64,000 nt of DNA from Eutreptiella sp. 'Long Island Sound 2002' (Eukaryota > Protista > Euglenida). The position numbers were made by a program, and so were the translations under genes. Below are positions 1-64,000 of this stretch, piece by piece. Under the pieces are notes generated by a model. It ran no database searches. It had not been told where the DNA came from and saw only the letters and a list, made by a program, of their open reading frames with translations. The stretch covers positions 86,738,001 through 86,802,000 of the forward strand of contig OZ038378.1 in the NCBI GenBank assembly GCA_964036045.1. The letters run 5' to 3'. Positions within the stretch are counted from its first letter, which is position 1, and each line of letters begins with the position of its first letter.

Positions 1-1997
1 GATGATTCCTAGGAGGGTCTACACCCCTCTAGGAATCATCGCGTGCCCACGCCATGATTCAAAACAAGGTCTAGACCCCTCTAGGAATCATGGCGTGCCC
101 ACACAATGGTTCAAAACGGGGTCTACACCCCTCTTGGAATCATCGCGTGCCCACACGATGATGCAAAACACGTTCTACACCCCTCTTGGAATCATCGCGT
201 GCCCACGCGATGATTCCTAGGAGGGTCTAGACCCCTCTAGGAATCATCGTGTGCTCAGGCGATGATTCAAAACAAGGTCTACACCCCTCTAGGAATCATC
301 GCGTGCCCACACGATGATTCAAAGCAAGGTCTAGACCCCTCTATGAATCGTCTCGTGCCCACGCGATGTTTCAAAACTCGTGTAGACCCCTCTGGCAACC
401 ATCCTGTGCCCACACAATGATTCCAAACAGGGTCTACACCCTCCTAGAACCATTGCCCCCACGCGATGATTCAAAACATGGTCCACACCCCTCGTAGAAT
501 CATCACATGCCCACGCGATGATTCAAAACAGCGCCTAGACCCCTCTACGAACCATCGCGTGCCCACGCGATGATTTCTAGGAGGGTCTACACCCGTCTAG
601 GAATCATTGCGTGCCCATGCGATGATTCAAAACAGCGTCTGCACCCCTCCTAGAACCATTGCGCTCCAACGCGATGATTCCTAGGAGGGTCTACACCGCT
701 CTAGGAATCATCGTGTGCCGACGCGATGATTCAAAACAAGGTCCAGACCGCTCCTGGAATCATCGCGTGCCCACGCGATGATTCAAAACAGGGTCTGCAC
801 CCCTCCTAGAACCATCGCGTGGCCACGCTATGATTCCTAGGAAGGGCAACACCCGTCTAGGAATCATCGCGTTCCCACACGATGATTCAAAACAGGGTCT
901 ACACACCTCTTACAATCATCCCGTGCCCACATGATGATTCAAAACAAGGTCTACACCCCACCTAGAATCATCGCGTGCCCACGCGATGATTCAAAACAAG
1001 GTCGAGACCCCCTCTAGCAACCATCGTTTCCACGCGATGATTCCTAGGAGCATCTACACCCCTCCAGGAATCATCGCGTGCCCACGCGATGATTCAAAAC
1101 AGGGTCGACACCCCTCTTGGAATCATCGTGTGCGCAACTGATGATTCAAAACAGAGTCTAGACCCCTCTAGGAACCATCGCGTGCCCACGCGATGATTGC
1201 TAGGAGGGTCTACACCCCTCTAGGAATCATCATGTGCGGACGCGATGATTCAAAACAAAGTTTACACCCCTCGTGGAATCATCGCGTGCCCACGCGATGA
1301 TTGAAAACAGCGTCTGCACCCCTCCTAGAACCATCGCGCTCCAACGCGATGATTTGTAGGAGGGTCTACACCCCTCTAGGAATCATCGTGTGCCGACGCG
1401 ATGATTCAAAACAAGGTCCAGACCCCTCCTGGAATCGTCGCGTGCCCACGCGATGATTCAAAACAGGGTATGCACCCCTCCTAGAACCGTCGCGTGGCCA
1501 CGCGATGATTCCTAGGAAGGTCAACACCCGTCTAGGAATCATCGCGTTCCCACAAGGTGATTCAAAACAGGGTCTGCACCCCTCTTACAATCGTCCCGTG
1601 CCCACATGATGAACCAAAACAAGGTTTACACCCCTCCTAGAATCATCGCGTGCCCACGCGATGATTCAAAACAAGGTCGAGACCCTCTATAGGAACCATC
1701 GTTTCCACGCGATGATTCCTAGGAGCATCTACACCCCTCCAGGAATCATTGCGTGCCCACGCGATGATGTAAAACAGGGTCGACACCCCTCTTGGAATCA
1801 TCGTGTGCCCAACCGATGATTCAAAACAGAGTCTAGACCCCTCTAGGAACTATCGCGTGCCCACGCGATGATTGCTAGGAGGGTCTACACCCCTCTAGGA
1901 ATCATCGTGTGCCGACGCGATGATTCAAAACAAGGTCTACACCCATCCTAGAATCATCGCGTGCCCACGCGATGGTTCAAAACAAGGTCTAGACCCC
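1..1997. repeat. 52-bp tandem satellite, array part 1 (~38 units)
   Basis: Unit GATGATTC(CTAGGA/AAAACA)GGGTCTACACCCCTCTAGGAATCATCGCGTGCCCACGC repeats head-to-tail with 52-bp period and scattered substitutions. Confidence 0.97.
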
Positions 1998-3902
1998 AGC
2001 TTGTGGAAGCGTTGTGCTGTACTCTTCGGCGAGGATATGTGGTTGCATACGCGCCGCAAATTTTCGGGCTGCATTGTAGGGAAGCGTCGCATTGTAAAGA
2101 GGGCAATCCCCTGCTTGCGTTCCACCATCTTGCTGAGTGCGTCCGTGAAGGTGGTACCACACGTCAGCGTCATATGGGCAGTGGCCTCATTTGCTTGACA
2201 ATTGTCTCCATGTTGCCAGACTTCGCGGGCAGCCCGGCCTCCACATTCGCCTCGCAGGTCGGGGTGAGAAGTCTCTCCTTGCATTGTGTGTCCTCAGCCG
2301 CCAGTTGTAGGAAAGTGCAACAGTTGGGCTGCACTGCTCTCACGTCCACTGTGTTGCGCCCTATTGCGTTGTTCAGCCAGCTTTGGCCTCATCTCAACGG
2401 ATGTATCAAACTTGATGATGTGCACGTCAAATTTGGTCATCCAGTCCTCGACCTCCCCCTTCCTTGCTGTCACATCCTTGCAAATTTCATCACACGCCGC
2501 AATGCCGTGTTGGCCTCCGATCACCCACAGGGCTCCCACCGAATACAACACCATGGCACATCACACAGGGCAGGCAAAGTAGCCGCTACGTTGCTCGAAT
2601 TGCCAAGCAGCATTCCCATACCTTTGTCGTCCCGCACCAGAAGCCGCAGCCGGCCATCAAGGGGGTTTGCAAGTAGGTCCTCTTTTACCTCTGCCGCGCG
2701 GTCCCAATCGATGAGCCATGATTGCCCATATTCTATCGTCTTGTCAATGTTCAACTCCTTTCAATTCACCTTGGTGCAACGCAACCACGTAATTTGCAAT
2801 AGCCAATACACTTTTCGACTCCTTGATGCTACCCATTTTCCCTGTCACACGAGACTTGTTCCCCATTTGAGAGGGAGATTGACTGGCTTGGCTGGTCCGA
2901 GCAACACTGCTGCCCTGTACAGCTTCCCCCATGGAGGGCTCTGGCTGCTGTGCGTCCACTTTTTTCGGCTTCTCGTGTGTCCATCGGTCGTGTCTCACGA
3001 GTGTTGCCATCCAAGGCAACGTCGTTTGGTATGTCACACATGTCTCAGAAACACATTGATTTTCCAGGATAAATCAACTCATTAAAAACAGCACAACAAT
3101 CCCACATTTCGAAGCATCAATGATGGCAAATGGCACATTTTCACAGCAAATTAGCCGGATCAATGCATTCATTTTGGCACCCACAGGGGTTGAAACAAGC
3201 AAAGCTGTCTTCAAAACACCTAATCACTGCACAGGCGTCTCCAATACAATGCCCAGTGCACGCTGATGGTCACAACATCAAAAAGGCCCACCAAAACGTC
3301 CCTCGATGACACTGGTACAGAGTAGCTGTAAAATTTGACGTGTCCAAATGGCCTGCAACACCACAGCCAAACCTGCCTTTGGCAATTCACCGCCAGACTT
3401 GGTAACACCGTATCAGTGCAACATTGCCGTGCACACCTCTTCGAGGGTCACACAGGCTGACGTAGCAGGTGCACACTCCAATACGAGAGCACGGAGATGT
3501 GTGCACAGATCACAGCAAGGTGATGGCATGGTCCAAGACTAGCCTGACCCTAAGAAAGAAGCACAAAATGACCAAATGTGGGTACCTATCGGGCAATCGC
3601 GACAGGCTTGGCTCGGTAGGGCCCAGAGCAGCAAGAACCAATAATACAACCCCTCAAAACTGAGTCCCGGAAAAAGCTGCGCTCTGCAGAGCCTAGACAT
3701 TTGGGGGGACGCAATAGTAGGGTTGTACTCATCAAAATGCTGATTGCGCTGTCTAGGAGGGTTGGTCTAGATTGCCGGCCCCCTCGTGCTCAGTCTGCAT
3801 CTATCACGTCAGACCCACGCAACTCCTCAATGAGCACAACATGTACATCGCATTCAGAGAGGGCATCCTTATCTGCAGCCTCCTTGGCCCAGATCAGAGG
3901 TA
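1998..3902 (-). mobile_element. Internal fragment of the DUF6589-like transposon family (transposase C-terminus plus downstream region) inserted in the satellite
   Basis: Minus strand 3903-3790 reads VPLIWAKEAADKDALSECDVHVVLIEELRGSDVIDAD*, matching the end of ORF 60946-63081 (VPVIRARDAVDVDALSDGPVPVVLSEELREFDLIDSD*); ~3110-3700 is an inverted diverged copy of ~63400-64000; palindrome pair at 3607 and 3677. Confidence 0.88.
2000..3040 (-). pseudogene. Degenerate ORF of unknown function downstream of the transposase in the captured fragment
   Basis: Chain of minus-strand ORFs (2744-3037, 2294-2554, 1937-2284) with protein-like composition broken by stops and frameshifts; no recognised domain. 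Confidence 0.35.
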
Positions 3903-5971
3903 CCTCTAGGAATCATCGCGTGCCCACGCGATGGTTGAAAACAAGGTCTACACCCCTCTAGGAATCATGGCGTGCCCACATAATGATTCAAAACAGGGTC
4001 TACACCCCTCTAGGAATCATCGCGTGCCCAACGGATGATTCAAAACAGGGTCTAGACCCCTCTACGAACCATCGCGTGCCCACGCGATGATTCCTAGGAG
4101 GATCTACACCCCTCTAGGAATCATCGCGTGCCCACGCGATGATTCAAAACAAGGTCTACACCCCTCTAGGAATCATCGCGTGCCCACGCGATGATTCAAA
4201 ACAATGTCTGGACCCTCCTAGAACCATCGCCTGCCACGCGATGATTCTCAGGAGGGTCGACACCCGTCTAGGAAACGTCGCATGCCCACACGATGATTCA
4301 AAACATGGTCCACACCCCTCTTAGAATCATCACATGCCCACGCGATGATTCAAAACAGCGTCTAGACCCCTCTACGAACCATCGCGTGCCCATGCGATGA
4401 TTTCTAGGAGGGTCTCCACCCGTCTAGGAATCATCCCGTGCCCATGCAATGATTGAAAACAGCGTCTGCACCCCTCCTAGAACCATCGCGCTCCAACGCG
4501 ATGATTCCTAGGAGGGTCTACACCCCTCTAGGAATCATCTTCTGCCGACGCGATGATTCAAAACAAGGTCCAGACCGCTCCTGGAATCATCGCGTGCCCA
4601 CGCGATGATTCAAAACAGGGTCTGCACCCCTCCTAGAACCATCGCGTGGCCGCGCGATGATTCCTAGGAAGGGCAACACCCATCTAGGAATCATCGCGTT
4701 CCCACACGATGATTCAAAACAGGGTCTACACCCCTCTTACAATCATCCCGTGCCCACGCGATGATTCAAAATAAGGTCTACACCCCACCTAGAATCATCG
4801 CGTGCCCACGCGATGATTCAAAACAGGGTCTAGACCCCCTCTAGGAACCATCGTTTCCACGCGATGATTCCTAGGAGCATCTACACCCCTCTAGGAATCA
4901 TTGCGTGCCCACACGATGATTCAAAAAAGGGTCGACACCCCTCTTGGAATCATCGTGTGCCCACATAATGATTCAAAACAGAGTCTAGACCCCTCTAGGA
5001 ACCATCGCGTGCCCACGCGATGATTGCTAGGAGGGTCTACACCCCACTAGGAATCATCATGTGCGGACGCGATGATTCAAAACAAGGTCTACACCCCTCT
5101 AGGAATCATAGCTTGCCCACACGATGATTCAAAACAAGGTCCAGACCCCTCTAGGAACCATGGCGTGCCCACGCAATGGTTCAAAACAAGGTCTAGACCC
5201 CTCTAGGAATCATGGCGTGCCCACGCAATGGTTCAAAACAGGGTCTACGACCCTCTTGGAATCATCACGTGCCCAACCGATGATTCAAAACAGGGTCTAG
5301 ACCCCCCTAGCAATCATCGCGTGCCCACGCGATGATTCCTAGGAGGGTCTACACGCCTCTAGGAACCATCGTGTGCCCACACGATGATTCAAAACAAGGT
5401 CTACACCCCTCTAGGAATCATTGCGTGCCCAACCGATGATTCAAAATAAGGTCCAACACCTCTTAGAATCATCATGTGCCCAACCGATGATTCAAAACAG
5501 GGTCTCGACCCCTCTAGGAACCATTGCGTGCCCGGGCGATGATTCCTAGGAGGGTCTACACCCCTCTAGGAATCATTGCGCGACCACGCCATGATTCACA
5601 ACAAGGTCTACACCCCTCTAGGAATCATCGCGGGCCCATTATTCCTAGGAGGGTCTAGACCCCTCTTAGAATCATCTCGTGCCCAACCGATGTTTCAAAA
5701 CAGGGGCTAGACCCCTCTAGGAACCACCGCGCGCCCACGCGATGATTCAAAACAGGGTCTACACCCCTCTTAGAATCATCGCGTGCCCACGCGATTATTT
5801 AAGCCAGGGTCTGCACCCCTCCTAGAACCATATCGTGCCCACGCGATGATTCCTAGGAGGGTCTATACCCCTCTAGGGATCATCACGTGGCCACGCGATG
5901 ATTTAAATCAGGGTCTACACCCCTCTTAGAATCATCATGTACCCACGGGATGATTCAAAATAAGGTCTACA
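3903..5971. repeat. 52-bp tandem satellite, array part 2 (~40 units)
   Basis: Same unit as 1-1997, resuming in phase at CCTCTAGGAATC and ending at ...AAGGTCTACAC. Confidence 0.97.
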
Positions 5972-7533
5972 CTTCCTTGACACCTCCCTCACTATGTTGT
6001 TTTTTTTTTTGAGCCTGCAGGACATTGATGTTATCTTCATGCCTTTGTCCAAAGGATTCATCCGTGAAGCCTTGCGATCGCTTGTCCGAGTCCCAAGTAC
6101 CATCCTGGAAAATGAATGGGAGGAGGATGTAACTTGGTTGAAGGCTAGAGAATCTCGTTCCGCACCAATATCCAACTCCGAGCCCCCGCCCCATCTACTT
6201 CGCCCCTCCTTCTTGAAGAAGTGGATCCTCTTTCACAGCTCAAGGACAATATTGTTGCCACCCTATCCTTGGAGCTGAAAGCTAGAGAATCTCCTCCCTC
6301 CCCAACCAACTCGGAGGACCTGCCCCCATGCCCCCAGATGGGCGGTTGGTGAAGGGCAATGTTGACACCCCCGCAATGAATCCCGCAAGGCTTTGCACGC
6401 GGATTGGTGTTCCGTGCACAAGCCTCATAGAGATTCTGCTTGAGGTCTTTGGCGAGGTCATCAATAAACATTTGGTTCTGCACCAAGGGACCCTAAGTGC
6501 CCTTTGGATACCCCTCAGGGACTTGGACTCGCTGCCCACAGTTGGACACGTACTGACACGTGTCATCAGACTCAAAGTTTGATTTGATCTACAAACGTGT
6601 GTTCACCGATTTCTTTTACTTGGTGCATCTTTTGTAGCACATTCTCCTCTTCTTTTCTATTATCTCCTTTTCTCTCCACTCCTCTCTGACATTATTTATT
6701 CCTTTCCGCCATCTTCGGGTGATGACTATAGATTCCCATGCAAGTCACCCTTCACGCCACGGCTCCATTGCTTTACCCATGCTAGAGGTACCCAACATGT
6801 CCGTGGGGGCTATATGCTTCACCTCCTTCGGTAGCAATGGCAGTTGTTGGATGGTTCTTTTGATTTTTCTTGTTGTTCGTTTTTTTTTTGAAAAAAAATT
6901 TTTTTTCCACATGCGACCTACAGTCCTCCCCAAAAACAGTGCACGCTACTTACGCCTAAAAATTTTCTTTGTCACTTATTTCCACATGCAACTTACGCCC
7001 CCAATAAAGTGCACGCGACTTATGCAAAAAAAAAATACATGACTTCGCCTTTTTTGGCACGCAACCTACACTCTCCTCCCTGACATATCTCCCTTACAGG
7101 AACTCCATGGGCACAAATGGGGCAACAGTTGCAGCGACTGTCCATGGGCACAAATGGGGCAACAGTTGCAGCGACTGTGAAAAACGCTCCATGTTGGCAG
7201 GATTCACATGTCCCTGAGAGATATGTATCTTGTATATTCATCTTCTTGGACCAGTCATTGATTGATTATGTGACGCCTTTCTATGTTGCCAAAAGAGACA
7301 GATGATGGCAGCTGACACAGATGAAGGAGCAGTGCTGACCTTTGGAGTGGTGTTGGATTGCTAGTTGTAGCCGCTGAGGCCAAGGCACCTTGTAATCACA
7401 GATCCCAAATGTGTAAGGGATGCGCAGCCTACATGCAGCCCTGATGCTCTTATGTTGGCGTGCTGCTTGCTCATCCACACCCAGTGCATGCACATTCCTG
7501 TCCAAATCCATGCCACATCCCATCTCTCCGCAG

Positions 7534-7622
7534 CAAAGAAAGCGAAGGAGGACAAAAGGAAGGACAAAGAGGGCAAGCGGAAATCGAAAACTGTGCTGTT
7601 TGAGGCCATGCTTGATGAAAGG
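7534..7622 (+). CDS. PRP40: Exon of PRP40-like FF-domain splicing factor (start of FF1)
   Basis: ctctccgcag|...|gtagca boundaries; reads AKKAKEDKRKDKEGKRKSKTVLFEAMLDER and splices in phase to 8267. Confidence 0.65.
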
Positions 7623-8266
7623 GTAGCATTTGTTCACTGCCCGTGGTCTAGTGATCGCCATGTGGCACGGGGTCTTTGTCTTTGTGTGGTGCAGATTGCA
7701 TGGGCCACTCCCCTTCTTTTGCATGGCCTGAGCTTTGCGTGCTGCCCCCCATCTCTTGTGCTTTGTGCCATATCACTGATGCCGGATGTGCCCTGTGCCC
7801 TGTGCCTTACACACTTGCTATAGAGCTGACGTCCTACACCCTGTGTCCCAGCCCCTGTGTCCTAGTGTGCGTTCTTCTCATGCCCATACCCTAATAATTG
7901 CAGTGCTAATGCAATGGCCGCCCCAGAGCTCCGTTGGATTACATTAAGTGGGTACAATGGCAAAGACTTTCGTTTCGCCAGTTTCGAGTGGGCATCCTCA
8001 AGGGCTGCAAACTACTGAGCGGCTGCCGCGTGTGAGTGCCTCGGTTCCTTCTGGCTTCTCGCAGTGCTGTCTGTCTTGGTGAGAACAACGGTTACACCAC
8101 ATTGCAGAACAATTGCAACATCTCTCCCTCCCCATGGAGCTCTCATCCCGGGCAGTTGGGTGCCATTCCAGCGGCTGCTGGGCCGCTGCAAAGGAAAGTC
8201 CGCACATGAGCGCTGTCCTGCTGTATTTGGTGGCCTTTGTACCCTGATGTGTCTCGGTATCTGCAG

Positions 8267-8404
8267 GTGAAGGACATTGAGCTCACGTTTGATGAGGCAA
8301 TGAAGGACCTGGTGTGGGATCCACGCTACAAGGCCATCCAGCGCATGGCGGACCGGAGGATGGCTTTCGGCGCGTGGAAGGAGAACAAGAAGGCTGAAAA
8401 AGAG
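8267..8404 (+). CDS. PRP40: Exon of PRP40-like FF-domain splicing factor (FF1 core)
   Basis: ctgcag|...|gtgtga boundaries; VKDIELTFDEAMKDLVWDPRYKAIQRMADRRMAFGAWKENKKAEKE resembles the Prp40 FF1 pattern WEQAMKxIIxDPRYxALxxxxExKQAFxxY. Confidence 0.78.
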
Positions 8405-9613
8405 GTGTGATCACCTGGTGTGTATTGCGTTAGGGTGTGCTCAACAGCTTCCCCACTTCGCAGGGCCGTGCTTTGATGATCTGATGGTTTGCTGGGTCCC
8501 AGCATCAGTTTCCAAAATGCGGATCTGGAACCAAAGAAGGGGCCCAGAGACAGAGAATTCCCAACAGAACGTTACCACTGCAACTGCACTGCAAGACTGC
8601 AGATGACTGCATCAGATGTGTTGCCAGGAAAAGGCATGGGAGCAGAGATAACAGTAGAATGTCCGCTGCAACATTTGTTTTGTGTTCGATCTGACCTGGC
8701 ACAAATACCAGGAAGGCAGCACCAAACAAGCACCTGCGGTTCGTTTAACGCATGGTCCTTTGTGACGGAGACATCACCTGGCGAGAGGTGAGTGTTAAAA
8801 GATGTGAGTGCAAGTTCAATATTGCTGGGTCCAGTACCACGAAATCTGCAACCTCCCAGTGCACTAGCCCATCATCTGGGGCATTACGTTGGGGGGGCTT
8901 CAATGGTTCTGAGATCGGAGAATGGACCTGCCTCTGTAATCACTGTCGGCAAATTCACTGACACACTCGCCTCACCTTACAGTCTCCTCTCAAGACCACC
9001 ATTGGTTTTTCTGTGCACATGCGGTCTGTATTATTCCACTATTGACATTTCTGCCGTACCTGCACTGTGCACTACAGCTGTGCTGCAGGAGAGAGTCACA
9101 TGTGATGTGTTTCCAGTATGTGTACACACCCTGCATTGGACCGCACCTCTGGGTGTGCAAACCAGCAGGAGTTGCAGATGCAACTACCCAAGTAGGGCCA
9201 TGCACAAAATTGCCCACATGTCACTCCCCCACCATGTCACACACAGCTACATTTGTGTTTTTCTTGCTCACTGTTTGATGATGGCTACGCCAGGTAATGC
9301 CAAATGTCCCATATGTGAGCCGCCTCCCACATCACATGTCAATTGCCTGCTGGATGTCGCGCAGCACTCAGCTTGCTGCTTGCTCCGCATGCTTGAGCAA
9401 CACCCCCGCCTCCCCCACGGTCTCGGCAATTGACTTGCACTGATTTTGCCGATATGTTCCGCTTACATGTTGGTATTCTGGATTTCGTTGATGCATTGCA
9501 CCAATACATAGGGAATCTGGGGCAGCTGAAATAAAAGGGGTTGAAAATAATGGCTTGATTTAATTTTGGTGACAGGGAATTCATGTTTTTTGTGCTCCCC
9601 CTTCAGATTGACA

Positions 9614-10487
9614 CACTGGAATCAAGTTTTAATTAGATGCTGGCCAGACCACCGGCCAGATGGAAAATAAAAGCCCCCATGCCTTCATTTTTCAAAAATA
9701 TCCTTTTTTGGGCAACCACTATTGTTTATTGGTGTTTATTGATATTTGTGCATTGTTTGGTGATGGTTTTGGGCCTCTTTTTGATGCAGTTTGTGTGTTT
9801 TGCATCATTTTGTTCCCATTTCAAACACTCTTTCCCCTTCTCATTCTCAACATGGGGATGTATGAATGCGCCCACTTGGCCTGATCACGCCTCAAGGTGC
9901 GGCTTGGATGCCAAAATTAACAACAAGCATCCACGATTTAACACGAGCCATCCAGACTAAGGAGAAACATCCAAGATTTACCAGCAAGCGTCCACCAATA
10001 AACACCAAGCATCCAAGAACCAATAGGAGGCATCGAAGATTATCAGAAAGCATCCAGGCATCACAACAACCATTGTAGAATTTAAAGGAAGCATCCAGGA
10101 ATTCTTAGCAAGTATCCAAGCTTTGGGAGGAAGCATCGAGGCATTAACAGCCATCATCTAAGAATTAGCAAGCATCTAGGAATTAATGGGAGGCATCCAA
10201 GAATTTACAAGAAGCATCCAAGAATAAATAGTGTCCAGGAATTAATGGGAAGTATCAAAGAATACCCATCCAGCCGAAAAAAAGGCACTCAATTTAGCAG
10301 TGGGATATACAGACATGAGATGGACCCTCCCATGGATGTTCAACAATAGGGTAGACCCAAGGCACATTCAAAGGAAAGGAAGTAGCAGTTGTTCAAACAT
10401 TTTCTCCAGAAAAAAACAAAGAAACAAATCCATAAACACCTAAATAACCAATGTGCTGGCCACTAGCGAAAATTCTTTTAGCCAGTG
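9614..10487. mobile_element. Possible decayed non-autonomous element with CACTGG...CCAGTG ends
   Basis: Terminal CACTGG/CCAGTG plus partial inverted similarity (TGGCCAG; TTATT-GGTGTTTAT-GAT-TTTGT); no TSD found. Confidence 0.3.
9925..10260. repeat. Degenerate ~21-bp minisatellite (AAGCATCCAAGAATT core)
   Basis: About 15 recurrences of AAGCATCC(A/G) variants. Confidence 0.75.
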
Positions 10488-10609
10488 TTTATTTCCAGCG
10501 TAAATATTCGAATTGCTCCCAAGAAGGTGCCCCTGTAGTCCCTTGGGGTCTTCTGCGGATCAGTCTTTGCTGCAGCCTAGCTTGTGATTTGTGTGTATGG
10601 CAAGTGCGG

Positions 10610-10725
10610 GCTATACAACAAAACGGTGTCATTTATTGTCGCCTGTGCAGTAAAACGGTGGATTCTTTGATAAAGTCTGTTTCCATGGGTTTTCATGACA
10701 TTGCACGTTCCAAACATATTCGAGC
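10610..10725 (+). pseudogene. Zinc-finger-like remnant, possibly the N-terminus of a hAT/CGGBP-type transposase
   Basis: NGVIYCRLCSKTVDSLIKSVSMGFHDIARSKH gives a C-x2-C...H...H pattern; no downstream catalytic domain seen. Confidence 0.3.
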
Positions 10726-11091
10726 TGGTGGAAAACTCTTGCGTGTGGAGGAGAGGCACAAGGAAAAGGAAAGTGGCAGAGGCTTCTCCAGCTAAAAGAC
10801 AAAAGGTTTGCAAATGCGCCTTAATGCATAAGAACCACAGAAAATGTGTCTTTTGGGGCCTGTGACCAAGTCACCATGCTGAGTGTGTACCAAAAGCAGG
10901 TTTATTGGCAAAACAATCCCAATACATTCGCTGATGTGTTGGGATTTCTTCGCTGACACAGAAGTGGGGTCTGTGCCCCCTTCCCCCTCAGACCCCCTGG
11001 GCTCATCTTTCTTTCAAGCACACCTCTGTGTGTTTGTGGGGTGTGGGCTGAGGTTGGTGAGTGCACTGCAGTTGCGCACACGTGTTCTCAG

Positions 11092-11172
11092 GAGAGAGAG
11101 CATGCGGTTGGAGAATTCATGGAGATGCTGAACCAGTACAAAAAGATACGCAGGGACACCCCTTGGGAAAAG
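11092..11172 (+). CDS. PRP40: Exon of PRP40-like gene (start of FF2)
   Basis: gttctcag|...|gtctgc boundaries, phase 0; EREHAVGEFMEMLNQYKKIRRDTPWEK has the FF F..mL......i...t.W pattern. Confidence 0.68.
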
Positions 11173-12282
11173 GTCTGCCACAATTCTGCTCCCATACTCC
11201 TCTTGCTCTTCCTCTTCCTCTTCCTCTTCCTCCTGCCTTGTGTAGTGAGTTGGTTTATGTTTGCTTATGTCTGCTTATGTTGCCTTTTCTTGTGGTGCTA
11301 CTATGTTATACTGAAAGTGATGAATAGGTTCTTGCAGGCCTACTTAGAGATTTGTTGGTAATCCAGTCAAAGGTTTAGGTACCACTTCATGTTTTTGTTG
11401 GCACAAAATGGATGCACCTGCACGCAATGATCATTCAAGTGAAAAAATTATGCAGGTGAAACATTTTGGAGGAATTACTGTTACAGAATGGCAAGGGAGG
11501 AAATTGTAGAGGACAAGCCTGCAACTGGAAGGTCATTGGCGAATTTGCGACCAAAAGCTGCAGTGATTGACATGCAGGCGGCTTTTTGCCCAAACGGGTA
11601 TTGTCTGCCACAGCCTAATTTGTCATGTTCGTGCATGTATTAGATGTTTTCTGAGGCCACTAGCTACACTCCTTTTCCTGTCCCTTACTGTTGAAAAAGA
11701 CCTCCCCTTTATTTTTTTGTGCGCTACGTCAGCCACATATCTGTTCGCACACTGCATGGGGCTTAACAGTTGGGACTGCGTAAGTCTCCAGTGTGAGCAG
11801 CAGCAGCCCCTGTGACAAAATTGTCTCGTGTGTTTGCACTAGTGGGTTGCAGCCCTGGACCCTCAGTGGCTTGCGTCATGCAATTCGGGTCATTATCACA
11901 AAACAGGAAAACAGCAGATGTGCATGTACATGGGCGTTTGGGGGGGTTCCAGCCACAATGATCACTGAAACCACTTTGTGGCACCCAAGATACTTTGGGC
12001 TGTGAGTGTTGAATGGGCAGTCCCTTGCAAAAGCTCCTTATGTTTGCTTTTTTTTTCCCGAAGGGGCACACTTGCAACTGTGCTGCCACAAGCAGTCAAA
12101 GCACTCTTGGGGATTGCCCTTCACTTCATAGTTCGTGAATTGCTGCCACAGCATGAGCTTGATGCCTACACCTAGCCCATCACAATCACTTCGGCTAGGC
12201 TACAACTCGGTGAACACACACTCCCCAAGCAGGTTGAATTCCTCATATGATGGTGTTTGAGAACTCTTTTCTAGCTCTATTA

Positions 12283-12865
12283 CCCCCCCCCCCCCTTTGC
12301 ATAAGCTACGCCCTTGTCCAAGCTACGGTAGGCGTAGGGACCGTAATAATTGTGTACGTAATTTTAATTACGTACGAAATGTAGTGCGGCCACATAAGAC
12401 ATGGGTTTATCGTCATATTTGCCAATTACATGGAGCCATGGACACATGCGACATGCCACATGCATGGCAATTCATTCCCAAGAATTTGAAGTTGCCCGAG
12501 CCCAAACCAGCCCCTAAGCCTCAGCCAAAGACATCTTCAAGTGGTGAGCATGTGCAATTGTTCCGCATGGTGATGGATCGCAAGAAGGGTTTCCAAGCCG
12601 AACATTTGTAGTCTTCGCATTCTTCATTGCTTGTGCCAACATGGTTGTGAACCGGAATTTTTCATGTTCCCAAGGCTGTGTTGTGTTTGCATACACTTGG
12701 AAATGTGGGCAGAGGTCAAGGTGCACTCATACCATGCGCGCGCGCACGTTTGTGTCGATAATTGTATGTGTTGCGTACAAGCTGCGCCCTTGTCCAAGCT
12801 ACAGTGGGCGCAGGGACCGTAATAATTCCGTACATTGGCGTAGCTTATACAAGGGGGGGGGGGGG
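12283..12865. mobile_element. 583-bp MITE-like element, TA target duplication
   Basis: TA|C13-TTTGCATAAGCTACGCC ... GGCGTAGCTTATACAA-G13|TA; ~48-bp subterminal direct repeat at ~12304 and ~12780. Confidence 0.85.
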
Positions 12866-13599
12866 TACTCGTGTGCAACGCAAATTTCAGGCCTCTTTTA
12901 AGCGGGCCCACGAAACAGCCTCAATGATGGCCTCTTCATTTACTCCTTGCCTCTTGTCCAAGGAGCGGAACCCATATAGCAGGTGCAGAACCATTTTTCT
13001 CAGCAATGAACGGCAGTCCACAAGACAGTTAGCACCACAAGCAAGATTTTCATCTTTTGGTACTCCTATTGAGAGCCCGTGGCCTTTGCACCAAGGTCGT
13101 GTTTATCAGGAAACGTCAAGATGGCAATAATAGAAGCCAATAGGTGGCCTAGAGTGAACATGTGTGACCATGTGGTCAATGTCAGTTTTAGCGACAAATT
13201 TTAGTTTTGCCACACCGAGGGAAGGGGGGAGGGGTGCACACGGATACGCGGCGCCATGTTGTGCCTCTATTAAGGTGATGATTTTTTAGTATCTCTTTGA
13301 ATGTGGTGCTTTGAGTTTTCCACTCTTTTTCTATGTTTGAGACTATGTGATGGCTAGTGACTCGCAAACAGAATCCACCGCAAAGCAAAGGTATTTGCCG
13401 AGGATAAAATGATGCCCGCATTCTCTCCCTAGAGAGCTAGATTGAACGCAATTTTTTTGCTTTTTGCCCAAAAATTAATACATTAACCTAAAGTTGACGC
13501 TTTTTCGATGGGGTTTAGGGTGCTCCTAGTGAAAATTACGGCCCCCATGAGGTGCTTTGTGGGTTCAGGTGTCATTTTCATCCAGGGGTTGGTTGGGGG

Positions 13600-16127
13600 G
13601 TTCTACCGGTGTCATCTTTGAAAAATATTGAAATGGCCGCCGGCTTGAATTTTTTGCTTGAATTTTTGCCTAATATTTGGCATGTTAAATATTAACGTAC
13701 CGCCGACATTAATATTAACCTAGTAGAAATTAATCTTGCCCTGCAGAGATTAACCCCCCCTACAAAAGCAAAACAACACGTAAAACATGCCTTTTGAATG
13801 TTTATGTTTTTGCTGTAGGGCCCATGTGGTCCATCGGGCCGTTAGCGGGATCCTCATACCTCCATTGTCCCCGTTGCGGGGTCCCACATCCTTGTGGTTT
13901 GGGCTGTGTGCTTACCGGGTTTGTCGGCTTTCAGGTTAGTGTTGGGGTTAGTTGGGGCGTTGGTCGAGGGGTTAGTGGGGCTAGACGGGAGTTGGGGTTT
14001 TCTTTGGGGGTGCCCCCCCCCCCCTAGGCACCTTAGGCACTGTGCTTTGTGTTTGTGTGCAGTTCACCGGCACCGTAGGCACGGTGGTGCGTGCTTGTGT
14101 TCAATTCACCGGTACTTTGAGCAGTGTGCTACGTGTTCGTTTGGAGTTCACCAGCACTTCCGGCACAATGCTTTGTGGTGTTTGCACTTCACCGGCACCC
14201 AATAGGCACTGCGATGTGTGCTTGTGTGCACTTCATCGGCACCGTAGGCACGCTAGTGCCTGTTTGTGTTCACTTAACCGGCACTTGAAGCATTGTGCTA
14301 CGTGTTGGTTTGCACTTTGCCGTCACCTTAGCCAGTGTGTTGCGTGGTTGTTTCGAGTTAACTGGCACTTCCGGCACTGTGCTGCGTGGTGGTTTGCACT
14401 TCATCGGCACCTTAGGCGGTGTGCTGCGTATTGCATTCCTTGTTGGCGGTGGGCGTCCGCCTCCTCAGCGGACGGGAAGTGGAGGGTGCGGGCCACTGTG
14501 TAGAAGGTGGTGCTCCCGGGGTATTCCACCCACACAGCAACACTCTTCCGTTGACGGACACCGCGGACACTGCCCATCTCCCCCCCCCCCCCCCGTAGGG
14601 GAGGTGGACCACCCGCCCGACGATTGGGTCATGGGGCTCTTTGGGGGCAGGGGCCTCCTTGGGGGTAGCGGTCTCCTTGGGGGCGGGGGTAGCCTTGGTG
14701 GTTGTGGTGGTTGTGCTGTTAGTCTTGGGAGCATAGGTGGGCTTTCTGGCCTTGTTGTTGTCTAGAGGGGGGGGTCTGCTTTCTGCCCAACCAGATGGCC
14801 ACATAGGAGGAGTTATCCGACTCCTAAATGGGCTTCTGCCTCTTGCCAATACGTTTGCTTGTAGGGGCTTGGGCCTTGCCCTGGGGGGGGGGGGTTGGCG
14901 GTGTTGGTGGACGCCCCCCTCCCTCCTCCTCGCCACTAACCTCTCCCCAACCCCCACCCATTGCACCCCACAACCCCTCATCTTGTCCCCCCGCAAACCC
15001 CACCACACGATTCATGAGTAATAATTTGCCAGTTAGGTGTAACGGTGAGGCTCCAGAGGATTGGTGTCCCGTAGCCGTGTTTAACGCATTGCGGGACGTA
15101 CCATTTTGACTCAGAAAGCGCAAAGTAGCAGGAGCGAAAAAACTAGGGCTGGGTGACCGCCCACTCCTTCATTTGCAGGCATTCAAGGATCTACTAGTCC
15201 CAGTGAATAACCCCACCCCTGAGGTGATAGATGAAATGCGTGCTATGTGGACCGTCTCACAGAGCAAGGACTCCAGCCCCAATTCTGATGAGATTTAGGA
15301 GACGTATGGTGCCATAGGGGATGCAAAAAGTGATGTCGATGCCCTCTCCCCTGCCTTTGAACCGATAGTCCACCAAGATGTACCCCTTGCCCCCCTGATT
15401 GTTCAATACCCTGCGAGTGAAGGCAGTCCCAGAGTGGAGTTTCAATATAATGTGGACGCCGAGGTGTGCAAAGCCATGAAGCAAGGGACAATGACTGAGT
15501 GGACACTTGTTGAATTGAAGTCCATTTACAGACTCCATGGTTTCTCAGTACGCCGTACCAAGGCTGAATTGCTGGCTCGTGTGACCGCACACTTCTCGCA
15601 ATTGTACCCTTGAACAAGGGATGTGGGCGTTTAAGGAGCCGGCGCGGCACCCATACTGTGTTGTGCGTGTCTCTTAGTGCAAGGCTTTTCCTGAGGTAGG
15701 GCGTATTGAACACTTTGAGTTTTTTTTTGTTACCCCACCCCATGCCTCACATAGTATGGGCCACTCCTCGGGCCTGTAGTGTGGCAGTGAGCCACGACTT
15801 TTGGCATATCCTCTTAGTTTCCCAATCTCGGAGGCCACCTAGTAGGTTAAGTCCCAAGCGTGCATCTTGGACTGGAATCCTGTGGGGGGCACCTTGGGGT
15901 ACCCCGTGCGCGCCCTGTGCATTGTGCCAGACCACCCCACATTCTTGGCTTGCATCGCGTTCCGCACAATGTCTATAACCTAAAAATAGACAAACAGATG
16001 GGGAAACAAAAAGCCGGGCAAGGTTAATTTTTGAAGCGACATAATTCATTTTTACACGTTACGATTTAATCTCACTTTTTTAATGTGGGCGCCGGCATTC
16101 CAACAATTGAATATTAACATGTACTTA
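13600..16127. mobile_element. Decayed DNA-transposon remnant with coding relics
   Basis: Inverted subterminal motifs (AAATTAATCTTGCCC ~13727 vs GGGCAAGGTTAATTT ~16017; CATGTTAA-TATT); broken ORFs 14412-15123 (-) and ~15110-15600 (+); right end interrupted by the element at 16128. Confidence 0.4.
14030..14430. repeat. Isolated block of the 42-bp minisatellite
   Basis: Reverse-orientation units GTTTGCACTTCACCGGCACC... Confidence 0.85.
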
Positions 16128-16901
16128 GGCGGCTCTTTACGCACGTAGACTTCGTTGCTAAAAGGCACGATTCATGGCGATTTCAACATCCGTTTTTTGC
16201 ACCCAAAAAAAGCATCTCATTTTTTCGGCCAACTCCACGTGTATTTTCATCGTGGGATACAACAACCTCGCCTTTTCTTGCTTCCAGAGGTGCACATATA
16301 CACCCCCTATTCCGGGCTAAAAATTGTATGATTTGAAATTTTTGGGCACTGCGGTGCCCAAAAATTTGAAATGGCTTTTTTCAGTGGGTTCTCCAGTACA
16401 CCTCTGTAGTCATCTCCACGGGTGATGTCCTACTGTAGCAGCAGGCATCAAAACTTGGCATACCCGTTATCAATGGGTCATCGCACCGCGGTGTTATACT
16501 CGGAAGGCCACATATAATGTATGTTGCCCAATCACTTCCATTCCTGTCCAAATGTGCACTTGAAAATGGAATTCCAGTACTTTTGGGCATTGCAGTGTCC
16601 AAAAAATTTGAAACTCCGCATTTCACTCCTATCGGTTCCCATTGCGTAACACCTGACAAAGGACGTATGAATCATTGGACGTTGGTACTCATCCTCTGCT
16701 CATTGGAAATATACTGCCGGTTGTCTGACTGCCACCTTGGAGTGTACGCAGGCTTTGGAATGTTCCACGTCCATTAGGGGATACATTGTTTGGACCTTCG
16801 CTAGCCGCTTTTGGTCTATGCCGCACCAGGTTTGTTTTGTGATGGTGTCTCTGTTTTCTTTGTCCCCTTACCTTTGCTGCCTGCAAACAGGACTTTTGTC
16901 C

Positions 16902-18088
16902 ATGGATGCGGCTCCCTTCCGGCAGTTCCTTAGTTCGAAGGTATATGCTTCACATGAGGATCTATCTGAGGCTGTGGGTAGGCATAAGGGTGCCGATGAG
17001 TTTTGTACGTGGGTGATAGATCTCCGGTTCGAGTGGAGAAGTAGGCGGTCTGTTGGTGAATACATCCAAGAAAGGGACAGGCGGACCGTTAATTGTCCGC
17101 CGGACCAATGGTTCCGTGTTGCTGAGCAAGAGGTTTTTAATAAATGGTTTTTTCCACAGAAGAGGTGTCGTCCACGTGCCAAGAGGGCTGTAGGTGTCCA
17201 ACCCAAGAGTCGTGTGCAACGTAGGTGTTTGGCTCACATGGGTCAATGTTCTTACAGTGTACCCTCCTTTGCTGTTCAAGGAGCAACTGCGTGCACCAGT
17301 CTTTGGCAGACCTTGGAAGGTAAACCCGCTGTCCTATGGTTCGATAATTTTTATAGACGTAACTTCCGGCCTATGCCTGGTAATGAGAACCGGTCCCTTA
17401 ATTGTACAGCCGGTGCTATCATACTCTTGAAACGACCTGTTGACGTTATGCCGTCTTTTCCTAGCCTCTCGGTTTTGCAGCAGAGGATTGGGTACACTGC
17501 AGACTTGTTGGTGCAGAGCCATAAAAACTTCATTGATGGCTTGCAAGGGTTGATGGACGACCCCATCCGCCTTCAACATCTTCGTTGTCCCTTGGACATA
17601 CGACGGGCTAATGTTACCAGCCCAGCTTGGACCCCCTTTTTTCTCACAGACCTAACTGTGTCCGCTACCCCTGACCTTGTCTCTATTATTCACGGGCTCC
17701 AGGAGGTGCAGCAGCACACACAGCACCGTCTTCCACTGTTGGTCGACGAAAATATTCACTACCGTGTCCTTAAGCTCGTTTACAGCATCATCTATGCTCG
17801 GTACAACGTGCCCCTGTTCATTACACGTACCCCGGTAGTGTATGGCACATGGCACCCATATAAATATTGTGTAACCCTGTGCTACAGAAGATTCTTTCCT
17901 TTATTTACCTATTTTTTGCATGGTTCACTCAATTTGGGCACTGCATTGCCACCTTTCCGAAACTCATCTATATGGAGCGTATGATTCTGGTGCTCTTGCA
18001 CTTGGCCCATAAGTGGCGCCAACCTTTGGAACAGAAGTTACTGACTCTAAGGGGTTTGCAGCGACCGGGTAACGCTAATCACAACACA
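16902..18088 (+). pseudogene. Element A transposase, N-terminal half (frameshift ~17955, cut by inversion)
   Basis: VLWFDNF, LLVDENIHYRVLK, YGTWHPYK and PKLIYME align with WVDNW, LLVDCNIHYRVLK, YGVWHPYK and PKLIVIE of the 711-aa ORF. Confidence 0.85.
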
Positions 18089-18934
18089 CTTCTTACACCT
18101 GCCCTCCCCAATTTGCCTTTCATCTTCTGACAAGAGCCGTCCTTTTCCAGCGGTTGCACTGTTGCTTGCACATCGACCAGTCGCAGGTTCCGCTTCTGCA
18201 TCGCCCGCTGGATGGCCCCCATGCTGTTCTGCCCAGTGACGCTATGACCGAGACATTTTCTCGATGCATCAGTGTAGAGGAGAGTCTAGGGGGGTCCATG
18301 CAGTACCTCGTTGTCATCGCCTCCAATAATCTCTCTGATGTCAACAGGACACTTGTGTCTGATCTCCTCGCAGTAGACGTGTTGTAACCAGTCAGGCAGT
18401 GCCCGTGAGTTCGCACAGCATTCTCGGTGAAGTCTTTGGAGTGCCGTCAGGACATGAGCCCCGCCCAAGCAGTAGGGAATTTCAGCAGATACAAAAATGC
18501 ACCACAAGGAGATGGGAGATGGGAGATATCAGCGAGATGGGCACTGCAGTGCCCAAACGACTAGAATCTGTGAAAATGCCAACGCGTGTGTGACAGGATG
18601 GTAGTGTACCTTCGTTTCGCCATATGAGAATGTTTGAGATAGGCCGGCAGGGTGGATTTGTCATCAGGCTTGCGATCCGCGATAGTACTGAGTCCTCGTC
18701 CCTCTCTCTAGTCTGCCCACGCGTCAGGTCGGTGTCAAATTTTATTTTGGTCGGCTGTATCTTGACCAGTTCCTTCTTGATCCACGTTGTCCGAAATGTT
18801 TCCGTTGCCCGGTCTGTCCCCGTCTGCTTCACTGGAGCCTGCCCCGACTGCGCCCGTGTCTTCTCTGCTGTGTGAACGGCTTGCGATGCGGTCTGCTGCT
18901 CATCCCCTTCCGGCAGTTCGGTATCCGAAGGCAT
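18089..18934 (-). pseudogene. 5' part of element A cargo gene (inside the inversion)
   Basis: ATG 18934 preceded by ctttgctaag; a likely intron 18609-18483 joins IWRNE to EIPYCLGG in frame (acceptor reads TG, presumed mutated). Confidence 0.5.
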
Positions 18935-19019
18935 AGCTTAGCAAAGGGGCTAACAAAGGGTCACACGGCACACTACAAAAGGCCACAGGGCTGCAAATTG
19001 TTGATTTACACGCTTCTAA

Positions 19020-20132
19020 TGTTGATGACTACTGGCAGGGCTTGACGATTGAACACAGATGGCAGAAATAGCATCACAGTGGGATGCACCTGGTAAAAAT
19101 CGAGGGTCAAACTCATTCAGCTCCGAAAGGACAGCCACGGGGGCATCCGAATCATCACTGTGAACGGACACTGCTTCTAGAGGGGGGGGGGGGGTCCGGG
19201 TCCCATCCATCATCACCCACAAAATTAGCAGCCCTCAGGTCTGGATCTCCGGCTGCCCCACCAGGGGGGGGGGGGGTCCTCATCACTGTCACTGTCGCCA
19301 TCAGCATTGGGGGGGGCGGGTATCCGGGCGGGGTCCCTTCGCGCAAAAGCGCGTGCTAGCCGGGGTCGCTTGTACCGGTCTGGTGTATTACATGCGCGTA
19401 ACATGTCCTGTGGCTGTGCTACTGTTGTGTCCATATCACCTGGAGGACGTTGTGGCACGTGTCTACCCAGCTCTGTCATCACCTCAGCATCAACTTTAAC
19501 AGGTTTAACAAGTGTCTGCAATGTCTTGGCACATAGATCTCGATAATGCTCGGCAGTGAGCACCGTATCTTGTGCGCAAGGAAAATACATCTTGGCAGGA
19601 TCCCACCTGACTTGCACGATACTCGACTTCTGACTCGACGAAACTAGGGGGGTGTAACACCAACATCAAATCGCGCCATCAATCTGGTGAAACGACGATC
19701 AACGAGTTGTGGCGGTCCCTTGGGAACATTAACGTACTGTATGTCCTTTGGGGCCTGGTCTGCAACGGGAGTGAGTATAAACAGGTCATCCACTTGTTGC
19801 AACGTACAGTTCCCAGGGTGTTGTGCCATTAAGTGCACAACACGGCTTAACAGGGCCTCACACGGTTCCTCACTGTGTGCCACCCCAGGTAAGCGGGCAA
19901 ACCACTGGGACCACAACAACCTAGCAACAACAATGGTGCGCACATATTCAATTTTGTCCTCGTAACCTAAGGTGAGCCTCAAAAGGACGTGTAGGCAACG
20001 GCTCAGCAATGGCCCTGCAGGGTGCTGCTCTCCGTGTGCAGACCAATGACAATCCCTCACTTGCGACCCAATAATAAACAAGGCTGGAATGTAACCATAC
20101 AGCAGCGTTACCAACCCTTGCACCTGGGACAA
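19020..20132 (-). pseudogene. Element A transposase, C-terminal half (inverted)
   Basis: LSQVQGLVTLLYGYIPALFIIG, KIEYVRTI, GVAHSEEPCEALLS and MYFP...TLV align with LRGLESLLNYYLPAIFVVG, KMDYVRTI, GAAHVEECCEALLA and TYVFP...TLV of the 711-aa ORF. Confidence 0.85.
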
Positions 20133-22143
20133 GTGGCCGCTCAAATTTGGACTGAAGTGCAGAGAGGCAAAGCGAAAGAGATGCTGCTGGTGGCTCTGCG
20201 GAAGTGTGGCCGGCTGGGTGAGAAAACATCTGTGGTATGAGAGATGCACGATGAGACCACCGTTGTCGGTCCTTTGCGTACCTGTCGCCTGTCCAACATT
20301 GTATGCCTGCCAGGACTCAATCCGGAAGAATTGGAGACCGCTGGTTTCATAGCTGCAGATATCTGGTGGCCGCGTGGCTGAGTTTGTTGACACCTTTGAG
20401 AAGACTGCCGGTGAAGGTACTGTGTCCTCTGAGTAGCTGTTTTCGTCGTCTTTTGGTGTTCATGGGAACTGCAGTGCCCAAAATTCGATGCGACCCTAAT
20501 TTTTGCACTAGAGTGCTCAATCCCTACACTCTGCGGCCGTTGACGGGACTGTATGGCGACCAGATGGATGAAATACTGCTGTACATGGTTGGGGATGGGG
20601 CCAAGATCGCAAGACTACATGCCAAGGCCAGACTGTTGAAACGGGACCGCCTGTGGGAGATGCTGTACCTTCACCCGGACAACACGCTCATCCATCCTCC
20701 TCGACGTATGTTTATGGGGCGGCAAGGTCTGGCGCGATCGCTGTTGACCCCCCCCCCCCCGACACACGACGTAAGGCTCTTTGGATCCCAATGGTACCAG
20801 TGGTCTCCTGTTCTAACAGTGAACGTGCATGAAATGCAAAGAGTTCGCAAACTGCTTGCAAAGTCGCCGAGGGCCGCCAAATTGTCACTAGGGAAATGGA
20901 CCTGGAGTGCCGAAAATCCTTTACCAAGCTGGGACACCATCCAGAAAGCACCGCTGTGGCAGGATGAGGAATGGGCTCACCTGAGGATTGCGCTGGCGAG
21001 GCGTGTCAAGGAAACTGCACTGACAGCGACTGATGGGGAGAAATCAACAACTATCTGGCTTAACAAGCCGCAGGACGGGACTGAAGCAACTGGAGCTCGG
21101 GCAGAGGCAATTGTGTTGGTTCCTGGCAAGGCTATCCCGTATACGATTGCATTGAGGGAGTACAAATTGGTATGCAACCATTAGGCATAAAAATGGGATT
21201 GATTTCGCATTGCTGGTCACTTTAGGCACTGCAGTGCCCATCTGTAATGAAATGTCTCTTTCACAACAGGTCTTCATTGAGTGTACGAAGGAACAAATGG
21301 ACGATATCCATCCGCTGGTGCTTAAGGTTGCTGGGAAGCTGGTACCTGTGGCTTTTGGTGGAATGGCGGCCGATGTTAAGTTTCTGGTTAATCAGTTGCG
21401 CGACTCTGAGGAGTGTGGAGGCTGGCAGTATATTATGACCTCTTTTTTTGATCAGGCAGTCGGTCACCCGACCTATCGGTTCGAGGAGAGGACTATTTGC
21501 TTCTGTGTCCCAGACAAGTTTGGGGTGAAGGTCCCGAATATTTTCATTTGCGATCAGGGTGCATACGGCAGCACCATTGGTCTGGCAGCGGCTGGATGGC
21601 TCCTGCGTGTGCTTGGTATTGTTCCCCGACGCGACAGGCAGTCTGAGGATGAAGTGTGGCTCCTGCTTTTGACAGCATCGGCTGTATTGCCAGCACAGCT
21701 CCTGTCCTGCCTTCCTGAGTCCCCTTGTTTGGCAGCTTGTTTCACTGGGCGCCAAGGTTTGTTTCACGAGTTCTGTGAACAGCTAGCAGTGTATGTGCGG
21801 GAGATGGACTGTGTTTACTTGGTTAACTGGGACGCTTGGATGCCAAGGATTAGGGAATGTATGCCAGTTGTGGTGCAGAGGCCTGGCGACGGGGAAGATG
21901 AGGAGGGGGGGGGACGATGTGGAGGAAGAGGAGGAGGAGCAGATCATGATGGTCGGAGGTGGTGACAGCAAGAAGAGGAGCACACCCAGCAAGAAGAAGC
22001 CGTCCTCCGACGACAGTGGGGATGAGGTTGATGATCCCCCCAAAAGGCCAGCCAAAAAGGCCAAGCACAGTACCCCCCTCAATATGTTTCGCGCCAAAGT
22101 AGGTCAGGCCAAGGGTAAGAAGGCTCCCCCAAAGAAGAAGTAG
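20133..22143 (+). pseudogene. 3' part of element A cargo gene, unknown function, basic C-terminal tail
   Basis: GT-AG introns 20417-20513 and 21170-21269 join KTAGE|VLNPY and REYKL|VFIEC in frame; G-run frameshift ~21905; homologous fragment at 47408-47798. Confidence 0.7.
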
Positions 22144-22820
22144 ACTGCGTTGCGCGGTTGGCAGTGCCTGTGTCTATGTCAGTAGTTTTTTTGCCTCGAT
22201 TTGCACACTGTCGCGCGTCGTATTCTATGCAGGTGTGAGACTGGTGCCCTTTTTCATGTTTTGCTAATTTTGGGCGCTGCAATGCCCAAATTTAGCGACT
22301 CCCCATTTTACCCCTGCAACGCCATTTCTTTTGCAGGCATTGTTGCCCTCATTTATCATTGGATTGCCTGCACCGGCGGCGCCTCCGTTGTTTGTTGGCA
22401 CCACTGGTGGTGCATTCTTTCTCACGCTTGGCATACAATCACAGTGACTGGGTCAGCAGACGCGGTAACAAAAAGCAAACCAGAGTTTTGCATGTGTTTG
22501 CCTCTCATCCTCCTTGCTTCATTTTTTAGGTTGCATTTTGCGGTGTGGTTTGAAATGCAGCAGCGGATGATTTGGAACAATTGGATTTTTCTTCGGATGG
22601 ACACTGCAGTGCCCAAGTTTGAAGGGGATACATGACTTTTGACTGGCACATGTAGTACCCCCTACACACAGTCATTTTGGATAATTCACAGGTTTTTTGG
22701 GGTGTTCCCTGCAGAGCACAATTGTGCAAAGTTTTAAAGTGGTTTTTCGGCCCCCTTTTTCGGGTGGTACCCATTTGGGAACTGTGGCAATTTTGCTACG
22801 TGCGTATAGAGCCGCCTAAG

Positions 22821-25800
22821 CAATGCTGAAGGTGCCGGTGCCGTGCCAACATCCATGCACAACAACGCCTAGGGGCCACAGGGTGCCACCAAACATGCAC
22901 AACGCCCAACATGCCGGTGAATGGCGCACAAACACCAAGCAGAGTGCTTGAGGCGGCGGTGAAGTTCAAAGAAACACACAAGACGGTGACCGAGGTGCCG
23001 ATGAAGTCCCAACGTATACGCGGCGCACTGCTTGAGGTGCCGGCAAAGTGCAAAAAAACACCACACATAGTGCATGAGGTGCTAGTCAAGCGAGTTGCCC
23101 ATGAAGTCCAAACAAACACCAAGCACAGTGCCGGTGAAGTGAGGTACCGCTGAAGTTCAAACACACATGTAACACAGTTCTTGAGGTACCGTTGAAGTGC
23201 AAGCAGGCTTAGAGCATAGTGATAGAGGTGACAGTGAAGTGCAACAAATCACGCAGCACAATGCCTGAGGTGCCTGTGAGGTGCAAACAGACACATGGCA
23301 CTCTCCCTGAGGTGCCGATGCAGTGCAAACAAATGACCAGCGGAGTGTTTGAGATGCCGGTGAAGTGCAAAGATACACACATCACACTCTTTGGGGTGCC
23401 GATGAAGTGCAATCAAACACACCGAACACTTAATGAGGTGCCAGTGAAGTGCAAACAAACAAGCAGCATAGTACCTCTCGCACCATTGAAGTGCAAACAA
23501 ACACGTAGCACAATGCGTCGAGTGCCTGTGAAGTGCAACCGTGGTGGTGGGTTCAGCGCCAGCAAGGCACGCCCGTCCATGGCGGTTCGCCAAACACCGG
23601 CACAACGCAAAGCACACCCCGAAGAGCACTAAGAGTCGGCGCACCGCACACGCTCGGGAGGGCGGCCTGTCCGCCCCGGCCCACAGAAATTTGCGAAACC
23701 GAAACCCACCCCGAATGGCCCAGAACGGCCCAACGCACCCGACACCCGACACCCATTGGGCGGCAAGGACGACGGCAAACCAACAAAACCAACCGCGCAT
23801 TGCGTTGGCGACAACGCAACGAACCCAGCCCCAAACACGCCGAGCACAGGGAGGCCACATCAGGACACATGCAACGCCACTCAGGCCGTCCGGTAGCCGG
23901 CCCGCAACAACCCAATGAAACCCGCCGGACACATACGGGCCAAAGCCCGAACCCAAACAACTAGACCGCGCGCCGACATGGGTCTACGGCTATGGCGCAT
24001 GGGTTTACGGGGGGTTTGCCCCCCACTCCATGGCGAGAGTGGCGGAACCCGTGAATATTGCTGGCTGGGACTCGGGCTGGTTGGTGCCGTAGCTTGGTTA
24101 TCAACCCCTTGCACGGGTACCCACTAGAGGCTCACCCCGGGTTGTGGTAACTAGCTTCACCACATCTGGCCCACATACAACGCCCTGACCCCTACCCTTG
24201 ACCCGCCAGTGCCATGTTTTATGGCAATGCATTTACATAAGGATATGGTTCATCACGCCGCATTCATGTGAGAACATGCAACGAATGTTCGAAAATTGCG
24301 AGCATCTGAGGTGCCGGTGGATTGCAAACAACCACATAGGACCTTGTCTGAGGTAGCAGTGGAGTGCAAACAAGCACGCAGTGCAATGCCTCATCCGCCG
24401 GTGAGGTGCAAACAAGCACGGAGCACAATGCCTCAAGTGCGGATAAACTGAACACAAGCATGCAACGGCTGTGTATGGTGCCGTTGAAGTGCAGCCAAGA
24501 ACGCAGCACAGTGCCTACGGTGCCGCTGAAGTGTAAACAACCAGAGAGCACAATGCCGGAAGTGCCGATGAACTCCCAGCGAAAACACAACACATTGCTC
24601 AATATAATGGTGAAGTGAACACAAGCACACACCCCCGTGCCTACAGTGCCGGAGTGCACACAAACATGGAGGATAGTGCCTACGGTCCCGATTAAGTGAA
24701 CAGTAGCAGGCACCGCAGTGCTTGCAGTGCATGTGAAGTGCATACAAACGTGTTGCAGTGCCTACCGGTGCCAGTGCAGTGCAAAAAACCCCGCAACAAT
24801 ATGCCCTAGGTGCTTCTGCAGTGAACACACGCACGCACCACCGTGCCTACGGTGCCGGTGAAGTGTAAACAAACTCGCAGCATACTGCCTCAAATGCCGC
24901 CAAAGTGCAAACAACCACACAGCATAGTGCTTGAGTTTCTAGTTAACCGCAAACGAACACACATTACAGTACATATAGCGGCCAATGAAGTGCATGCAAA
25001 TATGGAGCCTAGTGCGGCAGGTGCCGCTAAAGTGTAAAGAACCACAAAGCACAATGCCGGAAGTGCCGGTGAACTCCAAGCGAACCCGCAACACAATGCT
25101 CAATGTAATGCTCAAGTGCACACAAGCACACATCACCGTGCCTACGGTGCCGAAGTGCACACAAACACAGAGCACAGTGCCTAGGGTGCCGGTGAAGTAA
25201 AAACAACCACATAGCACGGCGCCGGAAGTGCCGTTGCACTCCAAACAAACATAGAGCACAATGCCTGAGGCGCCAGTGAAGTGAACACTAGCAGGTATGA
25301 AGTATGAAGTGTATACAAACACATTGCAGTGCCTACAGGTGGTGGTGAAGTGCAAAAAACACACACAACAATGTGCCCCAGGTGCCGGTGAATTGAACAC
25401 AAGCACGCACCACCGTGCCTACGGTGCCGGTGAGGTGTAAACAAACTTGTAGCCAAGTGTGTGAGGTGCCGGTGAAGTGCAAACAACCACGCAGCATAGT
25501 GCTTGACTTCTTAGTGAAGTGCAAACAAACACACATTATAGTACCTACAGCGGCCGATGAAGTGCATGCAAACACGGAGCCGGGTGCGTCAGGTGCCAAC
25601 CATAGAGCACAATGCTGGAAGTGCCGGTCAAGTGAATACAAGCACTCACCGCTGTGCCTACGGTGCTTTTCAAGTGCAAAAAAACACGTGGCCCAGTGCC
25701 TGTGGTGTCGCTGAAGTGCAAACAATCACACAGCTCAGTGCTTGAGCTGCTGGTTAATTGTAGCCAAACATACAACACACTACCTCAGCTGCCGTTGAAG

Positions 25801-28800
25801 TGCCAAACAAACGCGCCGCACGGTGTGTGAGTGTCCCGGAAAGTGCAAACAAACACAAACTATGGGTTACGTGCTGGTGAAGTGCAAGCAAACACACAAA
25901 CCATTGCGTTAGATCTTGGTGAAGTGCAAACAAAGACACACACAGTGCCTAAGGTGCCGGTGAAGTGCAAACATACGCGCGGCATAGTGCCTGAGGAGCT
26001 CGTGAAGTGACAATCAACACACAACACAATGCCTCAAGTGCCCGTGAAGGGTCGACAAACACATAGCACAATGCCTCGCGTGCCGATGAAGTGGAAACAA
26101 AGACACGGCACATTGCCTAAGATGTCCGTGAAGTGCAAAAAAACAAGCTACACATTGCCAAAGGTGCAGTTGAATTGCACAAAGCAGGTAGCATAGAGCC
26201 TGAATTGCTCGTGAAGTCCACCTAAGCCCGCAACACAATGCCTCAAGTGCCGGTGAAGTGCCCATAAGCATTAAAGACAATGCGTGAGGTGTGGTTGCCG
26301 TGCCAACATACATGCAAAACAATGTGGCGGTGCTACATGGTGCCACCAATCATCACAGTGCATAACATGCCACTATTGGCACACAAAAATCAAGCACAAT
26401 GCTTGAGGTGCCCGTGAGGTGAAGGGGAATGTGCCGCAAAGTCGCCGAGGTGCCGTTGAAGCGAGGTGCCGTTGAGGTGCAATAAACACGGACCACAGTG
26501 CTTTAGGTGCCACGGAAGTCCGAAGCTTTGCACCCCACAGTGCTTCAAATGCCGGTGCATTGCAAGCAAGCACCCCGCACAATCTTTCGGGTGACGGTAA
26601 GGTGCAACCAAACACACAGCCCACTTCATGGGGTGCCATTGAAATGCCAACAAACACAGAGCAGAATGCTTGAGGTGCCTATGAACTGTAAACGAACACC
26701 AAGCACACTACCTAAGGTACCAGTGAAGTGCGCTGCCGCTGAAATGCGAAAAGACATGCACCACGGCACTTGAGGTGCCGTTGGAGTGCAAGCAACCAAA
26801 CTGCACGGTGCTTGAGGTGACAGTGAAATGCAACAAAACATGAACATAGTGCCTCAGGTGCCGGTGAACTGCAAACAAAGATGCAGCAAGTTTCGTTAGG
26901 TGCCGGTACTGCGCAAAGAAACACGCAACACAGTGCCGTAGATGCTGCTGAAGTGCAAAGAACAATGGTTGCGGTGACGGTGAAGTGCAAACAAACACAC
27001 AGCACACTTGGTGACGTGCCGGTGAAGTGCAAAAAACAAGCAACATAGTACCTTATGTGCCAGTGACGTGCAAGCAAACACACATCACAACATGGAATGT
27101 TTGTGAAGTGCAAACAGACATGCAGCAAGGTGGGTGAGGTGCCGGTGAAGTGCAACCAAACACACACCACGGTGTCTTAGGTGCTGGTGAAGTGCAAACA
27201 AAGACACGACATAATGGCTGAGCTGCCGGTGAAGTGCGATCAAACAACTAGCACACTGCTTGAGGTACCGTGAAGGGCAAACAAACACTCAGCATAGGAC
27301 CCTAGGATCAAGTGAAATGCCAACTAACACGCAGCAAACTGTGTTCGGTGCTAGTCAAGTGCAAACAAGGAGTCATCATAGTAAATGGGGGACTGTTGTA
27401 GTGCAAAGAATCACGCATCGCAATGCGTGAGGTGTCGTCAAGCGCAAACTACCATAGCATAGTGCCTAAGGTGCGGGTCAATTGCAATTACACATGCAGC
27501 ACGTGGCCTAAGGCGTTGATGAAGTCCAAAGAAAGCCACATCATGGTGCCGGAGGTGGCGTTGAAATGCCAACAAACACGCCGCACCCTGCATTGGGTGC
27601 CGGTGAAGTGCAAACAAGAACGCTACACCGTTCCTTAGGTGCCTGTAAAGTGGAAGCCAACACTGAGAGCAGTGCCTAAGGTCCCCGTGAAGTGTAGGCA
27701 AACACACAACATGTTGCCTGCACTGGCAATAAACTGCCAGCAAACACGCAACATAGTGCTTGAGGTGCTAGTGAGGACCTAACCAACACACATCACATTG
27801 CGGAAGGTGCCAGGGAAGTCCCAAGAACACGGAATACAGTTTCCAAGGTAGAGTGAAATGCCCACAAACAAGCGGCACCGTGTTTGGGGTGCCGTTGAAG
27901 TGCAAACCAATACGCAACTCCATGCATGAGGAGCCATTGAAGTGGAAACAAGGACGCAGCAGAGCACCTAACGTGCTGTCGAAGTGCAGGAAACACACGT
28001 CATGGTGAGTCGGGCACCGGTGAAGTGCAAATAAAGACTTGCCATAGTGCGTCGTGTGCCGGTGAAGTGCAAACAAACGGGCAGCGGAGTGCGCGAGGTG
28101 CCTTTGAAGTGCAGACAAACACGCAGCAGAGCACCTAACGTGCCGTCGAAGTGCAAGCAAACACACGTCATAGTGAGTCGGGCGCCGGTGAAGTACAAAT
28201 AAAGACGTGCCATAGTGCGTCGCGTGCCACTGCAGTGCAAACCAACCCGCAGCCGCGTGCCTAAGGTGCCGGTGATGTGCAAACAAACAGGCGGCGCAAC
28301 GCCTAAGGTGCCGATGAAGTGCAGACAAACGCGCGGCATAATGCCCGAGGGGCCGGTGAAGTGGCCATCAACACACAACACAGTGCCTCAGGTGCTCGGG
28401 AATGACATACAAACACACAACACATTGACTAAGGCCACGGTGCGGGGTCCTTGTATGGGAACCCCCCCCCCCCAAGGACCTCTCCCGCTTTACGAGCTTT
28501 GAAAGATATGAGTGTGGTCGCCTCGGTGTCAATTTTTTTGTCCCATGCTTATTTGAAGGGGCTAGCATGGCCTTGGTCCTCAAGATCCTTAAGACTTTCT
28601 TCCTAGCAAGGCTGAGAAATAGCTGTTATTGCATACATACCTCTATAACCCCATGTCCCCAGACACACACCCTTGATGTATGCATGTCCTTGTAGTGGGT
28701 CGTGAAGAGCCCTCCCCCCTCTTTTGGGACCTTTCTCCCGGCCGAGCTGCCAATATCCCCCGCCCCCACCCTCCCGCCAACACACCCCCCCCCATCCAAG

Positions 28801-31800
28801 TTGCCAACCCCCCCGGCATTTTTTCAATAGAGATATGTCGGGTTGGTCGCATCTGCAGCTATTGTAGTTGTTCCCTCGAGACTAAAGCGCCGGTGGACTA
28901 TAAAACGCAATTAGCAAAGATCCCTATTTTTCGGTGAATTGGAAAGAAGCCGGCAACACAATGCTGAAGGTGCCAGTGCCGTGCCAACATCCATGCACAA
29001 CAACGCCTAGGGGCCACAGGGTGCCACCAAACACGCACAACGCCCAACATGCCGGTGAATGGTGCACAAACACCAAGCAAAGTGCTTGAGGCAACGGTGA
29101 AGTTCAAAGAAACACACAAGACGGTGACCGAGGTGCCGATGAAGCCCCAACGTATACGCGGCGCACTGCTTGAGGTGCCGGCAAAGTGCAAAAAAACACG
29201 ACACATAGTGCATGAAGTGCTAGTCAAGCGAGGTGCCCATGAAGTCCAGTGAGGTACCGCTGAAGTTCAAACACGCATGTACCACAGTCCTTGAGGTACC
29301 GTTGAAGTGCAAGCAGGCTTAGCGCATAGTGATAGTGGTGACAGTGAAGTGCAACAAATCACGCAACACAATTCCTGAGGTGCCAGTGAGGTGCAAACAA
29401 ACACATGGCACATTCCCTGAGGTGCCGATGCAGTGCAAACAAATGACCAGCGGAGTGCTTGAGATACTAGTGAAGTGCAAAGATACACACATCACACTCT
29501 TTGGGGTGCCAATGAAGTGCAATCAAACACACCGAACACTTCATGAGGTGCCAGTGAAGTGCAAACAAACAAGCAGCATAGTACCTCAAGCACCATTGAA
29601 GTGCAAACAAACACGTAGCACAATGCGTCGAGTGCCCGTGAAGTGCAACCATGGACGCGGGTTCAGCGCCAGCAAGGCGCGCCCGTCCATGGCGGTTCGC
29701 CAAACACCGGCACAACGCAAAGCACACCCCGAAGAGCACTAAGAGTCGGCGCACCGCACACGCTCGGGAGGGCGGCCTGTCCGCCCCGGCCCACAGAAAC
29801 TTGCGAAACCGAAACCCACCCCGAATGGCCCAGAACGGCCCAACGCACCCGACACCCCACACCCATTGGGCGGCAAAGACGACGGCAAACCAACAAAACC
29901 AACCGCGCATTGCGTCGGCGACAACGCAACGAACCCAGCCCCAAACACACCGAGCACAGGGAGGCCACATCGGGACACATGCAACGCCACTCAGGCCGTC
30001 CGGTAGCCGGCCTGCAACAACCCAATGAAACCGGCCGGACACATACAGGCCAAAGCCCTAACCCAAACAACTAGACCGTGCGCCGACATGGGTCTACGGG
30101 CTATGGCGCATGGGTTAACGGGGGGGATGCCCCCCACTCCATGCGGAGGTTGGCGGAACCCGTGAATATTGCTGGCTGGGACTCGGGCTGGTTGGTGCCG
30201 TAGCTTGGTTATCAACCCCTTGCACGGGTACCCACTAGAGGCTCGCCTCGGGTTGTGGTAACTAGCTTCACCACACCTGGCCCACATACAACGCCCTGAC
30301 CCCTACCCTTGACCCGCCAGTGCCACGTTTTATGGCAATGCATTTACATAAGGATATGGTTCATCACGCCGCATTCATGTGAGAACATGCAACGAATGTT
30401 CGAAAATTGCGAGCATCTAAGGTGCCGGTGGATTGCAAACAACCACATAGGACCTTGTCTGAGGTAGCAGTGGAGTGCAAACAAGCACGCAGTGCAATGC
30501 CTCATCCGCCGGTAAGGTGCAAACAAGCACGGAGCACAATGCCTCAAGTGCGGATAAACTGAACACAAGCATGCAACAGCTGTGTATGGTGCCGTTGAAG
30601 TGCAGCCAAGAACGCAGCACAGTGCCTACGGTGCCGCTAAAGTGCAAACAACCAGAGAGCACAATGCCGGAAGTGCCGATGAACTCCCAGCGAAAACACA
30701 ACACATTGCTCAATATAACGGTGAAGTGAACACAAGCACACACCCCCGTGCCTACAGTGCCGGAGTGCACACAAACATGGAGGATAGTGCCTACGGTCCC
30801 GATTAAGTGAACAGTAGCAGGCACCGCAGTGCTTGCAGTGCATGTGAAGTGCATACAAACGTGTTGCAGTGCCGACCGGTGCCAGTGCAGTGCAAAAAAC
30901 CCCGCAACAATATGCCCTAGGTGCTTCTGCAGTGAACACACGCACGCACCACCGTGCCTACGGTGCCGGTGAAGTGTAAACAAACTCGCAGCATACTGCC
31001 TCAAATGCCGCCAAAGTGCAAACCACCACACAGCATAGTGCTTGAGTTTCTAGTTAACCGCAAACGAACACACATTACAGTACATATAACGGCCAATGAA
31101 GTGCATGCAAACATGGAGCCTAGTGCGGCAGGTGCCGCTAAAGTGTAAAGAACCACAAAGCACAATGCCGGAAGTGCCGGTGAACTCCAAGCGAACACGC
31201 AACACACTGCTCAATGTAATGCTCAAGTGCACACAACAACACACCACCGTGCCTACGGTGCCGAAGTGCACACAAACACAGAGCACAGTGCCTAGGGTGC
31301 CGGTGAAGTAAAAACAACCACATAGCACGGCGCCGGAAGTGCCGTTGCACTCCAATCAAACATAGAGCACAATGCCTGAGGCGCCAGTGAAGTGAACACT
31401 AGCAGGTATGAAGTATGAAGTGTATACAAACACATTGCAGTGCCTACAGGTGGTGGTGAAGTGCAAAAAACACACACAACAATGTGCCCCAGGTGCCGGT
31501 GAATTGAACACAAGCACGCACCACCGTGCCTACGGTGCCGTTGAGGTGTAAACAAACTTGTAGCCCGGTGCATGAGGTGCCGGTGAAGTGCAAACAACCA
31601 CGCAGCATAGTGATTGACTTCTTAGTGAAGTGCAAACAAACACACATTATAGTACCTACAGCGGCCGATGAAGTGCATGCAAACACGGAGCCGGGTGCGT
31701 CAGGTGCCAACCACAGAGCACAATGCTGGAAGTGCCGGTCAAGTGAATACAAGCACTCACCGCTGTGCCTACGGTGCTTTTCAAGTGCAAAAAAACACGT

Positions 31801-34800
31801 GGCCCAGTGCCTATGGTGTCGCTGAAGTGCAAACAATCACACAACTCAGTGCTTGAGCTGCTGGTTAATTGTAGCCAAACACACAACACACTACCTCAGC
31901 TGCCGTTGCGGTGCCAAACAAACGCGCCGCACGGTGCGTTAGTGTCCCGGAAAGTGCAAACAAACACAAACTATAGGTTACGTGCTGGTGAAGTGCAAGC
32001 AAACACACAAACCATTGCGTTAGATCTTGGTGAAGTGCAAACAAAGACACACACAGTGCCTAAGGTGCCGGTGAAGTGCAAACATACGCGCGGCATAGTG
32101 CCTGAGGAGCTCGTGAAGTGACAATCAACACACAACACAATGCCTCAAGTGCCCGTGAAGGGTCGACAAACACACAGCACAATGCCTCGCGTGCCGACGA
32201 AGTGGAAACAAAGACACGGCACATTGCCTAAGATATCCGTGAAGTGCAAAAAAAACAAGCTACACATTGCCAAAGATGCAGTTGAATTGCACAAAGCAGG
32301 TAGCATAGAGCCCGAATTGCTCGTGAAGTCCACCTAAGCCCGCAACACAATGCCTCAAGTGCCGGTGAAGTGCCCATAAGCATTAAAGACAATGCGTGAG
32401 GTGTGGTTGCCGTGCCAACATACATGCAAAACAATGTGGCGGTGCTACATGGTGCCACCAATCATCACAGTGCATAACATGCCACTATTGGCACACAAAA
32501 ATCAAGGACAATGCTTGAGGTGCCCGTGAGGTGAAGGGGAATGTGCCGCAAAGTCGCCGAGGTGCCGTTGAAGCGAGGTGCCGTTGAGGTGCAATAAACA
32601 CGGACCACAGTGCTTTAGGTGCCACGGAAGTCCGAAGCTTTGCACCCCACAGTGCTTCAAGTGCCGGTGCATTGCAAGCAAGCACCCAGCACAATCTTTC
32701 GGGTGACGGTAAGGTGCAACCAAACACACAGCCCACTTCATGGGGTGCCATTGAAATGCCAACAAACACAGAGCAGAATGCTTGAGGTGCCTATGAACTG
32801 TAAACGAACACCAAGCACACTACCTAAGGTACCAGTGAAGTGCGCTGCCGCTGAAATGCGAAAAGAGATGCACCACAGCACTTGAGGTGCCCTTGAAGTG
32901 CAAGCAACCAAACTGCACGGTGCTTGAGGTGACAGTGAAATGCAACAAAACATGAACATAGTGCCTTAGGTGCCGGTGAACTGCAAACAAAGATGCAGCA
33001 GGTTTCGTGAGGTGCCGGTGCTGCGCAAAGAAACACGCAACACAGTGCCGTAGATGCTGCTGAAGTGCAAAGAACAATGTTTGAGGTGACGGTGAAGTGC
33101 AAACAAACACACAGCACACTTGGTGACGTGCCGGTGAAGTGCAAGCAAACAAGGAACATAGTACCTTATGTGCCAGTGACGTGCAAGCAAACACACATCA
33201 CAACATGGAATGTTTGTGAAGTGCAAACAGACATGCAGCAAGGTGGGTGAGGTGCCGGTGAAGTGCAACCAAACACACACCACGGTGTCTTAGGTGCTGG
33301 TGAAGTGCAAACAAACACACGACATAATGGCTGAGCTGCCGGTGAAGTGCGATCAAACAACTAGCACACTGCCTGAGGTACCGTGAAGTGCAAACAAACA
33401 CTAAACAAAGGACCCTAGGCTCAAGTGAAATGCCAACTAACACGCAACAAACTGTGTTCGGTGCTAGTCAAGTGCAAACAGGAAGTCATCATAGTAAATG
33501 GGGGGCTGCTGTAGTGCAAAGAATCACGCATCGCAATGCGTGAGGTGTCGTCAAGCGCAAACTACCATAGCATAGTGCCTAAGGTGCGGGTCAACTGCAA
33601 TTACACATGCAGCACGTGGCCTAAGGCGTTGATTAAGTCCAAAGAAAGCCTCATCATTGTGCTGGAGGTGGCGGTGAAACGCCAACAAACACGCCGCACC
33701 CTGCATTGGGTGCCGGTGAAGTGCAAACAAACACACTACACCGTTCCTTAGGTGCCTGTAAAGTGGAAGCCAACACTGAGAGCAGTGCCTAAGGTTCCCG
33801 TGAAGTGTAGGCAAACACACAACATGGTGCCTGCACTGGCAATAAACCGCCAACAAACACGCAACATAGTGCTTGAGGTGCTAGTGAGGACCTAACCAAC
33901 ACACATCACATTTCGGAAGGTGCCAGTGAAGTCCCAAGAACACGGAATACAGTTTCCAAGGTAGAGTGAAATGCCCACAAACAAGCGGCACCGTGTTTGG
34001 GGTGCCGTTGAAGTGCAAACCAATACGCAACTCCATGCCTGAGGAGCCATTGAAGTGGAAACAAGGACGCAGCAGAGCACCTAACGTGCTGTCGAAGTGC
34101 AAGCAAACACACGTCATGGTGAGTCGGGCACCGGTGAAGTGCAAATAAAGACTTGCCATAGTGCGTCGTGTGCCGGTGAAGTGCAAACAAACGGGCAGCG
34201 GAGTGCGCGAGGTGCCTTTGAAGTGCAAACAAACACGCAGCAGAGCACCTAACGTGCCGTCGAAGTGCAAGCAAACACACGTCATAGTGAGTCGGGCGCC
34301 GGTGAAGTACAAATAAAGACGTGCCATAGTGCGTCGCGTGCCACTGAAGTGCAAACCAACCCGCAGCCGTGTGCCTAAGGTGCCGGTGACGTGCAAACAA
34401 ACAGGCGGCGCAACGCCTAAGGTGCCGATGAAGTGCAAACAAACGCGCGGCATAATGCCCGAGGGGCCGGTGAAGTGGCCATCAACACACAACATAGTGC
34501 CTCAGGTGCTCGGGAATGGCATACAAACACACAACACATTGAACAAGGCCACGGTGCAAGGTCCTTGTATGGGACCCCCCCCCCCCCCAAGGACCTCTCC
34601 CGCTTTACGAGCTTTGCAAGATATTAGTGTGGTCGCCTTGGCGCCAAATTTTTTGTCCCATGCTTATTTGAAGGGGCTACCATGGCCTTGGTCCTTAAGA
34701 TCCTTAAGACGTTCTTCCTAGCAAGGCTGAGAAATAGCTGCTATTGCAGACATACCTCTATAACCCCATGTCCCCAGACACACACCCTTGATGTATGCAT

Positions 34801-35069
34801 GTCCTTGTAGTGGGTCGTGAAGAGCCCTCCCCCCTCTTTTGGGACCTTTCTCCCGGCCGAGCTGCCAATATCCCCCGCCTCCACCCTCCCGCCAACACCC
34901 CTCCCCCCCGCCCAAGTTGCCAACCCCCCCGGCATTTTTTTGATAGAGATATGTGGAGTTGGTCGCATCCGCAGCTATTGTAGTTGTCCCCTCGAGACTA
35001 AAGCGCCGGCGGACTATAAAACGCAATTAGCATAGATCCTGATTTTTCGGTGAATTGGAAAGAAGCCGG
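22821..35069. repeat. ~6.11-kb tandem segmental duplication (22821-28953 and 28959-35069)
   Basis: Paired ORFs at near-constant offset 6110-6115 (23219/29329, 25415/31526, 27423/33536, 28680/34795). Confidence 0.95.
23546..24207. mobile_element. GC-rich non-coding insert, possible non-autonomous element (duplicate ~29657-30318)
   Basis: Interrupts the minisatellite; imperfect ends G(C/T)GGGTTCAG ... TTGACCCGC; no TSD identified. Confidence 0.35.
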
Positions 35070-37995
35070 TGAAGTGCCATGTAACACCACACATAGTCCG
35101 TGATGTGCCGGTAAAGTGACGTGCCCGTGAAGTGCGAACAAACACCAAGCACAATGCCTGAGGTGCTAGTTAAGTGATGTTACGCTGAAGTGCAAACAAA
35201 CATGCAGCGCAATGCTGGAGGTGCCGTTCAAGTGCAAGCAAGCACAAAGCAGAGTGCGTGATTTGATAGTGAAGTGCAACAAAACGGGCAGTACAGTGCC
35301 TGAGGTGCCGGTTGAGTTCAAACAAACCAACATCACATTTTGTGGGGTGCCGGTGCAATGCAAACAAAAACGCAACACAACGCCGAAGAAGTTGTTGATG
35401 CACAAAGAAACACGCAGCACAGTGCTTGAGGTTACGCCGAAGTGCAAGCAAACACACAGCACACTTGGTGAGGTTCCAGTGAAGTGCAACCAATCACGTA
35501 GCAAAATGCATCCATTGCCTGTGAAGTCAAAAAAACATGCGGCATGGTGCGTGAGGTTTCGGTGAAGTGCAACCAAACACAAGGCACGGTGTCTTAGGTG
35601 TCGGCGAATTGCAAACAAAGACACCGCACACTGCCTAAGATGGCCGTGAAGTACAAACAAACACCTAGCATAGGACCCGAGTATCAAGTGAAGTGCCAAT
35701 TAACGCGCAGCACACTGTGTTCGGTGCTTGTGAAATGCAAACCGGAGGTTGGCACAATGTGTGGGGTGCCGTTGAAGTGCAAAGAAGCACAAACCGGTGC
35801 CGTGAATGCAAACAAACACTGCAAAGTGCCTGAGGTGCTCATGAAGTGCAATTACACCTACAGCACCCGGCCTAAGGCGGCCATGAAGTGCAAGCAAACA
35901 CAAAGCGTGGTGCCGGACGTAGCGGTGAAATGCCAAAAAACACGCCGCACCATGTGTTACGTACCCGTGAAGTGCACACAACCACACTTCAATGTCCCTT
36001 AGGTGCCGGTTAAGTGGAAATCAAGACGTAGCGCAGTGCCTAACTTGCCCTTGAGGTTTAGGCCAACACACAACATGGTGCTTAAGGTGCCGGTGAACTG
36101 CAAACAAACACACATCACAGTGCATGAGGCGCCGCTGAAGTGCAAAGAAACACGCACCATTGTTCATGAGGCACAGTGACATGCCAAGCAACATGCGGCA
36201 ATATATTTGAGGTGCTGGTGAAGCGCAAACCAACGCTGAGCTCCATGCTTGAGGTGCTGCTGAGCTGGAAAAAGGGACATATCTTGTGTTTGTGGTGCCG
36301 GTCAAGTGCAATCTGACGTAGGGTGCACGGTGTTTGTTTGCATTTTAGTGCTACCTCTAGCACCATGGTGTGTGTTTGGTTCACTTCAAGACTGCCCTAG
36401 GCCACGTGCTACAGGTGTAATTGCACTTCACCGTCACCTCGGGCACTATGCTGTGCTTGTTTGCTCCTGATGATACCACACGCATTGCGTTGCGTGTTTT
36501 TTTGTTCTTCAACGGCATTCCACACACTGTGCTAACTTCTTCTTTGTAGTTTACCGGCTTCAAACATACTGTGCTGCCCGTTATTTGGCACTTCCATTGA
36601 TCTTGGGGTATTGTGCTACATGTTTGTTTGCATTTCACCTGTGCCTCAAGCAGTGTGCTGTGTCTTTGGTTGGACTTCATTGGCACCTAAGATAGCGTGC
36701 CTTGTGTTTCATTGCACTTCATTGGCACCTCACGCACTATGGTGCATGTTTGTTTGCACTTCAAAAGCCATCGACACATTGTGCTATGTGATTGTTTGCA
36801 CATCACTGTCACCTCACCAAGTGTGCTCCGTGTTTGTTTGCACTTCACCGGCACCTCCACACTTTATTGCCCATTCGCTGGCATTGCACTGTCCAATCAA
36901 GCACTGTGCTTTGTGCTTGCTTGCACTTCAACTTGCACCTCAAACACTGTGCCGCATGTTTGTTTGCACTTGAGCGGAACCTCACTTCATTGAGGAGGCC
37001 CATAGTGCCCCCTATCGTTTTAGCGACAGAAGGGGTGATGGGTGGTTCCTTGCATGTGCTACAATATCGGTGCAAATTTGCATTTCTGCATCAGGCTGGT
37101 CTCTGCGAAGGCTAGACTAGTTGTGTAAGTCATTGTACGCCCCAATATTACGCAGTTTTGATCTCGGGGCTGTGCAGAAGCCAGGTTATAATTTATCCCC
37201 TCTGTGCCAACCCCCGTTGCAACAATTGGCTGATGTATATAGTGGTCAAGTGGCCTCACGACATGGCGACGGGTAAAGTGGTATACTTTTTGTGATGCTC
37301 TAACGTAGTCAGCGTAAACATTGTCCCTGATTCGGTCGGCAGGAACAGGACCTCAAGATACGACTTCTGCATACATGACTGGTGGGCGATGAACCAAGAC
37401 ACGTGCCACACCATGCACCACATCATCTACATGGAAGTGCGAAAACCACGCCTATATTAGGACTTTCCAACAACCTGGGCTCTGCAGAGCCCCGCATTCA
37501 TATACTTGGTACTTACGGGGTGCATATTAGGGTTTCTCCTTTGGCTGGCCTCTCCCGTGCCCAGACCTTCACAATGTCTTATTTTGACCACCTGGTGACT
37601 GACATAATAGCACTATGATAGCTTGAAACTCATTCTACATGTGGTACGTTGCTGTATTTTTCTATGCCTTTCTGCTCTGTTGCTCTTGCATCGTGAATTA
37701 CAACAATCCCACCGTGGTATTGTGAAGCATCACAGTTAGCTGCTGCTGAGGAGTACTATACAACAAGCTCTAGACTGTTTGCATGCAGGTGTAGCTGGCG
37801 CTTGCTGACGTGATTTTTGTATTGTTCTGGCATGTGTGATTCTATTGGAGTTTCAGGACACATTGTTTTCAATATATCCTAATCTATTGCAGTTCTTTTT
37901 TGTGCATATTGTGTGGCGTTGTTATAATTACTATGTGGTCCTATGTCCCATACATTAAGTACATGTAACTTGCTATTTTTCTTTTTACAACAGCC

Positions 37996-38990
37996 ATGGC
38001 TGATTTTCCACATCTTAGACGTAGGGAGGTGGATGTACCGGGTGCCGGCGAGGATACCGAAGGAGATGAGGTTGTAGTGCCTGTACCCTTACCGGTCCCG
38101 CTGACCGGAGAAGCCGTAGCGTGTACTGCAGCTACGCTCGCCTTGCAAGAGGCCATTATGTTTACCCGGTCAGCACCTCCACCCCCACCGCGGCCACCAA
38201 ATTTTGTCCCAAAGCACCAGCCAACTCTTCGTTGTCCGCAACAGTGGCAGTGGGCAACAGGGAAGTGCGCCGCGAAGGGGGGGGGGGTGCACGAGGGAAG
38301 TCCTTGGGGGTCACGCAGTATCAGGCAAGGGCACCGGGGCACTGGGTGAACGCCTACTAGTAGAGTTGATTGAAGTGCAACTTAAGGCAGGGGGCGCGCC
38401 TCTATGTGGTACATGCACTGGTGGCAACAAGTTGTATTTTGACTGCCCACCCGTGTGGTCTTCTTCCACACATGGTTGAAATGACCGTATGTGCTGGCGA
38501 TCGGAGTCGTGCCGATCAATCTGTGTGAGTGTGGGTGGGTCGCCATCCGGGGGAGGAAGTGGCCGAGCAGGTGGGATACGGGGATGGGAAAAGGACTCAG
38601 GAGGGGGACGTGATTCTGTACTAAATGTATCCAGGGTCAATGCCGCCCGCTCCTGGCTGTGTCACAGCAAATGGGATTGGCATATCCGATCCCCTTGCTG
38701 CCATGCCACAAGGGGGTTGCGCATTTGGTTGTGCAATGCAAAACGGAACCGCGCGCGAAGCCCCGAGATGTATTGCACAAACCACCACTGCCGTCCCTCA
38801 GCAACTCCCTTGTCTTCGCAGTCAATGGGTCATTGAGGGAGGGCTTTGGTGGGAACAGACCCGGAGGTACTCATTGTTGCCACATGTGCATGTAGCATTG
38901 TCCCCGTGTGTCCCTCAATGTGCGTCACCACAACCATCTGCTGTCCCAATAAAGAGAGATGCTTAGTGTCGATCACGGCGGTCATTGCTA
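37996..38990 (+). pseudogene. Element B proline-rich ORF1, split by inversion 38226-38853
   Basis: MADFPHLRRREVDVPG... matches 59533-60567; the middle part is on the minus strand (38311-38640). Confidence 0.8.
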
Positions 38991-39436
38991 CCTAATATGC
39001 CACCGGCCAAATACCGGAAAACTATGTGACCTTTGCAGCTTTTAAGCGTTTGGTCTAGTTCCCGTACGTGTGTTATGCACCCCGTAATCATCATTTTTCG
39101 GGACCTTGGGCTTTGTAGAGCCCAAGGTACGCCAAATGCTACTTTCACTCTCTTTGAGTTACTTGCTCGTAACCTTGTATGTCCCGCGTGTCTATTAAAC
39201 GGCCCGCCACCACCAATTTCCGAATGCTAGGCGTTGCAGAGCCCAGCCTTTTTGAAAAATCTAATTTCATGTGTTCTGTGCATCTGTTCTATCCGCAATG
39301 CAAGCCCTCACTTCTTTTACCTCACCTCTGAAATCAGCCCCCACTATGCACGGTATGTGCTAGTCCACACCTATTGCTACTTTCCTGTTCTGGTTACTGC
39401 CTTTTCCTGTTATGCCACCCGGACTGTCTTCTCACC

Positions 39437-40655
39437 ATGGCACTAGTTTCTACAGCGTTGCATGTCAGCTACATGTTGTCGCTTTGTCAGAAAGAATGGC
39501 GCACTGCTCGCCAAACGATATTGTCGGTTGTGTTCCATGGTGTCGCGGAGAAATTGGTACAGTTCTCTGCGGGTCTACGTGTTAACAAGCGCTCGCGCAT
39601 TACGCCTGCCCGCATTCGTAAGGCGGTGGCACGAGAACGATTGCCGCGTTGGCTAACTATTTTTCTACAGAGGCTTATAAGGAATGGTTAGGTATGTGTT
39701 GCATGGTGTTGCCGCAAGGTGCCGTCCCCAGCGATAAAAGCAAGCATTGCTATCATGCGGGCAGACAGCCGCAAGATGGTGGACGCAAGTCTCACCAAGC
39801 CATCCCGGACGTCTGTTGCACACGAGGGTGAATTGCAGCTCCGCGAACTGTGGCGTAGCATTGTCCGGCGCCATATTGTGGTGTGGGTGGACAATTTTCG
39901 GCACACCCAGTTTCGGGACCTTCTAATGAAAACCGATGTTTGTCTAGACATCACCGCAATAGTAGTGTTGCACACAACCCCCATTTTAATTTTTCTTGGT
40001 CACCGGAGCCTGCAAGACCTAGTGGATTGGGTTGACGAAGTGGCCATGGGAGTTGTTGAACAGCAAAGGGAAATTTTGAAGGTGTACATACATTTGTGCC
40101 CCCCTTGATATCGCCCGGGAGGCTAGTAGAAAGCAACTCTTCTGGCAGCCATTTGCCATATATGAGTCCTGTACGGGTCCGAACCAAGAGCTCTTGCATC
40201 TGCTCGATATGCTACGCAGTACCCAACCACATTGTCAGAACCCGATGGCATTGCTCGTTGATGGCAACATCCACTACCGGGTGCTCAAATTTTTGTACCC
40301 TGGAGCAACCATTGACCGGAAGTTTCCTGATGGGTTGCGGGCTATCTCGTCAATGTACGGCACGGGGCACCCCTACAAACATGTTTGCAATATCATCTGG
40401 CGTAAATTCTTTCCTTTGTTTTCGTACATCACCGCTCCCGCGTTTGGGGCCGGTGCGCGCATATATATAACCACCCAAAGTCATTGTGAAAGAGAAAACT
40501 ATTGGTGTGCCTTTTCTCGCAGCCCAAGACATACCGGCACAACTTCGGCAAAAAATTGCCCTATTTGAGGGCCGTGCCGACCAAGCAGCCCTAAACACAC
40601 ACGATGGGTTGCACATCCTTCAGGGCCTGGAATCCCTCCTGAGTTATTACCTCAC
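39437..40655 (+). pseudogene. Element B transposase, frameshifted and 3'-truncated
   Basis: IVVWVDNF, ALLVDGNIHYRVLKFLY and YGTGHPYKHVCNIIW spread across several frames. Confidence 0.88.
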
Positions 40656-41900
40656 CCTGCTACGTCCTCCTTCTTCTCGCCTCCTCCCCGGTTCATCTTC
40701 TCCTTCCTCCTCCTCTGCTTCTTCTGGGCTAACGAGTCCAACGACCCGCTACTCCAAGAGTTGTCGGCGGGGCGTGACCTGAGGAGAGCGGCGGGGCGTT
40801 ACACGGAGGAGTGGACTTGAGGCAGAGCTCGAGGGAGAGGTGGGAGCATTGGTTGCCTTGTCGCGGGACATTGCGGCGAGCACCAATTATATTTTAAAGA
40901 AGGGGCACAATGGGAATACTTCCAGCAGTTGGGTGAGGGGTGGGGGGCAGGCAACCTTGTAGTGGAAAACCAAGCGATGGTCGCGCGGTTGGTTTCTGAA
41001 TGCTTGTTTCTAACCTTTGACGTGCCGTTGTTGCACTACGTTCATATTGTGTTCATAATTGGGCATTCTTAAAACGCAAACGGCCGTCATGAATGTTTCG
41101 TGAACTTGATTGTGAACCAATGAATTGTGAACCGGGTTTATGAACTACTTATGAGTTTGTAACTGGCCAAAAGGAGCAGCGATTTGTAGCCCAGCCTCAA
41201 GCTCCAACTCAAGCTAAGCTCCAACTCGACCTCAAGCTCCTCGTCAAGCCCGCGTGCATCCCTACGCGCAAGCGTTCTATCACAATCCTCTTGAGAAGCA
41301 ACAAATAGTGGGAGCCCCATTCCCCGCAGCAATGTTCACAAAACACAGCAGCAACACATCGGCATGCAGGGTGTGGCACAACCACAACCAACCATTACAA
41401 AATGCGCAACAATATTGGGAGACCCACAATTCTTTGCAACACGGGGTCCTCCTCGCCGTATGCAAGCAAGGGCGCAATATGTTCCGAGGCCCGAAACAGG
41501 TTGTGGGCCTGCTCCCCGTCCGTTTCGTTGTGCACCTCCCACCGCACCCCACACGGGTTCAAGTATACACTTTTCGGCAACTGCCCTACAACCTCATGTG
41601 GATGATTTCACACTTGAGCCTTCAAGAAGGCGATAAAGAGGCGACCCATTGCCTTGCCATAGTGCAAAATGCACAAAAATACCCGGCTTTTGGCTATGAC
41701 CAATAGCGGCTCGCTGGTGCACCCACTGCATCAAAACTCTTCACGGTCACCCGATACCGATGATGATGGGCGACACCGGACTCGGTTGTCCTCGGCACGC
41801 CATCCCACCCCATGGTTGCATTGTCCTGTACGGATTCATTGAAAATATTCCCCACTTGGGGAGCTAAGCTTATACTCAGTAGCCGCCACACCCAAGGTTG
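40656..41900 (-). pseudogene. Unassigned degenerate coding sequence, strand uncertain
   Basis: Long minus-strand frame with few stops (...VYLNPCGVRWEVHNETDGEQAHNLF...); no recognised domain. Confidence 0.3.
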
Positions 41901-44900
41901 CCCCCCCTCCCCCCTCCGTGCTGCGTGTTTGTTTACTCTTCATTGGCACGTCAGACAGTGTTGTGCGCCTTGGGGCGCACTTGACAACCACTTCAGACAC
42001 AACTCTGCCTGTTGGTTGGCACTTCACGAGCACCTGATGCAATGCTTTGCGTGTTTGTCTGCATTTCATCAACAGCTCAAGCAACGTGCTATTTGTGGGT
42101 TTGCAATTTACCGGCACCCGAGGCACTATGCTGCGCATTGGTTTATCCGTTCACCGGCGACACAAGGAATCTACTACGTTCTTCTTTGGCCTTCATGGCC
42201 TCCGCATGCATTGTCTGGCGTGTTTGTTTGCAGTTCACGGGCACCTATAGGTATTGTGCTGCGTGTTCATTTGCACTTGAGCAGCATGTCCGGCACTCTG
42301 TTGCATGTTTAATTGTACTTCACCGTTTGTTTGCACTTCACGGGCACCTTGAACACTTTCCTGCCTGCTTGTGTGCACTTTAGCGGCACCTTAGCTACTG
42401 TACTTTGTGCAACCACGAAGCATGGCGTATGAAGGGCTATTGCAGAAAACAAAAATTCTTGGCACAATGCTTGGCGTGTTGGCTAAATGCCAATAGGCGC
42501 AAGGGGCGCGCTTGAGGTGCCGATACAACGGTGAGAAACACATAGGACTATGCTAGAGGTGACGGTGAAGTGCCCACACACACTGGTCGTCACCAGCAAT
42601 TTCCCTAGTGTGCTAGGTTATTTGCACTTACCCAATACTTGGCGCACTATGGTGCGTAGTTGTTTGCGCGTACCCGGCACCTGAGGCAGTGTGCTGCGTG
42701 TTTGTGTGCACTTCACAGGCACATCAAGCAGGGTGTTGTGTTGTATGTTTGCAGTTCACCAGGGCTGCACGCACCATGCTATGTGCGTGTTTGCTCGTCA
42801 TGGGCATCGCAAGTATTGCGCTCTGTGCTTTTTTGCACTGCCGCGGCAACTCAGCCACAATGCCGTGTGTTTGTTCGCACTTGAACACCACCTTAGGCAC
42901 CGTGCTGTTTGTTTGTTTGCACTTCAGTGGCATCTTAGACATGATGCCGCGTGTTTGTTTGCACTTCGCTGGTATCTCAGGGATCCTATGTCTTTGCACT
43001 GTGTGGCGTTTTTGGGTGCTTTTGACCCTCACGTGAAGCAGTGTGCTCTCTGCTTGGTTGCAGATCACCACAACCTCAACCATTGTATTGCGTGTTCAGT
43101 TGCAGTTGACCAACACGACACCTCCTTTCGTGCGTGTTTGTTTGCAATGGGCCAACACCTGGCGCATTGTGCATTGCGCTTGTACGCTCTTTCCTTGGCA
43201 TTTTGGGCACCATGCGGCATGTTTGTTTGGACTTCACCGATACCCCCCCCGGAATGCAGTGCATGGTTCCACCGGACCGGCATCTCTTGCACCGTTTTGT
43301 GTGTTTGTTTACATTCCTCGAGCATCTCAAGCACCGTGTTGTGTGTTTCTTTGCATTTCACCGGAACTTCTGGGAGTGCAATGCATGCTTGTTCGCACCT
43401 TACCAGCATCTGTTGCATCGTGCTACGTGTTTTTTTCAGCTTCACTGGCATCACAGGCACCGTGTTGTGTGTTTGTTTGTGGTGCACTGGTACCTCAAGA
43501 ATTGTGCCGTCTCTTTGGGTGTGCTTCACAAGCACCGGAGGAGGCATAATGCTGCTTGTTTCTTGGCAATTGACGAACTCCTCACATAGCATGTTACAAG
43601 TTTGTGTGCACTTCACTACGACTTCAAGCACTGTGCTACTTGTTAGTTTGCACTTGCCCGCCACCCCAAGCACTGTGCTGGGCATTTGTTTGCACTTCAC
43701 TTGCAATAGAAGCAATGTACTATGTGTTTGTTTGGGCTTCATAGCCACCTCATGCATTGTGGCGCTTGCTTGTTTGCCTTTCACCGGCATCTGTAGCCAC
43801 TGCGCTATGTGTTTGTTTGCACCCAAGCAGCATCTCCGGCATTATGTTGCATGTTCCATTGTGCTTCACCAGCACCTCAGGTAGCGTGCTACGTGTTAAT
43901 TTGCACTTCACGCACACCCTACACACTATGCTGTGTGCTTGTGTGAACTTTAGAAGCACTTTAGCCGGTATACTATGTATTTGCTTGCACTTCACTGCAC
44001 TTTAAGCATTGTGCTGCATGTTTGTTGGCACTTCGCTGGCACCTCAGGCACTGTGTTGCGTGTTTGGTGGCACCAAACGGTCACCTCAAGCACTCTGATT
44101 TGTGCTTGCTTGCGGTTCACCGAGACTTTGGTCATCTTACTTTGTGTTCAGCTGCAGTGGACAGGCACCAGAAGAAGTCTCGTGCATGTTTTTTGGAAGT
44201 TGCTTAGTACCTAAGGCAGTGTTGTCTGTGTTTGTTTGCACATTCCATGGCACTCCCCCGGAGTGCAGTGCCTATTTATTTGCACCTCATGAGCGTCTCA
44301 TGCACCCTGTTGTGTGTTTGTTTCCGATTCAACTGCATCCCAGGCACCGCGCTTTGTGTTTGTTTGCACTTTATTGGCACGTCACGGAGCGTTCCGTGTT
44401 TTTTGGTGCACTTCACAACCACGTGAGACGTCGCTCATTGTTTGTTGGCACTTGACGAGCATCTGATGCAAGGTGTTACGTGTTTGCCTGCACTTCACCC
44501 GCACGTCAAGCAATGTGCTACTTGTTATTTTGCACCTTGCCGCCACCCGAGGCACTATGCTGCACATTTGTGTGCAGTTCACCGGCGAATCAAGCAATCT
44601 GCTATGTGTTTGTTTGGACTTCATGGCCATTGAATGTTTTGTGCCGTGTGTTTGTTTGCAGGTCACGGGCACTTGAGTGCATCGGGCTACATGTTTGTTT
44701 GCACTTGAGCAGCATGTTCGGCACCAGGCTGCATGTTTGATTGTACTTCAGTTTTTTTCACCACTACATCGGCACCTAAGGCACAACCCTTTCCGCCTAT
44801 TGGCACTTCACCATTACGCTAGGCATTGTGCCAACATTCATTTTCGCTTCAATAGCACCTCATGCACTATGCTACTTGTTTGTTTGGTCCTCACTGGCAC

Positions 44901-47405
44901 GTTGCCTAGTTTCCTGCGTTATTTGTGCGTATTGAACACTTCACACAGTGTGATGTGTAGTTGTATGCACGTACCCAGCACCTTGGGCAGTGCATTGCGT
45001 GTTTCTGTGCTCTTCACAGGCACATCAAGCAGGGTGTTGTGTGTTTGTTTGCACTTCACTAGGTCCTTAGGCACCATGCTCATGCTATGTGTCTGTCTGC
45101 TCGTCATTGGCGTCGCAAGTATTGCACTGCGTGTTTATTTGCACTCCGCTGGCACGTAAGGCACAATGGTGTGTGTTTGTTTGCATTTCAGTGGCATCTT
45201 AGACATGGTGCCGCCTGCTTGTTTGTACTTCGCTAGTACCCCAGGCATTGTTCTTTGCCTTTGTAGGCACTTCACCAGCATCAAGGCGGCACTTCACGCA
45301 GTGCACTACGTGCCTTTTTCCACTTCACCGGCATCTAAGGTACCGTGGTGCTTGTTTGTTTACAATTCACTCACACTGCAGGAACTGTGCTCTGTGTTTG
45401 TTTCAGGTCAATGGCTCCTCAAGAAATGTGCTCCCTGTTTATTTGCACTTCACCACCGCCTCCCACAGCGCGTTGCACTTATGTATGCACTTAAGAAGCC
45501 CGGGATGCCTTGTGGCACCTGCATGTTTGCATTTCACCGGCACCTTAGGGACTGTGCTCTCTGCTTGTTTGCTTTTCACCGGACCTGTAAACATTGTGCT
45601 GCTTTTGTTGGTACTTCACAGGCACCACAAACACCATGCTCGCTGTTTGGCTGCAATTCACCGACACCACAAGCATGGTGTTGCCTGTGTGTTTGCATTT
45701 CAACGGCACCTGAGGCACTATGCAGCGTGTTGCCTTGCGTTCTATCGGCACCCAACACTACGCTGCACGATTGTTTGCACTTCACCGGCATCTACGGCAT
45801 AGTGCCGTGGGTTTCTCGGCGCTGCACTGGCGACCTTGGGCACGGTGGTTCATGTTTGTTGGCACTTCACAGACGTGGCAGGCACTGTGCCACATATTTT
45901 TTGCGCTTCACTAGCATTTTCATGCACTATGTGTTTTGGGTGCTGATATTGTGCAAGCAACCACCCAACACAATGCTCGAGGTGCTGGTGACATGTAAAC
46001 AAACAAGCACCAAAGCACGTGGGGTTCCAATTGAAGTGCAACGAAACACATTGCACGATATGTAAGCTGCCAGTGAACTGCGAACAAACATGGAGCGTGG
46101 TGCATTCGGTTCTGGTGAGTTGCAAACAAACACAAGGCACAGTGTCGGGGCTGCTAGTAAGGGGCAAACAACCACGTAGCACGGCGCCTCGTGTGCTGTT
46201 GAAGTGCAAACAAACACGTAGGACAACGCCTCAACCTAATGAAATGCAAACAAACACGCATTCTAGTGCATGTGTTGCCAATGAATTGCAACCAAACACG
46301 CAGCACGGCGTCGCATGTGCAAGTGCACTGCAAAGAAACAGGACCGAAATGCCTAAGGTGCCGGTGAAGTGCATACAAACATAGAGCACCGTACTTGAGG
46401 TGCGTGTGAAGTGCAAACAAACACACGCATCAATGCCTCAGGTGACGATGAAATCTGTCTCAAGTACCTTTGAAGTGCAAACACACACATAGACTACTAG
46501 GTGAGGTGCCGGTGAAGTGCAAACGAGCGCTCAGCACGGTGTTTGAGGTGCTCACATTGTGCAAACAAACCCCCACCACAAAGCTTGCGGTGCTGGTGAC
46601 GTGCAAAGAAACAGGCAACATAGCACGTGGGGTTCTAGTTGAAGTGTAACCAAGCACAGGGCACGATCCGTGAGCTGCGGTGAAGTGAAAACAAACACGG
46701 AGCACAGTGCATGAGGTTGTGGTGAATTGCAAACAAACACACAATGCGTTGGCCGGTAGTGAAGCGCAAACAACCACGTAGCAAGTTGCCTTGCGTACTG
46801 TTGAAGTGCAAACAAACACATAGGACAACGGCTAGCTTAATGAAATGGAAACAAACACGCATTCGAGTGCGTGCGTTGCAAGTGAACTGCCCAAACAAAG
46901 AGCATGGTGTCGACTGTGCCGATGAAGTGCAAAGAAACAGGACAATTCCTAAGGTGCCGGTGAAGTGCATACAAACACAACGCTCCCTACTTGAGTTGCG
47001 TGTGAAGTGCAAACAAACCTGCAGAACAATGTCTGTTTGGTTGCACCTCATGGGCATCTGCAGGCACTGTGTTGCGTGTTTGTTTGCACTTCATGGGCAC
47101 CTCCCTCGCTGCGCCGTGTGTTTCTTTCCACTTAATTGGCACCTCACACAACGAACAACATGCTTTTTTTGCACTTCACCGGCACCGGAGGCATTGTTGT
47201 GCGTATTCTTTTGCATACCATACGCACCTCAAGTATTGTCCTTCACTTTTGTACACACTTCACTGGCACCTGCGGCATTATGCCGCGTTGGTTTGCACTT
47301 CAACGACACCCCGCTCACTACACTGTGCGTTTGTTTGCACTTAGTCGGCACCTCACACACTAAGCTACATTTTTTTTGCACTTCAGTGGCACTTCAGTCC
47401 ACGTT
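41900..47405. repeat. 42-bp minisatellite field, mainly reverse orientation
   Basis: GTTTGTTTGCACTTC units; forward blocks at ~42410-42585 and ~45945-47025. Confidence 0.9.
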
Positions 47406-47407
47406 TG

Positions 47408-47860
47408 TGTATGAGGAGTGGATGTGTGCCTTTGCCATTCCATCTAAGTTTTGTGGTACAGTGCCCAACTTTTTGATGACAGACCAAGGTCAATGCAGAA
47501 GTCAACAGGGAATTGTTGCTGCAGTAGGCTAGGCCCTTCATACTTTTAATATAATCCCCTGTGGCTTCTTTGCATGACCAGCAATCCCGTCCTACCTGCC
47601 CAAATGGTTTCATATTTGTTAGAGGCACCGGGTGTTGCCACGTGTGACACGGGTCGTGCCATTTTGTTTCCGGGTTTCATCGAACAGGGTACTTCGAATG
47701 TCCAAGCCATGGATGCCATGTACGTCGTCAATTGGGAGCATTGGTTTCCCAAGCTGTTGCAGCGCATGCATGTGTCCGTTATGAAACCCGGTGGTTAGCA
47801 TGAGGGTGATGATGACGGGGAGGGGGAGTCGGACAGTGGGCACCCAGTGCCCCCCAACCC
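47408..47860 (+). pseudogene. Fragment of a diverged homologue of the element A cargo gene
   Basis: EEWMCAFAIPSKFCGTVPNFLMTDQG and VLPAQMVSYLLEAPGVA...YVVNWEHWFPKL align with EERTICFCVPDKFGVKVPNIFICDQG and VLPAQLLSCLPESPCLA...YLVNWDAWMPRI; family palindrome variant at 47837. Confidence 0.8.
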
Positions 47861-48028
47861 CACCTAGCCCCTAGGCAACAAGTTAACCACCACATAGCGT
47901 CCGAGACTTCAGGACCCCGGCAGTATGTCCCTGCGGCTCACTGGTGGCTAAGTGGAAATGTGAAGTTGCCCCCCTATCCGCCTACCCATCCATTCCTTCT
48001 CGCTCCCATAGGTCCTCTCTTTCAACCC

Positions 48029-49702
48029 ATGTCTAATGTCATCCCAGGCCTGGAACCAGCGGCTTCAAAGGCTCTTGCGTCTTTCCTTAGTCGCCCCCGG
48101 GTACCTACCGCTTTCACAGAGGCAGCGTACCCGGGGGTGCCTTTGACGGACCTAGAGCCCTCGAAGCTGTGGGCCCAGCAGCTCCCTGCCCCTTCCCCAG
48201 AAGTGGTCCACATCACCGTGTCCGATGTGACCCTTCTTGGAAAGAGCTGGATGCACGGGCGCAACCAAATGTTGCGCCAGGTGCATCCAGCTCTTCCTGC
48301 CGTACGCTTCCGCTTTCCTGTGGCTGCTGTCCAAGATTTGGTGCAGCAGTCCTCAGGAAAGCTGATGGATACCCCCCACGAGTTCGGGACACGGGTTCAT
48401 GACATCAAAGATCTCCAACACGGTTGGACTGCAGATTTTGGTGTCAGCCCCGTTGCACCCAAGAAGGGACTCCTTGAGGCCCTGCCTTTCGGGGTCGGGG
48501 TGGTGTCAGGGGAATGGTGGGAAAGCCTTTCGGCTTGTCCCATCATTCCTCAGTGGTGCCATGTGGTGCCCGACTACACCAACCCAGCCCTGTACAGGAC
48601 CAAGGAGTCCGTGTTCCTCCGCGGTGCTGCCTCTCCTCCCCCCTACATCTCCCTGGCAGCCCCGGTGTTCTCACATGAACTCGCGGCTCATGACCTTGAG
48701 TCGGATGAGTCCTTGTGTGACTTGGGGCTCCGGGTGGTTAGAGGGGCGGTAGAGGCCAAGGAGTGCGAGAACTGGTACCGCATTCTCGTCGACTCGTGCG
48801 GCACCCAGCCGGATGCAATTTGGGATCTGCTGTCCAATGCACACTCTCGCGAGGACTGTTTGGCTGATCCCAAACTGCCACGGCGCTGGGGTACTCGGCC
48901 CGGCAAGCCTATCTCTGTGTTGGGAAGGGACCCCTTGCAACGGGCTAGTGAGCAGTGCAGTGCTCTCTGACCCGAGATGAGGGATCTCTTCCCAACGCAG
49001 TGGTCGGCAATTGCCGCCAGGGAAGATGCTAGGGAGCAGACCTGGCATACCAACGTTGATAAGTTGCCAGGTGGCTCCCTAGCATGGGTGAGCTGCCCGG
49101 GCATCTCTCAATGATGCTTGTCCTCTCGGACAAGTATCATTTGGAGGTGGACTTTAGGGAGCCACCTGGGGGACCATGACGCTATGCGGGTGGAGACCTT
49201 CGAGTTTCAGCGTGGGGACATATTTCTCTTTGCCTCCACGCTGAGACATCGGGGTCTCGCCGCGCTGCCGGGGATGGGGAAGCAGGTTGTTCTCTTCAGC
49301 TTCCTCACCCCCGACGAGCGTCACAAGTGGGTGGACGTGGAGCGGTTCATCTTTGACCCTGTGCCAGGGGCCAGGGATGAGCTGGCTTCACGGCCACGGG
49401 GAGACGGGCCGCTGCCCAACCCCAGGGCTCTCGGCCACTGGGTGCAGTACTTCGCCTTCGGCGGGGGACTGCAGGGCGCGGTCGGTGTGCCGCAGTTTGA
49501 GCAGCTGGACGACTGGCTTGCCCCCGTGGGCCCGTCAGGCCCCGGCTGCCCATACCACCCGCTGCTGCTAGCCAAGCCTGCCCTAGACGCTGCCGACCCC
49601 ATGTGCCACGTGTACGTGGAGGAAGGCGACGTCCTGTGGACAAGCGGGCCATCATGGCTCGACCCGGGTGACAGTGGACCCGGGGAGGCCACCATGCTGT
49701 AG
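48029..49702 (+). pseudogene. PhyH-like 2OG-Fe(II) dioxygenase-domain protein, degraded
   Basis: GLRVVRGAV...QTWHTN (HxD site)...LSMMLVL...LGSH...FQRGDIFLFASTLRHRG...KQVVLF; stop at 48968-48970 and two compensating frameshifts ~49080-49155. Confidence 0.72.
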
Positions 49703-50263
49703 CAATATTGGGCCCCCTCCTCCCGCCCCATCTCCGCACAGCAGGCTTTGCTGCTCGGCTTCTCGTGGCATCGTGGGCCGGAGAAGCGGTGTACAAGGAG
49801 CGATGTGGGCGCTGAGGTCCCACTTTTGATGCGCTGCATCTGCAGCGGCAAGGTGTTACTACCTTCTCCCCCTGCCCTGCAGGATTCACACCGGGGTGTT
49901 GGGGCGAATATTGTTAGGGGGCGCAACTGGGTGGTGGTGGGGTGCACCAGGGTGTTTGGAAAGGTGGGTTCGGGGCTGTGGGCCTGTGGGGCTGTGGGCT
50001 GGCAGGGGGTTCTCTGTGTGTTATGCGTGTAATGCCCCACGAGCGGGTTTAGCATGTGCACAGGGTGCCCCACGCGTGGGCTTAACATGTGCACAAGGTG
50101 GCCAGCGCGAGGGCCTCCTGCACAGGCCGTGCCAGTCGGTTGCCGGCCTTTACGGGGCCTGTATGGGGGCCTGTACGGGCCCTGTATGTGGCCTGCATGG
50201 GGCTGTGCTGAGGCGGCTCCAGCATCCTGCCGCCAGTTGCAGTTGCCAGTTTGTAGGTGCAAC

Positions 50264-50412
50264 TGAGAGCTGACTGAGCCGTCTGGCGCACTGAGTGAGC
50301 GCTCACTGAGCCATTTGGCACGCTCACGGAGCGCTCACTGAGCGCGCCAAATGGCTCAGTGAGCGCTCAGCGAGCCCAATTAGCTCTCCCTGACGGCTCA
50401 GTGAGCTCTCAG
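50264..50412. repeat. Palindromic CTCACTGAG/GCTCAGTGAG spacer 1
   Basis: Clustered direct and inverted copies of CTCACTGAGC. Confidence 0.85.
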
Positions 50413-50599
50413 TGGGGTGGAACCCGGGACAAGGCCGTTGCAATGCTTTGCTGCCGTTTGCATCTTTATCGAAACTGTTACTTTTGGAGTCCCCCCCCCC
50501 CCTACATTTGCAGGCTCAATTCCCCCTGCACGAGCTTTTGGTTGATGCAAACGGCAGCAAAACACAGAGTCAACGTTCGCGCCCGGTAACGTTTGCGCC

Positions 50600-52160
50600 G
50601 CCCAGCGAAGGTGCCAGCAGTTCATTACGACCACCGCTTCGACGGCAGCTGCAACTGGCGTCAGTGACGAAGAGGCCGGTGCCGGGGCCATCGGAGCGGA
50701 GCCCGCGCTGGTGACAGCCATGGGCGAGGGGGCAGCGGCGGTTGACAAGGGTCCGGGGCCGGTGGGCCCATCACTCGCCGACCTGGCCATCGGGTCCCCG
50801 GTCCCTTTCCCCCCGGTGCAAGCACCCCGGGCCAGTGTTGTACGCGCGGGCTACTTGGGGCTCTACATTGCCCCGGTCAACAAGCAGCCCGCACCGGCGT
50901 ACCTCCTCAACAGGACGGTTAACGTGAAGGGGGTACCGGGGCACTCCACCGAGACGTGGTATTGGAGCGTAAGCCTGAACGCGGTCACCGCCGCGCAGAC
51001 AACGACGCCCACCCAGATGCACCTCCCGTGCAGGGTGACCGTCTCCGAGGATTGTGGGCTGGTGGCAGGGGAGGGGGGATTTATTGTAGCCCGCTTTGCC
51101 TACCGGCTGGGGTCCAGTGTTGGGACCTAAGTGTGGGGTCGGAGGAGGGGGGGTTGCTGGCCCGCGCTGGCTCAATTGCTTTTAAGCAGGTGGCGTCATG
51201 GGAATTGCAGGGGGAGGGGCTTTTCTTGGAGGCTTGGCACGCCATGCGTGGCCACGTCGCCACCTTCCGTGCCAGCGCTATGGGGGAGGACGTCATCGAG
51301 CCAGAGGTGGTCAGTGATGGGGAGGTGACGGATGGGGGGAAGAGTGATGGCGCCTGCAGTGATCGGAGTGCCCGCAGTGGGACCGGGAAAGGAAAAAAAC
51401 AGGCAGCCAAGGACAGCAACCCCCCCGCCCCCCCTAAAAAGCTAGCGGGCAAGGGAAATGCAGCCGCACCACAAAAAGCGGCTCTTGGGAGCCCCCTTCG
51501 TGAGCCTGGGTCACCGGGCACCGTGCCCATGACCGTGTACCGGGAGGCATGCCGTGACCGTGACCAGTTCCGCCAGGAGCGGGATGCTGCCCGTCTGGCA
51601 GCGGAAGCAGCCTCCCGTCTCAAGGAGGAGCTGGACACGGTCAGGCGGCAGCGGGACGACCTGCAGGCCCAGCTCGTGGACTCTGAGCGCCAACGGGCTG
51701 GCAGTGATGCACGCCTGGAGCTCTGGAGGTGCTGCAGCGGTCCAAGGGCTTGAAGCACATTGAATCTGGGCCGGGGGCTGCATCCCCCTCCCAATCAGGG
51801 GTTCCGGCTGCACCCCCCGCCACCTATAGCGCGCAGTCCATGCAATTCTTGGCATCGGGACTGTTGGAGTACGCCCTCTTGGCCACGCGGTTGATGGCCG
51901 ACGCCAAGTCGTCGTGCCAGCAGCTGCAGGCCATTGCGGGGTTGGCTCGAACAACCACAATGCCGGACTTGAGCGTTCACAGCCTGCCGAAGGTTGAGGC
52001 GGAAGTGTCAACTGGCCTGCAGAACGCCGACACCGGTATCAGTCGGATGTGGTGGCGGCTGCTCAGCAGCCTGGCTGGGAGCCAGAACCTGTGGTTGGCA
52101 GTCCGGGTTCTCTCCCTGGAACTGCGGCTCTGTGGTAGCCGCTGGACCCCCACTACGTGG
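50600..52160 (+). pseudogene. Coiled-coil-containing cargo gene of element T
   Basis: Frameshift-linked ORFs 50711-51130, 50956-51753 and 51729-52193; heptad-rich DRDQFRQERDAARLAAEAASRLKEELDTVRRQRDDLQAQL. Confidence 0.6.
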
Positions 52161-52704
52161 TTCGTATGTATGTATGGTATATATTGTTGTTGAGCACTTC
52201 ATGGTGCTGAAATTTCTTCGGGGGGGGCTGGGGCCACAGATTGCAGCGTGTTGCGCACTTTGTGGGCCACCAGTTTCTGCCCTGTTGTGTCCCTTTCTTT
52301 CACAGGTAAACGTGCCGTGATTCTGGCCCTGTACCAATTGCAGTTGTATGTTACTTTGAAAATATTCACAGAGCTGAAAATGTTCAAGGCGGCCAGGGGC
52401 CACCACTTTAAGCTCTGATGTGCGGCTTTTTTTCACACAGGCCAGGGGCCACCACTTTCAGCCCTGTTGTGGGCGTGTGTTCAAGACCAGGGCCAACTCT
52501 GGCCCCTGTGGTATGTTGCGCCCTTTTTTTTTCTAGTAGGCCAGAGGCCACCTCTTTCAGCCCTGTTATGGGCACGTACAGGAGCACGGCCAGATTTGGC
52601 CCCTGTATGTTCAGACTACAAACAGTCTTTTTGAAAAATGAATTGGCCTCTTGTGTGGTGCCAGTGCAGTGCTCGTCTTTAGGTGTGCAGTGACTAAGAC
52701 GTAA

Positions 52705-52825
52705 CTGAGAGCTCACTGAGAGCTCACGGAGCGCTCAATGCGCCCTTTGGCGCGCTCAGTGAGCGCGCGAGAAGGCACAGTGAGCGCTCAGTGAGCGCGC
52801 CAAACGGCTCAGTGCGCTCTCAGTC
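52705..52825. repeat. Palindromic spacer 2
   Basis: Same motif family as 50264-50412. Confidence 0.85.
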
Positions 52826-53047
52826 GGGTGGATGGCTGCGCCCTCCAATTGTTGGCCGCCACAAACTGGTGGTTGTGGGTAGGGGGTTCCAGGGGGATGT
52901 GCCACCTACCACCAGGGACTGAAAACAGGGTGTGTGCCAGGGCGGTGTGTGGGGGGGGGGGGGGGGCTGCAGCGCATATTACGGCATCAACCAGGGGGAG
53001 GGGGGCATCAAAGGGGGCAATGGGAGACGCTACGGGGGGGGGCATTA

Positions 53048-53185
53048 GGGGACAAACACCCTGGCGGCATCCCGGTGGGGGGGGGTATGACGGGACAAAC
53101 ACCCTGGCGGCATCCCCGGGGGGGGGGATGGGACAAACACCCTGGCGGCATCCCCTGGGGGGGGGGGGGGATGGGACAAACACCC
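53048..53185. repeat. ~40-bp G-run VNTR (3.5 copies)
   Basis: GGGACAAACACCCTGGCGGCATCCC followed by a G run. Confidence 0.9.
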
Positions 53186-53289
53186 TAGTGTTACCCCACT
53201 ACCCCACCCCGAGGAAGAGTGTGAATCCTGCATGGGGAAAGGGGGGCGAAGGCTAGGGACAACAATTAAGGGGAAACAGGTGGGGGGAC

Positions 53290-53820
53290 TGCACAGTGCA
53301 CGTAGGCCCAAATCCACCGGTTGGTGCCGTCAACGCCGATGGTCACCCAGGTGTTGCGCTGCGCGCCCGGTTGCAAGGGTTCCGGTGTGCGTACGGCACG
53401 CTGTTCATAGAGCAGGGCTAGCCGCTCGGCAATATTGTAGTACGCCCCTTGCATCTCATACTCCCCCTCAAGGATACAAACCCACCGGCTAGCAGGTTGG
53501 CTGAGGTGCTTCAGCCACGGGGCCACGTCGGCCCAGCTAACGGTGCCGTCCACGTCGGGTAGCAGGTAGGCCATGTCGCGGCGCGACATCTGTGAACTAC
53601 GCATCTGCCACAGCGCGCGCAAGGCCTCCGACTTGATGTCGGGACTGGTGTCCGTGGGCCGGCTATAGTCCTCAGGGGCTAGCAGTATGCTACCATCGGG
53701 TTGGAGCTCGGCCCGATATTCCTCACATAGGGAGGCCGCCACCGCGGCTTCCAGATGCTCAATCCGGGTTGCACGCTGGCGCTGTGTTCCCAACAAGGAA
53801 AAGGGACGTTTAGGTGGCAT
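53290..53820 (-). pseudogene. RAG1/Transib-like transposase, N-terminal part (inverted)
   Basis: MPPKRP...NTWVTIGVDGTNRWIWAYVHCA; first catalytic Asp candidate at 53329-53331. Confidence 0.72.
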
Positions 53821-53909
53821 TTTGTGTAGCACCTGTGGTATAGGTGTAGTGCCACATGCAGTCCCTTTGCTTGCGGCACACTTATCTCTGTTCACATCTC
53901 TTTGCTGCA

Positions 53910-55114
53910 CCGGGTTGTGGGCCCACACAGCTTGCTAGCTGGTGGCTGTTCGAGGGTAGCGAGATGTGGGCCACGGTGTACAGCATGCAATCGGAGTGTG
54001 ACTTCCATACGCAGCTCCGCGCTGCTACGGCCCTGCAACTGCCGCATGCGGATGGGGTGGCGTGCAGCCCCCTATTCTTCGTCCAGGCCGATGGCAAGGC
54101 CCACATCATGCTGGCCGGCAGGGACGGCTTCACCAAGAAGAGCCCCCAGGCCATGGTGTGCCACTGTTGCGGCGCAAACCGTGAAACGGTTTTGCGCAAG
54201 TTCGGGCGACAAGAGGTTGCCATGGAAGGAATCAAGGGCCATGTACGGCTGACCGGGGTGTTTCGTGACATCCCGGTGGACCGCCGCGTTCCTGACTTCG
54301 GTGCGCATGGAGTCATGCGTGTTGCCATTGCGGGGGTCAATGGAATTGTGCGGGGGCTCGTGACCCATGGAGGAGTATCGAGGAAGAGTGCGGCCACCAT
54401 GGTGCAGGGGGTTGTAAACGGGGCACGGAGAGTGGCCCGCACGGTGTGGCCTGGAAAGTGGGGGGCGGACACGGCAAATGCCAAAGGACAAGTGCACATG
54501 GAGTTGGGGGCTGCTGCGCACTTTGTCAAGGCCCGGCTGTGGGGCCCACTGCTGCAGCTGGTTGCACCCGTGATTGGGAACCATCAAGTGGGGGGCAGGC
54601 CATGGGTTGATGTGTGCACGGAGTGGTGGGAGGCGTTTGCGGTCATGGCCGAGGTGGCCTGGAAGGACGACTTTCCGAATGGTGCAGAGCAACGTGCCTT
54701 TCTGCAACGCCAACTGACCATGGGGGCAAGGCACCTTTACCATGGGGGAAGACCCCGTGGACGCACATGTGGGTTGACCACATGTATGCGTACGTTGCAC
54801 GGTGGGGGACCATTGCAAGGTTTAGTTGCTTTGCATTGGAGGGCAGCCATGTGCGACTAAAACGGGTGCTTAGGAATAGTGGGGGGGTCAACTTGCTGAA
54901 CGATAGGTCGGGCTTGCAGTGTGTGGTGGATAACCACACACTAGATGATAACCTCCGCAAGGAAGGTTGGGAGGTGCAGAGTAGGGCTGTGACCAAGCAA
55001 AGAGGGTTCCAACAACGGTGCATGACTTCGTCACGTGCCCGGCGGGAGGGGAAGGGGAGAGAGAACATGGTGAGGAGGATTGTGGAACGTGCATTGCGAC
55101 AAAGGACCAAGTAA
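53910..55114 (+). pseudogene. RAG1/Transib-like transposase, core and C-terminus (one frameshift ~54735)
   Basis: FFVQADGKAH..CHCC..PDFGAHG..TPWTHMWVDH..WGTIARFSCFALEGSHVRLKR parallels RAG1 D708, C727/C730, H795, H937/H942 and E962. Confidence 0.8.
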
Positions 55115-55150
55115 GTGCTTATGATGGATGATTTGTGCCCGTGCATGTTA

Positions 55151-55310
55151 AGTGAGCCTTGAGTGAGCCCCCAATCAGCTCTCATTCAGCGCTCACTGAG
55201 CGCTCACTGAGCCATTTGGCGCGCTCACTGAGCGCTCAGTGAGCGCTCACTGAGCCGGCTTAGTGACCGCTCAGTGATGGCTCAGTCGGGGTGCTCAGTC
55301 AACTGAGCCG
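55151..55310. repeat. Palindromic spacer 3
   Basis: Perfect 20-bp palindrome CTCACTGAGCGCTCAGTGAG at 55224-55243 plus variants. Confidence 0.88.
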
Positions 55311-56099
55311 TCGAAAAAAAGAAACCCCCCCGGTGAAATCCTCTTGGCCTAGGGATTGGTATCCCTTTGGGGACATTCCAAAACCCCAACCAAGCCCCGA
55401 AAGCCACAACTCTTCACATTAAACCCCTTGAAAAACACCACTTAGCCCCAAATGAGCCATTTTAGCCCCAACTGAGCCCCAACTTCATATTTCCAAGTGA
55501 GCCGTAGGTACATAGTGACAATGATTAGTAAGCGGGGCATAGGAAGCCGAAGGAGAAAAAAAACCGATGCAACGCCGGTTACAACTTTTCACAACAGGGT
55601 CAAGAGGGTGAAGGGCCCCAAGGCAGCCGCGAATTCGTCCGATGTATGTAGCAGTTTAGTACTTATATTCTTAAAAATGGGTACTGTGGTTTGCCGTGCT
55701 GATAATGTTCATGGGCCCTGTTTGAGGATATGTTCTACCCTACGATCACGCTAGAAGACCCGATTTCCATCTTGCCCACGTGGCGCTACATCAGCTACAA
55801 CAAAACAGGGGGGGGTTACCCCAACCCTTGGGGGTAAAGGCTGGGTAATATGAGGGATGCAACTTGGACCCCCGTATCGGTCCTTGGGGGGCCAGCGTTT
55901 GTTTTTCATGATTTGATTGTTTTGACATGAAATTGGAGTGCAAACAAAATGCTGTTCTAGCGACGTTCTCACGAGCGCTGCTCGCGCTCGCCACAACGTT
56001 GCTACAACGCTTTGCTAGAACGACGCTAGAACAATACCAATGAATGCTCTACCACTCCTAAAAGAGAAGCTGCCCCACTACCATGGCCAGCCGTGGGCA

Positions 56100-57000
56100 A
56101 CCACAGGGTCGCGATGCTCGACTTGACTCACGGAGCGCTAGGCCCCCCCCCTCCCCCCTGCGCCCCGTTGGCCCGGTTAGGCCCCCACCCCATAGGTCAC
56201 TTGGAAGGTCACTTGGTGGGCCGGCACCGGGTCACTTGGTGGTGGGTTAGCCGGACTAGCCCGGTTAGGCCGATTAGCCCCTGAGCCTCCCTGCCACACT
56301 TTCGCGAGTCGCCAGAGGCAGGCTACCCCTCCTGCGTGGTGGGGGGCTGGTGGGACGGATCTTTGCTCCCGGCACCCCCCTTCTCAGCCCCCGTGTCCCC
56401 TTTCATCTCTTTCTCCTTGTCAGCCCCCTCCTCACCCCCCTCCTCGCCCCGCTTGTCACCCCGGTTGTCACCCCCCACCCCCTTTTCGTCACCCTTGTCT
56501 CCCTCGTGCTTCCCGTTGTCCCCATCGCTCTCCCCAAAGGAGTCCCGGAGGTAGGCCTCCGCCTCCTCCCGGCTGAGGGAGAGGAGGTCCCCCGGCACCC
56601 AGAAGGTGCCCCCCCCCCTCTCTCTCTTCCTCTTCTTCCCCTTCTTCTCCTTCTTCCCCTGCCCCCCCTCCGACCCTTGCGACACCACCCACCACTCCTC
56701 GGGGCGAGGCTCCTCATCTAAATTCCCCAACACCGTCATCTTGCTAGTGGTGACCCCGTTCCCCCCCTCCCCCCAAGGGACATATTAGGTGTCCCCTTAA
56801 CCCGGCACATTCCCATAGCGGTGACGGCCCCTATTTCCATGGGGGGGGGGTCTTGGGGTTTGGGGGGGGCGGCGGCTTGGCCTTGGCCTTGGCCTTGGCT
56901 TTGGGGCGGGGTTCGGGGTGGGGGGGGGTGTCTTCCCCGCTGCTCTCCAAGTGCCTCTGAGGCTTTTTTCTTGGGGGCCTTGGGGGGTCTCCCCACTGCT
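56100..57000 (-). pseudogene. Low-complexity (K/E/G/P-rich) TE cargo-like gene, frameshifted
   Basis: ORFs 56736-56996 and 56323-56739 lying between CTAGAAC spacer clusters. Confidence 0.45.
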
Positions 57001-57149
57001 GCTGTGGCTGCTGATGCTGTTGCTGCTGACCATGTCCTCCCCCACCCTCACCCACCCCGGTGGTTCATTTTGTTCTAGTCTAGTGTAGCCTAGCTTCTAG
57101 CAAGCAGTGACCGAGGTCAGCTAGAACAAAACTAGAACGAGCGAAACGC

Positions 57150-57800
57150 GCTCGGTGAGAGGAAGACCTCCCAGTTGCTTCTCCACAATGTCATTAGGGT
57201 GTCCGTGGCCTAGTCGTCGCAATTGGTCATGCTCAACACTCAAAGGCCCGCGGGGGTGCGGGCCAAGCAGTCGAGATAGGCGAAGGAGACATTGAGTTGG
57301 GTCCAATTGCCCCCGGCCACGGGTGAGGCATCCCCCCAGACGATGAACGTCAAAAGGAAGGAGCGGTTGGTTGACCGCACCAAGCTTGCCCGGGAGAGCA
57401 TGTACTTCACCCATCAGGCGAAGGGCCATGAGATTCCGGCGGCCTTGGGCAACATTGTGGCAACAGGCTTATCCAATTCCACCGGGGCGACCAACTCCTT
57501 CCAACAAGCTTCGAAGTCCCGCTTGCTGCCAAGAGGCCGGGTGTAGGGGACACCGGGGAGGGTGTAGTGGTACTCCAACTTGCGGAGCATGTAGAGCTCC
57601 GAGAGGGTCCTCCACGAGGTGTTGGGGGCCCGCAGGTTGAGAAGAAGTTCACACATGGCGGTGGGGGGGAGTAGGGAGGCCGCGTATGCCTCAACGGCGG
57701 CCTTACATTTCTCATCCGTAGTATGGGCTGAAGTGGCGGTGTTCGCTTATTGGATGGCATTGTTGAACTGCTGCCGTGCTAGGGGGCATGATAGCGCCCA
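57150..57800 (-). pseudogene. N-terminal fragment of a second Transib/RAG1-like transposase
   Basis: One frame with in-frame stops reaches SFLLTFIVWGDASPVAGGNWTQLNVSFAYL, then LSMTNCDD-ATDTLMTLW after a frameshift; resembles the first-Asp region. Confidence 0.45.
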
Positions 57801-59532
57801 CATGGCCAAATAATGACCCACCCGTTTATCCTTGAGGCTAGTAGCCCCACTCAAGTCCCGTAGTGCCTTAGACAATAGGGAAGTATCCTCGCCGGTTCAG
57901 GAGGGAGCAAGGGGGGAAGTGGAGGGGCGTGTCATTGCAAAGGAATATGAAATATGTAAGTGTGGCAGAGAGGAACATGGCACAATGCATTATGGGCAAT
58001 AGCAAGCATGCAGGACGGGACAACGAAGAAAATGGTACTTCTTGGTTCACCTTATATTGTTCCAGCATAGATCTAGTCTAGGCTAGAACGTTCTAGCGAA
58101 GTGTTCTACGCTGGAACGAAATTGGTTCTTCTAACGTGTTCCTAGGGTACTCCAGTTATGCTACCGGAACGTGCTGCGGCGCGTTATTCCATTCAAATAT
58201 GGTGTTTCACTGCCATGTTTGCTTGCCTTATATCTTCCATATGTTCTACTGTATTGTTCATATTGTCAAAGGTTGTCTGTCCTACCTGTCTGTAAGGTGG
58301 CACCTCATTGGAGCCATTGCATCATTTACCTATATTTATGCTTCCATGACAGAGTGCCTATGAGTCGAATATCACCCAGTGAGAAATTTGGGTTCATGAG
58401 TTGCATCGTGCATGCCTGCTGCCCTGTCTTTGTTCATTCAGGTGTTGTTTGGGAGGACACGAGGGTATGAATTTTCAATCCTCACCAATATGCACCACTT
58501 TGTGTAGGGCTGACGAAAACGGTACAACTTAGGAGGCCCATAGTGCCCCCTATCGTTTTAGCGAAAAAAAGGGGTGATGGGTGGTGTTTTGCGTATGGTA
58601 AAATGGGGGTTCAAATTTACATTTTTTCATCAGGCTGGGCTCTCTAGAGCCCAGACCAGCCGTGTAAGCCATTTTTGGCCCCAATATTACACATCATAGA
58701 CCTGTGGGCTCTTCAAAGCCAAGGTTACAAGTGACACCCTCTGTACCTACCCGCGGTGCAACACTCGGCACCTGTATACGGTGGTCAAGTGGCCACGCTA
58801 CATGGCACTGGGTTAGGTGGTATACTCTCGTTGACATTGTAACACATTCAACCTAAACATTGTCTCCGGACAGGTCAGCAATAACAGTATTCAAGGATAC
58901 AACTCCTACATACATTACCACTGGGCAATGATCCAAGACGCTTACCACACCAGGCATCACATATTCTAGATGGAAATGCCTAAACAAGGCTTATATTAGG
59001 ATTTTTCAACAACCTGGGCTCTGCAGAGCCCAGAGTTCATAAATTTGGTGCTTGAGGGGTGCTTATTAGAGTCTCCCTGTTTGCTGGGCTCTGCAGAGCC
59101 GAGATCTTCACAACTTCCCATTTTGCCCCCTTTTGTGTGACATAATGGCGCTATGACACTCCGAAACTTATTCAACATGTGGTCCCGTAGTATTTTTTTC
59201 TATGCCTTTCTGCCGCGTTGCTGTTATATCGTGTATTACAATTGTGCACCCATGGCATTGTGTAAGTATGACGTTCGCCATTCAGGAATACGCTGCAACA
59301 AGCCTTGGACTGTTTGCACGCAGTGTAGTCCAACATGGTCCAATCGGGTAGTGTTTCTATTGTTGTGGTCTGTCCGATACTATGGGATTTTTAGGACACA
59401 TTGTTTGCAATATACCCTAATCTATTGCAGTTGGTTTTTATGCATACTGTGCAGTGCTCGTACATTTACTATCTGGTCATACGTCCCGTATATTAAGTAC
59501 ATGTAACATGCTATCTTCCTTTTACAACAGCC

Positions 59533-60567
59533 ATGGCTGATCTCCCACATGCTAGACGTACGGAGGTGGATGTACCGGGTTCCGGCCAGGATACTGAAGG
59601 AGATGAGGCTGTAGGACGTGTACCCTTACCGGTCCCATCAACCAGTGGAACAGCAGCGCGTGCTGCAGCTACGCTCGCCTTGCAAGAGGCGATTATGTTT
59701 ACAGGGTCAGCACCCCCATCCCCACCGCGGCCACCAAAGCTTGTCCCCAAGGACCAGCCAACCCCACCAAAGGCCTCCCTCAATGACCCATTGACTCCAA
59801 AGACAATGGAGTTGCTGAGGGACAACACTGGTGACCAGGCACGATGGTTCGTGCTGTACATTTGGGGGCTTCGTGCAGGGTTCCATTTTGCATTGCGGAA
59901 CCCAATGCGCAACCCCCTCGTCACATGGCAACAAGGGGATCGGATATGCCGATCCCATTTTCTGTCACGCAGCGAGGAGCGGGCTGCATTGATCCTCGAT
60001 ACACTGAATCTAGAATCACGTCCCCCTGTTGAGTTGTCTCCCCATCCCCGTATCCCACCTCCTCGGCCACTTCCTCCCCCGGATGCCGACCAACCCACAC
60101 TTACACAGATTGATCGGCACCCCTCCGATCGCCAGCACGTAAGGTCCCTTCCATTACCTGTGGAAGCAGACCGCACCGGTGGGCAGTCAAAATACAGCCT
60201 GTTGCCACCAGTGACTGTACCACATCGAGGCAAACCCCCCGCCCTGAGTCACAGTTCAGTCACCTCCAGTGGTAGGCGGTCAGTTAGCGCCCCGCTGCCC
60301 CTGTCTGATAATGCACTACCCCCAAGGAGTTCCCTCCTGCATCCCCCCCCGCGCACTTGTCTTTTGCCCACTGCCGCTTATGCGGACAACCGACATACCC
60401 CCAAGTACTCACTTTTGCCACATGCGCATGTAGGATTGTCACCGGATGTGGCTCCATGTGCCCCCCCACAACCATCTACTATCCCGGTAAAGAAGGATGG
60501 TCGGTATCGGTCACGGTGGTCATTACTACCTGATATGCCCCCGGCCAAATACACGAAAACTCTGTGA
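59533..60567 (+). CDS. Proline-rich ORF1 of element C (344 aa), unknown function
   Basis: Open frame, acceptor-like ttttacaacag 2 nt before the ATG, homologue at 37996. Confidence 0.7.
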   Translation: MADLPHARRTEVDVPGSGQDTEGDEAVGRVPLPVPSTSGTAARAAATLALQEAIMFTGSAPPSPPRPPKLVPKDQPTPPKASLNDPLTPKTMELLRDNTGDQARWFVLYIWGLRAGFHFALRNPMRNPLVTWQQGDRICRSHFLSRSEERAALILDTLNLESRPPVELSPHPRIPPPRPLPPPDADQPTLTQIDRHPSDRQHVRSLPLPVEADRTGGQSKYSLLPPVTVPHRGKPPALSHSSVTSSGRRSVSAPLPLSDNALPPRSSLLHPPPRTCLLPTAAYADNRHTPKYSLLPHAHVGLSPDVAPCAPPQPSTIPVKKDGRYRSRWSLLPDMPPAKYTKTL

Positions 60568-60945
60568 TGCATTAAGTGGTTGGTCTACTCCCCAAATGGG
60601 TGGTATGCAGCCCCAACTATCATTTCTTGGGACCCCCAGCTTGCGCCAAATGCTACTTTTACCCTTCTCAATTCTTTGCTTGTGGCACGTCCCTCCCTCT
60701 TTTTCCTCTGTCTATTACACGGCCCGCCATTACTGATTACGGGACGCTGGGCTCTGCAGAGCCCAGCACTCATAAACTTGGTACTTGAGGGGTGCTTATT
60801 GGGGTTTCTCTGTTGGCTGGGCTGTGCAGAGCCCATACCTTCACCACTTCCTGTTTTGCCCCCTCTTGTGTGCTAGTCTACGCCTCTAGTTACCTGTTCC
60901 GGTCACCACCTTTTCCTGTTTTGCCACCCAGATTGTCTTATAACT

Positions 60946-63081
60946 ATGGCACCGGTTTCTATGTCGTTGCATGTCAGCTACATGCGGTCTCTTTGTAAGA
61001 CAGAATGGCGCACTGGTCGCCAAATGATATTGTCGGCTGTGTGCCATGTCGTGGCAAAGGAATTCATAAGATTCTGTGCGGGTCTACGTGTCAACAAGCG
61101 GACCCGCATTACGGTCGACCGCGTTCGCAAGGTGTTGGCACGAAAACAATGGCCGCGTTGGCTAACTAATTTTTCCAAGGAGGCCTATCATGTATGGCTG
61201 GGGATGCGTCGCATGGCCTTGCCACAAGCGGCCGTCCCCAGTGGTGAGAGCACCATTGCTGTAATGCGGGCAGACAGCCGCAAGCTTGTGCACGCTGGTA
61301 TCACCAAGCCGTCCCGGTTGTCTATTGCAGACCAGGGGGCATTACAGTTCCGGAAACTGTGGCGTAGCATTGTTCGCCGTGATATTGTGATGTGGGTGGA
61401 CAACTGGTGGCATGCCCAGTTTCCGGCCAATCCGGTGAGACCCAATGTCTGTCTAGATGTGACTGCCATAGCGGTGTTGCACACAACCCCCCTTCCTCAT
61501 TTTCTTGGCCACCCGAGTTTGTGTGACCTAGTGGACCGGGTGGAAACAGTGGCCATGGCAGTTGTTCAACAGCACAGAGAAATGTTGAAGGTGTGCACTG
61601 ATATGTGCAATACACCCATTTCTCGGAGAACCATCCGTGCCCCCCTCGATGTTGCCCGGGAGGCTGGTAGACAGCAACTCTTTTGGAAGCCATTCGGCAT
61701 ATATGAGTCCCGTACAGGTGAGAACCAAGAGCTCTTGGATCTCCTCGATATGCTACGCACTAACCAACGGCATTGTCAAAAACCTATGGCATTGCTCGTT
61801 GATTGCAACATCCACTACCGGGTGCTCAAATTTTTGTACTCTAGAGCAACCATTGACTGCAATTTTCCGGATTGGTTGCGGGGTATCTCGTTGATTTACG
61901 GCGTCTGGCACCCCTACAAACATGTTTGCAATATCATTTGGTGTAAATTCTTTCCTCTGTTTTCGTACATCACCGCTCCCGTGTTTGGGGCCGGTGCGTG
62001 CATATATAACCATCCCAAACTCATTGTAATAGAGAAAACCATCCCTGCCCTCCTTCTCTCAGCCCCGGACATACGGGCACAACTTCGGCAGAAAATTACC
62101 CTGTTTGAGGGACGCGGCAACCAAGCAGCCCTAAACACACAGGATGGGTTGCGCATCCTTCGGGGCCTTGAATCCCTCCTGAATTATTACCTCCCGGCCA
62201 TCTTTGTAGTAGGACACTTAGTGCGCAATTGCACTTGGGCTGGGCGCGCCGACGGGACTGGTATAGTGGCCACGTGTGTACTTCAGCGCTGCGTGGGTCT
62301 GCTTGTTGACCTAGCCGGTCCAGCTGCAGCAAAAATGGACTATGTCCGTACCATATGTTGTGCACTTCTGTACAATACACAATGGCACGACGACACGCCT
62401 GGTGCTGCCCATGTGGAGGAATGTTGTGAGGCCCTGCTTGCAAAATTGCGGGCACGGTGGGAGCAACACCCCGACAAGCACACGGCGTATGAGGCTGGTG
62501 ACCTATTCCGCACCATGCCCCCCCGTCAGGAGGCACGTGCAACGGAGTCCCTCTCCGAAAGTGTGTGTGTTGAGGTGCGCGACAAGGTATGGGCACTCAT
62601 GCGTGGTGCACGACGGGAGGAGCATCCAACTGTGCGATGGTCCTCGGGTCCAGTTAGTGTGGTTGAGGCAAAGAGAGACACAACGTACGTGTTCCCCGAA
62701 AAGGGAACCGGGGGTACCCTAACAGTTGTGTTCATGAAATCTATTCTAAAGCGCTTTCTGTGCACCCTAGTAGGTGGACAAGGGCTCCGCGATGATGCCA
62801 TGGCTTACATACGTCAACATATCCCACTTAGGCCACCTGTGAACCGCCGCGAAGCCCGGGCAGCTGTAGCAACAGTTGGGTTCATACCAATTGCAATGGA
62901 GCACATTATTCCCCCAGTGCCAAATGCAATGTTCATTGATCATGTGCGTGCCCCCCCTGAGGATTGCGTACCTGTGATCCGAGCGAGGGATGCTGTAGAT
63001 GTTGATGCCCTGTCTGATGGCCCTGTACCTGTTGTGCTCAGTGAGGAGTTGCGTGAATTTGATCTGATAGATTCGGACTAA
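60946..63081 (+). CDS. Intact 711-aa putative transposase, DUF6589/KDZ-like
   Basis: Uninterrupted ORF; motifs WVDN, KPFGIYESRTGENQELLDLL, LLVDCNIHYR, YGVWHPYK and EECCEALL conserved in three diverged copies; lies inside TIR-bounded elements. Confidence 0.8.
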   Translation: MAPVSMSLHVSYMRSLCKTEWRTGRQMILSAVCHVVAKEFIRFCAGLRVNKRTRITVDRVRKVLARKQWPRWLTNFSKEAYHVWLGMRRMALPQAAVPSGESTIAVMRADSRKLVHAGITKPSRLSIADQGALQFRKLWRSIVRRDIVMWVDNWWHAQFPANPVRPNVCLDVTAIAVLHTTPLPHFLGHPSLCDLVDRVETVAMAVVQQHREMLKVCTDMCNTPISRRTIRAPLDVAREAGRQQLFWKPFGIYESRTGENQELLDLLDMLRTNQRHCQKPMALLVDCNIHYRVLKFLYSRATIDCNFPDWLRGISLIYGVWHPYKHVCNIIWCKFFPLFSYITAPVFGAGACIYNHPKLIVIEKTIPALLLSAPDIRAQLRQKITLFEGRGNQAALNTQDGLRILRGLESLLNYYLPAIFVVGHLVRNCTWAGRADGTGIVATCVLQRCVGLLVDLAGPAAAKMDYVRTICCALLYNTQWHDDTPGAAHVEECCEALLAKLRARWEQHPDKHTAYEAGDLFRTMPPRQEARATESLSESVCVEVRDKVWALMRGARREEHPTVRWSSGPVSVVEAKRDTTYVFPEKGTGGTLTVVFMKSILKRFLCTLVGGQGLRDDAMAYIRQHIPLRPPVNRREARAAVATVGFIPIAMEHIIPPVPNAMFIDHVRAPPEDCVPVIRARDAVDVDALSDGPVPVVLSEELREFDLIDSD

Positions 63082-64000
63082 TCACGGGGGGGTGGCAATG
63101 CAGACCCCCCCATCCCCAAGACAGGCCAATCTGCTGTGTACAGGCCCCTTATTGCTGTACCCAAGAGTCTGGGCTCTGCAGAGCCCAGCTTTCTCCGCCA
63201 CTGAGTTTTTAGGGGTTGTAATACTAGTTTTTGACACTCTAGGCTCTGCAAAGCCCAGCCGGTCCCCACTGTCTGATATGTACCCGTATCTGGTCATTTT
63301 CAGTCGCTTTCATGTTGCTTTCATAAACTCAGACTGATCATCGAGGGGGGTGGCAATGCAACCCCCCCCCAGATAGGCAAATTTGATGTTTACACCCCTG
63401 CTATCACTGTACCCCAAGTCTCTGGGCTCTGCAGAGCCCAGCTTTGCCTGACACTGAGTTTCAAGGGGTCGTATTACTGGTTGTTGTTACTCTGGGCTCT
63501 GCAGAGCCGAGCCTGTCACCACTGCCTGATATGTACTCCCATCTGGTCATTTGCTGTTCCTTTCTTAGGGCTGGGCCAGTCCTGGACCATGCCATCTTGG
63601 TGCTTTGATCTGTGCACACATCTCCATTCTTTCGTATTGTAGTGTGCATCCGCTGCGTCAGCATGTGTGACCCTCGAAGAGGTGTGCCTGGCACTGCTGT
63701 ACTCACTGTTACGATTGTTGGAGTTAAATTGCCACAAGTAGGTTTGGCTGTGGTGTTGCAGGCCATTTGCACATGCCCAATTTCCAGCTGGTTCATACCT
63801 GTGTCAACAAGGGACGTTTTAGTGGGCCGGTTTGATGCTGTGACCATCAATGTGCCCTGGACATTGTACTTGAGATGCCTCTGCAGTGATTTGCTGTTTT
63901 GAAGACAGTTTTGGCTATTTCAACCCATGTGGGTCCCAATTTGAATGCTTTGATCCGACTAATTTGCTGTCCAAATCTGCCATTTGCCACCATTGATGCT

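Follow-up and report, generated by a model that had tools for sequence, protein, structure and literature searches.

The element at the locus

The DNA analysed here (the window) is a 64,000-nucleotide stretch of contig OZ038378.1 from Eutreptiella sp. 'Long Island Sound 2002'. Positions 47926-55512 hold one copy of a transposon, the bounds of which were set from collinear sister copies. The full-length element is about 8.1 kb long and carries three co-oriented genes (ORF1, ORF2 and a transposase gene), in agreement with the initial annotation of this DNA; in the window these lie at 48029-49702, about 50711-52193 and 53288-55114. The features of this copy are as follows.

47924..47925, no strand: left target-site duplication TA (same dinucleotide at 55513-55514; TC/TC, AT/AT and AT/AT in the sister copies)
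47926..47968, plus strand: left terminal inverted repeat (left ends aligned with reverse-complemented right ends; blastn against L001)
48029..49702, plus strand: ORF1 pseudogene, with an N-terminal domain of no recognised kind and a core resembling Fe(II)/2OG dioxygenases
50262..50421, no strand: palindromic spacer 2, an array of units GCTCACTG / TGAGCGCTCA
50711..52193, plus strand: ORF2, coiled-coil protein gene, split over three frames in this copy
52692..52832, no strand: palindromic spacer 3, same spacer family
53288..53906, minus strand: inverted segment with the transposase start (matches L001:9915-10533, L005 and L006 reversed, 91-95% identity)
53907..55114, plus strand: remaining transposase, with the second Asp, CxxC, PD.G.HG, HxxxxH and Glu; 4-bp deletion near 54741
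55149..55301, no strand: palindromic spacer 4, same spacer family
55428..55512, minus strand: right terminal inverted repeat (end alignment)
55513..55514, no strand: right target-site duplication TA, matching the left TA

Four full copies of the element (the window copy and those at loci L001, L005 and L006) are collinear and 87-96% identical. They sit at unrelated genomic sites, and as their flanks are not common to the four loci they are not segmental duplications sharing flanks. Homology among them ends exactly at TGTAC...GTACA, the termini reading 5'-TGTACC...GGTACA-3', and a 2-bp target duplication borders all four, being TA in the window and TC, AT and AT in the sister copies. The terminal inverted repeats of the intact element are imperfect, about 60 bp long, and begin with TGTACCTGCGGCTCACT, which constitutes a perfect terminal repeat of 17 bp. 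On the left, the 17-bp terminal motif is followed by a 10-bp spacer and then by the start of an inner motif; on the right, the terminal 17-mer adjoins the inner 32-bp motif without such a spacer. The left terminal motif of the window copy reads TGTCCCTGCGGCTCACT, versus TGTACC... in the sister copies, and the left repeat of this copy is shortened because a 323-bp deletion took out the spacer upstream of ORF1 (spacer 1). The shared inverted ends, the target duplications and the four full copies all support the earlier identification of a transposon. The inverted subterminal motifs that had been taken to bracket it (47946-47968 and 55438-55495) are real; however, they are not its ends, which lie further out at 47926 and 55512 with TA outside each.

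Every gene of the element is flanked by a hairpin-capable array, 150-200 bp long, of the 8-mer GCTCACTG, which also occurs inside the terminal repeat. A single palindromic spacer family between the genes had been proposed, and it was recovered at 50262-50421, 52692-52832 and 55149-55301. With at most one mismatch, GAGCGCTCACTGAGC occurs 16 times in the window, always within the spacers, where 0.01 occurrences would be expected. The L001 element contains 30 GCTCACTG sites, versus none in 13.6 kb of its flank, and these form + + + - - - blocks in four spacers, with one further site in the left terminal repeat. When folded, the L001 equivalent of spacer 2 forms a hairpin whose stem spans about 90 bp (-95.8 kcal/mol, z-score -13), and diverged subfamilies have the GCTCACTG motif in their spacers too.

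The window copy is dead: part of it has been deleted, 619 bp have been inverted, and its genes carry frameshifts and stop codons. Because of the inversion (53288-53906) the first ~178 codons of the transposase lie on the minus strand; the inverted segment, which corresponds to residues 1 to ~178 of the transposase P0002, contains the first catalytic Asp (IGVDGT) as well as the ATG, at 53820 in the leftward reading. Downstream of it the transposase gene has lost 4 bp near 54741. Within ORF1 a frameshift pair (-1 at 49073, +1 at 49153) puts 27 codons of the oxygenase core out of frame, and the end at 49702 is itself a stop, arising by CAG>TAG at 49700. Three ORF1 lesions had been described as CpG-type transitions. 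The first, GAC>AAC at 49052 (HTD>HTN), is a genuine substitution, and G at this position in all sister copies and all aligned contigs supports the view that the ancestor of the window copy had an intact HxD; the ancestral context, however, is TG and not CG. The stop attributed to CGA>TGA at 48968 arose instead from a Trp codon (TGG>TGA, G>A at 48970), and the supposed R>Q change (CGG>CAG at 49283) is no lesion, since Q is ancestral in every copy (GKQVV).

Placement of the transposase

The third gene encodes a protein with the conserved signature D..D..CxxC..H..HxxxxH..E. Among aligned sequences as little as 28% identical the conserved residues are D164, D241, C264-x2-C267, H313, H467-x4-H472 and E492, and an exhaustive profile search recovered 334 relatives. 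The CMCT clade (EnSpm/CACTA-Mirage-Chapaev-Transib-Plavaka-ESTA-Lanisha) is characterised by C(2)C, H(3-4)H and a third His between the second Asp and the Glu, together with target-site duplications of 2 to 5 bp (PMC12730594). The family described here displays the C(2)C, H(4)H and third-His motifs and a 2-bp target duplication, and the gene product, placed by motifs and terminal features only, is a predicted DDE transposase of this clade. Plavaka-A elements have 2-bp TSDs and 5'-TGT..ACA-3' termini (PMC12730594, Kojima 2025), and judged by the ends of the element the transposase appears closest to Plavaka-A. Atlas features of the transposase match Plavaka, RAG1 domains (the RAG1_RNase_H, ZnC2 and ZnH2 clusters) and Transposase_21. 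Profile searches gave no significant match to RAG1, Transib, Plavaka or Transposase_21, none of 14 family members matched Pfam's Plavaka model (PF18759) at E up to 10, and an AlphaFold model from a 6-sequence alignment failed (mean pLDDT 35). The transposase sequence represents a lineage outside every Pfam model.

The element had initially been called RAG1/Transib-like, and one rival reading places it within the Transib/RAG1 superfamily proper and treats its short target duplication and its ends as secondarily derived. Transib elements generate 5-bp target duplications and possess ends resembling RSS heptamers (CAC..GTG). Like Transib and RAG1, the transposase combines a D-D-E triad with a CxxC and HxxxxH zinc site at near-equal spacing; its residue spacings are 23/200/20, compared with 19/207/20 in mouse RAG1 (D708-C727/C730-H937/H942-E962; PMC4914335), so that CxxC to HxxxxH measures 200 versus 207 residues and HxxxxH to Glu 20 in both, with the H(4)H form found in RAG1. 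The atlas matches to RAG1_RNase_H, ZnC2 and ZnH2 clusters point the same way, and the 10-bp spacer difference between the left and right ends recalls the 12/23 asymmetry. However, the target duplications are 2 bp rather than 5 bp in all four copies, the termini are TGTAC..GTACA rather than CAC..GTG, and the element has no RAG2-like partner. Similarity at the profile level was likewise not detected, as neither RAG1 Pfam domains nor RAG1/Transib PDB chains were matched at E up to 10 by single sequences, a 14-sequence profile or two sub-profiles. The C(2)C/H(3-4)H signature is moreover common to the whole of CMCT, and ESTA, which is not Transib, is likewise reported to show HHpred similarity to RAG1 (PMC12730594). 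Membership of the Transib/RAG1 superfamily is thus unlikely, and the Plavaka-A-like assignment within CMCT is preferred.

The dioxygenase-like gene and its linkage to the transposon

The intact ORF1 (L001:4489-6498) encodes 669 aa, and the protein specified by this first gene of the element is at least 610 aa long. The order QTWH-T-(D), GSH, GD-x3-F-x4-H-x-G reported for this gene is present, and HTD...RHRG...GVGK...LFRF is conserved among its subfamilies. The putative iron triad of the L001 protein, H340-T-D342 and H407, is kept across subfamilies, the Asp being replaced by Asn in the window copy. In Fe(II)/2OG dioxygenases the basic residue that binds 2OG lies 10-17 positions past the distal His; K418 (+11 from the distal His) and R424 (+17) are both invariant in ORF1, and either is a candidate co-substrate binder. 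Pfam 2OG-FeII_Oxy_3 (PF13640) matched the stretch from HxD to the distal His with 16.7 bits and E 0.015, below the curated cut-off of 27, and PHROG phrog_61 ('2OG-Fe(II) oxygenase') matched the same stretch in three diverged ORF1 members (E 0.0024-0.27). Of 100 ORF1 matches among atlas language-model features, 70 fell in a set whose named clusters carry PhyH. These features suggest that ORF1 is a probable iron/2-oxoglutarate oxygenase with a PhyH/P4H-like core.

All three genes evolve under purifying selection between subfamilies (dN/dS 0.13-0.34, the ratios being approximate because between-subfamily dS is saturated at 1.0-2.8), with values of 0.17-0.24 for the dioxygenase core, 0.21-0.33 for the N-terminal half of ORF1, 0.20-0.26 for ORF2 and 0.13-0.18 for the transposase. 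Out-of-frame controls gave 1.11-1.19 and a recently diverged pseudogene pair 0.69-0.85.

Alternatively, ORF1 may lack dioxygenase activity and serve as an accessory protein with a structural or DNA-binding role. On this reading the HxD...H pattern would be a chance resemblance or a relic, and the accessory function of the element would reside in another activity, such as binding to the palindromic arrays. Consistent with this, every dioxygenase profile match is sub-threshold in both libraries (Pfam and PHROG), neither PDB sequences nor NCBIfam returned a match, and the AlphaFold model is unusable (mean pLDDT 29). Selection acts on the N-terminal half as well, in which no domain is recognisable; the atlas feature scores of this half do not exceed 0.71, and residues 1-225 gave no ParB match in Pfam or PHROG. 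However, all ORF1 subfamilies without obvious decay keep the putative metal ligands and the basic residues that follow them, no part of the protein is as constrained as the core between these ligands, and the language-model features agree with two independent profile libraries on both the family and the stretch. A purely accessory role is accordingly improbable, and the oxygenase reading of ORF1 is retained.

The element family is abundant, recently active and of the cut-and-paste type. The transposase cluster at 90% identity has 83 members, including at least five full-length ORFs of 582 aa on different contigs, and an ORF1 cluster has 91. Linkage of the dioxygenase-like gene to the transposase, which had been proposed from the window alone, held in a co-occurrence check that covered the four full copies and three diverged subfamilies. 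Two subfamilies with transposases about 62% identical to P0002, L003 and L013, retain the order ORF1-ORF2-transposase, and in L014 ORF1 adjoins a shortened transposase. The intact ORF2 (L001:7424-8644, 406 aa) has tblastn matches in L002, L003 and L013. That the dioxygenase and coiled-coil genes might be host genes or other repeats beside a transposase is very improbable, for although L002 has ORF2 and transposase with no ORF1 detected within 10 kb upstream and L004 has ORF1 without the other two genes, L004 is an incomplete copy abutting another repeat, gene order is the same in diverged subfamilies, and all three genes lie within the same inverted ends and target duplications in four copies at unrelated sites. 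The dioxygenase-like gene is thus a genuine, selected passenger of the transposon.

Metatranscriptome contigs of 85-99% identity cover all three coding regions, although they derive from mixed-community libraries in which DNA content is possible. Their depth falls to a minimum across the spacers (1.2 and 0.4, or zero), parts of ORF2 being equally low; in DNA-like runs depth peaks on the spacers.

Relation to fungal and red-algal transposons

The best explanation of the locus, with a probability of roughly 0.75, is a dead copy of an ~8.1-kb CMCT transposon that has Plavaka-A-like ends, a gene with a PhyH/P4H-like dioxygenase core, a coiled-coil gene and GCTCACTG arrays. The initial annotation knew of no dioxygenase partner and considered the combination a new transposon-dioxygenase system; precedents, however, have been published (PMC12730594; bioRxiv 10.1101/2025.02.11.637652). 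In fungi, TET/JBP genes are carried by KDZ, EnSpm, ESTA, Plavaka-B and other transposons (PMC12730594). These are likewise cut-and-paste elements, several of them CMCT, with a selected Fe(II)/2OG dioxygenase passenger that is thought to counter silencing. The present element differs in its host lineage and in its dioxygenase family, as no ORF1 member matched the Tet_JBP Pfam model at E up to 10 and its features are PhyH/P4H-like, and it additionally has a coiled-coil gene and palindromic arrays.

Plavaka-A shares with the present element the 2-bp target duplication, the TGT..ACA termini and relatives with accessory genes; yet PF18759 is not matched here, the transposase similarity is confined to language-model features, the host is a protist rather than a fungus, and the cargo is PhyH/P4H-like rather than TET/JBP. 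A further parallel is found in the giant Plavaka elements of red algae, described in a preprint on Bostrychia moritziana, which carry accessory genes PAG1-3, including a PhyH-like 2OG oxygenase whose domain has the PhyH-domain structure 2OPW as its best HHpred match; inverted-repeat arrays adjoin this accessory gene and were proposed by the authors to be self-binding sites (bioRxiv 10.1101/2025.02.11.637652). In both systems an oxygenase gene, a probable one in the present element, lies beside such arrays. The red-algal elements, however, are 17-19 kb long rather than 8 kb and possess an extra DNA-methylase/SET gene, and in the present element the arrays flank every gene. PAG3, compared by its description, has a ParB-like N-terminal domain in addition to its 2OG oxygenase, whereas no ParB similarity is detectable in ORF1.

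The arrangement is a protist variant of one for which fungi and red algae provide published examples. By analogy with the TET/JBP cargo of fungal transposons and with PAG3 in red-algal Plavaka, the dioxygenase may act on the DNA, RNA or chromatin of the element, to which it would probably be recruited via the GCTCACTG arrays, and its action may keep the element expressed or mobile.

Copies, decay and linkage of the three genes

The element lies in a GC-rich region of the window (59-64% versus about 50% in the surroundings) and retains the remains of three genes, separated by palindromic blocks of one family:

47960-49702, plus strand: ORF1 frame, 581 codons, two internal stops
50711-52193, plus strand: coiled-coil region (ORF2), spread over three frames
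53266-53928, minus strand: 220-aa ORF, part of the transposase
53856-54860 and 54614-55114, plus strand: transposase-like ORFs
50262-50421, 52692-52832 and 55149-55301: palindromic blocks between the genes

A homologue search with a 334-aa piece of the transposase matched 57 proteins, among them an intact transposase of 582 aa (P0002). All but one of these are encoded on ENA assembly contigs, and the ten proteins whose contigs were checked all belong to assembly ERZ25074135. The P0002 locus (L001) is collinear with window positions 47926-55513 at 89-95% identity, and all three of its genes are intact:

L001:4489-6498: ORF1, 669 aa
L001:7424-8644: ORF2, 406 aa
L001:10001-11749: transposase

Two further full copies, L005 and L006, were retrieved via their ORF1 proteins. 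In all four full copies homology stops at 5'-TGTACCTGCGGCTCACT ... AGTGAGCCGCAGGTACA-3', directly outside which lies a duplicated dinucleotide (TA, TC, AT and AT). The insertion site at L001 is a satellite repeat whose unit continues across the insertion with only 'TC' doubled. The window copy likewise adjoins satellite DNA, namely arrays of a 42-bp unit in both orientations immediately upstream (42824-47400), the unit being different from that at L001.

Comparison of the terminal repeats (window 47926-47968 versus 55428-55512; L001:4052-4135 versus L001:12070-12158) reveals 17-bp terminal and 32-bp inner motifs at both ends; at the left end a 10-bp spacer (GGTGGCTAAG) separates the two, and at the right end they abut. 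The inverted subterminal motifs of the initial annotation exist and are the inner portions of these repeats. The difference between the left and right ends amounts to one helical turn and loosely recalls the 12/23 signal asymmetry.

Lesions of the window copy were called against the majority of four sister copies. A 323-bp deletion has taken out a fourth palindromic spacer upstream of ORF1. ORF1 itself has acquired stops at 48970 (TGG>TGA) and 49700 (CAG>TAG), a missense change at 49052 (GAC>AAC, HTD>HTN) and two frameshifts, with one base lost at 49073 and one gained at 49153, which scramble 27 codons of the oxygenase core and create the second of the two internal stops. Three ORF1 lesions had originally been read as single CpG-type transitions. 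The HTD>HTN change is real but not in a CpG context; R>Q at 49283 falls away because Q is the ancestral residue, and CGA>TGA at 48968 because the ancestral codon is TGG. ORF2 has undergone several frame changes, and the transposase gene carries a 4-bp deletion near 54741 and a 619-bp inversion (53288-53906) that has moved its first ~178 codons, and with them the first catalytic Asp, to the minus strand. This inversion is private to the window copy (L001, L005 and L006 are mutually collinear), and contigs from the DNA-like runs X1 and X4 keep the uninverted order across the region; it may be an assembly artefact. The window copy is a dead example of the element family.

The association of the genes extends to diverged subfamilies. 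The order ORF1, ORF2, transposase is found at L013 (transposase 62% identical) and, with a decayed ORF1, at L003 (63% identical), while L014 has ORF1 beside a shortened transposase gene. L002 (54% identical) possesses ORF2 and the transposase, with no ORF1 detected within 10 kb upstream. Because dS is saturated, the dN/dS ratios between subfamilies are rough; the contrast with the controls is nevertheless clear.

dN/dS between subfamilies (Nei-Gojobori)
Oxygenase core: 0.17-0.24
ORF1 N-terminal half: 0.21-0.33
ORF1 part after the core (residues 428-611): 0.34
ORF2: 0.20-0.26
Transposase: 0.13-0.18
Out-of-frame reading of the same DNA (control): 1.11-1.19
Recently diverged pseudogene pair L013/L014: 0.69-0.85

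ORF1, ORF2 and the transposase gene are one mobile unit under selection. Clusters at 90% identity contain 83 transposase and 91 ORF1 members, among them several full-length ORFs on separate contigs, and the family was thus recently active.

The locus L004 was considered as an independently mobilised ORF1 cassette, an interpretation rejected on finding that it is a truncated copy adjoining another repeat. That repeat, at window 16124-20126, recurs at L004:11480-14460 with 94-95% identity directly beside the truncated ORF1, so that two abundant element families are inserted either one within the other or side by side. A neighbouring palindrome-rich element in the window holds an intact 711-aa ORF (60946-63081), which has no Pfam match and no similarity to ORF1 in direct comparison.

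Transposase signature and affinities

An exhaustive search found 334 relatives of the transposase. The family gave no match to Pfam or NCBIfam, either as single sequences or as profiles, and only chance matches to PDB sequences when the whole protein, a 14-sequence profile and sub-profiles of the D2-CxxC-H and HxxxxH-E regions were used. An alignment of 14 relatives, down to 28% identity, reveals the conserved positions (P0002 numbering) D164 in IGVDGT, D241 in ADGKAH, C264-x2-C267, R306, P308, D309 and H313 in R.PD.G.HG, H467-x4-H472, and E492 in EGSH..LK. The residues compared in mouse RAG1 are D708, C727/C730, H937/H942 and E962 (PMC4914335).

Spacing of conserved positions, in residues
Second Asp to CxxC: this family 23, mouse RAG1 19
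CxxC to HxxxxH: this family 200, mouse RAG1 207
HxxxxH to Glu: this family 20, mouse RAG1 20

Between their second Asp and the Glu, EnSpm/CACTA, Mirage, Chapaev, Transib, Plavaka, ESTA, Lanisha and RAG1 all have C(2)C and H(3-4)H motifs ('2C and 3H'); the CMCT clade so named has target duplications of 2-5 bp, and Plavaka-A exhibits 2-bp duplications and TGT..ACA ends (Kojima 2025, PMC12730594). The resemblance to RAG1 behind the first assignment, RAG1/Transib-like, is thus genuine, but the signature is clade-wide, and the ends and target duplication match Plavaka-A, not Transib. Named neighbours of the transposase in language-model feature space are the Plavaka, RAG1-domain and Transposase_21 clusters; an AlphaFold model from a shallow 6-sequence alignment was unusable (pLDDT 35).

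Intact transposase ORFs 28-41% identical to P0002 are also present on contigs from several aquatic metagenomes (L007-L012), so the family is widespread in aquatic protists. These contigs, about 2 kb long and without flanks, are hardly longer than the gene and so have an mRNA-like look; linkage to the oxygenase is seen in the present genome.

The oxygenase-like protein

The intact ORF1 core reads QTWH340-T-D342 ... GSH ... GD-x3-FAST-x-RH407RG ... GVGK418 ... LFR424F, and its positions are kept in every subfamily without visible decay. Three lines of evidence agree on the segment bounded by HxD and the distal His. Pfam 2OG-FeII_Oxy_3 aligns exactly to this segment (E 0.015; 16.7 bits, cut-off 27), PHROG phrog_61, '2OG-Fe(II) oxygenase', matches it in three diverged members (E 0.018, 0.0024 and 0.27), and by feature similarity 70 of the 100 closest atlas clusters belong to a set in which the named clusters are PhyH-bearing, the first-ranked one being from giant viruses. 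ORF1 is a probable Fe(II)/2OG dioxygenase (about 0.75-0.8); PhyH as its particular family is no more than a lead.

No TET/JBP match was obtained for ORF1 in Pfam, nor any match to its core in profile searches of the PDB, and a scan of viral contigs with the core found no relative. Apart from two short JGI contigs, everything retrieved by homologue searches with the whole protein and with the domain alone was a copy in the one assembly. The N-terminal half (~225 residues) has no recognisable domain in Pfam or PHROG and no meaningful neighbour in the atlas search. The AlphaFold model of ORF1, from 7 sequences, was likewise unusable (pLDDT 29).

Palindromic spacers, transcripts and a possible role

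With at most one mismatch, GAGCGCTCACTGAGC has 16 occurrences in the 64-kb window, where chance would give 0.01, and every one of them sits inside the three palindromic blocks. L001 has 18 copies of the 10-bp palindrome TGAGCGCTCA, grouped in four clusters flanking each of the genes; the 8-mer GCTCACTG is present 30 times inside the element and absent from 13.6 kb of flank. In each spacer GCTCACTG stands first in a plus-strand block and then in minus-strand copies, usually at intervals of 11 or 32 bp, and one spacer forms a near-perfect hairpin (-95.8 kcal/mol, z -13). One additional copy of the 8-mer lies inside the left terminal repeat; because arrays and terminal repeat have this unit in common, the obvious candidate for binding the arrays is a DNA-binding protein encoded by the element. 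Spacer sequences differ in the diverged subfamilies, with GCTCACTG retained. In L002 (L002:7000-12300) the spacers come from two different palindrome families, one of the GTGGCACTTTGC type upstream of ORF2 and one of the GTTCACTG/GCTCACTGCAAG type flanking the transposase gene. This points to exchange or co-evolution of cassettes and their spacers. Rfam gave no match for the window or for the repeat at 52.2-52.7 kb.

A G-rich 43-bp tandem repeat (3.7 copies, window 53033-53186) lies between the spacer at 52692-52832 and the transposase gene and is also found in L001 at ~9659-9822.

Runs of two organisms contain words of the element, as do metagenomes and metatranscriptomes from estuaries. Two metatranscriptomes yielded contigs (160-450 nt) that align to ORF1, ORF2 and the transposase at 85-99% identity; here the spacers have the lowest depth (1.2 and 0.4, or zero), matched by parts of ORF2. 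In the DNA-like runs, by contrast, depth is maximal over the spacers. This pattern fits transcription of other element copies but is not proof of it. Every contig covering 49052 has G, i.e. HTD. A segment of ~106 bp downstream of ORF2 (52365-52471, in the repeat family 52245-52606) reaches depths of 49 and 46 in the two metatranscriptomes, ~10x the neighbouring coding regions; since its contigs run into unrelated sequence on both sides, it is a short repeat common to abundant transcripts or another mobile unit.

The initial annotation holds largely as observation and in part only as interpretation. Several superfamilies of fungal transposons, among them the CMCT lineages EnSpm, ESTA and Plavaka-B, are known to encode TET/JBP dioxygenases (PMC12730594). 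In red-algal giant Plavaka elements, PAG3 combines a ParB-like domain with a putative 2OG oxygenase, whose best HHpred match is the PhyH-domain structure 2OPW, and adjoins inverted-repeat arrays proposed as self-binding sites (bioRxiv 10.1101/2025.02.11.637652). The present family has the logic of both systems in common but differs from them in host, size, gene set and sequence lineage, and in possessing arrays around every gene. A full-text literature search found no such elements in euglenids and none with PhyH cargo.

It is conceivable, if rather improbable, that the GCTCACTG arrays recruit the element's own oxygenase, and that the element thereby counters its own silencing with a PhyH-like, non-TET enzyme, the target of which in a euglenozoan host could be thymine- or base-J-type modifications instead of 5-methylcytosine. 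The arrays would serve as loading sites, recruitment might proceed via the N-terminal half of ORF1 or the coiled-coil ORF2, and the recruited enzyme would act by modification on the element's own bases or chromatin.

Transposons with their own chromatin- or DNA-modifying enzyme show mobile DNA's fight against host silencing, known cases being the TET/JBP genes of fungal elements and the PhyH-like oxygenase of the red-algal Plavaka. The transposase family described here widens the sequence space around the RAG1/CACTA signature, and L001 offers an intact enzyme for biochemistry. The present case involves a distant protist, a different oxygenase lineage, strong purifying selection and several intact copies; a third independent case would suggest that the association of a 2OG oxygenase with a CMCT-clade transposase is ancient or recurrent.
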